DNA of 64,000 nucleotides, taken from positions 1 to 64,000 of the forward strand of contig NIVC01002806.1 in assembly GCA_002269645.1 (NCBI GenBank). The letters are read 5' to 3'. The position numbers and the translations under genes are program-made. The notes below the pieces were generated by a model. That model did no database searches and had not been told where the DNA came from. It worked only from the letters and a program-made list of their open reading frames with translations. This document shows positions 1 through 64,000 of the stretch, one piece after another (the first letter of the stretch is position 1; each line of letters begins with the position of its first letter). The DNA comes from Macrostomum lignano. Its lineage: Eukaryota.

Positions 1-991
1 AGTGAATGACCGCGTGGGGGATTTAGGGTTAAAGGCCTGAGATAAAAAGTAATAGTCACCGGAGTCGGAGGTAAAATGTCTGTCTATTTTATGTACATCA
101 AGGCTGAAGTATGGATCTGTAGCTCTTCTTTTGGTGTCTTTCTCTAGCTCTCCAGGTAGATATAAAAAGCGTAGAAACTCAGAGTTTGTCAGTATGTATG
201 GTGATTCAACTCCTGGAAGCTTAGGGTAGTTCGAGGTGTGTTTTGTGTTGTGTGTGTTGTGTGGGGTTGTCGTGTTGTTGTCTGTTCTATGAGATGCCTT
301 AAGTTCGACAGTGTCTTGTTTAATTGCATGGGATGGTTTCAATCCAGTCATGCGTGTGACTTCATTGTTCAGTTGCTCTATAACAGGGGAGTCTTTCTGT
401 CCACTTGGTATAGTACTGCCCCGCACTCAGTTTGAGTTCTTGCGCTGTCTGCTTAGTGAATAGTCTCTTGGCTAGAATTAGATTGAATCTTTCCACAAAA
501 GCCTGGTCTCTGTGCAAGTTTGTTCTGCCATAGCGAATCTCTGTGTTTTTCTTTTCCATAAGGGATTTCACTACACCCATGAATTCCTTACCCGGGTCGG
601 TCATAAAGATTTGGGGGTATGTGAGCGGAGAGTTTTTATAAATATCTTGCAGTGCGCTGGCAACAACCTCTGACTTCTTCGTCTTGAGTGGGCGAGCTTC
701 CTTATATCTGGAAGCAATGTCAATAATTGTAAGAGCATACTTGTAGCCTGAGTCGTTGGGGAGAAACAAAAGATCTGCTTGGTGCGCTTCATTAGGTTTA
801 TAAATACTGAAATGGGGCCTTTCAAATTTTACTGGTGGGAAATAGACTTGAAAGACAGCCTGCTTAGAGAGCCATTTTTCTACTGTAGCTTTTGGCTCTT
901 TACTCAGCTCCATGAGTTTACTAACAGCATTTTTGCCTACAAAGAATCCTTTGTCGCTGTAGTAGAGTTTTTTAAGTTTCTGATCTGTCAT
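1..991 (-). pseudogene. Polinton-type retroviral-like integrase (rve), copy A; frameshifted near 385 and running off the window start
   Basis: ORF 362..991 has the DDE triad context HQADLLF / FMTDPGKEF / VERFN. A 2-nt deletion versus copy B (CCC ACT GTT becomes CCC TGT) shifts the frame after WTERLP. Confidence 0.9.
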
Positions 992-1021
992 TTATTTAAA
1001 AAGAAAATTTTAAATAAAATA
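992..1021. promoter_or_regulatory. 30-bp AT-only-like divergent intergenic spacer between integrase and PLA2 start codons, with an 11-bp inverted repeat
   Basis: TTTATTTAAAA (991-1001) / TTTTAAATAAA (1008-1018). Each ATG is preceded by TTTTAAATAA on its own strand. The spacer is conserved at 9356-9385. Confidence 0.5.
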
Positions 1022-1333
1022 ATGCAGCGCTCTGGTGGTAAAATAGATTCACATGGACTGATAGAAAAGCTTCCTCATCCAAACAAAGGCTGGACACTTC
1101 CCGGCTATAAATATTGCGGGCCTTTGAATCCACTTAAAATACAGTTAGATAAAAACAATAATCCACATCCTGGGCATGAGCCTGTGAACGAGCTAGACTC
1201 TGTCTGCATGTGGCACGACGTTAAGTATAGAGATTTTCCTGAGGAGAAGAATCGCTGGGACAAAGAAATGCTCAGGAGACTCGACAATATAGGGGCTTCA
1301 AGCGGATTTCGTGAGTCGATTGCTCGAAATTAG
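1022..1333 (+). CDS. Parvovirus VP1u-type phospholipase A2 protein (PLA2X-like), copy A; C-terminus cut by a 1-nt deletion near 1328
   Basis: LPGYKYCGPLN Ca-binding loop and D..C.WHD..Y catalytic motif. Comparison with 9386..9886 shows the frame continues as LVKAVIFGKKKLGLGV if one base is restored. Confidence 0.85.
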   Translation: MQRSGGKIDSHGLIEKLPHPNKGWTLPGYKYCGPLNPLKIQLDKNNNPHPGHEPVNELDSVCMWHDVKYRDFPEEKNRWDKEMLRRLDNIGASSGFRESIARN

Positions 1334-1975
1334 TCAAGGCGGTTATTTTTGGTAAGAAAAAGCTGGGGTTGGGGGTCGCGGTTGTTTGGGGGCGGGCTTT
1401 GTGTTGCACACGCCAAGTAAAGAATTAGGAAGACTGCTGAAAGAGCTGGGGTTGAGAGAGCAGAATGATTCAAGCAAGAAAATTCAGCTGGATTAGCGGC
1501 TGTTTGGGAGAAGAGTTAAGTTTTCTGGCCTTCTGGCCTTCGCTTCTCTTCTCTCCACACAAGTGTACAGTCTTGAGCACACTGGTTTCGGTTACAATCT
1601 CTCTTTCCACCATGCCCTTCTCCTTCATACTCCTCACCTCGCGCTATGCTCTGTGTACAGAGAAGTCTCACGCCTCATGCTCTATCGTACACTGAGCTAT
1701 ATCGATTGTTTTTCCCTGCTTGACTCCAAGATTGTACAGTCTAGAATTTTCTGGAATTTTCTAGCTGTATAGCTGTATTTAAGCAAATGCAGAAACACTC
1801 GGGTTGATTCTCCCCGCATATGCCATCAACTGCGACTGAGAAACGACGACTGCAGGAACTTAAGCACGCTGAAAGTGATCTAAGAAATAGTCCGCCAAAC
1901 TAGAAGATTAGAAGACAAGAAGATTTAGAAAATGGAAGTCGAGTGGAATCTTCATTTGACAGATAAGCAAGGCCT

Positions 1976-2608
1976 TTGTGCCATGCTACAAAGAGTTTTA
2001 CAGGATATTCCGTCACATCTACAAGCAAGAAGAAGAGAGGAACTAACCACCTTTTTCGGTCTAGAAACTGGCGACCTACCAATCGAGTTTTTCGCCATGG
2101 CCCTGATGATATCGCCGCAGCGAATGAAGCGCAAAATGTGAGTAGCGAAGAGAAGAAGGCGGCGGCTCTGCAGAAGAAGATGGCGGATCTGCAGATATTC
2201 AGGGAGAAGTTGTACGCATCCCGCGTAACACTAGCTGATCAGCTGATGGACGCTGTTGATCACCAGCTTCCATCTGGCGAGCAGAACATCATCACTAGGG
2301 TGAAGGCGGCTCTAGCAAAATACAAGAAGACTCAAATTGGAGGTCTACATTGGATTCTCGAAGTTGGGCGGCTGCTAAAAACTTATCGCACCGAGAACTT
2401 TGGACAAGATGTTAAAGTGCGGTTCGCCCATTTGTGTAAAAATGTAAACATCCAGGAATCAACTGGCTATTTGTACATTCGTCTGTACAAACTGTCTGTT
2501 ACCTACCCAGGCTTAAGACAGGTGTCAATGCCAATTAGGGAACTAAACTCTAAGATGAAGTTTCTAGAAGAAATTTTGGCCAGTGATCCTGCGTGGAAAG
2601 TTGTGTAA
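1976..2608 (+). CDS. Unknown helical protein, possible HTH-type DNA-binding protein; true 5' end uncertain (possibly frameshifted from ATG 1820)
   Basis: 210-aa ORF. The C-terminal half aligns by eye with ORF 10556..11194 (8/32 identities ungapped around RLYKL...YPGL...P...MK) and occupies the same slot. Confidence 0.6.
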   Translation: MCHATKSFTGYSVTSTSKKKRGTNHLFRSRNWRPTNRVFRHGPDDIAAANEAQNVSSEEKKAAALQKKMADLQIFREKLYASRVTLADQLMDAVDHQLPSGEQNIITRVKAALAKYKKTQIGGLHWILEVGRLLKTYRTENFGQDVKVRFAHLCKNVNIQESTGYLYIRLYKLSVTYPGLRQVSMPIRELNSKMKFLEEILASDPAWKVV

Positions 2609-2635
2609 TTTTTTAATTCAGTTCATTTAGAATTT

Positions 2636-3057
2636 TTCTAACGCGTTAGAATTTCAAAGAGAAGATTCAACAACTGGAGACAGCCGATTGGTTAAGTAGA
2701 GGAAGGTAGCAATTTTCTCAGTACTGTGTGCAACTCAGTCGGTGGGTTTTAAATTCTAACGCTGTTAGAAATTTCTATGTGAAAAGTTTCCCGCAAGATA
2801 AGCTTGGGCACACCAAATTTTCACATAGAAAATTCTAACGCGTTAGAGAATCTAGCTGCTGGCTCAAAGGAACGCTAGGTTGGCTCTGTATGGTTAAATA
2901 GAGGGGGTAGAAATTTTCTAACGCCGTTAGAATTTTCTATGTGAAAAGCTTCCCGCAAGATAAACTTGGGCACACCAAATTTTCACATAGAAAATTCTAA
3001 CGCGTTAGAGAATCTAGCTGCTGGCTCAAAGGAACGCTAGGCTGCATGGCTCTGTAT
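2636..3057. repeat. 162-bp tandem duplication with five TTCTAACG(N)CGTTAGA palindromes and nested inverted repeats
   Basis: Palindromes start at 2636 (perfect 16-mer TTCTAACGCGTTAGAA), 2754, 2833, 2916 and 2995; the period is 162 bp. A TTCTATGTGAAAA...TTTTCACATAGAA stem occurs twice. Confidence 0.9.
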
Positions 3058-3206
3058 GTTGTTGAAGAATTCTAACTCAGATCCTACATAGTGTCTGTTT
3101 TTTCTACCATTTTTGATACTCTTGTAATAGTTAATACATATCCTATCAGCTGTGCAACCGTTAATAAATATATAATTCTTACTAATGAATAATAAAATTG
3201 TTTATA

Positions 3207-3725
3207 TTTTTTCAATGGGTAAGGACCTTGCGCTGATGATTTAAAGTCTTAGGGATCTGGTTTCACGTTGCGGATTGAATGTGGGGAGAAGAATGCAGAT
3301 TATTTTCTGATTGTTTCGAAGATGCTATGGGTGGATGTCAGTGGATTATGTCAGTGTCAGTGAGCATAACAGGTGTCAGTGGACCCATATTCCCATATTC
3401 TGTCAGTCATAATATGGATGGATTTAATGGGATTAAAGTTTTCGGATCAAGTGCAACCCCTCCCCTTTTTCAAGATTCTGTCGGGGATAATATAGATAGA
3501 TTTAATGGGATTATGGAGGACGTTTTGTGAGCGGGTGCGACCCCCTTTTTTTCTTATTCTGTCAGGGATAATATGGAAGGATTTAGGTGGATTATGGAAG
3601 ACGTTTTGTTAGCAGGTGCGACCCCCCTTTTTTTCTGATTCTGTCAGGGATAATATGGATGGATTTAGGTGGATTATGGAGGAGGTGAAAAATTTTGTCC
3701 CAGAAGCCCCCTCATGCCTTCTACT
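3207..3725. repeat. Terminal region of Polinton-like copy A, with four ~80-bp subterminal repeats
   Basis: ATTCTGTC..GGATAATATGG units at ~3396, 3474, 3555 and 3637. Direct copy at ~12262-12773. Ends CTTCTACT. Confidence 0.8.
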
Positions 3726-3855
3726 GAGGAAAATCAGGCAGAGTGTCCCTCATAAATATTCCTCTAAAGTTTGGGATTTCCAGTTCGTTAGCCAAATCTT
3801 CAAGAAAGTTATTTGTCGTCATTTTTTATGAGGTTTATTAAACTTTCTCTCAAAC

Positions 3856-6800
3856 CTAAACCCAACTTCCACCTCCTAAACCTAACCTCCAGTGCCCGAA
3901 CGGTAGACTGTTAATATTGTCATCAAAAATGAATCTCTTGTTATCTGCACCTGACAGTCCAATCTTCTTTTGCTGAATTGTGTGAATAATATGGTTTTTA
4001 GATTGTAGCTTTGAGAACTCATGTGATGTCTTTTTGTTGCAATTCAAGGCGTCTCTGTATTCAGCTTCATTAATTTCCTTCCTAACCACACGTTTCGGAA
4101 TTCCCTTTGATTTTTTTATTGGGTCTGACGACTCACATTTTATAAAATAGGACTTTGCTCTCAACCCAATGAATTCAGTGATTATGTCACCAGCAATCTC
4201 GTCCTTCATTTTCCCAATCACTTTCTTGTTAGTAGCGTCAAACACTTGATCACCATTCTGTGTCCTGAAAGATTTATCATACTCAGACAAGTCAAACAAA
4301 TCTTTTTGCTGCAGCATGTCCTGATAAATGTCTTCGTTTGAATGTCCATAATAAAACTGTCTGTGTCAGTGTACAAGAGTTTCATTTTATCCTTGTACTG
4401 CTGCTTCATGCCATAGAAGAACTGGTACATCAGACGTTTTGATTCATCGAGAACAGTGACACCTGTATAGATCGGCTTGCGCAGCGTCACCTTGGTTTTG
4501 TAAAATATGATCACACCAAGTAGCTATTAAAGATATGGAGTTCTTTGAATGTTGGCTTTGACATATTTGCCTGAATAACAGCAGGCTCTGATGAGGTAAC
4601 AAGTTTCAGGTTTGTTCTTTTCCGCTCATTTTCAAGAGTCTTGCCATAGACGGAGTTGTTGGCTAACTTAAAGAGGTTCTTGTCAAAGTCGTTGGTTGCT
4701 TTGGTCCTAAACTGGGTGTTCTTATCAATGTAGGGTTTCATCCACGCTTCCTCTGTAAATGTAAGAGCCCTGTGAACTTTGGTGACCCTGCAACCAGTGA
4801 GATAAAATACTGAAGCAGTTTGTAATGGATTTTGTAACGTGTCTTGTTGTTTAGATTCTGTGTTAGTTTCTCTGTATGTTCTTTTTCTGTTCCTGACAGG
4901 TGCCAAGTTCCATTATTATCATTGGGAGTTTCGATTATTTTCGGGCACTTGATGTTCTCTGGGAAGGGTGGAAAGTCAGAGAAATAGTCGTGAAGCTCTG
5001 GTGGAATGTAAACATCAACCTCATAAATGGCAGCCAATGAAAAGTCCTGTTTGAATTCTGATGAGGGTAGCCATCGAAAATCTCTAACTGGAAGATCTTG
5101 ACTCATCGCCCACCCGTAGAGATTATTAGCGTCCAAGTAAGTAATGTAGTTTGAGGGCTGCTCCTTATTGTAAGATCCAATGTAGGGGTTGTTTGCTTTT
5201 GCATACCTGTTAACGCAAATTGAGATCCCCCTCGCTTTGACGATTCGACAAAATTGTACATGTCAATGTCTGTAAGAAGTTCAATGTACCAATCTGGATC
5301 TTGATCCCATTTCATTTTAAGCAAAGATTCCCAGCTAGTGGCAGGGAGAGACACATAATGTGCTGGATCGAGGCCATATGCTGTGTACCAGGTGCATCTG
5401 AAGGTTTCAAACACATCAGCCAGCAGAAACACATCTGTGAAGAGGTAAAGCAGGTGATACTGGAAGAAGTTTTGACAATTAAAGTAATTATAGACATGCT
5501 TCGCGTGCTCATAGTCTTTGTCAGAGATTCCAGAGTCTGTTAGCTTTGAAAAGAACTTCTCCTGTGGTGGTAAACCTTCTTCAAATACGTGATACCCAGT
5601 AATATTTTCATAGGGGTAGAAGCCTTTGGTTCTCAGGAGTTTAAATGATTCATCAGTGTTGTTAATTTTACTTGCAAACATCTTTGTATATGTACATTGT
5701 TCATCTTTTAGATTCTTGCTTAGTTCGTCTAGACTGGCAGCTAGAAATTGATATGAATCCTTCAGTCTTATTTTACCTGTACCCGAATTATCCTGTTTAA
5801 TATCAACACACTTAAACTTCTCCTTGTTCTCTGCGATGCAATCAAGGTGTATGTCTGGAATCATGCCGATTTTTTCAACTATTAAATGCATGTCATAGTT
5901 CTTTGCGTTGTGACAAAATATCGTTAGATCATGAATGTTCGATTTTAGCTTTAGATTACAGGTGTTATGCGCTGCACCTCTAAATTTCCCAGTAAAGTGG
6001 CAGTGGTCCCTAACGGTGGGGTTTTTAATATTAGTGCAAGTTAAATGTTTCCTGCAGATGTGGCAATGAGTTGCTGATAGGAAATTGCTTTCATCCTCCT
6101 CAGTCATCATTATTGGAACAGGTTGAAGGGTGCTAATCACTTTTTGCAACTCTAACATTCTGGCAATAAACTGCTCCACACACTGCTCTCCAAAGAAATA
6201 ATTATACTCAACAAGTCCTTTTGTATTAATAAAGGCATATGCTACTGAATTGGGGATATGTTTTTGAGTTTGAGTTTGTTTTGAGTTGGAGTTTGTTTTT
6301 GAGTTGGAGTTTGTTTTTGAGTTTCTGGCACGATTGAGCATTCGAAATCAGCATATACAACAAATGGGAGCTTCTCCATCTTGTGATAGTTCTTAAACCG
6401 GAGATACTTCTCTTCAGCTGAAGGAAGAGAGCAGTTTGTCGGGTGATCCTCGCATGATAATTCATGCTCTGCTAGTTTTTCAAAGCGTTCAGGTCCACTG
6501 TAATGCTTAAGGCACAAGCGGCAGATGGCAACAGCCTCGTGATGATTATTCAACTGCTTGTGTATGAGTCTTGAAAGATCTTTAATCCAAACATAGTGAG
6601 CCTCCTCTAGTAAATTACCAATCACTAGAAGATCCACTTCAGTCCGCCTTTTCCCCTCGGGATCTAAAACGTCTTTGCTACATCTGACCGGTTGAACTTT
6701 CTCAGTTTTCTCACTCCACTCAAAGACTGTGATTCTAATTTTGTTATTAAACACTTCTTCTAGCTTTGGGATCTGAGAGATTGCCAAGCCTCCTTTGTCA

Positions 6801-7732
6801 AACCTGATTCCCTTCTTTTCGCATTCAATGAGATAGTAGTTAAAATAATTTTGATAATTTGAGGTTCTTTCGGGGTGGTGAGGGACACTAAAAAGTGCAG
6901 AAAGAACTGCCCATAGAGCACAGCAATTGTCTTTATTTTTAACATTTATGCAAGCTTTTTTACCGGCTAGCTTATGCGGGAGCTCTATATAAGAGGAGGC
7001 TTTAAGTGGGTCATATTTCATGACCCTGACAGTCGCTCTTTGAATCCCTCCCACGACCCATCCGGAACCTCTGGATGTAAACGCTTCAATTTTCTTATTG
7101 ACATCTTGAAGGAAAGGATCCAGTGTGTCTGTTGGGGTGAATGGCTTTGCCTTTGTTGTCATGTAATACTCGAGATGCTCAGTGGGTTTTGCAGGCATAT
7201 AAAACGCAATCTTGAATGATATCTGTAGTTTAAAGGTCTTGCGTGTTTTGAGTGTGTGATCAACAACTGATTGGATGCTGTCTTTATAGTCGTAGATGTT
7301 TGCGGTGGTACCGTTGGTGCCGTTAATTGGGATTGTGTACTCTATGTAATGTTCTGTAAACTTCGTCTGTGCAAAATTAATCTCTTCAGTGGCAAGCTCC
7401 GACTCTTTTAAATGGATTAATTGCTCTAATTTCTCTTGTTCCTGCTTATTTTGTGGGTACTTTGCTTTTTCACCAGTGAGAGTTTCATATTTGTTAACTA
7501 AGTTGCGACTCCTCTCTTGGTGTTCCTTTGCAGAATTTTTTATAGGCGCATACTGGTTTGATTCTAATTGATTGATGATTTCCAACTGTTTTTCATAGCT
7601 TCCCAGGTGACCAGGGTCGGTGTTGAACTTTTGTTTGCATGCTTCTCTTAGTGAATTACTTTTGTCTTGAAATGAGACGCCTTTTGAAAAATATTTGTTG
7701 ACTAAATCTCTTGCTGGATTAGCTTTTGGCAT
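3856..7732 (-). pseudogene. Protein-primed family B DNA polymerase (Polinton type) with embedded endonuclease VII-like domain, split by five 1-nt deletions
   Basis: ExoI YADFE, ExoII HNAKNYDMHLI, ExoIII YLFTDVFLLADVFE, motif A DANNLYGWAM, motif B KLANNSVYGKT, motif C YTDTDS, and CHIC...RDHCHFTGKFRGAAHNTCN. Frameshifts near 6280, 5226, 4794, 4513 and 4335; no in-frame stops once these are corrected. Start taken at ATG 7732 (MPKANP). Confidence 0.93.
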
Positions 7733-7855
7733 TTTTCTCGAAAATATAAAAAAAATTTTGAGGGTGACCACCCTGATAGAAAAGTTGAACTGTTTCTACA
7801 TCCTATAAGTAGTATTAGGTTTATGAAGCTGGATAAAGTGGGGTTTTAAACCTCA

Positions 7856-8302
7856 TCACATCCGCATTATTGTAAACCCAGCATTGTGCAGTGTCATGAT
7901 GGCTTTGACAATGTCAGACTTGCTTATAGAATTTTCATTCTCACAATCATCACGATCGGGGCAGCCCTCTCCTGCCTTAATTGTTATACCTTTGTCTCTT
8001 GCAATCTTTTGCAATTCCAGCTGGTGGGCTCTATCATTCCCAGCTTTAACAGCAGTTGCTACACCTCCAGCTACACCACCTGCGGCACTTACAGCGCCTG
8101 CAATGATCGGAATAAGAGCTGCTAATGGTAGGATTCCTCCTGACTTTTCATCTGTGATGCTGTGTCTTTGTTCATTACACTGAACTATTTGCTGCGTGGG
8201 ATCGATTTTTACTTTGACACCTTTAATTGATATAATACCTGGTTTCTTTGATTCAATGATATTATTGAGTTTATTGAGGGTTCTAGTTTCAATCTTTGTC
8301 AT
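7856..8302 (-). CDS. Adenovirus pX (Mu precursor)-like small protein
   Basis: SGGILPLAALIPIIAGAVSAAGGVAGGVA resembles the hydrophobic C-terminal segment of adenovirus pX (RGGILPLLIPLIAAAIGAVPGIA). Intact 148-aa ORF between PolB and integrase. Confidence 0.7.
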   Translation of the reverse strand: MTKIETRTLNKLNNIIESKKPGIISIKGVKVKIDPTQQIVQCNEQRHSITDEKSGGILPLAALIPIIAGAVSAAGGVAGGVATAVKAGNDRAHQLELQKIARDKGITIKAGEGCPDRDDCENENSISKSDIVKAIMTLHNAGFTIMRM

Positions 8303-8318
8303 TTTTTATTTTAATATT

Positions 8319-9355
8319 TTAATTAATTTCTGTGTCAGCTGGTATCACTAGGAGTTCAGCTCTAGTGAATGACCGCGTGGGGGATTTAGGGTTAAAGGCT
8401 TGAGATAAAAAGTAATAGTCACCGGAGTCGGAGGTAAAATGTCTGTCTATTTTATGCACATCAAGGCTGAAGTATGGATCTGTAGCTCTTCTTTTGGTGT
8501 CCTTCTCTAGCTCTCCAGGTAGATATAAAAAGCGTAGAAACTCAGAGTTTGTCAGTATGTATGGTGATTCAACTCCTGGAAGCTTAGGGTAGTTCGAGGT
8601 GTGTTTTGTGTTGTGCGTGTTGTGTGGGGTTGTCGTGTTGTTGTCTGTTCTATGAGATGCCTTAAGTTCGACAGTGTCTTGTTTAATTGCATGGGACGGT
8701 TTCAATCCAGTCATACGTGTGACTTCATTGTTCAGTTGCTCTATAACAGTGGGGAGCCGGTCTGTCCACTTGGTATAGTACTGACCACTTTTTAGTTTCA
8801 GCTCTTCAGCTGTCTGCTTAGTGAATAGTCTCTTGGCTAGAGTTAGATTGAATCTTTCCACAAAAGCCTGGTCTCTGTGGAGCTCAGTTCTGCCATAGCG
8901 AATCTCTGTGTTTTTCTTTTCCATAAGGGATTTCACTGCACCCATGAATTCCTTACCCGGGTCGGTCATAAAGATTTGGGGGTATGTGAGCGGAGAGTTT
9001 TTATAAATATCTTGCAGTGCGCTGGCAACAACCTCTGACTTCTTCGTCTTGAGTGGGCGAGCTTCCTTATATCTGGAGCAACGTCAATAATTGTAAGAGC
9101 ATACTTGTAGCCTGAGTCGTTGGGGAGAAACAAAAGATCTGCTTGGTGCGCTTCATTAGGTTTATAAATACTGAAATGGGGCCTTTCAAATTTTACTGGT
9201 GGGAAATAGACTTGAAAGACAGCCTGCTTAGAGAGCCATTTTTCTACTGTAGCTTTTGGCTCCTTACTCAGCTCCATGAGTTTACTAACGGCATTTTTGC
9301 CTACAAAGAATCCTTTGTCGCTGTAGTAGAGTTTTTTAAGTTTCTGATCTGTCAT
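8319..9355 (-). pseudogene. Polinton-type integrase (rve), copy B; 1-nt deletion near 9077
   Basis: ORFs 8966..9355 and 8319..8969 join into a full integrase when the base present in copy A (GGAAGC versus GGAGC) is restored. Confidence 0.9.
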
Positions 9356-9385
9356 TTATTTAAAAAGAAAATTTTAAATAAAATA

Positions 9386-9886
9386 ATGCAGCGCTCTGGT
9401 GGTAAGTTAGATTCACATGGACTGATAGAAAAGCTTCCTCATCCAAACAAAGGCTGGACACTTCCCGGCTATAAATATTGCGGGCCTTTGAATCCACTTG
9501 AAATACAGCTGGATGGAAACAACAACCCAAATCCTGGGCATGAGCCTGTGAATGAGCTAGACTCTGTCTGCATGTGGCATGACGTTAAATATAGAGATTT
9601 TCCTGAGGAGAAGAATCGTTGGGACAAAGAAATGCTTAAGAGACTAGACAATATAGGGGCTTCAAGCGGATTTCGTGAGTCGATCGCTCGGAAGCTAGTT
9701 AAAGCTGTTATTTTTAGTAAGACAAAACTGGGGTTGGGGGTGTACGCCGAGGGCGGGTGTTTGGGGAGAGAGGGCGAGTGCACGGGGAGAGAGGGCGAAC
9801 GCACGGGAGCAGAGTTTATTTTGTGCGCTCCTAACAATGAATTGGGAAGACTGCTGAAAGAGCTGGGGGTAGAAAGGGGCGCTTGA
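9386..9886 (+). CDS. Parvovirus VP1u-type phospholipase A2 protein (PLA2X-like), copy B, intact (166 aa)
   Basis: Same YKYCGP and WHD..Y motifs; C-terminal KTKLGLG. ATG 9386 lies inside ORF 9143..9886. Confidence 0.88.
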   Translation: MQRSGGKLDSHGLIEKLPHPNKGWTLPGYKYCGPLNPLEIQLDGNNNPNPGHEPVNELDSVCMWHDVKYRDFPEEKNRWDKEMLKRLDNIGASSGFRESIARKLVKAVIFSKTKLGLGVYAEGGCLGREGECTGREGERTGAEFILCAPNNELGRLLKELGVERGA

Positions 9887-10555
9887 ATCGGGAAGGGCAT
9901 CAGCAAGTGTGGATTTGAGTAAGTACAGTTTTTTATTCCCTAAAGAGTTGCGCACAAGAGAGATTCTCATTCTCCAGAGAGCTAAGAGCAGAAAATAAAA
10001 AGTCAACCGCTTCGCCGCCATTAGCATGCATGGACTGTGTATGTTTGATTGATATTGATTATTTGCCTAATTGTGAGGCCAGTTGGCCCGCCTAGTTGGC
10101 CTCGGCCCGCCGATTTGGCCTCGGAATGTGGCCCGCCTTGTTGGTCTATACGGTATGAAGATATGGGGGGGGGGTAGAGAGAGGCGTTTGAGTCGGGAAG
10201 GGTTTAACTATTATTCTCAGCCCTGGCCGAACGCAACAGCTGCATTTGAAAAGTTGAGAAGCAGAGAGAGGTTATGTGGTTGATCGACTGCTATTTGCTT
10301 AAGGAGCGTAGCCTTTTAATCGATTTTGCGAATGTACAACTTCCACGCATGCTTTCCTTTCCGCTTTGGCAACCCCAATCAACCAGTCAGTTCATAGCAC
10401 GAAAGACTACCTAGTGTGGAGACGGCTTTCCTTTCCAATTGCCAAAATATTGGCGCGGCGCAGCAACCACTACCACCTCAAACCCTACATGACGGTTTTT
10501 AAGTAAAGGCGGAAGCCAGCCAGCCCTCTTCACTCAATTCCTATTAGAAAACGCA

Positions 10556-11194
10556 ATGGCTGAAAGAATTACAGTTAGAACCGCTCGACTTAACGCATTT
10601 GTGAACGATTTGATTAATTTAACACCTTTAGAGCAGAGAGATGGACTCCAACAATTGTTTGAAAATTTCAAAGAAGAGGAAATACAGCACGATTTGGCTC
10701 GCATGGAAGGACAAACCCAACGCGATATTTCCACCTACGAAGCACGAGTAGCTGCTGTTTTCCAGCGCCTTCGTGCTTCGTATGGAGTCGAAGTTCAAGC
10801 GCCAACAAGGGAGCTATCAGTTATCGAGGAAAGTATGCACGCGTTGAACTTTCGTCATCTACCCACTGTTCTACCCACTGTACAGAACATGCTGGTGGAA
10901 TTATTTCAGCATGAGAATTTTTATGATAAGCGCACATTAATTGTGTCATTTTACATCGGCTCCATCATTCACCGGCTCAAACGTACACTAAAGTCGGTTC
11001 GGAATATAATTCGACGGCTTAATCTACAAGTATCGAGGCAGACTTTGGACAAGAAGTTGAGAGTGTACGACTTATTGACAGAATTTCCGGCCTTACAACG
11101 CTGCGCCGTACCAGTTAGCTTCGTTCTGGAAAATATGAAGCTCATTCGGGACGAGGTTCGCTACCAGGCGGATGCGGCGATGTGGAGACAGTGA
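10556..11194 (+). CDS. Unknown 212-aa helical protein, distant homolog of 1976..2608, possible DNA-binding protein
   Basis: Clean ATG-to-stop ORF with protein-like composition. Shares the C-terminal pattern G..I/L ... R.Y.L...[YF]P.L.....P.......MK...W with the copy A ORF. Confidence 0.7.
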   Translation: MAERITVRTARLNAFVNDLINLTPLEQRDGLQQLFENFKEEEIQHDLARMEGQTQRDISTYEARVAAVFQRLRASYGVEVQAPTRELSVIEESMHALNFRHLPTVLPTVQNMLVELFQHENFYDKRTLIVSFYIGSIIHRLKRTLKSVRNIIRRLNLQVSRQTLDKKLRVYDLLTEFPALQRCAVPVSFVLENMKLIRDEVRYQADAAMWRQ

Positions 11195-11213
11195 CGGTTA
11201 CGGGTTATGACTT

Positions 11214-11606
11214 AGCCAATTTTAAATTGAGACGATCGCAATATCAGTCTTGAGTTATTTTTAGTAACAAGTCATTTCCACTCTCTCTTTAGTATAATCT
11301 TATCAACCAATGAGAACGCTTAGAATGGCTACCAGTGGGGCCAGCCAATTTTAAATACGACCGTATTAGCAGTCTTGAGTTATTTTTAGTAACAAGTCAT
11401 TTCCACTCTCTCTTTAGTATAATCTTATCAACCAATGAGAACGCTTAGAATGGCTACCAGTGGGGCCAGCCAATTTTAAATTGACACGATCGCAATATCT
11501 ATCTTGAGTTATTTTTAGTAACAAGTCATTTCCACTCTCTCTTTAGTATAATCTTATCAACCAATGAGAACGCTTAGAATGGCTACCAGTGGGGCCATTT
11601 TTAAAT
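11214..11606. repeat. Three tandem ~125-129-bp direct repeats immediately downstream of ORF 10556..11194
   Basis: AGCCAATTTTAAA at 11214, 11343 and 11468. The core TCTTGAGTTATTTTTAGTAACAAG...CCAGTGGGGCC is near-identical in all three; unrelated to the copy A array. Confidence 0.92.
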
Positions 11607-11986
11607 GTTAGTACTTTCACACGCCTAACGCAATTGCCTAATTATTTCTGCAAAGTTATAGTAGCTGTGACGATGTCGTTAGCATCTTAAATTTTTAGTT
11701 TCTATCTGAGTTTTTATTACTTCAAATTATTGTAGTTGATTAATTTGCAGGTTTCCCAGCTATTAATTCAATGTAATTTATTTAGAAAAAAATGTACTTG
11801 AAGTTTTATTTATTTCAGTCCAAGTTGTTATTACTTTTTTGATAGACATCTTGACAATTTAAATTGTTACCTCGCGCTCGTTTTTTGTACTCTCCTCAAC
11901 TCGGCATTTTGTCTCGTACCATGCGTGTCAACACTACTAATAACTGAACTAGCTAACCAATAAATAAATAACTAATAAATAAACAA

Positions 11987-12241
11987 CTAATAATTAATTA
12001 ATCGCTGACTACATCTCGAACTCGCTACGTCACAGTAGCTGTCGTAATCTTTTACGTAGGTTACTCCATACTTATGAAACCAGTGTCTTTGGAGAGCTAG
12101 ATTAATATTAGGGACATTGATATCAACGTCGGGCCAATATTTTCTCATGTACTCGCTGCATTCTAGTTTGCATCGGTACTTACTCTTGTAATTAGGCTCG
12201 TGCGCTTTGTAATAAGAACCTGGAGAGACAACTGGAAACAT
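11987..12241 (-). CDS. Hypothetical 84-aa Tyr/Cys-rich protein next to the terminal region of copy B
   Basis: ATG-initiated ORF starting at the edge of the terminal homology block; no recognisable motif; absent from copy A. Confidence 0.35.
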   Translation of the reverse strand: MFPVVSPGSYYKAHEPNYKSKYRCKLECSEYMRKYWPDVDINVPNINLALQRHWFHKYGVTYVKDYDSYCDVASSRCSQRLINY

Positions 12242-12261
12242 TTTTAGAGAAAATTTAATTT

Positions 12262-12773
12262 TTTTTTCAAAGGGTAAGGACCCTGGGTTAGGGGGTTTAA
12301 AGTTTTAGGGATCTGGTTTCATGTTGCGAATTGAATGTGGGGAGAAGAATGCATATTTTTTTCTGATTGTTTCGAAGATGCTATGGATGGATGTCGGTGT
12401 CAGTGAGCATAACAGGTATCAGTGGACACCTGCTCTGATTCTGTCAGGGATAATATGGATGGATTTAGGTGGATTATGTTCGAAGTTTTCGGAGCAAGTG
12501 CGGCCCCTCCCCTTTTTCATGATTCTTTCGGGGATAATATGGATGGATTTAATGGGATTATGGAGGACGTTTTGTGAGCGGGTGCGACCCCCCTTTTTTT
12601 CTTATTCTGTCAGGGATAATATGGAAGGATTTAGGTGGATTATGGAGGACGTTTTGTTAGCGAGTGCGACCCCCCTTTTTTTCTGATTCTGTCAGGGATA
12701 ATATGGATGGATTTAGGTGGATTATGGAGGAGGTGAAAAATTTTGTCCCAGAAGCCCCCTCATGCCTTCTACT
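12262..12773. repeat. Terminal region of Polinton-like copy B, with four ~82-bp subterminal repeats
   Basis: Units at ~12437, 12521, 12603 and 12685. Direct repeat of ~3207-3725. Ends CTTCTACT. Confidence 0.8.
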
Positions 12774-13074
12774 CAACAAAATTCTACAAAAACGTGTTTT
12801 GGCCTTTCATTTTTGTTCTTAAATCTAATAATGAAAAATAATATTTTTCACTCCTCCCATTGCTTTCCTAATTATTGCGCAACTTTTGTTCCTTCGGCCT
12901 TTCTTTTGCTCCGCTTGTTTGCGTGTGACCGACAATAAAGTCGAAATAAAATTTCTATCAAAATAATTTTGATTCCATTCGCTACTGAACGATTTCGGCT
13001 GGCACTGCGAGAGTGCCTTTAATTGCTGGCTCTGCTCTCTGCTGTCAGCTCGCTGGGGAGTGCAGCGGGAATCA

Positions 13075-13470
13075 GGATGAGGATGGGGATTGGGGTGAGG
13101 ATTGGGGATGGGGTTGAGGGTTAAGGATGGGGAAGTAGAGTGGGGATGGGAAGTAGATTAGGGATGGGAAGTAGATTGGGTAGGGAAAGGAGATTGGAGA
13201 TGGGGACGAGGGTTGGGGATGGGGAAGGATCGGGATGGGGAAATAGATTGGGGATGGGGAAATAGATTGGGGATGGGGAAAGGATCGTGATGGGGAAATA
13301 GATGAAATAGATTGAGGATGGGGAAAGGATCGTGATGGGGAAATAGATTGGGGATGGGGAAAGGATCGTGATGGGGAAATAGATTGGGGATGGGGAAAGG
13401 ATCGTGATTTGGGAAATCGATTGGGGATGGGAAAGGGATCGGATGGGATAAGAATTTGGATGTGAAATGG
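13075..13470. repeat. Low-complexity GGGGAT/GATTGGGGATGGGGAAATA repeat
   Basis: Degenerate purine-rich tandem repeat; similar GGGGAT runs at ~16240-16370. Confidence 0.85.
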
Positions 13471-14164
13471 AGATGGGATATTAAATAGGAAATAATCGTG
13501 AAGGTGAATACAAAATGAGTCCGATATCAACCCACACTTCGCGGGTTCCGGATAGTAATCTAGATAGCAGAGTAGTCTAGCAAATGGAATGCACTAAAGC
13601 CGATAGCCGAGCACTAAAAGTTCAACAATGCAGCTCTTCATAGCCGAGCAATCAGACGCGGGTCTGCAGTATTGAAGAGGACGGCGGGGTCACTCATGTC
13701 AGTCACAGTTTCTTGGAATGGGATTCAGAGTGACAGGGGCGAGGCTGTGAGTGAAGCCAGCGAGTTAGGGAGGCGGCCGGACTCGGGTATCGACTGCTCT
13801 CAGCCTAGCCGGATTAATCATAGGCTCAGTCGCGTGATGAAATTAATTTTGCTCTCACACTCCGCCGGCACGCCCCTGCCGCCTCGAGACGGGAAGAATC
13901 CCGCACTGGACTGGAAGGGCCCCAGACTCCCCAGGACCTGTCTCCGCGGAGATGAAAGTCTGCTTCCTTTGGAGCCTTGAGTCCGGGGATTTCGGATGGG
14001 AAATCTGGGATGGGGATTTTACGAGGCTTGTTACTGCCGCATTGTTCCCTCGGGAAAGGGGGGCCAGCTTTATTGACCATGAAAGCAAGTCAGAGCCCTG
14101 AACTTGTTCAGTGCCGACTACTCAGACTCCATCTGCATCCCGAATCCTTAGACTGAATTCAGAT

Positions 14165-15834
14165 AGAGATTAGAGCGGGAAAGATTGAGACTGGTTGAGA
14201 TTAGAATGGGGACAATGAAGACTGGGTGAGATTAGAGTGGGACAATTGAGACTGGATGAGATTAGAGTGGGGACAATTGATACTGGGTGAGATTAGATTG
14301 GGGACAATTGATACTGGGTGAGATTAGATTGGGGACAATTGAGACTGGGTGAGATTAGAGTGGAAACAATTGAGACTGGGTGAGATTAGATTGGGGACAA
14401 TTGATACTGGGTGAGATTAGAGTGGGACAATCGAGACTGGATGAGATTAGAGTGAAAACAATTGAGACTGGGTGAGATTAGAGAGTGGAACAATTGAGAC
14501 TGGGTAAGATTAGAGTGGGGACAATTGAGACTGGGTGAGATTAGAGTGGGGACAATTGAGACTGGGTGAGATTAGAGTGGGGACAATTGAGACTGGGTGA
14601 GATTCGAGTGGGAACAATTGAGACTGGGTGAGATTCGAGTGTGGAAAATTGAGACTGGGTGAGATTAGAGTGGGGACAATTGATACTGGGTGAGATTAGA
14701 GTGGGAAAAATTGAGACTGGGTGAGATTAGAGTGGGGACAATTGATACTGAGTGAGATTAGAGTGGGGACAATTGAGACTGGGTAAGATTAGAGAGTGGA
14801 ACAATTGAGACTGGGTGAGATTACAGTGGGGACAATTGATACTGGGTGAGATTAGATTGGGGACAATTGATACTGGGTGAGATTAGAGTGGGACAATCGA
14901 GACTGGATGAGATTAGAGTGGAAACAATTGAGACTGGGTGAGATTAGAGAGTGGAACAATTGAGACTGGGTAAGATTAGAGTGGGGACAATTGAGACTGG
15001 GTGAGATTAGAGTGGGGACAATTGAGACTGGGTGAGATTAGAGTGGGGACAATTGAGACTGGGTGAGATTCGAGTGGGAACAATTGAGACTGGGTGAGAT
15101 TCGAGTGTGGAAAATTGAGACTGGGTGAGATTAGAGTGGGGACAATTGATACTGGGTGAGATTAGAGTGGGAAAAATTGAGACTGGGTGAGATTAGAGTG
15201 GGGACAATTGATACTGAGTGAGATTAGAGTGGGGACAATTGAGACTGGGTAAGATTAGAGAGTGGAACAATTGAGACTGGGTGAGATTACAGTGGGGACA
15301 ATTGATACTGGGTGAGATTAGAGTGGGAACAATTGAGACTGGGTGAGATTCGAGTGGGAACAATTGAGACTGGGTGAGATTCGAGTGTGGAAAATTGAGA
15401 CTGGGTGAGATTAGAGTGGGGACAATTGATACTGGGTGAGATTAGAGTGGGGACAATTGAGACTGGGTGAGATTAGAGTGGGGACAATTGATACTGAGTG
15501 AGATTAGAGTGGGGACAATTGAGACTGGGTAAGATTAGAGTGGGAACAATTGAGACGGGGTGAGATTAGAGTGGGAACAATTGAGACTGGGTGAGATTAG
15601 ACTGTGGAAAATTGAGACTGGGTGAGATTCGAGTGTGGAAAATTGAGACTGGGTGAGATTAGAGTGGGGACAATTGATACTGGGTGAGATTAGAGTGTGG
15701 AAAATTGAGACTGGGTGAGATTCGAGTTGGAAAATTGAGACTGGGTGAGATTAGAGTGGGGAAAATTGAGACTGGGTGAGATTAGAGTGGGAACAATTGA
15801 GACTGGGTGAGATTAGAGTGTGGAAAATTGAGAC
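14165..15834. repeat. 31-bp minisatellite (GATTAGAGTGGGGACAATTGAGACTGGGTGA), ~54 copies, with higher-order duplication
   Basis: Directly visible. A rare variant (TCGAGACTGGATGAG) recurs at 14431 and 14897 (466 bp, about 15 units). Confidence 0.97.
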
Positions 15835-17426
15835 AAAGTTCGAGAAAAAATGATGGCTGAGGCGTAGGAGAATTCTTATTGGGGCTGATGAAGAGACTCG
15901 AGCGACTGACCGAATCAAGCAGTAAAAAGACTCGAATGCTAAAATCGAATCATAGAGTCTGGTGATTTGCAATTTCGGTTTTCGCGGCGAGTCAGGCAAG
16001 AATTCATTCTTCACTCAAGCATCAAGCGTAGATTCGGTTCTGACGTTCAGCCCACCCGATTAGCCCGCCATCTACTCGGCACCCTGCGAAATAATCGGAT
16101 TTGGGGCGAGTCCGAGCTGATCTCTGCTCTCGGATTAAATGACATTCGCCATCATTGTGCACCCCACTTGAGGATTTGACCTCCCGTCAAAGGGATAATT
16201 GACTCGATTTGGAGTTCAGATTGAAAAATCAGATTTAGATGGGGATGGGATGGAGGTGTGGATGGGGAATGGGGGTTGGGGATGGGGATGGGGTGGAGAG
16301 ATCGGGATGGCGGTTGGGATGTGGATCAGAATGGGATCCGGATGGGATGCAGTTCGGGATGGCCCCGGTGTTACACTTTAGACTATCCGGGGTTTTTTCG
16401 TCTGGCCCGGATATCCGAACGCACTTACAATATCCGCCCGGATACTGCCAAGCAAAAAACCTGCTTTGTTTTCTCCTTCCCGGATATCTTGAGCTGCTTT
16501 GAGATTTCTCTCCCGGACATCCTACGGCACTGACTCTGCTATCCGGTCCGGAGATCACAAGAAGGGGAAGTTGTCTCAGGACATCCGACTGTAGGTTGAA
16601 AGAGAGGTGTCAGCCTGCGGAGACCCCGGTGAACAGAAAGCCTAACACCGGCCATGAATTTCAGGATTGTTCCAGCAGAATTTTTATCTAACACGGCAAA
16701 GTGTTCAAATCAGCGCCCTCAGTCATTCTAAAGTCTCATCCCACAATTCGCCCAAAAGGCCTCCCATTGGTGCTCCGCCTCGGGTCTCTGGGCTTGGGGC
16801 GGATACGGCGGCCGGGCCAAATGGCCGAGCCGAGCCGATGAAGCACAAAGAAGCTGCTGGACAGAGATTTAGCGGTTGGAAAACGCCAGATCGCCGATTC
16901 AGGCAAGCGTCACAAAAATTGGTGGGTCAACAGCCTCGGGTTCTGCAATCTGAGCACTGGAATTGCATAGGTAAGAGCTGTCTATAGTGCGCCTTATAGC
17001 TAGAATGAGATTGCCCCGCATGCATTCTCAGAAGTCCCAACTCAGAGGTCCAGGCTAATGCGTAGAAGAGAACTGGAAGACAGGGAGCGGGGAGCATGGA
17101 AACAGACTGAAGGGTCCTCAAGGCAGAGGCGAGAGGGCAGAAGACTCTGCAGGAAGAGACGGCACGGAACAGGGGTTTGCTTTCTGGTCGTGCGTGAGAC
17201 ACGACTAGTAGTCCGGCAGCCTCTTCACCTCTCTCCGTCTCCCACGCTCCATCCCTCCGCTCTTCATCTTCTTTCCGAATAGTCGGGTTTCAGCCAAAGC
17301 GGGGTCATCGATCAGCAACTGGGAGTGGGTGAGCTCTCTTTCGTCAGCTCAGATGTTCCCTCCCAAGTCAGGCGTTCCCTATCTAGGGGAGTCTGTGAGT
17401 CTGGGCTGCCGCATCATTTTATTAGA

Positions 17427-18217
17427 CAATGTTACTGTGACACTGGTGAGTTGTGCAGCAATGCCACTGTGACACTGGTGAGTTGTGCAGCAATGTCACT
17501 GTGACACTGGTGAGTTGTGCAGCAATGCCACTGTGACACTGGTGAGTTGTGCAGCAATGTCACTGTGACACTGGTGAGTTGTGCAGCAATGTCACTGTGA
17601 CACTGGTGAGTTGTGCAGCAATGTCACTGTGACACTGGTGAGTTGTGCAGCAATGTCACTGTGACACTGGTGAGTTGTGCAGCAATGTCACTGTGACACT
17701 GGTGAGTTGTGCAGCAATGTCACTGTGACACTGGTGAGTTGTGCAGCAATGTCACTGTGACACTGGTGAGTTGTGCAGCAATGTCACTGTGACACTGGTG
17801 AGTTGTGCAGCAATGTCACTGTGACACTGGTGAGTTGTGCAGCAATGTCACTGTGACACTGGTGAGTTGTGCAGCAATGTCACTGTGACACTGGTGAGTT
17901 GTGCAGCAATGTCACTGTGACACTGGTGAGTTGTGCAGCAATGTCACTGTGACACTGGTGAGTTGTGCAGCAATGTCACTGTGACACTGGTGAGTTGTGC
18001 AGCAATGTCACTGTGACACTGGTGAGTTGTGCAGCAATGTCACTGTGACACTGGTGAGTTGTGCAGCAATGTCACTGTGACACTGGTGAGTTGTGCAGCA
18101 ATGTCACTGTGACACTGGTGAGTTGTGCAGCAATGCCACTGTGACACTGGTGAGTTGTGCAGCAATGTCACTGTGACACTGGTGAGTTGTGCAGCAATGT
18201 CACTGTGACACTGGTGA
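17427..18217. repeat. 32-bp minisatellite (CACTGTGACACTGGTGAGTTGTGCAGCAATGT), ~24.7 near-identical copies
   Basis: Directly visible; each unit contains the interrupted palindrome TGTCAC-T-GTGACA; no spacers. Confidence 0.97.
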
Positions 18218-19416
18218 CCCACTGGATGTTGGATTAGCGCAACTCACCCCAGCAGGGGCTGTCCTGTACGCCAAGACAGATTGATGCCCTAAGCGGAGTG
18301 CCGCAGCGCAGAATGCAAACACAGTCGAAATGGATGCCAGGCGATGAAGCATGTGACATTTTGTCCTGCCGGGCAGCCTGCCTCATCCAGTTTCTTTAGC
18401 GGCAGGCAGTCAGGTTACGCGCCGGCTGTGGCGGCTCTGCAGGAACCTTCTTGTCTATCGCTCTGTAACCGCGGCGGGTGATAGAGATCCCCGCTGCAAC
18501 ACTGTGCCCCTCTGCCTACCAAAAAATCCCCAGGAAATTTTCCCCATTCCAGCCCGACTGGATTTTCTACCGCGACTCGCCCCGCCCTGACTGACTGATT
18601 GCGATGCAGAAAGTTCCTCGGCCCCCGCCCCTCCCCCCGGCTGCTGCGGCGGTCCCAGAGAAGCTGAAGGAAATCCAAGGCGCGTTCAAGTGCCGGCCGG
18701 CCACTCGGGGGCGCAGAGAGAACAAAATCCCGGGGATAATTCTGTTCTGCCGCCCCCCCCCCTCCCAGCTTCTCCTCCCCTCCCCGCGCCGCCGGCCTCA
18801 GTAATTACCGAGCCGGAGTGAAGGGGCCGCCGGCAGTTAAGGGAGAAATCTCCCTCTAGCCAGCCAGAGGAAGGGGGAGCAATTTCTCCCAGACCAGACC
18901 AGTCGCTCTCTGCCCCCGCCTCGTCCACTTGGCCGGTGACCCCCGTTCCCCCGTCACCTGATATCGGCGATATATGACTCGCCAGCTTCAAGTCAATGAA
19001 GCGCGTCCCTCAATTACTGGCCAATTACCCCCGGACGCCCGGGTCTGCGGCCCCCCGCTAAGCGCTACCTTGCTTGAGCTGCATCCAAGCCCAGCTTAGC
19101 CGCGTGTAAAAAGAATCCTCAGCATCCTTGCCTGCGCTCCCAGCCGCAAACTGGACTGGCTAAAAGTCAGCCGTCACAAAAAAGCCGGGCAGCTCAGGGC
19201 ATTGATTTCCCCTCCCCAGCGCTGCCGCTTCTTCAACTGGACAAAAATCTCCGGCTGACAGCTTGAAAGCCGCGGCTGCGACCTGCATGGCAGGCCATGA
19301 AAACGGAGTCGAATAGGAGCCAAGGCTGTTCGTTTCATCCAGTTGAAAACTTTTGACAGCCAAACATGACGAATGACCGCCGATCGAACAGCTTCGTTTG
19401 CACTTCCTCTGCGCAG

Positions 19417-22400
19417 ATGGCGGCGGACTGGTGGCTCTGCTGCCTCCTGCTGATTGCAGCGGCGGCGGCGGCGGCCGCGGCCGCGGAGCTGAGTGACTGC
19501 CAAACGGAGCGCCGGCACAGTCAACTGGGCGACAGCGACTGGCGGGACGGCGTCGACGCTGAACTGAGCGGCGCCGAGGACACGTTGGTGTGCGGCCGGC
19601 TGGGCCCCCCCACGGCGGAGCTGCCCGCGGCAGGCTTCGTCTCCCTTCGAGTGCGCGGCGGCCAGCTGCGGGATCTTGACGACCTGCTGGCCCGGCTGCC
19701 CGACTCTGCCCGGCTGCGGGAGCTCGTCGTTGCCGGCGGCAACATCCGCCGGCTGGTGGTCACGCCGCTGAATCGACGTCGACGGCCGGCCTGGAGTCGC
19801 CTGCGGCGCCTCGACCTCGTCGACAACCGCGTCGCCACTATCGAGCCGGACTATTTCTCCGCCTTCCCGGACCTCGCCGGCCTCCGGCTGAGCGGCAACC
19901 GACTGCGCACGCTGGACGCGGCAACGGCTTGGCCAGCCGGGCTGCTCGACCTCCGCCTGGACGGCTGCCAGCTGGCCTCGCTCGACGCCGACTTCTTTGC
20001 GAGCCTGCCGCCGCGGCTCCGACGGTTGGATCTAGCGAGAAACCGGCTCGACCGGCTGCCCGACCTTGACGACGCTGGCGGAAGTGAAACCGGAAGTGAA
20101 ATTGAAAGTCAAAGCGCTACCGGAAGCAGGCCCCCAGAGATGCTGTCGGAGCTGGACCTGTCGGACAACCTGTTCACCTCCGTGCCATCGGGGCTCGTGC
20201 GAAGCCTTCATCGCCGAATCGATCGGCTTCGCATGGACGACAGTCGGCGCCTGTTGCGCCTGGCGCCGGGCGACCTTCGGTTCGGCGCCGCCGACTCCGC
20301 CACCTCGGTACTGCGGGTGTCGCTGCAGCGCTCCGGCTTGCGAGTGGTCGACGCTGGCGTCACCAACTGGTCGACGCTGCTGGAGCTGGACCTCAGCGGC
20401 AGCCGCGACCTCGTTTTCCTGCATCCCGATGCTGTTGGCGGTGGCGCCAGCGGTGGCGGCTTTGAAAACAACACCTCAAATCGCCTTCTCCGACTGGAGG
20501 ACTGCGGCCTTCGCATCTTTGCGGCCGCCGAGTCGGCTGCCGGCTCCCGGCTGCTCAGCGTCGGCCTGGCCGGAAATCCCCTCTGGTGCGTCTGCGACAA
20601 CGCCTGGATCGGCCGGCAGTTGCGGGCACGAGAGTTCGGCCAGGCCATCCGGGTCCGGTTCCTGCGGCCCGATGAGCTTCGCTGCATCCGCTGCGGAGCC
20701 GGACAGGCGTGTCCGGCTGACGGGGCCACCGTCAGAATTCTCAACTGGACAGGTGAGCTGATGTGATCTTGAGCTTCCTGGATTTGATGTTGAATTCCCC
20801 TGAAGATTTGATGCTGAATACCCCTGTAGATTTGATGTTGAATTCCCCTGTAGATTTGATGTTGAATTCCCATACAGATTTGATGTTGAATTCCCCTGCA
20901 GATTTGATGTTGAATTCCCCTGCAGATTTGATGTTGAATTCCCCTGCAGATTTGATGTTGAATTCCCCTGCAGATTTGATGTTGAATTCCCCTGTAGATT
21001 TGATGTTGAATTCCCCTGCAGATTTGATGTTGAATTCCCCTGCAGATTTGATGTTGAATTCCCCTGTAGATTTGATGCTGAATTCCCCTGTAGATTTGAT
21101 GTTGAATTCCCCTGTAGATTTGATGTTGAATTCCCCTGTAGATTTGATGTTGAATTCCCCTGTAGATTTGATGTTGAATTCCCCTGTAGATTTGATGCTG
21201 AATTCCCCTGTAGATTTGATGTTGAATTCCCCTGTAGATTTGATGTTGAATTCCCCTGTAGATTTGATGTTGAAGTCCCCCACCCATTCGAGGTTGAATT
21301 CCCCAACCCATCTGAGGTTGAATTCCCCAACCCATCTGAGATTGAATTCCCCAACCCATCAACTTTAAACTTTGAAAACACCAGCTGGCTGCTGCAGGAA
21401 GATGACCTGCAAATCAGCAGAATCTCACTTGATGCTTGCTGCTCCAAGAAAATCACTGAAAGCTTTTTGCTTTCGGGAGAGGAGCGCCCCACCCCCTCTT
21501 CCCGATCGATGAGAGCCGCAGCTGACTGCAGCTCGGCGAGGCGCTGGAGTGCTTTGAGACCGGGACTCAAGGACTGGGATGCGGGTCCGGCTAGAGCAGA
21601 AATCCATTTAGGAGTTGCTCAGTGCATCTCCGCCCCCCCCCCAAGGTAAGCCAGGACCGATTCTTCTCGTTTCTCCACAGCAAAGGGTCTTCATTAGCAG
21701 CCACCCCTGCCCATTGAGTCGATGCTATGCAAGGGGGGGGGGGCTTCCCTCAGCCCGCCCTTCTGCATGTCAGTTTTGCCAAGAAAAAAAGAGAAACAGC
21801 AAAAACCCGTCGGGCTTCTGTCCGCCTCCGTTACTTAAGCGACGCTTATTCAAGATGTGGCTGCTTGAGTAAAAGTGCTCTCGCGTCATCGATGCGCCCG
21901 AGCATGAGTTGGCTGGACTTGAGTTGGCTCACCTGTTGCCACCGTGGGAACCGGCGTTGAGTCCTGCTGATGGATGCGTGGGAATTTATGAACTAATCAG
22001 CTGGTGCTATTCGAATGTATCCGATTGAGAACTGCTCGAGCTGCTCAGTCCCGATGTACCAATGCATCCATCGCTTCACGCGTCTCAGATCCAACTCTAT
22101 CCACAGACCCAACTCTATCCACACAGGCCCATCTCTATCCACAGACTCATCTCTATCCACAGACTCATCTCTATCCACATACCCATCTCTATCCACAGGC
22201 CCATCTCTATCCACAGACCCATCTCTATCCACAGGCCCATCTCTATCCACAGACCCATCTCTATCCACAGGCCCATCTCTATCCACAGGCCCATCTCTAT
22301 CCACAGGCCCATCTCTATCCACAGGCCCATCTCTATCCACAGGCCCATCTCTATCCACAGGCTCATCTCTATCCACAGGCCCATCTCTATCCACAGGCCC

Positions 22401-25073
22401 ATCTCTATCCACAGACTCATCTCTATCCACATACCCATCTCTATCCACAGGCCCATCTCTATCCACAGACCCATCTCTATCCACAGACCCATCTCTATCC
22501 ACAGGCCCATCTCTATCCACAGGCCCATCTCTATCCACAGGCCCATCTCTATCCACAGGCCCATCTCTATCCACAGGCTCATCTCTATCCACAGGCCCAT
22601 CTCTATCCACACAGGCCCATCTCTATCCACAGACTCATCTCTATCCACAGACTCATCTCTATCCACATACCCATCTCTATCCACAGGCCCATCTCTATCC
22701 ACAGACCCATCTCTATCCACAGGCCCATCTCTATCCACAGACCCATCTCTATCCACAGGCCCATCTCTATCCACAGGCCCATCTCTATCCACAGGCCCAT
22801 CTCTATCCACAGGCCCATCTCTATCCACAGGCCCATCTCTATCCACAGGCTCATCTCTATCCACAGGCCCATCTCTATCCACAGGCCCATCTCTATCCAC
22901 AGACCCATCTCTATCCACAGGCCCATCTCTATCCACAGGCCCATCTCTATCCACAGGCCCATCTCTATCCACAGACCCATCTCTATCCACAGGCCCATCT
23001 CTATCCACAGACCCATCTCTATCCACAGGCCCATCTGTATCCACAGGCCCATCTCAAGTTTCCCAATCCCCACCTCCCGCAGACGCAGCGGACTCGCTGG
23101 GCTGTCCGCCGCGCCTCTTCCATCCGCTCTCGCCGTCTCGGACGCTGCATCTGGGCGCTGGCGACGCCGTCCGACTCGAATGTCTGGCCTCCGGACGGCC
23201 GCGCCCGGACATTCGCTGGACGGTATCGCCTCTGCTAGCGCAGCCGCGGCTTCATCAGCGCCGCTGGCACCTCATCGACGGTGGCAGCCGGCTGGAGCTC
23301 ACAGACGCCAAAATTTCGGACAGCGGCCGGTTTGCCTGCTCGGCCGAGAACTCGGCGGGTGGAGCGGCGCTGGCCTACCGCCTGATCGTCCACGCCAGGT
23401 CGCTGCGCCTCCGCCCGCTGGGCGCCACTGCGGAGACCCTGACGGTAGGGTTCGCCGGCCGCGATGCAGAAAGCGTCGCTCAGCACTACGTGGTGGCGTG
23501 GAGGCAGGTGGGTTGCAGTGTTTTACCAAGGACTACTCAAGAAGGACGGGACACCTTTTCCGATAAAATACACTACGGAGATAGGAAGTTTTCATTCTTT
23601 CAGAACAGAAATTTCCTATTGCTTTCGATAGGAGGCAGACCCAATGTTCATATTTTAATACGTTGTGCCTTTCTTATTTAAAAATGAAAACTTTCTAACT
23701 TCTATAGCGTATTTTTCGGAAAAGCCTGCCTCCTAAAATTATACAAGAAACGAGATTTCCCATCCTTCTACTTGGGTAGTCCCTGTGTTTTGTTTCAACA
23801 AATTTTCCATTTATTTCTACTTAGAGTAACGCGATTAGCAAATTCTCAGCAAAGGAATTGAATGAGGGAAGAAGCAAGGATGAAGGGGTAGGAAGGAAGG
23901 AGTGTCGCTTTAAAAATCGATCGCTGCCCAGGTCTCCTCGCACGGCGTCCCACACGCTGACGGCGGCTTCACGAAGTGGCGGCACATCCGGCACGGCTGG
24001 CACGCCCTGACGGTCTTCGGTCTCCAGCCGGGCCGGCACTACCAAGTCTGTCTGCTGCACGCGGCAGCTGTGACTGGATTGGATGATGAAGCTTCTTTGC
24101 TGCTACCAACCCCAGCCAAGTCGAAGCACGCCGCTGTGCAGGCCGCGTTGCCTGACGGTCGATGCGTCGCAATGCTCACCCGGCACCTGGAGGCTGGCGG
24201 CGACGCCAGTACCAGCCGAGCCAGCTTGCAGCGGTTGTACGGACATGGCATTTACAGGTGAGACTTCAGCTGATCTCATTTGCCTCTCTGTCTCATAGTT
24301 CTTCCCTCCCCCGCTTATTGACTGAGTTGTAAAATGTCTAACCATGATGCATGCCCTTTTCTCTTCGCTGATTGGCTGATCCCAAAAATACCTTTACTTT
24401 CGTCTCTGGCCCCTTTCTTTTCGCTGATTGGCTGATTAACATCATACAAATGTCTTCCCTTCAATTTCTGCCCCTTTCTTTTCGCTGATTGGCTAATTTA
24501 CGAGTACATCATAAAATGCCTTCCCTTCTATCTCTACCCCTTTCTTTTCGCTGATTGTCTGATCAATAAAAATTCCTTACCTTCCGTCCCTGTCCCTATT
24601 TCGCTGATTTGCATCATAAATATGTCTTCCCTTCTATCTCTGTCCCATTCTCTTTGCTGATTGGCTGATAAATAAAGTGCCTTCCGTTCCATGTCGCTGC
24701 CCCACTCTGATTAACTTCTGGCACACAAGCATTCAAACCGCCAGTTGCTCTCGCCCCTCTCAGACTGGCCCACCACAGCACAGTCTACGCCATGATGGGC
24801 CTGGCGTTCGGCCTGCTGTTCCTCTGCTGCCTGACGGCCCTCCTTTATCAGCGCAGCTGCAAGAAGCTCCGCCTGCACCGCGGCCAGTACCGCTATTCCA
24901 CGGTAGGCGTGCGGGACGCCGACGGCAGGAGCTCTGATGGCCGGGGCGGCGGCGGCGCGATGCAGCTGAAGGTGCTGTTCAGTGGGCCGTCTTTGCTGAC
25001 TGCAGCTGAGCGCGGCGGCTCACAGGTGAGCCTGCTGCGGCATGCGGATCCCGATCAGGGACTGCTAGACTAA
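19417..25073 (+). CDS. LRR-Ig-FN3 single-pass membrane protein (LIG family, LRRN/LRFN-like architecture), ~798 aa; exons 19417-20752, 23083-23507, 23932-24257, 24764-25073
   Basis: Signal peptide, LxxLxLxxN repeats, LRR-CT (GNPLWCVC), I-set Ig (LECLASGRP...W...DSGRFAC), FN3 (LQPGRHYQVCL), TM helix. All GT-AG junctions are phase-compatible (1,0,2). Confidence 0.9.
20781..21360. repeat. 24-bp intronic minisatellite (GATTTGATGTTGAATTCCCCTGTA)
   Basis: Directly visible in intron 1 of the LRR gene. Confidence 0.96.
22095..23053. repeat. 18-bp intronic minisatellite (ATCTCTATCCACAGGCCC) with recurring variant order
   Basis: Directly visible; ends ~30 bp before the exon 2 acceptor. Confidence 0.96.
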
Positions 25074-25637
25074 GACGGCGGCGCTCTCGGGTGATGCAAT
25101 GTTAAAAACTGTACAATGCATTTATTACATTGAAAGCAGAATTGGTCTTATCAGCAATGCCTCCATGTATGTAAAATATCAGTAATCACTAAATCAATAT
25201 TGGATGCCAGCATTCCTCATTAATGAACACTCATGAATGTAACTATGCTCAGATCTGCAAGCAAACGCACCACGCCTGTTCGGTTTGAGCACTGCGTGTT
25301 CAGCTTACATGCAGTGAGAATTTCACACATGTTCCTAGCAAAAATGTTCCCCCGCTTTGCCTCGGGCAAGAAATGTCAAAATAAACACGAAATCAATAAA
25401 TAGAAAACTCAACTTGACTTCGCTTTTCATTTCGCCTGCAAAAAACAAACCGTTCACCGAGATTGACCAACGAATTCCGGGTGTATTTGAATTCAACAAA
25501 TTAACCGCTAGAAAGGATGTGATAACGAAAGTTTGGAGTAAAATTACCTAATCTTATAATTAAAAAACTTGTTCTGTTAGTAACTATAATTTCAACAGGA
25601 TGTGCTCACGCTACATGCAGACAAGTGCTCAAGACAG

Positions 25638-28557
25638 TCAAAGATAGCGATTGAAAATGAGCTCGAATGTCTCCTGCTGACCAGACGGAACCTCGGGCTC
25701 GCCGTGCTTCAGAATGTGGGCCTGCAAGTTCAATTTGATCATTATTATAGAGTTCGCTGCGTACTTGGCCCCGAGTTCGCTGCGTACTTTACTTTGAGTA
25801 CGCTGCGTACTTTACCCCGAGTTTGCTGCGTACTTTACTTTGAGTACGCTGCGTACTTTACCCCGAGTTCGCTGCGTACTTTACTTTGAGTACGCTGCGT
25901 ACTTTACCCCGAGTTTGCTGCGTACTTTACCCCGAGTTCGCTGTGTACTTTACCCGAGTTCGCTGCGTACTTGTCGCTGATAACCCTAAGTTCACAGCGC
26001 ACTTGACCCTGATGAACCCGAGTTAGCTCCCGAATCTCAGCCCGCTCCACCTCATCTCTCCCATCCCCAGAGCGCACCTCCAGGCTCTCCAGCGTCGCAG
26101 TCCCATCGGCGATGCTCCGGCCGAGCTCGCTGTCCCGGTAGGAGGCGTACCGCGTCGCCACCAGGCCGTCCAGCACGCCGTCCTGCTGCATCTTGGCGGC
26201 GCAGCGCAGCCCCCTGGCGAAGGTGTCCATCGCGCCGATGTGCGCCGCGAACATGTCAGTCAGGCTGGTGCTCTCCCTGCGCACTTTGCAGTCAAAGTTG
26301 AGGCCGCCTGGCGCCAGGCCGCCCTGCGCCAGCACGTAGCGCATGACGGCAGTGCAGTCCCTGACAGACATGGGGAACTGGTCCGTGTCCCAGCCCAGCT
26401 CCGGGCTGCCCGTGTTGGCGTCCACGCTGCCGAGGCAGCCGAAGGCGCTGGCCATGGCGATGTCGTGCTCGTGGCAGTGCCCGGCCAGGGTGGTGTGGTT
26501 CGGCTCGATGTTCAGCTTGAACTCCTCCTGCAGGCCGTAGGTGCGCAGGAATCCGATCACCGTCATCGCGTCTGCGGTGCGGAGGGCCGAGATTAGAGAC
26601 GGGAATGAATTAGAGACGGCAATGAGATTAGAGACGGCAATGAGATTAGAGACGGCAATGAGATTAGAGACGGCAATGAGATTAGAGACGGCAATGAGAT
26701 TAGAGACGGGAAAAAAGATTAGAGACGGGAATGAGATTAGATGCGGGAATGAGATTAGAGACGGGAATGAATTAGAGACGGCAATGAGATTAGAGACGGC
26801 AATGAGATTAGAGACGGCAATGAGATTAGAGACGGCAATGAGATTAGAGACGGGAAAAAAGATTAGAGACGGGAATGAGATTAGATGCGGGAATGAGATT
26901 AGAGACGGGAATGAGATTAGAGACGAGAGGAAGATTAGAGACGGGAATGAGATTAGAGATGGGAATGAGATTAGATGCGGGAATGAGATTAAAGACGAGA
27001 ATGAGATTAGAGACGGGAATGAGATTAAAGACGGCAATGAGATTAGAGACGGGAATGAGATTAGAGACGGGAATGAGATTAGAGACGGGAATTAGATTAG
27101 AGACGAGAATGAGATTAGATGCGGGAATGAGATTAGAGACGGGAATGATATTAGAGACGGGAATGAGATTAGAGACGGCAATGAGATTAGAGACGGGAAT
27201 GATATTAGAGACGGGAATGAGATTAGAGACGGGAATTAGATTAGAGACGAGAATGAGATTAGATGCGGGAATGAGATTAAAGACGAGAATGAGATTAGAG
27301 ACGGGAATGAGATTAAAGACGGCAATGAGATTAGAGACGGGAATGAGATTAGAGACGGGAATGAGATTAGAGACGGGAATTAGATTAGAGACGAGAATGA
27401 GATTAGATGCGGGAATGAGATTAGAGACGGGAATGATATTAGAGACGGGAATGAGATTAGAGACGGCAATGAGATTAGAGACGGGAATGATATTAGAGAC
27501 GGGAATGAGATTAGAGACGGGAATTAGATTAGAGACGAGAATGAGATTAGATGCGGGAATGAGATTAGAGACGGGAATGAGATTAGATGCGGGAATGAAA
27601 TTAGAGACGGCAATGAGATTAGAGATGGGAATGAGATTAGATAGGAATGAGATTAGAGACGGGATAAGAGTGAAGAAGATTGCTGTTAATGATATTCAAG
27701 ATTATATATAAAAAGTATAGTAGCAATGAAAGAGATTAGGTAAGAGTGGATAAGACGGCAGTGGTTAAGATTAGATACGATTGGGTGAGACACCAATGAT
27801 TGAGATTAGACACGAGTAAGTTACAGAGCAATGGGTGAGATTACAGACAATGTGAGACAGCAATGGGTGAGATTAGAGACAATGTGAGACAGCAATGGGT
27901 GAGATTAGAGACAATGTGAGACAGCAATGGGTGAGACTAGAGACAAGCGGCTCACCATAGTCGTACTGGTGCGAAGTCGGCTCCTTGGGCTTGGGTTCGA
28001 TCAGCAGCTGACCGGTGAAGCCAATCTTCTTTTTATAGGCTGCAAATTAGTTGAGGAGGTCATTGCTGGCAAGAGGTTCTTTGAATTCGATGCAAAGCCC
28101 TGCTTGAGCGCTCACCGACCACCATGCGGAAAAAGTTGGCCATGTGGTCCAGCTCCTCCCTCAGGCGGGTGTTCAGCAGGCTGGCGTAGCCCTCCCGACC
28201 GCCCCAGAACACGTAGTTCAGGGCGCCCAGCTTCTTGGCGACCTCTAGGCCCTTCTTCACCTGGGGCGGGGAGTTAAACATGGGGGACTTGGAATGATCT
28301 GACACTAAGACAGATAGACAGACAGACAGGCAGATAGACAGACAGACAGACAGACAAACAGGCAGACAAACAGACAGACAGACAGACACTAAGAAAGACA
28401 GACAGACAGACACTAAGATAGACAGACAGACAGACAGACGGACACTAAGACAGACACACACTCACACACACACACACACACACAGACACACACACACAGA
28501 CAGACAGACAGACAGACAGACAGAAAGACAGACAGACAGACAGACAGACAGCCAGGC

Positions 28558-28598
<41 letters not shown>

Positions 28599-28627
28599 GC
28601 CAGGCAGACAGACAGACAGACAGACAT

Positions 28628-28658
<31 letters not shown>

Positions 28659-28785
28659 CTAAGATAGACAGACAGACAGACAGACGGACACTAAGACAGA
28701 CACACACTCACACACACACACACACACAGACAGACAGACAGACAGACAGCCAGGCAGACAGACAGACAGACAGACAGACAGACAC

Positions 28786-28816
<31 letters not shown>

Positions 28817-28939
28817 GGCAGAGTTGGCAGACAGACATACAGACAGACAGACAGACACTAAGATAGAAGACAGACAGACAGACAGACACTAAGACAGACA
28901 CACACTCACACACACACACACACACACACAGACACACAC

Positions 28940-28978
<39 letters not shown>

Positions 28979-28985
28979 GCCAGGC

Positions 28986-29034
<49 letters not shown>

Positions 29035-29084
29035 CTAAGATAGACAGACAGACAGACAGACGGACACTAAGACAGACACACACT

Positions 29085-29117
<33 letters not shown>

Positions 29118-29121
29118 ACAC

Positions 29122-29184
<63 letters not shown>

Positions 29185-29185
29185 C

Positions 29186-29220
<35 letters not shown>

Positions 29221-29398
29221 GCAGACAGACATACAGACAGACAGACAGACAGACAGACAGGCAGGCAGACAGACAGGCAGGCAGACATACAGACAGACAG
29301 GCAGACAGACAGACAGACAGACAGACAGACAGCAGACAGACATACAGACAGACAGACAGACAGACAGACAGCAGACAGACATACAGACAGACAGACAT

Positions 29399-29445
<47 letters not shown>

Positions 29446-30826
29446 GGCAGACAGACAGACAGACAGACAGACAGGCAGGCAGGCAGGCAGACAGACAGCA
29501 GACAGACAGACCTGAGCACCGGCATAGGCGAACACCTCAGCCAGGGGGCTGGTGGCGGCGCCGTGCATGTAGCGCGGGTTGGAGAACAGGTTGCAGGTGG
29601 CCCAGAGCAGCTGGACGCCGGTGCGCTGCTGCAGCTCCAGCGCGTGCTCCACCACGGCCTCCAAGTTGGCGTTGGTCTCGGCGAGACTGGCGCCCTCCGG
29701 TGCGATGTCGCGGTCGTGAAACGTGTAGAACTGGACGCCCAGCTTGGTGAAGAACTCGAAGGCCGCATCGAGTCGCCGTTTGGCGTCGTCCACGGTCTCG
29801 GCGGGCCGGTTCCAGGCGCGGCTGAGGGTGGGCGCCCCGAACGGGTCGAGGCCGGTGCCGCGGAACGTGTGCCAGAACACCACGGAGAAGCGCAGCCACT
29901 CGGACATGGGCTTACCGAGGATCACCTGGCCGGATGAAGGCCGGAATGAGTTTGACTTTCGCAAACAGAAAAGCCAGCATCTTGATTGTTGAATATCTGG
30001 ACGGTCTTGAATGCTGGCGCTGGACAAATTTATGGAACTCTTTGAGTCTGAGCTGCTCTGAGGCCGTTTAAAGTGCACTGGATCTCCAACGATGTTTAGT
30101 CTGGCTTGAATGCAAATCAATGCTGGTGGCGCACAGAGCAGACCCTCTTGGCCTGTCAGTATTGAGCAGAAGAGATGCAGACAGTTGTTCAAAATTGTAG
30201 TTGGTGCTCAAATCGAATTGGATGGCAGTCAATCAGCGATTAAAACTGTTTGAAACCTCCCACTGTTGGTCTTGCTAGCCACTTCCACTTGCTTACAACT
30301 TGAACAATTTTGATTATGTAAAGTTTTGTGCTTGTGAAGTATTCAGCTTGTGACGTTTCGAGTGCCCAAAGCTATGAACTTTTTAAATAGATGATCAACT
30401 GTCATCCAATTTGATTCAAGCTTCAACAAAAAAATTGAACAATTGTTTGCATCACTTCTGATCAATGTCAGCCCACTGAGGCCTATTCTATACACTACTA
30501 ACATTGACCAAAGATAATCAGACATTGATTGCATTTGAGCTGGACCAAATCCTAGACTAAGTGAATAAGTTAAGCCGAATTTAATGATAATATTCAAATA
30601 ACTTGCCTCAGATGGATTATAGTACTTAAAACAAAGTGTTTCAGTTGGTGGCGCATCAGGGCAATATTGAATTTTTCCAATGCCTACAAAGTCATTTAAA
30701 CGATTAATTGACAGTTAGCAAAATTAAAACATTCTATTAAAACAACTATAATATTTTGCAGTTATATTAAAAAGCAAATTAATAGAAGTAGCATATACCA
30801 GGAAAATATTCAACCATCTCTGCCAT
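25638..30826 (-). CDS. xylA: Class II xylose isomerase, complete, ~441 aa; exons 30826-30799, 30683-30607, 29925-29512, 28260-28116, 28039-27956, 26571-26078, 25721-25638
   Basis: [16 protein letters not shown]...[69 protein letters not shown]. Exons sum to 1326 nt, all phases are consistent, and intron 2 uses a GC donor (GAG|GCAAGT). Confidence 0.95.
25755..25970. repeat. 23-bp intronic minisatellite (CGAGTTCGCTGCGTACTTTACCC)
   Basis: Directly visible in the last xylA intron. Confidence 0.93.
26589..27665. repeat. 18-bp intronic minisatellite (GAGATTAGAGACGGGAAT)
   Basis: Directly visible, with a ~270-bp higher-order block repeat; followed by three 32-bp units at 27831-27945. Confidence 0.96.
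28300..29510. repeat. Compound (GACA)n/(CA)n microsatellite filling a xylA intron
   Basis: Directly visible; runs right up to the GT donor at 29511. Confidence 0.97.
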
Positions 30827-32180
30827 GATTCAAGAAAGCTGAAAGGTGGATAAAATATAGATAGTCAAGCTAAAATTATTACTTTTTATACCCCAATAAA
30901 ATATTTATATATTATATATTATATATTAATTATTATTATATATTACTATACTAGGTACTATTTTCTAACATACTAGATTCTAGTAAATTTTAATTTAACT
31001 ATTAAAAAGGGTTTTTATTTCATTCATCTGATGACCAGTTTGTCTGCCAAGTAGTTGAAAAGCTTTTTTCTTCAAAAACTGATCATCTATTAGGGAAATA
31101 GGAATGAAGAAAGGAGTTCGGTGGGATGTGGGTGGGGAACTAGTTTTACAGTATCTTTTTATTATTGTTAAAATGCTATGGGTTCTATCATTTTAACAAA
31201 CAATTTCAGGATATACATGTAACATCTATACAGAAAGATTAGTTTCTTTTTCCATCTTTTTCTAATCAATAAGCTTGATTAGAAACCTGTGGAACAAAAA
31301 CCATTCAATAAAATTGATAAAATTATCAATGATTGTTTTTTCTTATTCAATAATTCTTAAATGCAAGACATCTGTCATTTCAAATCTAAGGTTGTTGCAT
31401 ACTATGTTTCCCTCTTTTTAAAACCCTTCTCTTTAATGGCATGTCTATAAGCTAGAATAGATTATCATATTTGAAGAGACTAACCTCTGCAGCATTTTAA
31501 CTATATCAACAAAGAGATCATTAGGCAGCTCCCATCTCACTTTACATTTCCACCCTTATTTCCTAGCAGATGAATTGTCAGTAGACAAAATGACTTTCCC
31601 TTTAAAAATTACCTTCCAAGACTATATAAAAATCATATTATAATAAAATAATAAAATTAAAAATTAAAAAAATTATAAAATTAAAAAACTTACAAAATTA
31701 ATTTGTTTAAACAGTAATCACAATGAAAAATAATAAAGATAACATACTTGTATTCCCTATACTTAAATGAAAGCAAAGTCAAAGATGAAAAAGATTTATA
31801 TGCTTAATAGACTTTACAAAATCTATAGGCCCTTATCATTTTAGCATAGAAAGCTATATAAATTTTTTTAGCAATAAGATTACAAAAATGAATTATGAAT
31901 AAAAATGCAATAAACAAAAATAGATTTAGAGCAATTGGACATTTGGTGGCAAGTGGAAAAATGGCAAGTGGCAAGGGGATAGGCCTAAGACCATAGTCAT
32001 AGTCATAGAAGAGGTAAAAGAAGACAGAATATTTTACTAATAATTTTTCTGGGTCTACTGCAAAATATACCATCATAAAAAGCATCATGTTCATGTCAAG
32101 CAAAAAAGAAGCATCATTCAAACATCAAAGAAGCATCATGAAAAAGGCTTAAGGGTATTGCTGAGAATGAGATGTGAAGG

Positions 32181-32573
32181 TGTAGCGGCTGTGAAATGAA
32201 AAAGGTAGAGCTAGGCGGTGGTTCGCCCTTGTTTGCTTCTTTGTTTGGCACTTGAGTTTCTCGAATATCCAAAGAGGCTTGGAGCAGATGCTGGTTTAGC
32301 TACTGTATATTTATACTATAATTTGTCCTTCCGGAAATTTCTAGAATCATTTTAGTGCGGTAAAACAAACTGTATAGTAAGTATCGTACGTACGGTATTC
32401 ATATTTTGTATGATGATGAATTACAGTAAATAAATAATTATTGAGTAGAAATATTTACTATGAGATTACAAATAGCTAGATAAAGAATTTTCTAGAATTT
32501 AACTCGTACTGTTTTGCAGAAATTTCTGGAAGTAAACATCATACGGTATAGAACTTTCGCGAAGGTCACTACA
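32181..32573 (-). repeat. 3' LTR (393 bp)
   Basis: Identical by eye to 36982-37374. Confidence 0.97.
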
Positions 32574-32715
32574 ACAGTCCCCCCGCGGAAGATGGAGTCC
32601 CTATGAGTCAGTTGATCGCGGATGAGTATGTACAAGATGAAACGCACTGCATGTAGGTCTGCGGATGAAAATTGTACAATGAGAAAGCGTCAGCTGTTAG
32701 TGGGTAAAGAGTTAG

Positions 32716-35700
32716 TCAAAAGTAGAAATAGTCATTTTTAGGTTTAAATTGCACTCTACGGCCGCTCCTGGTACGTACTGGTGATGGTGGTGGTTGCTGC
32801 TGATGGACCGCGGTTCGCGTCCTGGTTCGCTCCGGCTCTGTCTGCTGCGAACCTGCCTCCGTCGGTGCTGTCGTGCTAAGGTCGCTAATGTCGTCTTCCC
32901 TGGTGCCCGACTGAGATGTTGATTCCTGTGGCACCGTCGACTCGCTGTTGGGAGGGTCGGCTGTCGGAGATGCTCTTCGTCTGTCAGGTGCAGACTGCGG
33001 TGTTGATCGACAAGGCTTCAGGCGGTCGATGGAGACCGACTCCTGACGTCCTGCGGCTGTTTCGATGATGAAAAACTTCGGCAGTCGCTTCACTACCGGG
33101 TAGGGACCTTGGTACGGTGCTTCCAAAGGCTTCCTTGTTCGGTCGACTCGGACCCAAACCTTCTCGGCTGTCTCGAGGTCGCTCGGGATGTGCGTAGGCC
33201 GATCTGGTGGAGGTCTCGTGTCGTCAAGCAGGTTATCCAGGCGCAGTCGAATCATCTCGGGTGTTGGATCCTCGGCTGTCGTCAGGACGCGCGGCATCAT
33301 CGGGTGTTCTCCGGTCAGACGAGTGAATGGGCTTATGCCGTCGTCGTTTGGTGAGATGCGCATCGCAAGTAGCGCTAGAGGAAGATTCTCCAGCCAGGAG
33401 TTCCCGCGAGCCTTCAGAATGGCTTTCAGGGTGCGGTGGGCCCGCTCCACTTTCCCGTTCGTCTGCGGGTGATATGCTGTTGTGCGCAGTCGGTGAAATC
33501 CGATGTCCTTAGCGACTCGGTTGAAAAACTCGGCTTCGAACTGCGGTCCTCGGTCGGTGACGATGTACAGCGGAACTCCAAAACGCGAAATCCAGGTAGA
33601 TATGAATGCTGAGGCTACACTCTCTGCGGTGACGGATTCCAGCGGCGTGGCCTCGATCCAGCTGGTGCTACGGTCGACCATCGTGAGTAGGTAACGAGGA
33701 GTGAGACCGCAGGAGATGTCGTACTTCCGGTCGGGTACAGGCAGCGGACCGACGATGTCGATGTGCACAACTTCGAGTCGTTTCGATGGTAGGTCGAACG
33801 CAGAACTGCCGGCCGTCGTGTGGCGCCCAATCTTAGTTCGTTGGCAGGTTGCGCATGCTCGACAGAACTGTTTGATGGCATCTCGCATGTTCGGCCAGAA
33901 GTATCGGGTTGTCAGCAGGCTGGCGGTCTTGCGGACGCCGTAGTGGCCAAGCTGGTGGAACTGCCGAATGAGCGGCTGTTGTAGCGAATCTGGGACGACT
34001 GGACGAGGATAGTGACTGGAGGTATCGCACAACAGTGCCTGCTTTCCGTCGAACTCATAGAATCGGCAGTTGTTGCTTGGTTGCATCCCGATTCGTTTCT
34101 GCTCTGCGGCGATGGCTGGCAAGTCGACGGGTTCCTCTAGGGATGTCTCCTCTGCGGCTGCAACCGTTTGCGTCGGCGAACCTCCGGACTCGGATAACCT
34201 TGATAGGGCGTCAGCGACTATATTGTCAGAGCCGCGGATGTAGACCACATCGGTGACGTATTCGGATATGATGCTCAGATAACGCTGGTTCCTGTCGGAG
34301 GTACCCTGGCTGCCGCTGTGGAAGGCCTGAACAAGGGGCTTGTGATCCGTAAAGATCGTGACCTGACGGCCCTCGATAAGGCTCCGGAAGTGAAGAACTG
34401 CCAGGTAGACTGCTAGGAGTTCTCGATCGAAAGCAGAGTAGGCTCGCTGCGTCGGCGAAAGGGTCTTGCTGAACAGCCCGAGCGGGACTGGCGACTGACC
34501 GTCGGCTTGGTGTAGAGCGGCTCCCACGCAGGTTGCCGAGGCATCGGTGACCAGGCTGTAGGACGAACACTGCGGGTCGGGATGGTGAAGCAAGATACGA
34601 TCGGCTAGCTTACCCTTCAGCTGATTGAACGCGTCCTCGTGCTGCGATGTCCACTCGTACGTGCGCGGCGCCTTGAGTGACTTGGTGACCAGGTCTTGCA
34701 GCGGTGCAGCGGTGTGGCTGAAATGCGGGATGAAGCGGCGGTAGAAACCGATTGTGCCGAGGAACCTGCGCAGGGCCTGTGCGTTGCGAGGTGCCGGCCA
34801 CTCGCGGATGGCGTCAACCTTGGATTCGAGCGGCCGGATCCCGTCTGCTGTTACCTGGTGTCCAAGAAACGTGATTTCCTTCTGCATGAAAGCACACTTG
34901 GTGAGCTGGACCTTCGAACCGTGTTGTTCAAGGCGTCGGAGTACGCTTTCGAGCACTCGGAGGTGGTCTTCCTCGTCCTTGGAGTAGACTAGCAAGTCGT
35001 CCACGTAGGCGAGCACGCCGTCGATGCCACGGAGCACAGTGTCAATGAATCGCTGAAACGTTTGACCTGCATTACGAAGACCAAATGGCATGCGGATCCA
35101 CTCGTAAAGACCGAACGGTGTGATGATTGCTGTCTTCGGTATGTCCTCTTCGGCGATTGGAATTTGATGATAGGCTCGCACCAGATCCAGCTTGGAGAAA
35201 ACCTTGGCACCGTGGAGATACCGTGTGAAACACTGGATATGAGGCACGGGATAATGATCCGGCTGGGTGATCTTGTTTAGCTGTCGATAGTCTCCGCAGG
35301 GTCGCCACTTACCATTGGGTTTGCCATCGTCCTTCTTAGGAGCCATGTGCAGCGGTGATGCCCAAGAGCTCGACGACGGCCGGAGGTACCCGGCTTCCAA
35401 GAGTTGCCGAAACTCTTCTCGGGCGATGGCGAGCTTCTCCGGATGCAGCTGTCGGGCTTTGGCGTGCGTCGGTGGTCTATCGCTCGTGATGATGTGGTGC
35501 TTCGTGTCATGTTTAACTTCGGTGGCCGGAGGTAGCCTCCCTCCTTCGACGTACGTGAAGGTGCTGCGGTAACGATCGATGAGTGCGCGTACACGAGGAT
35601 CGCAGTGGTCTGGATACGCCAGCGACACGGCGAGTTCATCGAGGTCCACTGCGGTAACCGGCAGAGATGGCGTATGTAGTCTCGTTGTAGGGTCAACTAG

Positions 35701-36039
35701 TCGACGCCCCTTGCAGTCGACGATCAATTCGAAATAACTGAGGAAGTCGTACCCCAAGATAGGTTGCACGACGGATGCGACCAGGAACGTCCAGCGGAAT
35801 TCACGACGGAGTCCTCGGATGTTGACGTCGAGCGAGATCTCTCCAGCGACCGGTATCGATGCACCGGTGGCGGTGGTCAGGCGAAATCCGGTCTCCTGAA
35901 GGTCCCGGTGGAATTGCTTCTGCGGAATTATCGACACTGCTGCGCCGGTATCGACCAGGAACGGGTAGTACTTGCTGTCTATCTTGATATCCACCACCAG
36001 GAATTTCTTGCTCGCCGCCGGGGATGATGCACTGCTCAC
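32716..36039 (-). CDS. pol: Pol polyprotein (protease, RT, RNase H, integrase with GPY/F), probably expressed by -1 frameshift from gag
   Basis: [23 protein letters not shown]...CATC, HIDIVG/TDRGPQF/VERAHR, PYQGPY. The 1107-codon open frame lies -1 relative to gag and stays open upstream of the gag stop. Confidence 0.96.
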
Positions 36040-36062
36040 TGCGGCAGGTTGGGCAGTGCCCT

Positions 36063-36962
36063 CTAGTTTGACGGCTGACGTGTCGGAGAGCCTGACCTGG
36101 ACTGTGCAGGTGTCTTTTCGTGAGTACTCAGAATTCGCGGCCGCCTACCACCCAAGGTGGACGGGAAACGACACCACGGTCGGCAGGTAAGCGCGCGTTC
36201 ACCGTAGTAGATGTGGGCCCGGCAGACGACCGGACGCTGTCCTGGCTTGAACGGGGTGACGCTTGTCTGTGGCTGCAGTTGTCGGCGTGGCAGTTCGTCC
36301 CGTCTGGAGTTGATAGTCGGCGGTGGCGTCGGCTGTACAGCGCTGACTGAGCTCGCCGAGCTCTGGTAGCTGACCATGAAATCAGCGATTTCAGCGAGCT
36401 TCTCTGGCGATTCCTGCTGGAAGCCTGATAGTGCGACTCGTAGCTCACTGGGCAGGCAGCGGATGAGAGTCGCCTTGAGCATGTCGGAGCAGGAGCCCAT
36501 GCCGCACTGAGCCATCTTGGCGCTGAGCTTCTTGACGAAGATTGAGGGCTTGTCGCCACCTAGATCGGACGTGGCCAGGATCTCGTTGATCTTCTCCTGC
36601 TGACTCTTCTGCAGAAGGTTGGAGATGGCGGCTTTAAGCGGCTCGTACTGTCGAGGCGTTGATGTCGTGATCAGCATCGACGAGATATCCTCCGGCAGGT
36701 GCGCAACCAAGTAGTGGTACTTGGTCTCGTCCGAAGTTATGCGCGCTAGGTGGAATTGCGACTCTAGGGTCCGGAACCAAGCTTCCGAATTGTTCCGGTA
36801 CAGCGGCGGAACCTTAACGGACACGGCGGACACGCTTGGCTCAAGTATCGGTGGTGTATGTTGAACAGGTAGCTGCCCAGTGGGGTTGAGCACCGGGGCC
36901 TGGTTGTTGTCGGCGGCTGCTGCGGCCTGCTGCGATAGCTGCGGATCGCTTTCGTCGGCCAT
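36063..36962 (-). CDS. gag: Gag protein (CsRn1 type)
   Basis: VKVPPLY...AWF...ESQF N-terminal motif; C-terminal [18 protein letters not shown] (CX2HX9CX3C). Confidence 0.93.
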
Positions 36963-36981
36963 GACGACTCACCGGACCAGT

Positions 36982-37374
36982 TGTAGCGGCTGTGAAATGA
37001 AAAAGGTAGAGCTAGGCGGTGGTTCGCCCTTGTTTGCTTCTTTGTTTGGCACTTGAGTTTCTCGAATATCCAAAGAGGCTTGGAGCAGATGCTGGTTTAG
37101 CTACTGTATATTTATACTATAATTTGTCCTTCCGGAAATTTCTAGAATCATTTTAGTGCGGTAAAACAAACTGTATAGTAAGTATCGTACGTACGGTATT
37201 CATATTTTGTATGATGATGAATTACAGTAAATAAATAATTATTGAGTAGAAATATTTACTATGAGATTACAAATAGCTAGATAAAGAATTTTCTAGAATT
37301 TAACTCGTACTGTTTTGCAGAAATTTCTGGAAGTAAACATCATACGGTATAGAACTTTCGCGAAGGTCACTACA
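36982..37374 (-). repeat. 5' LTR (393 bp)
   Basis: Identical by eye to 32181-32573; the gag ATG begins 19 nt inside it. Confidence 0.97.
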
Positions 37375-39514
37375 AAGGCAAATAGGATAAACAAATAAAT
37401 TTCTTTCCTTGCTTATTGGCCTCCCCGAAGGAAGATTGCTAGTAAGTAGTCTAAATTTCAGGTCTAAATTAACCAAGTTCCTACAATTATACAATCAATC
37501 CATGGCAAAAATCAACATTATTGCTAATAATATTAAAACTACATACACCCATTTATGAGTACTAAAAATGACTAGTGGGCGTTCCAGTATTATGAATAGA
37601 AGAAAATTGTAAGGTTAAATTATTATATTTTATTGGTTACATTTAGTTCATAACATAGTTCATTTCAATACAGTATCTCTTATTTTTTGTAACTTTCTTG
37701 GAAAGTTTTATTTTTGAAATAGCGCTACCTTAAAATAGTTTATGTTTTTGTTTTATTCAGTTAATATTTAAACAATTGCACATAATTCAGTGTCGGTAGA
37801 AAAAAGGGAAATTTTTACTTTAATTGTTTCTGATAATATTGTTATACAAATTTGAATAGATTTATACATTTGAATTGAATATACACCTTTGCAGTGTAGA
37901 TATCGCGTGCGATCTGCTGCACCAGTGCAGGTCTGCACAATAAAAAAGTACGTTTGTTGCAAATTAATAACTTTGCAATGCAATTACATAGTCAAAAAAT
38001 CAAATCATTTACACTAAAATGAGTTGTCTGTATGTATCTTTCTATCTGTATGGTATGGGTATGCGATTGATTGAAACTTTAATAAATCTATATATCTGGC
38101 TGGCATTCTTGCTTTCATTTATTCATTGACATTGGGATTAGGATGATAACAAACTATGTCATATTTTTCATGGAAATAGAACAAATACTCAAATATAGGG
38201 TAGGGGCTTTTGTGTTTTTAAAGTTATTAAACAAAGCATTAAATTTTAATTTTAAGTCATTAAAAATATAGGCAGGGTAGGGGTTCCAATGAGCTTCGTA
38301 CAATGTGTCCCAAAAACAAAAAAATGTACAAATGTGTTATGCAAATTGGATCAAAGAGGCACTAAATGATATAAGTAATTAAATCCAAAATATACATCTG
38401 AAAGTATAGAAAAAATACTTTCCAATGAGTATTAAAACAATGTGTAATATGCCCTAGCAGGGACCTAGGAAGAAAAAGGAATTAAAGACACTGACTAGAG
38501 ATACTTTAGTAAAAAAAGGCAAAAAATAATTTTCTATAGTCCCCAATGCATTTAAGGCCTAAGCCTGAGGCTGACTTTTTTAAATGTATTCTTGCAAAGG
38601 TTTTAGGCTAGCTGTTTTAACGATAGGCCTATTATATTATTTTTTATCAATAGGCCTAGAAAATAAAATAGGTTAAAAATCTAAAAAATATATAGGCCCC
38701 CTAGGTTTATATATGCTTTAACATAGAAATTGGTTCAAATTTGTAAAAAACAAGTTTTTGGGCATGAATGATCATAGATAGTTTCTAATACTAATAGGCT
38801 TATAAATAGCAAAAATATTGGAAATTAAAGTTACAATACACAATAGGCCCTAAGTTCTAACTTTTTATTATTTGACCTATTTTCAAAAGTAGTCTATTTT
38901 AATAAGGTTTAGAATAAAGAATAGAATAAAATAGAATAAAATAATTCTATAGGCTAAATGTTACTAGTGTCTATAATTAGGTCATTATAAAAAATCAAGA
39001 CTTATTTCTTATAATGTCCAAAGTGAAGAGGCAGAGACAAGGGTGGATTAAGAGGGGGGCAGCCCAAAATTTTGGTCATGGGTTTGTGGCGTTCTCCTAC
39101 TGACGCCCACACTGACCTTACAGGATTCAACCAGGTCCCCAAAGCTGATATCTGCGCGACTCCCATTCTGTCATTGGCCTACCCCATATGAGGATTTTCA
39201 GCTCCCGCCCCTCCCTCCCAACCAAGACTAGACAGAAGATAGCAGAGGGTAATAAAATTGTTTTTGCAAGAAATCTTATGCTCGTATCTCTATGTATAGC
39301 CAGGAGGACCCAAAGTCTGAGTGCTAAATCACTGCCACACTCCCAGCTCACAAGTTCTTAATGTACATGCACCCGCCCCAGTCAGCTAGCATATAGCACT
39401 AATGTACTGGCACCCGCCAGGATGCAGAGAATGATTAAACTGAATATAAGAGGACAATACTGGAGTCTTGGATCGTTAAGACAGACACCAGTAGAGAAAA
39501 ATAAACGTGCTTAC

Positions 39515-39865
39515 CGCTGGCGTCCCTGTCCCTGATGCAGTGCCGGGCGTTCCTGCTGCAACCGCTGGCGTCCCTGTCCCTGATGCAGTGCTGGGCGTTC
39601 CTGCTGCAACCGCTGGCGCCCCTGCTGCGACCACTGGCGCCCCTGCTGCGACTGCTGGCGCCCCTGCTGCGACCGCTGGCGCCCCTGCTGCGACTGCTGG
39701 CGCCCCTGCTACGACCGCTGGCGCCCCTGCTGCAACCGCTGGCGTCCCTGATGCAGTGCCGGGCGTTCCTGCTGCAACCGCTGGCGCCCCTGCTGCGACC
39801 ACTGACGCCCCTGCTGCGACCACTGGCGCCCCTGCTGCGACCGCTGGCGCCCCTGCTGCGACCAC
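39515..39865. repeat. 21-bp GC-rich tandem repeat (CCCCTGCTGCGACCGCTGGCG) at the 5' side of the hAT transposase
   Basis: Directly visible; reads PAATAGA in the transposase frame. Confidence 0.9.
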
Positions 39866-41650
39866 TGTTGTCAAACAGCCAATCGTGAAAACCATTCTGC
39901 TGTGTGGCAGGCAGAACATTCCGCTTCGTGGACATCAGGATGATGGACCACTTCTTGCTGAAGACTACAGCAAGTCACTGAAAGCAGCAAGTTTGGGAAA
40001 TTTTCGTGCTCTGCTGCAGTTCCGCATCGCGAGGCTGGCGACAAAGCGCTGCAGTGCCATCTGGAGAACACAGCTGCCAATGCGACGTACATTAGCAAAA
40101 CAACTCAAAATGACCTCATTGAAGCTGCTGGCTGCATCATTCGGGAGACTCTGGCAGCTAGGGTGAACGCAGCAAAATATTTCTCTGTGCTAGTAGACCA
40201 GACATGCGATGTCTCTAAGAAGGAACAGATGGCAGTCGTTGCGCGGTATGTGGATGCAGACAACATCATCCGAAAAGATTTCCTTGGATTTGTGCACGTC
40301 AGAGACCAATCTGGTGCAGCCATTGCTGCCTCGATTTTTGAATTCTTGGAGAAGCTGGGCATCGATCATCACCAGCTTGTCGGCCAAGGTTACGACGGCG
40401 CCGCTGCTATGCGGGGCCAGTTCAATTGTGCGCAAGCGCATGTGCAGCAGAAATGTCCGTCAGCCCGCTACGTTCACTGTGCCAGCCATTGCCTGAATCT
40501 TGTTCTCGTCCACGCCTGCCGAGTTCCCAATGTTTGCAATGCTCTCGGCGTTGTGACAGAAGTCAATTTTGTCGACGCATCAACAAAGCGCCTGAAGCTA
40601 TTTGAGGACATTGCAAGCCAAAATGCTGGGACTGGTCGCCAACGTAGATTGCAGGCTCTGTGTGAAACACAATGGGTCGAACGACACGATGCTGTGCTAG
40701 TCTTCTTCCAGCACTTCGCCTCCAGCGTCGAATTCCTCGAGTTCTGTTAGTCCAGCTCGACATTTGATGCGCGAACAACAGCAAAGGCGCACATTCTGAA
40801 GGCAGCCTGCTCAGCCCCGAATTTCATTGTGGCATTGAGCGTCATGCGTGAAGTTATGAGCGTAACAAAGCCGCTCTCCAGCTATCTACAGAAAGTTGGC
40901 ATTGACCTCTTCATGGCTGACAAGCACATCCAAAGCATTCGCAACGCATTGCAGAAGCGTCAGGAGGAGACCGAGCAATCTTTTAAAGTGTGTGGTCGGC
41001 TGCGTGCGAAGCATCAGCTCCAGCAGGCGTTGAGTTGTGCGTTCCTCGCTCGCGCTGTGTTGCACGAGGCCGAGGTGGGCAGCCACATCACAGCAAAGCA
41101 CCTGAAGATCACTTTCGGCTCAGCACTTACTGTCCATTTCTGCAGCAGATCCTGGCTCAGTTTGACTGCCACTTCAATGAACAGAATTCCATGCTTCTGC
41201 GACTGACATGTCTGCTTCCAAGGTACATCCAGCTGTACGATTTTGAAGATCTGAAGCCCGTTGTTGAGGGTTGAGCAGTTTGGCAGCTTTTTGGAAGGCA
41301 GCGACATTATTGCTGGTGAGTTCGACTGCTGGAGGAACCTGTGGAAGGGCCAAAAATCAAGCCCGAAGGCAGACACGGCGATCAGTGCCCTGGCTGACTG
41401 CGATGCAAACTTCTTTCCAAACATTTTTGCACTGCTGAAAATTGCCGACACAGTGCCAATAACGACTGCCACCGTGGAGAGATCATTCTCCAGCCTTTGC
41501 TTGCTGAAGACGTACCTGCGTGCCACAATGGACCAATCAAGGCTAGTGGGTTTGGCTCTGCTGTACATCCATTCCGACGTTGCAGTCGATCCAGATCAGG
41601 TCATTGATCAATTTTGCATGAGTAACCACCACATGGATTTTGCAGTGTAA
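39866..41650 (+). pseudogene. hAT transposase (DUF4371 / PRKRIR-THAP12-like type) pseudogene
   Basis: GRQNIPLRGH, GNFRALL, DQTCD, GQGYDGAAAMRG, HCASHCLNL, ETQWVERH, TATVERSFS.L..LKTYLRATM. Frameshifts near 40030, 40985 and 41270; in-frame TAG at 40748. Confidence 0.92.
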
Positions 41651-44277
41651 ATTTTGCCACCCCCGCGTGACTCTGTAACTGTAACTGACTCTGTCTCTCA
41701 GTTTCTCTCTTCCATGCTCTTCCATGTGCGCTAAATTGCTTTTCCTCTCTCCCTTTTTCCTGGTTGATCAATGAAGCAACCAGAGGACCACTTGGATGGA
41801 CCATAGACTAAGTTGTTGAAGCTGTAGTTAGGGGTTGCTAGAAGCTAGCACAAAATTGTCTCTTAGGATTCGTCTAAAGTTATGAGCTTTGCAATTCTTT
41901 GTTTGTTTCACTTTACCTACAATTTTCTGAATTCCTGTCCATCTGTCATCAAAATCATGTTTTTGTAAGTCCAAAGTGCAAAATATACATTATAATCTAA
42001 TTATACAAGCACTAAATTCTATGCTGCAGTATACACTTGAAAAATTTACTTTGTTTAATAGAAAGCTCTCATTTGGGTTGTTTGGATTTTAACAAAATGC
42101 CAGTTGCTTGGACTCCTTGGATCGTAGGTTAGGTTCTAGGACCTTAGGACCTTAGGTTCTAGGTTAGATGCCAGTATACGTAACTCTAACAGGCTTAGTT
42201 GCACTTTCTGGCAGCCCTGGTGCCCCTATCTGTGATTGTCATTGGCGCCCCTTGACAGTCCCCCCCTAAACAGAATTCCTAGATCTGCCACTGGGCAGAG
42301 ATAAGCAAGTGGCAGTATAACCAAACATAGCAAGGCAGGCCCCAAAGTGATTAAGGCCCGCATTTTAAAGTATATTTTTGTGAAACAGAATTAATGGAGC
42401 GACTGAAGCTTAAAGTGACCAAAGCTTAAAAGAAAGAAATTTAAAATAAAAAAAAATTAGAGTGGCAGCAGTCACCCTCTTTTACTGAGCAAAGCAATGT
42501 ATATAAAAAATCCCACAGTGCCTACGCATACTAAGGATTAGGGGTGGAGAGTTAGGGCATGTACATACAGCGCTTAAAACACAAATAGGTTGGAACAATA
42601 GAAAGGAACAGTGAGGCAGATCGCTCAGACATTAAAAATGGCTAAAGCCACTTGCTTTACCCACCCACAAAATTTTAAATTGGTAAAGTCTATTCTAATA
42701 TAAAATATAAGTTATATTAAATTAAAATAAATATTAATAAATAAAAGCTTTATCTAAAAGTAATAGAAATAAAAGGAATATTTTCAATCGTTTGTTTTTT
42801 ATCTCTCCTTTTTTAACATATAAAAGCAAAACAACATTTATAAAGCAATTATATGTTTTGATTATAAAGCAAAACATTTTGCTTAAAGGTTAAACATTTT
42901 ATATTTGAACAATTTTAAATAACTTATAGAATAATATTCTAGATAAATAGATTGCCCTAACAATAACTAATATAGTTAAACACTGGAAATACTAGCAATA
43001 AATGTTACAACTAAGTTACAATTACTTATAATATTCATATTCTTAGAATAAACATTGTTTTGATCTTTTTGTATCAAATATAAGATTATATTATTAGTAA
43101 AAATAGAAATTAACCTATGTATATAATGCCAAGGTAGTAATTGAACTTTTATTTTAAGGGCTTTTTATTCATATTTCCCAAAGACTCAAAACTTCTTAAA
43201 ATGAAAAGTTGTTATATATAAACTTTTTTTAATTGGTTTATTAGTTTAATACAATTAGTAACTATTATAAAATCACAATATCAAATTTTAGTTAAGTGTA
43301 AGCTTATAGCAAAAGCTTGAACTATAGCATTTTTGAGTATCTAGCATAATGTAGCCATAGTATTGTAATAGGCTTCATTTTTAGCAGACTAAATTTCTTA
43401 GAAATGTATAATTTCAAAACTCTATTATTTTTTTATACTCTACAAATTTGAAATATTAGAAATATTTCGTTTTGTTTAAAATAGTAAAGAGAAATTTTAC
43501 CATAAATAGGGGCCAAGTCAAATAAATCCTCTTTGTCTCTGATTGAACAATAACTGATCTTATAATCATAGCTTGCTTAGCGTCTCTTCAGTTATTCTAT
43601 TTGGAGAAGAAATCCAATTAGCCTCAGGCTAGTATTCACTTTTGTGTTACTTATTTCAAGTAGTAGATAGCAACTTAGAAGTAGCCCTAAGGTTTGGAAA
43701 ATTTAATTCATTCTGAAAGAACAAGATATCAGATTTAGAATCTGAGAAATTGCCTTAGAAAATAGAAATCCTACCAAAGGGTAGATAATCCAGACTCTGA
43801 GTCTGAGAAACCCGCCTCAGGGCAGAATACCCAGCAAGTGAGCTGTGACCCTTTGATCCTAGTAACATCCAGGACTGAGACAATAAAACCTTTAGAGAGT
43901 AGCATAGAGTATAGGATAGACAGTGCCATTAGATCGCTCAGGCTAGAAGTACAGTACATGTATAAATGCTACCAGTAGATAAATACATACACTATCAGTA
44001 TAAAAGTAAAAGCGCTACTAACAGATATATAAGTACTGGCTATAAGTATATTCATGTGCTACCAATAAAAGTACGTAGATAATAGCAGTAAGATCATTGC
44101 AGAAGATAGAACTTAGCCCTGTTACAACTTTGATGACAGCCGTGAATTTATTCTAGAAGACAGAAGTTATCATAGAAGCCCACCTGTCAATATATGCTAA
44201 TTCATTTGCTTAATTATTAAAACCTATTTTCAGGTAACCTTCATCAAACAATTTGCAATTCAAACAAATATTTTACA

Positions 44278-47200
44278 ATGCTTTCATTTCTGTACTCAAA
44301 GTGCAGGCATTCAAAATTGCAAACTAAACTGTATGTTGGACTTTTTGTAATAACAAGTTTCTGGGCAATTTTAGGTAAGTTTTGATTGATTTATCTAGTT
44401 AATGATATAAATTATTTTTCATGTAAAATTAAACACACTGTTTTGCCTCTTTTTGAATATGAGCAGTGAGAAACTTTGCATTTTTTGAATGCAGCCATTT
44501 TATTTTGACAAAAAGGCAACCATGCCTGATAGACTAAGCAGTGATGGATTGATAGATTGGTGTAGGGGGTCGATCCTGGGGCTGAAGACTCGTGGGATAG
44601 GCCTGCACTTTGGTAAAATTCACTTAGGCCACCTTTCTATTTTTCTAGGCCTCCACCGAAGTTACACTAAGTTTTACACAAATGTGACAGTCGTGGACAG
44701 TAATTAATGACACTGTCTGACAGTTCAAGTGACACTGCCACCTGACACTCATCTGACACTCACCTGACACTCTGACACTCCTCATTTGACACTCATCTGA
44801 CACTCATCTGACACTCATCTGACACTCGTCTGACACTCATCTGACACTCGTCTGACACTCATCTGACACTCATCTGACACTCATCTGACACTCATCTGAC
44901 ACTCTGACACTCCTCATCTGACACTCGTCTGACACTCATCTGACACTCATCTGACACTCGTCTGACACTCATCTGACACTCATCTGACACTCATCTGACA
45001 CTCATCTGACACTCGTCTGACACTCGTCTGACACTCATCTGACACTCATCTGACACTCATCTGACACTCTGACACTCCTCATCTGACACTCATCTGACAC
45101 TCATCTGACACTCGTCTGACACTCATCTGACACTCATCTGACACTCATCTGACACTCTGACACTTCTCATCTGACACTCGTCTGACACTCATCTGACACT
45201 CATCTGACACTCGTCTGACACTCATCTGACACTCATCTGACACTCATCTGACACTCATCTGACACTCGTCTGACACTCGTCTGACACTCATCTGACACTC
45301 ATCTGACACTCATCTGACACTCATCTGACACTCTGACACTCCTCATCTGACACTCATCTGACACTCATCTGACACTCGTCTGACACTCATCTGACACTCA
45401 TCTGACACTCATCTGACACTCTGACACTTCTCATCTGACACTCGTCTGACACTCATCTGACACTCATCTGACACTCGTCTGACACTCATCTGACACTCAT
45501 CTGACACTCATCTGACACTCATCTGACACTCATCTGACACTCATCTGACACTCATCTGACACTCATCTGACACTCGTCTGACACTCATCTGACACTCCTC
45601 ATCTAACACTTCTCACCTTACACTCATCTGACACTGACACTCGTCTGACACTCATCTGACACTCCTCATCTAACACTCCTCACCTGACACTCATCTAACT
45701 CGTCTGACACTTGGAATCAAAAGTGAATATTCGTACTGCTGGAATTGAAGCAAATGAAATTGAAGCGACCTGATTGGTATTGCGTGATTGACTGCATTTG
45801 CTCTCAATCCATCTGCTTGAGCTCCAGCATCGCACTAAGACCCCCAAAAACCCAAACCAATCTGCACCACCCACGCAGTGCTCGCAAATGCCTTTAACGC
45901 AAAGCCATCGACCAGCGATTTGGAGTCCAGACAGGCGCTTCGCCAGCTTGCAGCCCAGCTGAATTTAACCTTCAGCGTCATTAGCAACACAAAGCGCAAT
46001 CACACGGCTCGCATTACGCTGAGGAATCCACTTAGCGGCGTCTGGCTTGGCGCTGGTATCCGCTGGCGCCTGTACTTCTCCTTGATGCGCCCGGTGCATC
46101 AGGTCATCGACGGGCCATTCCGCCTGACCCACCAGAACGGCTATCTCCACCAGCTGGAGCCCGTGGGCGACCTGGCCACAGGCGGGCTGGCGCCAGGCGG
46201 CGAGTACAGCATCCGGTATGTCGGCAAGGCCAACATGCTGGGCCGGTTCGATGCCTTCCCCAACTGGTACGCAGTGCTGGTTAACAAATCCGGCTTGGAG
46301 GTGGCCGCCGAAGTCCTGGCCGTGACAGCCAGCGAAGCGTTGGACTTTGTGAACCCGCTGACCAGGCCTGAGCAGTACAAGACTGGTCCGGATGATGTCA
46401 ATGAGCCGTGGACTCCGTTCAAGAGGTTTGCGCCTGTAGCTGACTTATAGCACCAGCTGGCCAGCAGCCTGTGGTGTTTAATTGAGCCGCTAATCATCAC
46501 AACAGGGGGGGGGGGGGTTGTAGCCTAGTGGTTAGAGCGTCGGACTCTTGACTGGAAGGTCGGGGGTTCGATTCTCGATCTACTCGAAACAATTTGTGTC
46601 GAGCAAGATACTCAACTTTGCATTGCAGTTGGTGGTGCGGCTAGTTAGTAGATTTGGTAGTGTAGCTGGTGGTGTAGAGTTGGCAGTGCAGCTGGTAGTG
46701 TAGAGTTGGCAGTGCAGCTGGTAGTTTAGAGTTGGCGGTGCAGCTGGTAGTGTAGAGTTGGCGGTGCAGCTGGTAGTGTAGAGTTTGCAGTACAGCTGGT
46801 AGTGTAGAGTTGGCAGTGCAGCTGTTACTGATAGTGGATTTGGCAGTGCGCCAATAGCACTAAAAATTTCCCGCTGTCCTCACCGCAGAGCGGAGATCCA
46901 AGCCGGCTACCTGGGTGGTGAGCGGCCCGGGCCCCAGCTGGTCCGCCTGGTGCCGAAGCCTGCGCTGGCCGAGCCGCTGGGCGGTGAGCAGCGGCCGCCG
47001 AGCACCGACTGTCTCCTGGCCGGCCTCAACGTAGCTTCTTCATCGTCTGGTGGGGACAGCAGCGGCTGCAAACCTGCCGGTTCCTCCGAGGCAGCCGGGC
47101 TGCTGCGAGAAGCAGCCGCAGAGGCCGCGGCTGCAGCTGCTGGTGGGCCCTGCACAGCCGGCGAGATGAACCTCCCCCGCTGGACGGCCAGCCTGCAGCT

Positions 47201-50200
47201 CTGCGATAACAGCAGCAGCAAGTTCGGCAAGCTGCTGACCAACCTGACACCGGGCCAGGCTTCTGAGGCCTACGAGCTGCTGCTTGATCCGAAGGTGGGC
47301 AATTGGAAGAATTTCACCTCACAAACAGGCCTCATTAAGTCCTAACAAGCCTCACAGCACAGGCCTCATTAAGTCCCAACAAACCTCACAAACAGGCCTC
47401 ATTAAGTCCCAACAAACCTCACAAACAGGCCTCATTAAGTCCTAACAAGCCTCACAGCACAGGCCTCATTAAGTCCCAACAAACCTCACAAACAGGCCTC
47501 ATTAAGTCCCAACAAACCTCACAAACAGGCCTCATTAAGTCCCAACAAACCTCACAAACAGGCCTCATTAAGTCCCATCTTCCAAAAACCGACCTCTTCC
47601 CCATCCACCCAGTCGGGCCAGGCCGTCCTGTCCGCAGCCACCCCTGTCGGCCTGTTCTGGGCCGCCCAGTCGCTGGTGTCGCTGCTGCAGCCCGGAGGTC
47701 GTCTGGCCGTCCGCCGCCTGTTCGACTATCCCCGCTCGCAATACCGCGGCCTCATGCTGGACGTGGCCCGCAACTTCCTGTCAGTCGAGGAAGTCGTTCG
47801 CCTTATCGACGCCATGTCGGCCTGGAAGCTCAACCGTCTCCATCTTCACTTGTCCGACGACGAGGGCCTCCGACTGCCGCTGACCGCCGCGTTCCCGGCC
47901 GCCAGCCGGCGGTGCCACCCGCTGAGCGGCGAGGCCTCCGACCAGCCGGTCTGCGCGCAGCCGCCCCAGCTGGGCTCTCACCCGACTCAGTGGGGCGCCC
48001 CGCCAGGCTGCGGCAGCTACAGCGCCCAAGACTACGCAGCCATCCTGCGCCATTCTGCCAGCCGCTTTGTCCGGGTGGTGCCAGAGCTGGACACACCGGC
48101 TCATTCTCTGGCTGCTATACTGGCTATGAAGGTTTCACCGCTGTCCTTGATATTGTGGGGGATGGGGTTTTGTGAGGTATGGGATTTGGTCGGGGTGGTA
48201 TTTCGTGAGGTATGGGATTTCATGAGTTATGGGAATTCTTGGGGTATGGGATTTCATTAGGTATGTGATTTGTGAAGTATGGGATTTCGTAAGTTATGGG
48301 AATCGGATTCCGTGAGGTATGGCATTCCGTGAGGTATGGCATTCCGTGAGGTATGGCATTCCGTGAGGTATGGGATTTCATTAGGTATGTGATTTGTGAG
48401 GTATGGGATTTCGGGAGGTGTGGGATTGGGTCAGGTATGGTATTTCGTGAGGTATGAGCTTCACAAGACGTGGGATTTTGTAGTATTGGGTTTGTTTGGT
48501 GTGGGATTTTGCGAAAATATGATACACGAGATTCTGTTTCTGATGGGATTTTCTTCCAGTGATTTGTAATCTATCTACTAGAAGTAGCCAGAAAGCGAAT
48601 GACTAAAATTTCTACGCCAATTCGCACCGCAAGGCGCAGGGCGTGGACCTGACAGACCCGGAGGATCCAGGCGGCCAGCCGAGCCCGCAGGCCTTCACCA
48701 ACAACAGCGTGAATCCGTGCCTTCCAGCTGGCGCCCAGTACATTCTGGACCTGATGCGGGGCGTCAGCAAGCTGCACGCAGCCGCCGGCCTGCCGATGCT
48801 GGAGTACCACTTTGGCGGAGATGAGGCGCCCAATGGCACCTGGACTAACTCGCCTGCGTGTCGCCGCATGCTGAGCATTCCGTGAGTCTGTTCACATGTT
48901 GAGGATTACAAATTAAATTTTTGAATCGGCCTTTCGATACACTAGCAGTCGCCATACAGACACACTGAGGATCGCCCTATAGACACACTCAAAACGCCCT
49001 ATAGACACACTGAGAATCGCCCTATAGACACACTCAGAATCGCCCTATAGACACACGGAGAATCGCCCTATAGACACACGGAGAATCGCCCTATAGACAC
49101 ACTCAGAATTGCCCTATGGACACACGGAGAATCGCCCTATAGACACACTGAGAATCGCCCTATAGACACACTCAGAATCGCCCTATAGACACACTCAGAA
49201 TCGCCCTATAGACACACAGAGAATCGCCCTATAGACACACTCTGTATCGCCCTATAGACACTGAGAATCGCCCTATAGACACACTCAGAATCGCCCTATA
49301 GACACACTCAGAATCGCCCTATAAACACTGAGAATCGCCCTATAGACACTGAAAATCGCCCTATAGACACACTGAGAATTGCCCTATAGACACACTCAGA
49401 ACGCCCTATAGACACACTGAGAATCGCCCTATAGACACACTGAGAATCGCCCTATAGACACACTCAGATTCGCCCTATAGACACACTGAGAATTGCCCTA
49501 TAGACACACTCAGAACGCCCTATAGACACACTGAGAATCGCCCTATAGACACACTCAGATTCGCCCTATACACAGACTGAGAATCGCCCTATAGACACAC
49601 TCAGATTCGCCCTATAGACACACTGAGAATCGCCTATAGACACACTGAGAATCGCCCTATAGACAGACTGAGAATTGCCCTATAGACACTGAGAATCGCC
49701 CTATAGACACACTCAGATTCGCCCTATAGACACACTCAGAATCGCCCTATAGACACACTCAGATTCGCCCTATAGACACACTGAGAATCGCCCTATAAAC
49801 AGACTGAGAATTGCCCTATAGACACACTGAGAATCACCCTATAGACACACTCAGAATCGCCTGTCGCCATACATGTATTTAGCAGCAGTGCTCAAATTTC
49901 CATACGAACCAGACTATCACAGCTGGTGATTCCCCACCTTCCAGGCCGGACCAGCCGGTGGACGCGGACGCGGTCAGTCGCGTCAATCTGCGCCGCCTGC
50001 TTGCCGAGGCCGCGGACGCCGGTGTTGACGCTCTACTGGGCTGGTCTGATGGCTTTGCTGGCGCGGATTTGCGACCGTTTAATCTGAGCAGCCTTGTAAG
50101 AGGATAGCTAGCCCACGAAATCGGTACCCAGGCCAAGAAGAATAATTTTGAAGCGTTTAACTAGCCTACTGAGTTAGTAGAAAGTTAAGCGCCAGCATAA

Positions 50201-52017
50201 CGATTCTTGGACGACACTTAGGCGACTCTTACTTATTTCTCTGTGTACTCGTAGCTCTTCTTCGTCGCACTAGACGCGCTTGAGTCGTTAAGAAGTCACA
50301 GAAATCGCCATGTAACAAAACAAAATTTTTGTCTTCTGCAGAGGTCGGCAAACATGCGGCCCCCGAAGCCTCTCTATCCGGCCCTCGGGTTCTTTGAAAC
50401 TTCACAATAGCAATCCCGCCTTCTCACGGTCTGTCTCTTCCGCGGTCTCTTCGTTTTGCGCGGCGCTCTTTATGTGCCAGCGGCCCAGGCTCGATTCCAA
50501 GTGCAGTCAAATTAATTCGTGGCTAAATTGAAATTTCAGCTTGGCTCTGCTCGTGCAGTTGACGCCCCTGAGGGCTAACCCCAAAGGCACAGTGAAGTGT
50601 ACATGCCTAACGATAAAATAAAGTTAGGGCCGCTGTACACTCCAGTGTAAGTGTGTGTGCCTGCTCAGGGGAGTCAGCGGAATGGACAGTAATGCCTCAC
50701 CCGGCTGTGTGACAATGTCGCTTAAAGTGCGCCAGGGTGCAGACCCTTTTTACTACTTTTAGTAGTAGTGCTGCGCAAATTTCGCCCGCTATTCCAACCG
50801 ACCAACCAAACAAACTCACAGACCGCCGGTATTCGCCGGCCGCGTAAAGTGGTGGCCGTGCCGTGGCACCTCAAGCCGTCGCCGCGCGACCTTGCCGTTG
50901 CCGGCTACAGTCTGGTGATGGCGCCGGCCACGCGGCTGTACCTGGACCACCGGCAGGAGCCCGACCCCGAGGAGCGCGGTCTCTACTGGGCCGCCAATTT
51001 CACCGACTTGTACACCGTTTTCTCTTACGACGCCAAAACCGACGCCGCCGCGGCTGGTCCCGACGCTGACATTCTCGGCATCTCCGGCGCGCTCTGGACA
51101 GAGACGGCGCGCCAGCCGGTGCAGGCTTTTAGTCTGCTGGCGCCGCGCGTTCTGGCGCTATCCGAGCGCGCCTGGCACCACGCCGACTGGGAGGGCGCGG
51201 CGTAAGTAGGGAAATAAGACGCTGGCCTCTGGACTCAAATAGAAGTGACTTCAAAACAGCTCCATAAGATTTCCTTCTGCAATAGTATCCCGTGAGGTCC
51301 GTAGGATCAACTTTGGTTAACTTATTACCTCTGGGGGGCAATATTATCAGAGTTTTAATGTGTGTCAGCTGCCCGTGACTTGGGAGAGCTAAAAAATACG
51401 TATTTTATAGCAATGGATAAAATGAATAAAGACAGGTATTTGCCATAGACAGTAGATGTCGATTTTTGTCCCCTACCATATACGAGAGTGGGGACCACTC
51501 TCGACAGTCGATACTACAATCAGCTTACTTGGCTAACGTTTTGGCTGCATAATTCGTACTTTATTATTCATTTTCAGTCCTACAGACGGCGGCCAGGCTG
51601 CCAAGGCGCGGAGCCGCGACTACGCCGAATTCGTCAGCAGCGTCGGCCACCGGGAGCTCGGCCGGCTGGCCAGCTTCGGAATTAAGTTCCGTCTGGCGCC
51701 GCCCGGTGCCCGCCGGCTCGGCGGAGACAGCGGCGGCTTCCTGCTGACGCACGAGCTGCCCGGCGTGCGGCTGTTCTATTCGCTGGAGAGCGGCGCCACG
51801 CGCCGATGGGTCGAATCGGACAGACTGGTCGAGTGGCCGTCCGGTGTCCGACGAGTCCACCTCATGGCGGCGTGAGTTGCTAAGCTGTTTGTTGAATTTT
51901 AATTTTGCATTGCATTTTGATGCCAGCTTGTTGAACCCGGAATATTTCAGCTTCTCTCTGCCCGGCCACAAAGCTGGTTACTATGCTCAAAGTCGAATTG
52001 TTCACATCGATCGCTGA
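44278..52017 (+). CDS. Beta-N-acetylhexosaminidase, GH20, chitobiase-type four-domain architecture, ~902 aa; exons 44278-44374, 45879-46425, 46889-47294, 47613-48131, 48634-48881, 49945-50095, 50822-51201, 51578-51871, 51951-52017
   Basis: N-terminal hydrophobic anchor, CHB_HEX-like domain, DYPRSQYRGLMLDVARNF, LHLHLSDDEG, PELDTPAH, catalytic HFGGDE, YLDH..E, LWTE, LSERAW, C-terminal REL..L...G..FR..PPGA. All phases are consistent (2709 nt). Exon 5 acceptor could alternatively be 48640. Confidence 0.9.
44715..45710. repeat. 11-bp intronic minisatellite (CTGACACTCAT)
   Basis: Directly visible in intron 1 of the GH20 gene. Confidence 0.96.
46505..46620 (+). mobile_element. tRNA-derived SINE head (intronic remnant)
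   Basis: A box TAGCCTAGTGG, B box GGTTCGATTC, Lys(CTT)-like loop GACTCTTGA. No acceptor-stem closure. Followed by GTGTCGAGCAAGATACTCAAC, which resembles SINE central domains. Confidence 0.65.
46660..46830. repeat. 26-bp tandem repeat (GTAGTGTAGAGTTGGCAGTGCAGCTG)
   Basis: Directly visible. Confidence 0.9.
47317..47577. repeat. 33-bp intronic minisatellite (CCTCACAAACAGGCCTCATTAAGTCCCAACAAA)
   Basis: Directly visible, ~8 copies. Confidence 0.94.
48950..49862. repeat. ~23-bp intronic minisatellite (GAATCGCCCTATAGACACACTCA)
   Basis: Directly visible. Confidence 0.95.
50665..50745. repeat. Short dispersed repeat; second copy inverted at ~58900-58987
   Basis: GCCTGCTCAGGGGAGTC.GCGGAATGG.CAGTAATGCCTC...ATGTCGCTTAAAGTGCGCCAGGGTGCA matches the reverse complement of 58900-58987. 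Confidence 0.8.
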
Positions 52018-52441
52018 GAGCTCCCGAGTGCATCTCGCAATTGCAAGACTTTTTGTCTGGAACTTTTCTATTCTAAATACTCGTAGGCTGCTGCGGTTTT
52101 TTGCATTGCGTGATTTGGTGTTCTACGAGCGTATTGTGGATTTTCCGACTGTAAAAATCGAATTAGTAGTCAATGAAGCTTTTTATTGTCTGGTGTATCT
52201 TAGGTATTTTGTCCGCAATGCTGCTTCCAATGGGTGATTGGTGCAATAACTTGCATATAACTATCTTTTATTAAGCGATTGCATGTTTATATGCATGTAC
52301 AGTATTATTTTGAACTTAATGTTTTATATATTCTTGATTAATAAAACCTGATTCATATTGCTTTACAACAGAGCTGTCTTTTGCGCTGACTTGGCGTGTT
52401 ATTTATTTTGCTCTCTATTATTCTCAACTGTTTGCTGTGTT

Positions 52442-54168
52442 TCATTCCATCAGCTCGTCTTCGTCATGCACTGATGAATAAGATCCTTCCAGGCACTGGC
52501 TCCGAAATCGAGTCACCACAACAGCGCCGATGAGGCCCATTGTTAGCGCAGTTATCAGGGCGTACGCGCAGAAGAACAGCTTGTCAGCTGATGCCGCGAC
52601 GGTGGCCCATTCGCTGCTAACAGGATTTTCTCCATTATTGTCTAAATCATTCTGCTGCTGATCTGCTGGATTAAGCTTTGTGGCCGTTTGCGATCCTTTT
52701 CTACTAATGAGCCGGTTGAGGAAGAGCGCGCGGATCAGCCGGCTGCTGACGCGAGCGCTGCTATGCTGCTTGGAGTGGCAGTCGAGCACGAACGCGTTGC
52801 AGAGCACGTTCAGCATTGACATTATCACTGCGATGCCGAAGTACCAGGCTGCAGCGGAGAGTAGGTCATGTGTTGAGGTATCTTATAGTATACTGTGCTA
52901 ACTTAATCACGTGACTCACTGATGAGCGGCACGGACTCGCTCTGCGTAGGCGTGTAGTTGCCAGCCAGCTGCAGGAACACGCACATGGACAGCACGATGG
53001 TGATGCTGAAGGAGACTCGCTCGCCGCACTCGGCCGGCAGGCGGAAGGCGACGGCTGAGATAGCAAAGAGGAGGACGCTAGGAAAGAGCAAGTTTGTCAC
53101 GTAAAACGCCGGCCGTCTCTGTAACGAAGTACTTTGCGCCTTGAAGTTCATAGAAATATGTTAAAGAAATGGATGTTTCTTACTTGAAACTTGATGAGGA
53201 ACCGAATCTGATCTTGTCCAGCAATCACTTTTTGCTTTAGTTGAAGTTTTTGAACGCAGAATTCGTTGTTGGTCATCAGATAAGCCTCAATTGGAACTAC
53301 GCCGGAAATTGGTTTAACATTTAGCATTATGGTGGTCCTAGACTGCATTTGGGAATTCAACCACAGGCTGCATGTCTGACTGTCAAACGGAAACCAGAAC
53401 ATCTTCATACGGCATTTTAGGGTAACGACCAGCACAATTCCTTGATGAACTTCTCCGGTGCTTGTAATCAATACAGGCGACTTGTCCAAGTTGACATCTA
53501 TGATTTCAAGCCTGTGTTTAAATAGCACAATATTTACTGTCGCACGAGATTCGATTGCAAAATAGTGAAAATCCTTACACATTATTTGCTGTCGTGTCGG
53601 GCCGCCAAACCTGACTGGGAGTCAGAAAGATTCCGGCAATGTGGTCAAGTGAAGAGTTGAATCTTCCACGCCAGGAGAGCCTCGAGTCGAACCATTGCTG
53701 CAATTTTTATGTACCATACCTTGTACCAGCTATTTTTCAAACTGAACTTAATGTAAAAAATATATAAAATATATAGCCTGGCGTGTAACGATCTATTTGT
53801 CCCGAGACAAAGAAGAATACCTTTGCAAGCCAGATCTGCAACGTTACTTCCTGCGACGCCGAGTTCTAAAAAAATATTTTTCAGTCATTGCTGAAGTCAC
53901 TGCTTTGATCAGTGCGCTACAATTTCGAAATCCATCCAAATACTCGTAGTTACTGTATATAAGGCTTTACCACGTTGGCTAGGCTGAATAAGTAGATGTA
54001 CAAGTTGAGAGTGTTGGCAGATCCATTGTCAGGCGGTGGCCGAACCGCGCTGTTATACTCTACATCGAGGTTCAGTGCCGCAACAACAGCAGCGTCAGGT
54101 GAACCGATGTCACTGGTTCTTGCGGCTGGAGCAGCGAACAGCAGAGCGCAAGCGATGATGAAGCACAT
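52442..54168 (-). CDS. Cys-loop ligand-gated ion channel subunit, nAChR-like, paralog 1 (apparently intact; 6 exons)
   Basis: Signal peptide; YNSAVRPP; mini-exon 53865-53821 (NSASQEVTLQIWLAK); WFDSRLSW...VWRPD; Cys loop CRMKMFWFPFDSQTC; M1-M2 FRLPAECGERVSFSITIVLSMCVF; M3; short M3-M4 loop; M4. No loop C vicinal cysteines. Confidence 0.88.
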
Positions 54169-54658
54169 GTGTATACGATAGTCTGTTTCGCTTGAAAACC
54201 GTAAAATATCTAAAACAGGATCAGCCAGTGTGTTGTGGCTGAAGTATGCTACTGGTGCAGGGACGGTGCATGTGCCCAGATTAGCCGGCAGATTCTATTT
54301 ATTCTCTGCTTACTTCCCACATTGTTTGCCAACCCAAACTTCATTGACGCTTATTGTTTGCCCGATCCCTAGACTCTTCCGCAGTCACATGCAGCCATGA
54401 TCCTCAAACAAAGCTTGTTAAGTCAATCAATCCAGTCTACCACGGAAAATGAATATGATAGATTTGGTCGCTCATTCAGTCAATACGCTTGCAAAGGCAA
54501 TAATTATCGTCATTCGTCCCTACGGATCAGGATACGGTTTTTTGTTATTCGGAGGTAACTATATTTTTTCCGTCTTTTAGAAGCCTGATTGGTGGTAAGC
54601 CCTGCTTGCCATGCCTCAACCTCAATTTCTGCCGGCTTAAGTCACTACCCTATCTCTA

Positions 54659-54830
54659 GCAACTACGCCAGCTACCGAATTTTTAATATTGACTGTGCCA
54701 CATATACAGCTTAAAATTTCTGTAAAGCGACCTTAGTTAAGCGTGTGCCATTGCTTTTCGGTGACCTTGTCGTGACCTTGTAGACGTGGCATAGTCAATA
54801 TAGTAGAAATTCGGTAGCTGGCGCGGTTGC
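54659..54830. repeat. Imperfect inverted repeat (~24-bp arms, MITE-like/hairpin)
   Basis: GCAACTACGCCAGCTACCGAATTT / AAATTCGGTAGCTGGCGCGGTTGC (22/24), plus an inner ATATTGACT / AGTCAATAT pair; no TSD seen. Confidence 0.6.
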
Positions 54831-56381
54831 CAGGGCCCTGTCGGCTTGTCGATGTTCAAATCTACGGCCACATCTATGCTTTACCCGAAAGAGACTGGGT
54901 GACCGCACAGATCCAAACACTAGATGTGTCAAATCAATATAAAAATGGTAACTTTTTTCGCTCAATTTCACACATAGAATGTCAGTTTTGCCTTACACTA
55001 TTCAAGACTAAAAATATAAATGAACGCAATATGCGTAAAAAAACAGGTTCCAGTGTTCCAAAAAGACAATTGGTATGAACAAAAACATGTTGAACACCGG
55101 AGCAGGATAACACCTCGTACTGTTACAGAATTACAAATATTGGAAAAACTAATTAGGGAGAAGTTATTGAAACCACTTCAAAGAAGTATCGAGGAATCAG
55201 CCAGGAGATCTGGTTTCAGTGTGCGCTTAGTGAAACTCTTTCTAGCTTTTTTTCGATCCACTGCGATTGCAGGGCTGTGCATGCTCCGCGTCTTAAGTCT
55301 GCACCGTACCAGTGTCGAGTCATGAATTCCAAGATGTGCTTGCATATTCAGCAAAGGGATTCAAGCTCGCAACAAACTGCATGGCAGCATAGTCTGGGGC
55401 TGGGGGTGAAACAGTTCCCTGAAATAGACGTGCCGGCGTGGATGTTGGATTTCTGGGGCTGCAGATGAAGGCGAGTCGGCTGTTGTGACGGAAATGACCC
55501 GGCCGGCTCGTAAATGCACCTCATACATGTATCTGAAATATTTATGGCTGCTGCAGTTTTCCAGTAATTTCTGTTATCGACCCATATTCTGCGTTGATCA
55601 GTGACAGACAAAATTTTATTAGCCTAGCGGACACAGTCTTGAGGCGAAACCGACATTCTGAGTGGAATCGAGCGAAAAAAGTGACCAACTTTTTATACTG
55701 AGATGACATCTGGTAGTACTTTTTGGATAGGCAGCGAGTGATACGCTCTGCTAAAATAAACGAGTTATCTATACGTCTGGAACGGACAAACCAGCAAGAG
55801 GTAGGAAGTGAGCCAGGCCAACGATTTCCTATTTAGTAGTTTCAGCTACTAAAATTTATTAAACTCTGCTTGTGAGTTTAGAGCTCAATGATTGAGTTTA
55901 GAGCTCAATGATAAAGATAGATTGAAATCATAATTTTATTACTTCAAAATTAAAGCTCATAAAGATAAAGCAGAAAAGCAAAAGGAACGAACTCTCGTTT
56001 AAAGACTTCGACAAGACAAGACGATCTCTTTTTCGGGCAGCGGTTGCGCCGCTATCGAGTTTTCGGATCACAGCAGTAATGCACAATGCACGCATCCACC
56101 TATTCGTTGGCTTGACAATTACGTCTTGCTCAAGTAAAACAAATGTTATGGATTGCTGTGCTAAATATAGTGGTGTTAATATTAAAAAAAATGATAAGAA
56201 ATGGATTCAGACTTGATGAAATAAGTATCTGCAGTAGCACATACCATGCCAGTACATGTCCCACCGTTACAACCAACAGCCTTAGTCAGACAAAAAATAT
56301 ATTGCTCTTTAAGTGTAAGTGAAAATGATGAATATCACGGCGATCCAGTCTCACAGATCCATACACTCGTCGCTCGTGGGC

Positions 56382-58237
56382 TTAGGGCTTTGTCTTATTG
56401 CCTGGTCGGTCCAGAGTCTTCGCTGAAAAATCGCCTTCCAAGCATTCTGCACCAGATAAAGTGGCTACGGCGAAGAAGCAGATTAGAAAAATGGTTAAAA
56501 TTGTAACCACAATGTATGTGGCGAAGAACATTTTATCGGCCGATGACACAACAGTGGCCCATTCGTTGCCATGGGGACTAGCCGGGTTTTCCGGCTCGTG
56601 GACATTGGACTGCTGATCTGTTTCATTTGTTGGTGCCACCTTCATTGGTCTCCTAGCGACAAGCCGGTTGAGGAAAAGAACGCGGATTAGCCGGCTGCTG
56701 ACGCGAGCGCTGCTGTGCTGCTTGGAGTGGCAGTCGAGCACGAATGCGTTGCAGAGAACGTTCAGCATGGTCGTCATCACTGCGATGCTAAAGTACCAGG
56801 CTGCAACGAAGTTATTACATTTGTATAGGCCATTTTTTGTTGAATTGATATAACTTATTTATCCAAAGAGACTCACAGATGAGCGGCATGGACTCGCTCT
56901 GCGTAGGCGTGTATACGTGTAGTTTCCAGCCAGCTGCAGGAACACGCACATGGACAGCACGATGGTGATGCTGAAGGAGACTCGCTCGCCGCACTCGGGT
57001 GGCAGGCGGAAGGCGAACACAGAGATGGAGAGGAGGAGGATGCTGGGGAAGAACAGGTTCGTCACGTAGAACGCGGGCTTTCTCTGAAAAGATTTATAGA
57101 AGTTATGCTTTTCCGTGGAAAGTACGGGTTTATGCAAGTCGTGCGTACTTGACCGAGATTCTTCAGTGGGATTGACCAAGTCGTATGGCACGACATTGAC
57201 TTTGTTACCGGATGAGTGTTATAAATTTGCCATTTTAAAGTGCTTTTTAATTACCGAAATTTACTTACTTGAAACTTTACAACAAACCGAGCCACGTCCT
57301 GCGTAAGCACCTCTTCTTTCTCCATAAGCAATTCCTGAATGCAGAACTCATTATTCTGCATCAAATAGTCTTTCCTTGAGATGTCTTTGAAAATCGGAGT
57401 TACGTTAAGCATCAGCGTTCGCCTTTCTTGAATTTGTGATTTGAACTGCACTTCGCAACTCTGGCTGTCGAATGGGAACAGGAACATCTCCATCTGGCAC
57501 TTGAAGGTGACGAGCTGCGCAATTCCTTGAGTAACGTCTCCTCTTTCCATAATCATGACAGGTGACTTTTCCAAATTGGCATCCTTGATATCAACTCTGT
57601 TGCGAAATGGTCAGATTTTACTATTTACTGTCCATCTGGATTTTGCGAAATTCCATTGAAACTTACGCGTTACTGACTGAAACGTCCGGCTTCCGACTTT
57701 GGTCCGCTAAGATTGTCGGAATGTCGCGAAATGTCGAGTTAAACTTTCCTTTCCATAAGAGCCGTGAGTCTAACCATCTCTGAGATTTGGAATGCAAGTC
57801 AGCATTGAATTTTATATCAAAGCGAAAGGTACTTTAATACGAAAAGAACACGCGAGCCCGGCTTTGAACCAACCTTTGCTAGGTAGAAATGCAGAGTCAC
57901 CTCCTGAGAAGCCGAGTTCTGAAATCGATTGAATTAAGCAATTTTTCCTTTGCATACACATGTAATTGAAAACAGAAATATAAGAATACCTATTCGGCAA
58001 GCACAATCAGCTTACAACTTTCACAAGGTTGTACAAATAGACATATATGCTGACTGTGTTGGCAATATCATTGTCCGGCGGCGGTCGGACCCGGCTGTTG
58101 TACTCGGTGTCGATCTTCAACGCTGACTGCACCAGGGCGTCCGGTGAGGGAGCAGCATCTTTTCTGGCTTCAATGAAGGATGCAGTTGCGATGAGGAGAG
58201 CGCAGACAATAAAGCCGCGGATTCCGGGAGAGTCCAT
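56382..58237 (-). pseudogene. Cys-loop channel paralog 2, probably frameshifted in the M2-M3 loop
   Basis: Same exon structure; Cys loop CQMEMFLFPFDSQSC. 8-nt insertion (TACACG-TA-TACACG, 56908-56921) relative to paralog 1. Loop A W replaced by R. Confidence 0.75.
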
Positions 58238-59294
58238 CTCAGTAGTTAGCTTCTGAGAGTGAGTGACGAGTCTTCCTTTCCATCATCAAATGCATTTTTA
58301 TCGTTTAATCGGTTGACTAATAGCTTCATGGGAAATGGACCCATTTGTTTGCACTGTCATTGCCATATTTACTAATTTACCTAAGCTTTTTGATGGGTTT
58401 CAGGCTCCTGTTAGCCCCACTGCAGAAGCTACTGGTTATCTGAGGCAAACTTTTATTGTTTGAATGCCAGTGAATATCGTTTTTGGCGAATCGGTTACTC
58501 AAATAAATGCATCGCTGAATTTCAGTAATTCAGCCACATGGTGTTGAAGAAGTTTCTACAAGCCGGTATAGAATACTCATTTAATTTGCTCGTGAGCTGT
58601 CCAAACACTTGTCGTTCGTGAAATGTAGTTATAGCCAAAACATAAATTCGTAGAATCGATCCATCAATCGTTTGACGGAGCCGCTTAGTAAATAAAGTCT
58701 ATAAGTCTACGAGAAGCAAACATTTACTTGCAAAGTCGCAAATTGCTATGGCGCCTAAGGGTCTATGAGTCTGGACTCTGGTGAGTCTGCCTAACTAGTT
58801 AACCACTACTTCGCTCGTATTTACCTAGACTGTAGCAGACTTCCTTAAATTTTGGCTTATTTGATTCAATTTTTTTTATTAGAGGCAGGGGGGTTGTGTG
58901 CACCCTGGCGCACTTTAAGCGACATAGGCACACAACCGGCGAGAGGCATTACTGCCCATTCCGCCGACTCCCCTGAGCAGGCATACAAGCGCGCGGATGC
59001 GTTGATTGTAAAAATGGGATTTTAACCCCAATTTAGGGCTCTAGAAAAAACTTCAGATTTTCTTCTTTCTTAACTCTTCTCTCATCTCTTTCCTTTTCGG
59101 TCTCTTCTCTCGCCTATCTTTTCTCTCTCATATCTTCATTCTTCTCTCTACCCCATTCCCTCTTACATTTGTATTTTCTAAAATGGGAGTATCTCGGCGT
59201 TGCTTGTTTGGCAAGCTTTCGAATATTAGATTCAAATGTTTGCTTTCGGCTCAAAACCCGTGATTTGTAGAATTGCTATTGTACAATAGGATTC

Positions 59295-60199
59295 TCGGGT
59301 GTCAGTTTGGCAGAATCATTTTGCCATTCTTACATTTACGAGTGAACCAAGACATTTATTGACGGTGAGCATGCGCCGTAACTATCTGTCCAATAAAATC
59401 TAATAAATAAACATTCGAAATGTTGCTCTTAAATATCAATTTTATCCAAAAGAACAGTTTAACGCTGCGGTCAATCAAAGCAAACCCTCCTCAGTTCCCT
59501 CTTTGTAACTGTCCTGCACAGCATGTCAGTTAAAGCTCAGTTCCTTCCAGGCATTTAACGTTGGACACGCTGATCGCCAAGACGCAAATGCCAACAGTTG
59601 CAAGCACCGGCACCAGTGAGAATGCGATGAAGAACACTTTGTCGGCCGATGTCACGACAGTGATCCACTCGTTTCCATGGCGACTAGCTGTGCCGTCTGT
59701 TTGACAGGCATCCGATTTTTGATCAGCCGCATCGGTTTCCGTAGCATCGTTTGGCCTGCTCTTCCCAGCGACAAGCCGGTTGAGGAAGAGAGCGCGGATC
59801 AGCCGGTTGCTGACACGAGCGCTGCATTGCTGCTTGGAGTGGCAGTCGAGCACGAACGCATTGCAGAGCACGTTCAGCATGGTCGTCATCACTGCGATGC
59901 TGAAGTACCAGGCTGCAAGGCAAACTGGTGCATATTAGTAAGCAAGCAAATGAGTTGAAGTTGACACAGCGTCGCGTCCATCTCGTGACTCACTGATCAG
60001 TGGCACGGACTCGCTCTGTGCGGGGGTGTGGCTTCCGGCCAGCTGCAGGAACACGCACATGGACAGCACGATGGTGATGCTGAAGGAGACTCGCTCGCCG
60101 CACTCGGGCGGCAGGCGGAAGGCGAACACAGAGATGGAGAGAAGGAGGATGCTGGGGAAGAACAGGTTCGTCACGTAGAAGCTATACTTTCTCTGAAAT
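59295..60199. repeat. Recent segmental duplication; second copy at 62841-63742
   Basis: Near-identical ~900 bp covering the TM exons and 3' flank; offset 3546, then 3543 after a 3-bp deletion. Confidence 0.93.
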
Positions 60200-61256
60200 C
60201 AGCGTTTTTTTCTTCTGCGTTAATGGATTAATGCCTTTGCACCCAATGAAAATAAAACTTCATCCTACCTGAAACTTTATTTGATAGCGCAGTGCATGCT
60301 GCAATTTTACAATGACCTCCCGTTTGATTTTTAACTCCTGAACGCAGAACTCGCTGTTTTTGGTTAAGAAATCTTCAGCCGATGCGTTTTCAAGTTCTGT
60401 TTTTATATCCAGTGTCATGGATGCCATAGTCTGCATTCGAGGATTGATTGAAAAACTGCAGCTCTGACTGTCGAATGGAAAAGATAGCATCTCCATTCGG
60501 CACTTGAAAGTGATGACCAGCTCCTTTCCGTGATACACTAAGCCGGTGTTTATGATCGATGCGGGTGAGTCGTCAGAGATTTCTTTTGATTCCAACCTGT
60601 TTTTATCATGGAAAACCGATTCAAAGCTTTTACTAAGCAAGTAGGTGAAGAATTCCACCCTAGCATATAAATTCGAAAGTCACTCACACTTTGGTCACTG
60701 TTATAGCCGGTTTCCAAATCAGATTGGAATCAATTAAAATGCTATGAATTTGGTCGAACGTTGAATTGAATTTTCCAAGCCAAGACAGACGCGTATCAGT
60801 CCAAACCTGGAATATAGAACCGGAGGTAAACTATGATTTTTGACCTCGTAAGCAACCTTATTGTGATCGAGTTTAATGAAAAACTGTCTTTGGTACTCTT
60901 TCCAGCCAGAACTGAAGCGTCACTTCCTGAGACGCCGAATTCTGAAACAATAAATATTATTAAGATTGATATGGACTGCAAGTCGAATATTGAAGAACTG
61001 CACGAGGTGCTTGTAGCTCAGAGAGTTTACAATTTGGAAGTGGGGCACTCACCACGCTGGCGAGGCTGAACAAGTGGACATACAAGTTGATGAGGTTGGC
61101 GGTTCCGTTGTCGGGCGGCGGGCGGACGGCTCTGTTGTACTCGGTGTCGAGTTTCAGCGCTGCCACCACGGCAGCGTCGGGGGAGGCAACGTCCACGGCT
61201 TCTACAACAGCGAGTAGGACCGCTCCGGTTGTGATGAGGCACCAGAGAGAGGGCAT
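59530..61256 (-). CDS. Cys-loop channel paralog 3 (apparently intact; 6 exons)
   Basis: MPSLWCLI signal, YNRAVRPP, NSASQEVTLQFWLER mini-exon, WTDTRLSW...IWKP, CRMEMLSFPFDSQSC, same M2, M4, CLEG tail. Confidence 0.87.
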
Positions 61257-61798
61257 GATGGAGACTGGCCTCTGTGACATCTTCACATTGTACGTGGCAA
61301 CTATTCCACTTTTTTGCTATTTTCTCCCCTACTGCGCTTGCAAAAATAGTCTCGCTCGACTCTATCGCATGTTGTTTGCCAAGGCAAACTGGCGAATGAT
61401 AAGAGAGTCTTGCCTTTCTGCCTGCCTCAAAAATCAGACACGAGCTAATATTACATGTATTGGGCTTTCTGGCAGTCAACCGGGAAGCCGTGTTGGTCAA
61501 CAGAATTCACCCTGTTCGCCACTAATTAATGTTTAAACTGCAAATCATCTGACCCAGGATATACCAGACTGATGGATTGGCTGTTTGCTGATCATTTTTG
61601 CTATCTGCTGGACAGTCAACACTTTTTATTTGGTGAAGCAAGTCAAATTTTTGGGGCAATTGCAACTGCAGCGAAAAACTAGCTTATGTCGACTGAGAGC
61701 AGGAAATGAAAAATATAATATCCCGAAGCAGACTGTTGTCTAGCTGGGAGTCTCTCGCAGGCTTGGGGTTGTCTACAGATGGGTCAGTCAGACCAATA

Positions 61799-62211
61799 TC
61801 AATGAGTTAAACGTACGCAGACACAAAGCACTTAGAGAACACTGCAATCAAAAATTAGAAGCCTCGGAAACCTAGGACTCCTCCTTGACGGAAATAAGGG
61901 TGAGAGGTTCCATATTTATAGCGCGGGATTCACCACTGCTCCATGCGCACAAAACCTCGTGACTTTGTTCTATTTTTAGAACTGACGTCACTTGGGGTCT
62001 CCGGGCAGAGTGCACTAGGCTGTGACTCAGTGTCTATTTTTAGAAACATGAACACTGCATGTGTTTAGAGAAGGGAAGGACCTTAGGCACGTGATTCTCC
62101 CGTAAACACAGACCAGCGAGTGCAGTAAACATTTTTACTGCACTTTAGGAAACAAGTGCTGATTGCAGTGTTCTCTAAGTGCTTTGTGTCTGCGTACGTT
62201 TAACTCATTGA
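61799..62211. repeat. 52-bp perfect inverted repeat enclosing 309 bp
   Basis: 61799-61850 is the exact reverse complement of 62160-62211; no TSD found. Confidence 0.9.
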
Positions 62212-63075
62212 CTTGGAAACAGACTCCGAGAAAACAAGATCTGTCATGTGACTTGCTCACAGGACAGGGAAAACAGGCCAATAGCGTGACTTCAAGACTG
62301 GAACAAAACAAGAGCAGACCACAGCAGAGAAGCTTGTGGCTGCAAACAGGAGCGCAGAAAACGGGCAGATAACGGGCAGAAAGCGGGAATGGGGCAGCAA
62401 ACAGGCAGACAAAAGGGAAGACGGGAAGCTGACCAGCGGCAGACAGCGACCCAGGGCGAGGGCGAGGGTGAGGGAAACTGCTGACCAAGGGCGACGCTTA
62501 ACACCAAACTTGCGGATCACTACACTAGATTAGCTCGTATAGCATTTGCAACTGCCTGAGGCTCGAGTAGGAAGGGTCTCCAACTGCGAGCTCGTACAAC
62601 TGTAAATCGCGTTGAAAATAAAGTAAAAAACAACGGTCAGCTGATTTTAGAGATCAGGGTTACAAGAGTTTTTATTGCGAGACAGCGCGTCAACAAGGTA
62701 AACATAGTTTTTGGATTCACTATTCAATCATCGGATTTGCTTAGTTTTTATTCAATATTCCATTTAGCTTAACATCCCGGTTCCATTCGAAGAAAATGTT
62801 TGGTTTGCGCGATTTTACGAGTCCTGAGTCAGCTCAGTCGTCGGGTGTCAGTTTGGCAGAATCATTTTGCCATTCATACATTTACGAGTGAACCAAGACA
62901 TTTATTGACAGTGAGCATGCGCTGTAACTATCTGTCCAATAAAATCTTATAAATAAACATTTGAAATGTTGCTCTTAAATATCAATTTTATCCAAAAGAA
63001 CAGTTTAACGCTGCGGTCAATCAAAGCAAACCCTCCTCAGTTCCCTCTTTGTAACTGTCCTGCACAGCATGTCAG

Positions 63076-63736
63076 TTAAAGCTCAGTTCCTTCCAGGCAT
63101 TTAACGTTGGACACGCTGATCGCCAAGACGCAAATGCCAACAGTTGCAAGCACCGGCACCAGTGAGAATGCGATGAAGAACACTTTGTCGGCCGATGTCA
63201 CGACAGTGATCCACTCGTTTCCATGGCGACTGGCTGCGCTGTCCGTTTGACAGGCATCCGATTTTTGATCAGCCGCATCGGTTTCCGTAGCATCGTTTGG
63301 CCTGCTCTTCCCAGCGACAAGCCGGTTGAGGAAGAGAGCGCGGATCAGCCGGTTGCTGACACGAGCGCTGCATTGCTGCTTGGAGTGGCAGTCGAGCACG
63401 AACGCATTGCAGAGCACGTTCAGCATGGTCGTCATCACTGCGATGCTGAAGTACCAGGCTGCAAGGCAAACTGGTGCATATTAGTAAGCAAGCAAATGAG
63501 TTGAAGTTGACACAGCGTCGCGTCCATCTCGTGACTCACTGATCAGTGGCACGGACTCGCTCTGTGCGGGGGTGTGGCTTCCGGCCAGCTGCAGGAACAC
63601 GCACATGGACAGCACGATGGTGATGCTGAAGGAGACTCGCTCGCCGCACTCGGGCGGCAGGCGGAAGGCGAACACAGAGATGGAGAGGAGGATGCTGGGG
63701 AAGAACAGATTCGTCACGTAGAAGCCCGGCTTTCTC
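63076..63736 (-). CDS. Cys-loop channel paralog 4, TM exons only (extracellular exons not within the window)
   Basis: RKPGFYVTNLFFPSILLSISVFAF (one Leu shorter than paralog 3), same M2, M3-M4 exon almost identical to paralog 3. Confidence 0.8.
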
Positions 63737-64000
63737 TGAAATGGGTGTTTTAATCTGGTGGGTTGATCCAAATTAGATATTTTTTATGATTTGACCAAGA
63801 TTTCACCGCTTGGATTTCACAATCATTGGAAAGAGCGTTTTGCAATTTGTGAAGAAACCAAGGCTTTAAATGTACTGAAATGATCTTGTTTTACCTAAAT
63901 ATTAGATTAGATTAGATTAATTAATTTAATTAGATTTCGACATTTTAGAAATAAATAATTATTCGCAGGATTGTGGACATCCTGGCACAGCGCCATCGGC

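What the first reader, a model, noticed from the sequence alone, without database searches (positions are those of the whole stretch)
1466..12261. Swappable 'orphan protein + own repeat array' cassette in two sister Polinton-like elements
Seen: the two copies are nearly identical in integrase, PLA2 and the terminal region, yet the DNA between PLA2 and the terminus (A ~1466-3206, B ~9890-12261) is unalignable. Each carries a ~210-aa ORF in the same slot and orientation. The two ORFs are remote homologs (IRLYKLSVTYPGLRQVSMPIRELNSKMKFLEE versus LRVYDLLTEFPALQRCAVPVSFVLENMKLIRD, 8/32 identical without gaps, with an upstream G..L/I motif and a terminal W). Each is followed directly by a different repeat array (162-bp duplication with five palindromes in A; three ~127-bp units in B). 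Inference: the pattern ILEVGRLL...S.GYLYIRLY recalls DUF3102/HTH-like DNA-binding modules, so this may be a matched protein/binding-site pair. It could act as an origin, partition, superinfection-exclusion or incompatibility module exchanged as a unit between endogenous viruses. I know of no description of such a system in Polintons.
Basis: partly seen in the sequence, partly recalled or inferred. Interest (0 to 1): 0.82.

Follow-up and report, generated by a model that had tools for sequence, protein, structure and literature searches.

The report
Swappable ParB-like gene-plus-palindrome Polinton module
Virus-like Polinton elements in a flatworm genome swap, near one end, versions of an unnamed gene predicted to fold like a bacterial chromosome-partition DNA binder, most versions followed by their own mirror-image DNA word, which likely lets each element type mark its own DNA; binding itself is untested.

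Summary
Largely real, and broader than reported. Element A is nested in B's protease gene. The slot between PLA2 and the terminal repeat is hypervariable: 22 of 40 PLA2-anchored copies carry a gene of one unnamed family (235 relatives elsewhere); 18 carry RING, another ORF or nothing. ORFs A and B are remote members; A is frameshifted in this copy. The model's best match is the Spo0J/ParB DNA-binding domain (Z 6.3, modest), without the ParB N-terminal domain. The conserved unit is a palindrome, not the array. Related proteins keep related palindromes (A 33/33, B 16/17, C 10/10, F 30/35), repeat number varies, and slot types recur on unrelated integrase-PLA2 backgrounds. One metagenomic homolog also has three perfect palindromes downstream. 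A heat-shock element precedes A but not B. Best reading: a type-specific protein/site pair, likely a parS-like self-marker for extrachromosomal copies; a stress-induced transcription switch is the main rival. B's site is imperfect, orphan palindromes exist, and binding is untested. This scan noted similar gene-plus-palindrome loci before, on other DNA of this genome.

The parts
1..991 (-). rve integrase of element A, in two frames, cut by the window start
   Evidence: PF00665
1022..1468 (+). PLA2-like gene of element A (frameshifted); left border of the variable slot
1744..1761 (.). Four-unit heat-shock-element consensus upstream of ORF A
   Evidence: 0 perfect three-unit matches in 77.6 kb of core element DNA
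1932..2608 (+). Slot gene type A (225 aa in most copies; frameshifted near 2100 here); predicted ParB-type DNA-binding domain at residues ~112-221
2636..3010 (.). Five A-type palindromes TTCTAAC-n2/3-GTTAGA at 2636, 2754, 2833, 2916, 2995; last four in a 162-bp duplication (2754-3058)
   Evidence: present behind 33 of 33 A genes
3207..3725 (.). Terminal repeat of element A with 82-bp subterminal repeats; element end at 3725
3726..3822 (-). 5' remnant of element B's protease gene, interrupted by element A
   Evidence: target-site duplication in C1684; Peptidase_C5 match of a sister copy, below cut-off
3856..7732 (-). Protein-primed PolB of element B, in several frames
   Evidence: PF03175
7856..8302 (-). 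pX-like core protein gene
   Evidence: PF05829
8319..9355 (-). Integrase of element B, in two frames
9386..9886 (+). PLA2-like gene of element B
   Evidence: PF08398
9887..10555 (.). Upstream slot segment with three 19-bp repeats (10084-10147); also found in front of A-type genes, so not part of the cognate pair; no heat-shock element
10556..11194 (+). Slot gene type B, 212 aa, same family as A
11214..11597 (.). Three 125-129-bp units, each with an imperfect palindrome TGGCTAC-n4-GGGGCCA (11326, 11451, 11580); a 55%-identical relative keeps a perfect GCTAC-n4-GTAGC
12262..12773 (.). Terminal repeat of element B; element end at 12773

Best explanation
The slot beside the Polinton terminal repeat holds exchangeable versions of one gene family whose product is predicted to have a ParB-type DNA-binding domain and likely binds, probably as a dimer, the lineage-specific palindrome next to its gene, which would mark the element's own extrachromosomal copies for preferential retention in the nucleus, like parS/ParB or the 2-micron STB locus. 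Shown: family membership, swapping, gene-motif co-segregation, motif conservation where flanks are unalignable. Predicted: the fold. Inferred: dimerisation, binding, the retention role, and the idea that site-only copies exploit the protein and so drive new specificities. I put the protein/site pairing alone at about 0.75-0.8; the number below is for pairing plus this role.
For: Family: 235 proteins at E<=1e-3; A and B linked. Fold: pLDDT 86.6; best of 48,161 chains is Spo0J (Z 6.3, rmsd 3.6, 90 residues, model 112-221), with ParB-parS (Z 4.8), KorB-operator (4.6) and SopB-DNA (4.0) also listed; Spo0J stands 2 Z above the next row. Sites: matching motif within 450 bp downstream in A 33/33, A2 11/12, A3 4/6, B 16/17, C 10/10, F 30/35, with no cross-clade match except the A pattern in two A2 copies. 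A, A2 and A3 (19-42% identical in the domain; A3 on the opposite strand) share little downstream but the AACGCGTT palindrome. Arm changes are symmetric (CTAAC/GTTAG vs CCAAC/GTTGG; CCTGA/TCAGG vs CCTGG/CCAGG) while F spacers vary. 10 of 16 lineages have a strong palindrome within 200 bp of the stop, vs 5 of 222 core tiles. Out-of-sample: metagenomic homolog P0014 has three perfect 22-bp palindromes (core TTCCTCACGCGTGAGGAA) about 250 bp apart downstream; 1 of 200 shuffles gave any such palindrome. Swapping: 14 slot types need 41 changes on an 81-element INT/PLA2 tree (minimum 13); A- and B-bearing cores can be 99.5% identical. dN<dS in 4 of 5 within-type pairs, dS saturated between types. Position-independent, variable-number arrays and no sites at core promoters suit an anchor.
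Against: No binding data. Z 6.3 is below the tool's caution level for helical folds; Raf1, a Rubisco chaperone, scores 5.6-6.0; Foldseek found nothing at E<=1e-3. The motif patterns were drawn from the same loci, and close linkage alone gives co-segregation within a type. B and C palindromes are not significant against shuffles (13-24 of 60); D has no listed motif downstream (0/10; its repeats lie upstream); E matched 2/5 and A4 1/2. Core tiles are mostly coding, an imperfect control. 18 of 40 PLA2-anchored copies lack the gene, and several still carry palindromic repeats. A heat-shock element precedes 23/33 A and 14/34 F genes, which suits a switch better than a maintenance factor. No ParA or CTPase domain was seen. 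Only one external lineage could be examined. Iteration on this genome's loci alone did not join A and B, and the pool had been selected with a profile containing both.
Confidence: 0.45

Rival explanations
1. Same protein/site pair, but acting in transcription: a stress-induced immediate-early regulator that binds its array as an enhancer (baculovirus hr/IE1-like, recalled) or as negative feedback.
For: Four-unit heat-shock consensus before A (1744-1761), in 23/33 A, 14/34 F, 2/6 A3 and 1/2 A4 copies and in RING slots; none in 77.6 kb of core DNA. KorB, a ParB-type transcription regulator (recalled), is among the fold hits.
Against: No such element before B (0/17), A2 (0/12), D (0/9), E (0/5) or the external homolog; it belongs to a separately recombining promoter piece. 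Sites are not at core promoters.
Confidence: 0.25
2. Neutral association: a cargo gene of other function flanked by slippage-made repeats and hairpins that travel with it only because they are adjacent.
For: Palindromic repeats also occur in slots without the gene; copy number is unstable; B and C motifs are weak; the fold score is modest, with a non-DNA-binding Raf1 hit. A low-conservation cargo region next to a terminal repeat is known in nematode Mavericks (bioRxiv 10.1101/2022.07.12.499685, passages).
Against: Motif kept across deep lineages with unalignable flanks and in inverted genes, symmetric arm changes, and the same layout in an external homolog.
Confidence: 0.15
3. Packaging-specificity module: the protein recognises the array and recruits the A32 ATPase, like phage TerS/pac or adenovirus packaging repeats (both recalled).
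For: Subterminal position; the element encodes an A32 ATPase and a double-jelly-roll capsid; ParB-type HTH domains occur in phage ParB-terminase loci (PMC4738411, passages).
Against: Distance to the element end varies and arrays of inverted genes face inward; 18 of 40 copies lack the gene.
Confidence: 0.08
4. Phage-like immunity module: a type-specific repressor that keeps the element silent and excludes same-type incomers.
For: Many specificities in one genome; A inserted into B, a different type; swapping resembles lambdoid immunity regions (recalled).
Against: Sites lie 3' of the gene and not at core promoters; heat-shock promoters suggest induction; up to 33 same-type copies coexist. One nested pair is no test of exclusion.
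Confidence: 0.07

Closest known systems
ParB/Spo0J-parS and Noc-NBS; KorB, SopB (PMC7383237, passages)
   Same: Predicted helical DNA-binding domain overlays Spo0J 101-194; palindromic sites in several copies; specificity diversified within one protein family.
   Different: No N-terminal ParB domain or ParA seen; eukaryotic element; site directly beside the gene; binding untested; no significant sequence match to solved structures.
DUF3102 (PF11300)
   Same: Pfam family matched by most members (4 of 150, best E 2.2e-5).
   Different: Neither A nor B matches; the Pfam model finds nothing in this genome. A remote relative at most.
Polinton/Maverick (alpha-adintovirus-type) cargo region (PMC8502044; bioRxiv 10.1101/2022.07.12.499685; passages)
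   Same: PolB, rve integrase, PLA2, pX, A32 ATPase, protease, capsid; variable region between a terminal repeat and the integrase end.
   Different: Described cargo is proteases, kinases, oncoids or membrane-active proteins; no gene-plus-cognate-site pair appears in the passages read.
Yeast 2-micron Rep1/Rep2-STB (PMC6344848, start of abstract only); EBV EBNA1-FR and baculovirus IE1-hr (recalled)
   Same: Element-encoded protein with a repeated cis site on a nuclear replicon.
   Different: No homology tested or suggested; there the system is essential and fixed, here dispensable and polymorphic, with more than ten lineages in one genome.
Lambdoid immunity regions and TerS/pac modules (P22/lambda mosaicism in bioRxiv 10.64898/2026.10.13.758929, passages; the rest recalled)
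   Same: Specificity gene and its site exchanged together between otherwise near-identical genomes.
   Different: Sites are 3' of the gene, not at divergent promoters or inside the gene.

Membership tests
Polinton/Maverick | pPolB plus rve integrase | tested here: met
   PF03175 and PF00665
Polinton/Maverick | Capsid, A32 ATPase, adenoviral-type protease | tested here: met
   Sister copies: PF21738 and PF04665 above cut-off, PF00770 just below; outside this window except the protease remnant
Polinton/Maverick | Terminal inverted repeats and 6-bp target-site duplication (feature recalled) | tested here: met
   Both ends of element A in C1684 with a GAGGAA duplication
ParB/Spo0J family | Central HTH DNA-binding domain | tested here: inconclusive
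   Top hit Spo0J Z 6.3, rmsd 3.6, 90 aligned, three more ParB-type domains at Z 4.0-4.8; below the caution level for helical folds
ParB/Spo0J family | N-terminal ParB (CTP-binding) domain | tested here: not met
   N-terminal half is three helices, the last 39 residues long; no ParB Pfam family among the 25 listed for 150 members; Spo0J aligns only from its residue 101
ParB/Spo0J family | Dimer binding a palindromic site | not testable with these tools
ParABS partition system | Cognate ParA ATPase | not tested
   No dedicated search; the only ATPase seen in the element is A32-type
DUF3102 (PF11300) | Match above the Pfam gathering score | tested here: not met
   No match for A or B or in the genome; 4 of 150 relatives match at E<=0.1
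Repressor/immunity module | Operators at promoters of replication or structural genes | tested here: not met
   No clade motif in core loci L120-L128 except one AACGCGTT; degenerate sites would be missed
hr/oriP-like enhancer-origin | Array supports replication or enhancement with its protein | not testable with these tools
   Needs plasmid assays

The most novel reading that the evidence does not exclude
Animal Polintons carry a ParB-derived, CTPase-less partition/incompatibility system: more than ten protein-site specificities, shuffled between otherwise identical elements, by which each type privately tethers its episomes in dividing cells. Site-only cheater copies drive the diversification, and some types are switched on by host heat-shock factor.
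Probability: 0.25. Interest if true: 0.9.

Novelty: new variant of a known kind. Interest (0 to 1): 0.74.

Why it matters
How integrated Polintons are regulated and how their free copies persist or compete is largely open. This gives named, testable parts: a protein family, predicted sites for several lineages, and natural swaps. It would extend phage- and plasmid-style specificity modules to animal endogenous DNA viruses, and offers a natural series for studying protein-DNA co-evolution.

Tried and rejected
Word-index homolog searches found nothing for B or the small alignment, and 4 proteins for the large one. ESM Atlas gave only weak, unnamed or implausible look-alikes. B folded without an alignment was useless (pLDDT 37.5), so A and B models were not compared directly. 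Foldseek on PDB and viral libraries: no E<=1e-3. Sequence searches of solved structures: nothing significant. PHROGs: unnamed families, at most 5 of 150 members. Phage records: no match. DNA context of external homologs: none; only succeeded. Expression: no RNA holder is on record; contigs of four guessed-RNA runs cover ORF A and core genes alike and cannot rank them. Rejected: the repeat array as the unit (copy number varies); host-wide parS-like dispersal of the A site (79 exact sites, 41 of the 50 listed lie beside an A gene); palindromes being heat-shock elements (spacing out of register, by inspection); same-strand gene clusters as a host immunity locus (they lie among nested element pieces; not excluded). 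Earlier-findings look-up by sequence was blank.
Full report
Setting. Window 1-12773 holds parts of two Polinton/adintovirus-type elements (PolB, rve integrase, pX, PLA2). Sister copies supply capsid, A32 ATPase and protease. A protein identical to the open-frame A type is labelled Macrostomum lignano by a source. Element A ends at 3725 and sits inside B's protease gene; the duplicate contig C1684 shows both ends with a 6-bp duplication.

Observation. The shared and unalignable blocks and both arrays are as described. ORF A is frameshifted near 2100 in this copy; 19 of 24 near-identical copies have an open 226-codon frame. ORF B is 212 aa.

The slot. A PLA2 query gave 297 candidates, of which 40 were scored. 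Their slots hold type A (5), C (3), D (10), F (4), RING (4), another ORF (5) or no gene (9). Protein searches added B, A2, A3, A4, E and many F sublineages. On a tree of 560 INT/PLA2 columns from 81 elements, 14 slot types need 41 changes (minimum 13, shuffled mean 60.4); starred branches force at least 5 for A and 4 for B, and cores with A versus B reach 99.5% identity. Recombination inside the tree segment could add to this count. The upstream promoter piece recombines separately from gene plus downstream DNA.

The protein. A nine-sequence profile found 235 proteins at E<=1e-3 among 1.84 billion; none of the members of 20 clusters looked up has a name. A profile of 149 external hits scores A, B, C, D and E at 1e-16 or better and F at 1e-9 to 0.03, against 0.11 for the best shuffle. 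Iteration from A reaches B, and from B reaches A2/A3, with no decoy. That pool was preselected with both, and iteration on genomic loci alone did not join them. DUF3102 matches 4 of 150 members. The model of A has pLDDT 86.6 and is all-helical. Its best structural match is Spo0J (Z 6.3, rmsd 3.6, 90 residues), then Raf1 (5.6-6.0); ParB-parS, KorB and SopB DNA-binding domains score 4.0-4.8 (Spo0J again first). These scores are modest for a helical fold and Foldseek found nothing. There is no N-terminal ParB domain, so it may work like a ParB DNA-binding domain but is not filed as a ParB.

The sites. Among 131 distinct gene copies, the clade's motif lies within 450 bp downstream in A 33/33, A2 11/12, A3 4/6, A4 1/2 (and 0/1 distant), B 16/17, C 10/10, E 2/5, F 30/35, D 0/10. 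D has its repeats upstream in 9 of 10 loci. The patterns were read from these loci, so the counts show consistency, not independence. Stronger: A, A2 and A3 share little downstream except the AACGCGTT palindrome; F lineages keep CTG(G/A)-n4/5-(C/T)CAG with variable spacers and a symmetric arm change between F1 and F2; the presumed recognition helix is similar within clades and differs between them. Palindromes were reached by at most 3 of 60 shuffles in 13 of 19 rows, but not for B or C. B's candidate site is imperfect; a 55% relative keeps a perfect version. Array size is labile: 9 of 17 B copies have one site, and A2 ranges from 1 to 7.

Outside this genome. The one homolog whose DNA I could fetch (L216; L217 is 98.8% identical) has three perfect 22-bp palindromes downstream with an ACGCGT core, and a convergent ORF fragment with a sub-threshold chromodomain, which I read as a Polinton integrase end (recalled). 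This was an out-of-sample check, but n is one lineage.

Promoter. Following a lead from earlier scan notes, I found a four-unit heat-shock consensus at 1744-1761. It precedes 23/33 A, 14/34 F, 2/6 A3, 1/2 A4 and 1/10 C genes and RING cargo, but no B, A2, D or E gene. There is no perfect three-unit match in 77.6 kb of core DNA, though 10 occur in the other 51 kb of the window.

Mechanism. Shown: one family, swapping, motif association. Predicted: a ParB-type domain. Inferred: a dimer binds the neighbouring palindrome. Sites vary in number, side and distance from the end, are absent from core promoters and are not spread over host DNA. This fits a position-independent self-marker. I favour retention of extrachromosomal copies (0.45) over a stress-induced enhancer or feedback switch (0.25), neutral linkage (0.15), packaging (0.08) and immunity (0.07). 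The module is dispensable (18 of 40 copies lack it) and orphan palindromes exist; this may mean cheating in trans or may favour the neutral reading.

Literature. Nine searches listed no paper describing such a pair in Polintons. I read passages of PMC8502044, PMC7383237, PMC4738411, PMC10748475, bioRxiv 10.1101/2022.07.12.499685 and 10.64898/2026.10.13.758929; six terms had no hit in 10.64898/2026.06.19.733378; PMC6344848 was seen as a listing with the start of its abstract. No supplements were read; the unnamed 'Adintoc' families of PMC8502044 could include this protein. The scan's own earlier notes report similar gene-plus-palindrome loci elsewhere in this genome; they are not independent support.

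Verdict. A real, recurrent, exchangeable gene-plus-palindrome module with a plausible ParB-like binder; a new variant of a known kind of specificity module; function untested. Interest 0.74.

Noticed in passing
L014, L021, L033, L035 (slot): The same slot can hold a RING-finger gene (Pfam zf-C3HC4 for L014) behind a heat-shock element.
   Followed up: partly
L019, L022, L026, L027, L029; L083-L086: Two other orphan ORFs (about 143 and 181 aa) occupy or flank the slot.
   Followed up: no
L010-type slots; L036: Orphan palindromes: gene-less slots carry TCCGACA-n3-TGTCGGA (11 exact sites in the genome); L036 has an A2-type site without an A2 gene.
   Followed up: partly
G000:C273:217000-261000 and C1391:144000-154000: Decayed family genes of several types lie on one strand among element fragments.
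   Followed up: partly
L101-L106, L132: A2-type elements carry a piece of the minor capsid gene between slot and terminus, suggesting an extended terminal repeat; L115 and L150 have a family gene behind the capsid genes instead of PLA2.
   Followed up: partly
L031, L038, L039: Some F-type genes appear to have an intron, while L036 has one open frame; judged from sequence only.
   Followed up: no
L103 and L018, downstream of the arrays: A tRNA-like short element sits behind the A2 and A4 arrays (by eye).
   Followed up: no
window 25904-29907 (-): Exons resembling xylose isomerase (recalled resemblance) split by long microsatellites.
   Followed up: no
window 19366-23681 (+): LRR- and Ig-like host gene pieces interleaved with minisatellites.
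   Followed up: no
window 50654-63726: Four copies of 156-201-bp repeats 3-4 kb apart and an inverted pair about 8.2 kb apart.
   Followed up: no

Follow-up and report, generated by a model that had tools for sequence, protein, structure and literature searches.

Nested insertion of one Polinton copy into the protease gene of another in Macrostomum lignano

Genes and termini at the start of the contig

Two right-hand termini of one Polinton/adintovirus family lie in the window, the 64,000-nt stretch of Macrostomum lignano DNA analysed here, which begins at base 1 of contig NIVC01002806.1. The first belongs to a copy designated A and ends at 3725 (...CTTCTACT/GAGGAA), and the second, of a copy designated B, ends at 12773 (...CTTCTACT/CAACAA). 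Both had been placed there by the original prediction, which read the DNA between them as a ~9-kb unit with no visible capsid, penton, ATPase or protease. The PolB stop that it put 130 bp past A's terminus is located at 3856, and its statement that no inverted left terminus exists at the A/B boundary agrees with a repeat scan of the window, in which none of the eight inverted pairs listed joins these ends. Window positions 1–1376 are 95.6% identical to B's 8364–9741. The features of both copies are collected in Table 1.

Table 1. Positions of the features of copies A and B in the window
Feature	Position	Strand	Basis or remark
Right-hand 3.7 kb of inserted copy A	1..3725	.	C1684 match, junctions
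A integrase	1..991	-	two frames in window; runs off contig start
A PLA2-like gene	1022..1333	+	stops earlier in window than B's copy
A-type variable cassette ORF	1932..2608	+	225 aa on C1684; 142-aa piece open in window
A right TIR with 82-bp subterminal units	3194..3725	.	75.6% like A's left TIR
A's TSD GAGGAA	3726..3731	+	second copy before A's left TIR, C1684:3561-3566 and C2829
B adenain-like cysteine protease codons 1-32, broken by A	3727..3822	-	tblastn, 100% identity
B protein-primed DNA polymerase B	3856..7732	-	several frames in window; PF03175, tblastn
B pX-like virion core protein gene, 148 aa	7856..8302	-	PF05829, E=4.4e-7
B retroviral-type integrase	8319..9355	-	two frames in window; single 345-aa ORF on C1684
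B PLA2-like gene, 166 aa	9386..9886	+	PF08398, E=9.1e-14
B-type variable cassette ORF, 212 aa, possible HTH protein	10556..11194	+	weak PF21517, E=8e-4, below cut-off
B right TIR, 740 bp	12034..12773	.	99.9% identical to left TIR at C2829:75562
B's TSD CAACAA	12774..12779	+	other copy before left TIR on C2829

The PolB, pX, PLA2, integrase and cassette genes previously recognised in 3726–12773 are all present, with Pfam matches to PF03175, PF05829 and PF08398. B's PolB matches PF03175 with E=3.9e-10 (39.7 bits against a cut-off of 25.8), and its N-terminal 496-aa piece has no Pfam match. Neither of the two integrase pieces of the window matches Pfam when taken singly, and the version on contig C1684 matches PF00665 above the cut-off (E=2e-9). 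No pX match was obtained on the PLA2 ORF at E<=0.05, the pX Pfam model being short and insensitive, and the A-type cassette ORF has no family match with E below 0.01. A group I intron was likewise not detected by Rfam at the gathering score in the 49 kb spanning A and B.

In tblastn searches with capsid, penton-like and ATPase proteins taken from the family itself, nothing was found in the 64-kb window, in keeping with what had been predicted for these genes. The protease had been overlooked: its residues 1–32 are encoded within the 130 bp past A's terminus. Nor is the stretch a self-contained ~9-kb unit: a single terminus bounds it, and the element extends onto overlapping contigs.

Upstream parts of both copies on overlapping contigs

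Window positions 1–13497 align to C1684:15595-29091 at 99.8% identity, with 17 gaps (many of a single base) and one mismatch over 9.1 kb. This single contig contains all of copy A (3567-19325; 15,759 bp) and reads GAGGAA/AGTAGA...TCTACT/GAGGAA, so that A is bounded on each side by GAGGAA inside B's protease gene. To the left of A, codons 31–133 of the protease were found at C1684:3259-3567 and at C2829:82844-83152, and neither protease piece differs from an intact 133-aa copy (100% identity). PF00770 scores above its cut-off on that intact copy and on the piece with codons 31–133. Contig C2829 overlaps C1684 by about 14.2 kb at 99.1–99.4% identity, the B/A junction included. On it, 7.6 kb to the left of A, B's left TIR follows CAACAA. 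CAACAA joined to the TIR occurs once in the 764-Mb genome, on C2829.

From these positions the length of copy B is 7,590 + 9,048 - 6 = 16,632 bp (about 16.6 kb), a value in which B's left end is tied to the window through the C2829–C1684 overlap, no single contig covering all of B; overlaps of this kind can link different haplotypes when an assembly is rich in repeats. Both copies are within the ~13–25 kb Polinton/Maverick size. B's left and right TIRs (740 bp) differ by one mismatch, and the TIRs of the later copy A are far less similar to each other than those of the earlier copy B; TIR divergence is therefore not a clock in this family.

Genes for a capsid protein, a penton-like protein, an ATPase and a protease are present in both A and B. 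B's A32/FtsK-like packaging ATPase matches PF04665 (27.4 bits against a cut-off of 22.8) and contains the Walker A sequence GSSGSGKT plus a Walker B motif. The capsid ORF between B's TIRs (428 aa) matches PF21738 below the cut-off (E=5e-5), a domain that is present in all nine of nine homologues. With a structural model of modest quality (pLDDT 54), the top Foldseek match was the Sputnik MCP (E=2.7e-10), and all 21 of the 21 matches listed are viral capsid entries, including those of an iridovirus, PBCV-1 and mavirus. On these matches, B's capsid ORF encodes a double jelly-roll major capsid protein. The adjoining 287-aa ORF has no Pfam match; its Atlas neighbours are unnamed viral clusters (0.98), its single-sequence model is uninformative (pLDDT 36), and it is labelled a putative penton from where it lies, how long it is and which proteins are its language-model neighbours.

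Since B's capsid, packaging and left-end sequences sit on overlapping contigs past the window edge, the locus is an ordinary nested insertion with no capsid-less 9-kb unit. Almost certainly, positions 3726–12773 make up the rightmost 9,048 bp of B, a Polinton/adintovirus of full size in which copy A, from the same family, has split the protease gene. The original prediction had offered nesting as its second option, and what that option led one to expect was recovered: GAGGAA before A's left TIR (C1684 and C2829), capsid genes upstream on overlapping contigs, and, further out on C2829, a left TIR after CAACAA. Its headline of a capsid-less unit is contradicted by these same structural genes, matching left TIRs and TSDs.

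Its first option supposed a capsid-less ~9-kb satellite, arrayed head to tail, which retains PLA2/pX and uses the capsid of a helper. The window alone does resemble such an array, with two right termini 9,048 bp apart and no capsid, penton or ATPase between them, and on C744 a deletion copy of 12.5 kb retains PolB, integrase, PLA2 and pX but has no penton or protease and only parts of the capsid and ATPase genes. However, the supposed unit starts with a cut protease gene rather than with a terminus, A spans 15.8 kb with all structural genes, and both predicted duplications exist. The terminus-to-protease junction, moreover, occurs at a single locus in the genome, with a 6-bp duplication inside a gene. 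Capsid sequence is kept in five of the five short TIR-bounded copies examined, which were picked among 100 of 349 termini listed, so that none of the five is a capsid-less short copy; PolB is absent from four of them. A satellite array is thus refuted at this locus. A contig edge together with a nested copy can mimic a reduced element.

The left A/B junction was seen on two contigs and the right junction on two contigs, and contig overlaps of 99% or more assign these to one locus. The locus is spread across three overlapping contigs with many single-base gaps, and the family has hundreds of similar ends, as would suit an assembly artefact in which two similar copies were mis-joined. Repeat mis-joins, however, occur at homologous positions and would not put two termini into coding sequence while sparing every protease codon and leaving an exact 6-bp duplication. 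Each junction is also present on two contigs, though probably from one read set. We regard a mis-join as most improbable. Among ten fetched copies of 3726–3900, the protease continues in eight, the remaining two being this locus. Short-read contigs, from 4 of the 24 runs listed, have termini that exit into varied flanks at 3725–3730, and in three runs the protease runs on at 3726. None of the short-read pieces listed (32 of 480) bridges the junction, which counts neither for nor against the nest, and there was no RNA run among the matches listed for public sequencing runs with this sequence.

An empty site corresponding to B was found on contig C301, where the left flank (98.6% over 1,500 bp) is joined to the right flank without element DNA, with one CAACAA copy followed by two more A's than a clean site would have. 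Elsewhere in the family, TSDs are exact for 7 of 11 other paired ends. Copy B would have integrated first, into host DNA, with duplication of CAACAA. In a later event, the retroviral-type integrase of the family would have placed copy A in B; this would have duplicated GAGGAA and split the protease at a point upstream of the catalytic residues. The empty site and the two exact 6-bp duplications make the locus a clean example of Polinton integrase activity.

Comparison with known elements

In PMC8097293, animal Polintons/Mavericks are reported to be 12.7–24.6 kb in size with TIRs of 46–1,447 bp, ranges that accommodate the 15.8 and 16.6 kb of A and B and their TIRs of about 530–740 bp. Shared with the elements described there are TIRs, 6-bp TSDs and AG-starting ends, the pPolB, integrase, ATPase, protease, major capsid and putative minor capsid genes, and the occurrence of many degraded copies and secondary insertions. 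In contrast, the end motif here is AGTAGA//TCTACT rather than (AGT)2 or (AG)3, the genes are not ordered as in the two-module plan of vertebrates, and the secondary insertion is a same-family copy.

Alpha adintoviruses, as presented in PMC8502044, resemble the present family in having a PF03175-type PolB, an rve integrase, an FtsK/A32-like ATPase, adenain, a hexon-like capsid and PLA2-like and pX-like genes, and in ITR-flanked integration in an animal genome. Their PLA2X protein has pX at its C-terminus, whereas here the Pfam pX match is on a separate, opposite-strand ORF. Disruption of a gene of an integrated polinton-type element by a mobile element is also described for Polinton-like viruses and endogenous virophages in PMC12220804; those inserts are 4–9.5-kb retrotransposons in protist hosts, but the insert here is a sister Polinton. 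Among 11 papers listed for nested Polinton insertions, judged by titles and abstract openings, none concerns a Polinton inside a Polinton, which is no proof of absence.

Nesting and rearranged copies in the family

The family has 349 exact termini, or about 175 copies, and from the 349 termini 0.3–0.6 self-nests are expected by chance. Considering that the genome has so many copies, the target in B was probably struck by chance. Alternatively, the family might prefer to insert into its own kind or its own protease gene, which would inactivate resident copies. The insertion upstream of the protease catalytic His, Asp and Cys motifs (positions 49–107) would fit such a preference, yet a search for further termini at the same point of the protease gave none. 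Among 83 terminal flanks sampled from the 349 termini, only one showed a match to family DNA, over 106 bp and without forming a clear nest, the reference comprising two cassette types only, so that nests in other types would be missed; 0.3 matches are expected by chance among these flanks (P=0.26 for at least one). Self-targeting is therefore very unlikely. Three possible nests (on C217, C27 and C716) were followed up, and no clear nest was found among them. With no capsid-less satellite at the locus, and a self-nest about at chance level for roughly 175 copies, the nest carries little weight as a discovery, and the locus itself leaves no novel reading.

On C276, an 11.2-kb copy contains two capsid arms inverted relative to each other but no PolB, and its TSD is exact; this layout is copy-back-like. 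Family copies of 3.6–8.7 kb retain capsid genes but lack PolB. In others, A among them, the two TIRs are of different subtype even though the TSD is exact. It is conceivable, though rather unlikely, that the family replicates as free linear genomes that recombine, yielding defective helper-dependent derivatives that integrate. Such derivatives may be the reverse of the satellite idea, with the capsid arm kept and the polymerase lost. Post-integration deletion and gene conversion explain the C276 copy, the short copies and the mixed-TIR copies at least as well.

The window's termini and the genes of copy B

The right-hand termini at 3725 (copy A) and 12773 (copy B) fall exactly where they had been placed from the sequence; both end ...CATGCCTTCTACT, with GAGGAA directly following the former and CAACAA the latter. 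The genes of copy B in this interval are listed in the table.

Genes of copy B carried in the window
Feature	Position	Length	Family	Source
PolB, copy B	3856-7732		PF03175	ORF list and Pfam
pX-like gene, copy B	7856-8302		PF05829	ORF list and Pfam
Integrase, copy B	8319-9355			ORF list and Pfam
PLA2-like gene, copy B	9386-9886		PF08398	ORF list and Pfam
Cassette ORF, copy B	between termini 3725 and 12773	212 aa		

In agreement with the original description of this interval, tblastn searches with capsid, penton-like and ATPase proteins of the family gave no matches in the window. The protease had also been described as missing; however, the 130 bp that separate A's terminus from the PolB stop carry its residues 1–32, in a minus-strand reading frame that opens at 3822 and enters A's terminus. 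The complete 133-aa protein scores above cut-off for PF00770, the adenovirus endoprotease family. Compared with the overlapping contig C1684, the window shows 17 gaps and one mismatch across 9.1 kb. Some of the frame breaks that interrupt PolB and integrase in the window do not occur in the C1684 version, where B's integrase is a single 345-aa ORF, suggesting that many of these breaks are probably sequencing errors.

Insertion of copy A into the protease gene of copy B

The window (bases 1–64000 of contig C2806) starts where its contig starts. A search was performed with window 3726–3900, 40 of 264 candidates were scored and 10 loci were fetched. The sequence to the left of this segment goes on as protease in eight of the 10 loci, and the segment adjoins a terminus in two, the window and C1684. 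Window 1–13497 matches C1684:15595-29091 at 99.8%, and C1684 reaches 15.6 kb further left. There, copy A spans 15,759 bp, with its left terminus at 3567 and its right one at 19325. Its left terminus comes after ...TTCTTA-GAGGAA, the duplication predicted for A lying inside B, and its right terminus is followed by GAGGAA-AATCAGG...; the uninterrupted protease gene carried by A itself reads ...TTCTTA GAGGAA AATCAGG.... Directly left of A lie protease residues 31–133, 100% identical. Since GAGGAA stands on both sides of A and this protease piece adjoins it, we conclude that A interrupts B's protease gene and is bounded by an exact 6-bp duplication. The exact left junction is present on two contigs (C1684 and C2829) and the right junction likewise (C1684 and C2806), all representing one locus.

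The same reading predicted capsid genes and, further out, a duplication matching CAACAA, and these were found. The terminal motif is preceded by CAACAA at a single place in the 764-Mb assembly, C2829:75556, and the end of this contig overlaps C1684:1-14226 at 98.6–99.4%. The part of B that lies between the left TIR (75562) and A (83152) comprises ORFs of 287, 428 and 409 aa, an ATPase with Walker A and B motifs that passes PF04665, and the other protease piece. The 428-aa protein matches PF21738 below cut-off, a family carried by nine of nine homologues, and its structural model (of modest confidence, pLDDT 54) retrieves the double jelly-roll capsids of Sputnik, iridovirus, PBCV-1 and mavirus (best E=2.7e-10). 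Copy B sums to 16,632 bp, and its two TIRs show one difference in 740 positions. On C301 an empty site is present: the left flank matches at 98.6% along 1,500 bp and is followed by a single CAACAA, two A's more than expected and then the right flank, free of element DNA. By our arithmetic, the chance of two independent 6-bp matches is about (1/4096) squared.

These data establish the order and structure of the nest. Given the nesting and established Polinton biology, to which 6-bp duplications and an rve integrase belong (PMC8097293 and PMC8502044), B would have integrated first, and A would then have integrated into B, splitting B's protease before the catalytic motifs, which begin at residue 49. 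What looked like a 9-kb unit arises from a contig edge together with a nested insertion, and the nest is ordinary. On every feature settled, the locus belongs to the Polinton/Maverick class, with the 287-aa ORF penton-like by position and size only. Because PLA2 and pX are known accessory genes of adintoviruses (PMC8502044), their presence here is no anomaly; nested retrotransposons disrupting polinton-type elements are also on record (PMC12220804). An Rfam scan detected no intron in A or B, and no TBP family was matched by any of the ORFs scanned with Pfam.

Short copies and the frequency of self-nesting

The alternative originally offered, an array of capsid-less satellite units, was not borne out among the short copies examined: capsid sequence is kept in all five TIR pairs (3.6–12.5 kb) sampled from the first 100 of 349 termini, and PolB is absent from four of them. 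The closest to that idea is the 12.5-kb copy on C744. It keeps PolB, integrase, PLA2 and pX, its capsid and ATPase genes are incomplete, and penton and protease are missing, yet it is one deletion copy and no array. PolB-less short copies with capsid and penton-like genes lie at C33:768924-777592 (L062), C105:570682-574517 (L063) and C544:473028-476600 (L064), the last with an exact ACATAC duplication. An 11.2-kb TIR-bounded copy at C276:289398-300645 (L065-L066), with TAGATG on both sides, has two inverted capsid-plus-penton arms and one ATPase and lacks PolB, integrase and protease; its layout is reminiscent of a copy-back defective genome.

Exact matches to the 19-base terminal motif number 349 in the assembly; this corresponds to ∼175 element copies, which at 16 kb apiece make up 0.37% of the genome. 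From these values 0.3–0.6 self-nests are expected by chance, a rough figure, as redundant contigs inflate the copy count. In a test of 83 outer flanks, from about a quarter of the 349 termini and with two cassette types as reference, family DNA matched one flank, along 106 bp (0.3 expected), giving no sign of self-targeting among these flanks.

Variation in termini and cassettes, and the host part of the window

A's TIRs (window 3194–3725 and C1684:3567-4072) are only 75.6% alike and carry three versus four 82-bp subterminal units, even though A inserted after B and its TSD is exact; those of B are 99.9% alike. In six of seven other paired copies with matching TSDs (among L026-L054), the ends differ in unit number or by 5–15%. 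Such unlike TIRs despite matching TSDs suggest recombination or conversion between TIR subtypes. A TIR at C326:569400-571463 (L016) has a long expansion of the 82-bp unit up to the contig end. Two termini at C716:368625 and C716:392104 (L125-L126), 23.5 kb apart, have outer flanks starting as reverse complements (AACAAA/TTTGTT) and matching, inverted inner ends, possibly an inverted duplication or an assembly fold-back.

A swappable cassette occupies the stretch from PLA2 to the right TIR (window 1666–3200 in A, 10385–12030 in B). The A type (225-aa ORF) is found again on C142 and C1190 and the B type on C326 and C744; their proteins are weakly similar at the C-terminus (24% over 50 aa, E=4e-4). 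Beyond the cassette ORFs lie three tandem ∼129-bp units in B (11214–11597) and a duplicated, partly palindromic ∼160-bp unit in A (2754–3058).

In the host part, a GC-rich 466-aa ORF (19366–20766, plus strand) has a signal-peptide-like start and, by eye, leucine-rich repeats. Positions 13000–50000 and 52700–63730 contain many minisatellite arrays with 8–33-bp units, and a ∼150–200-bp repeat pair in four dispersed copies 3.1–4.0 kb apart. Inverted arms at 50654–50744 and 58896–58987 may bound an 8.3-kb transposon.
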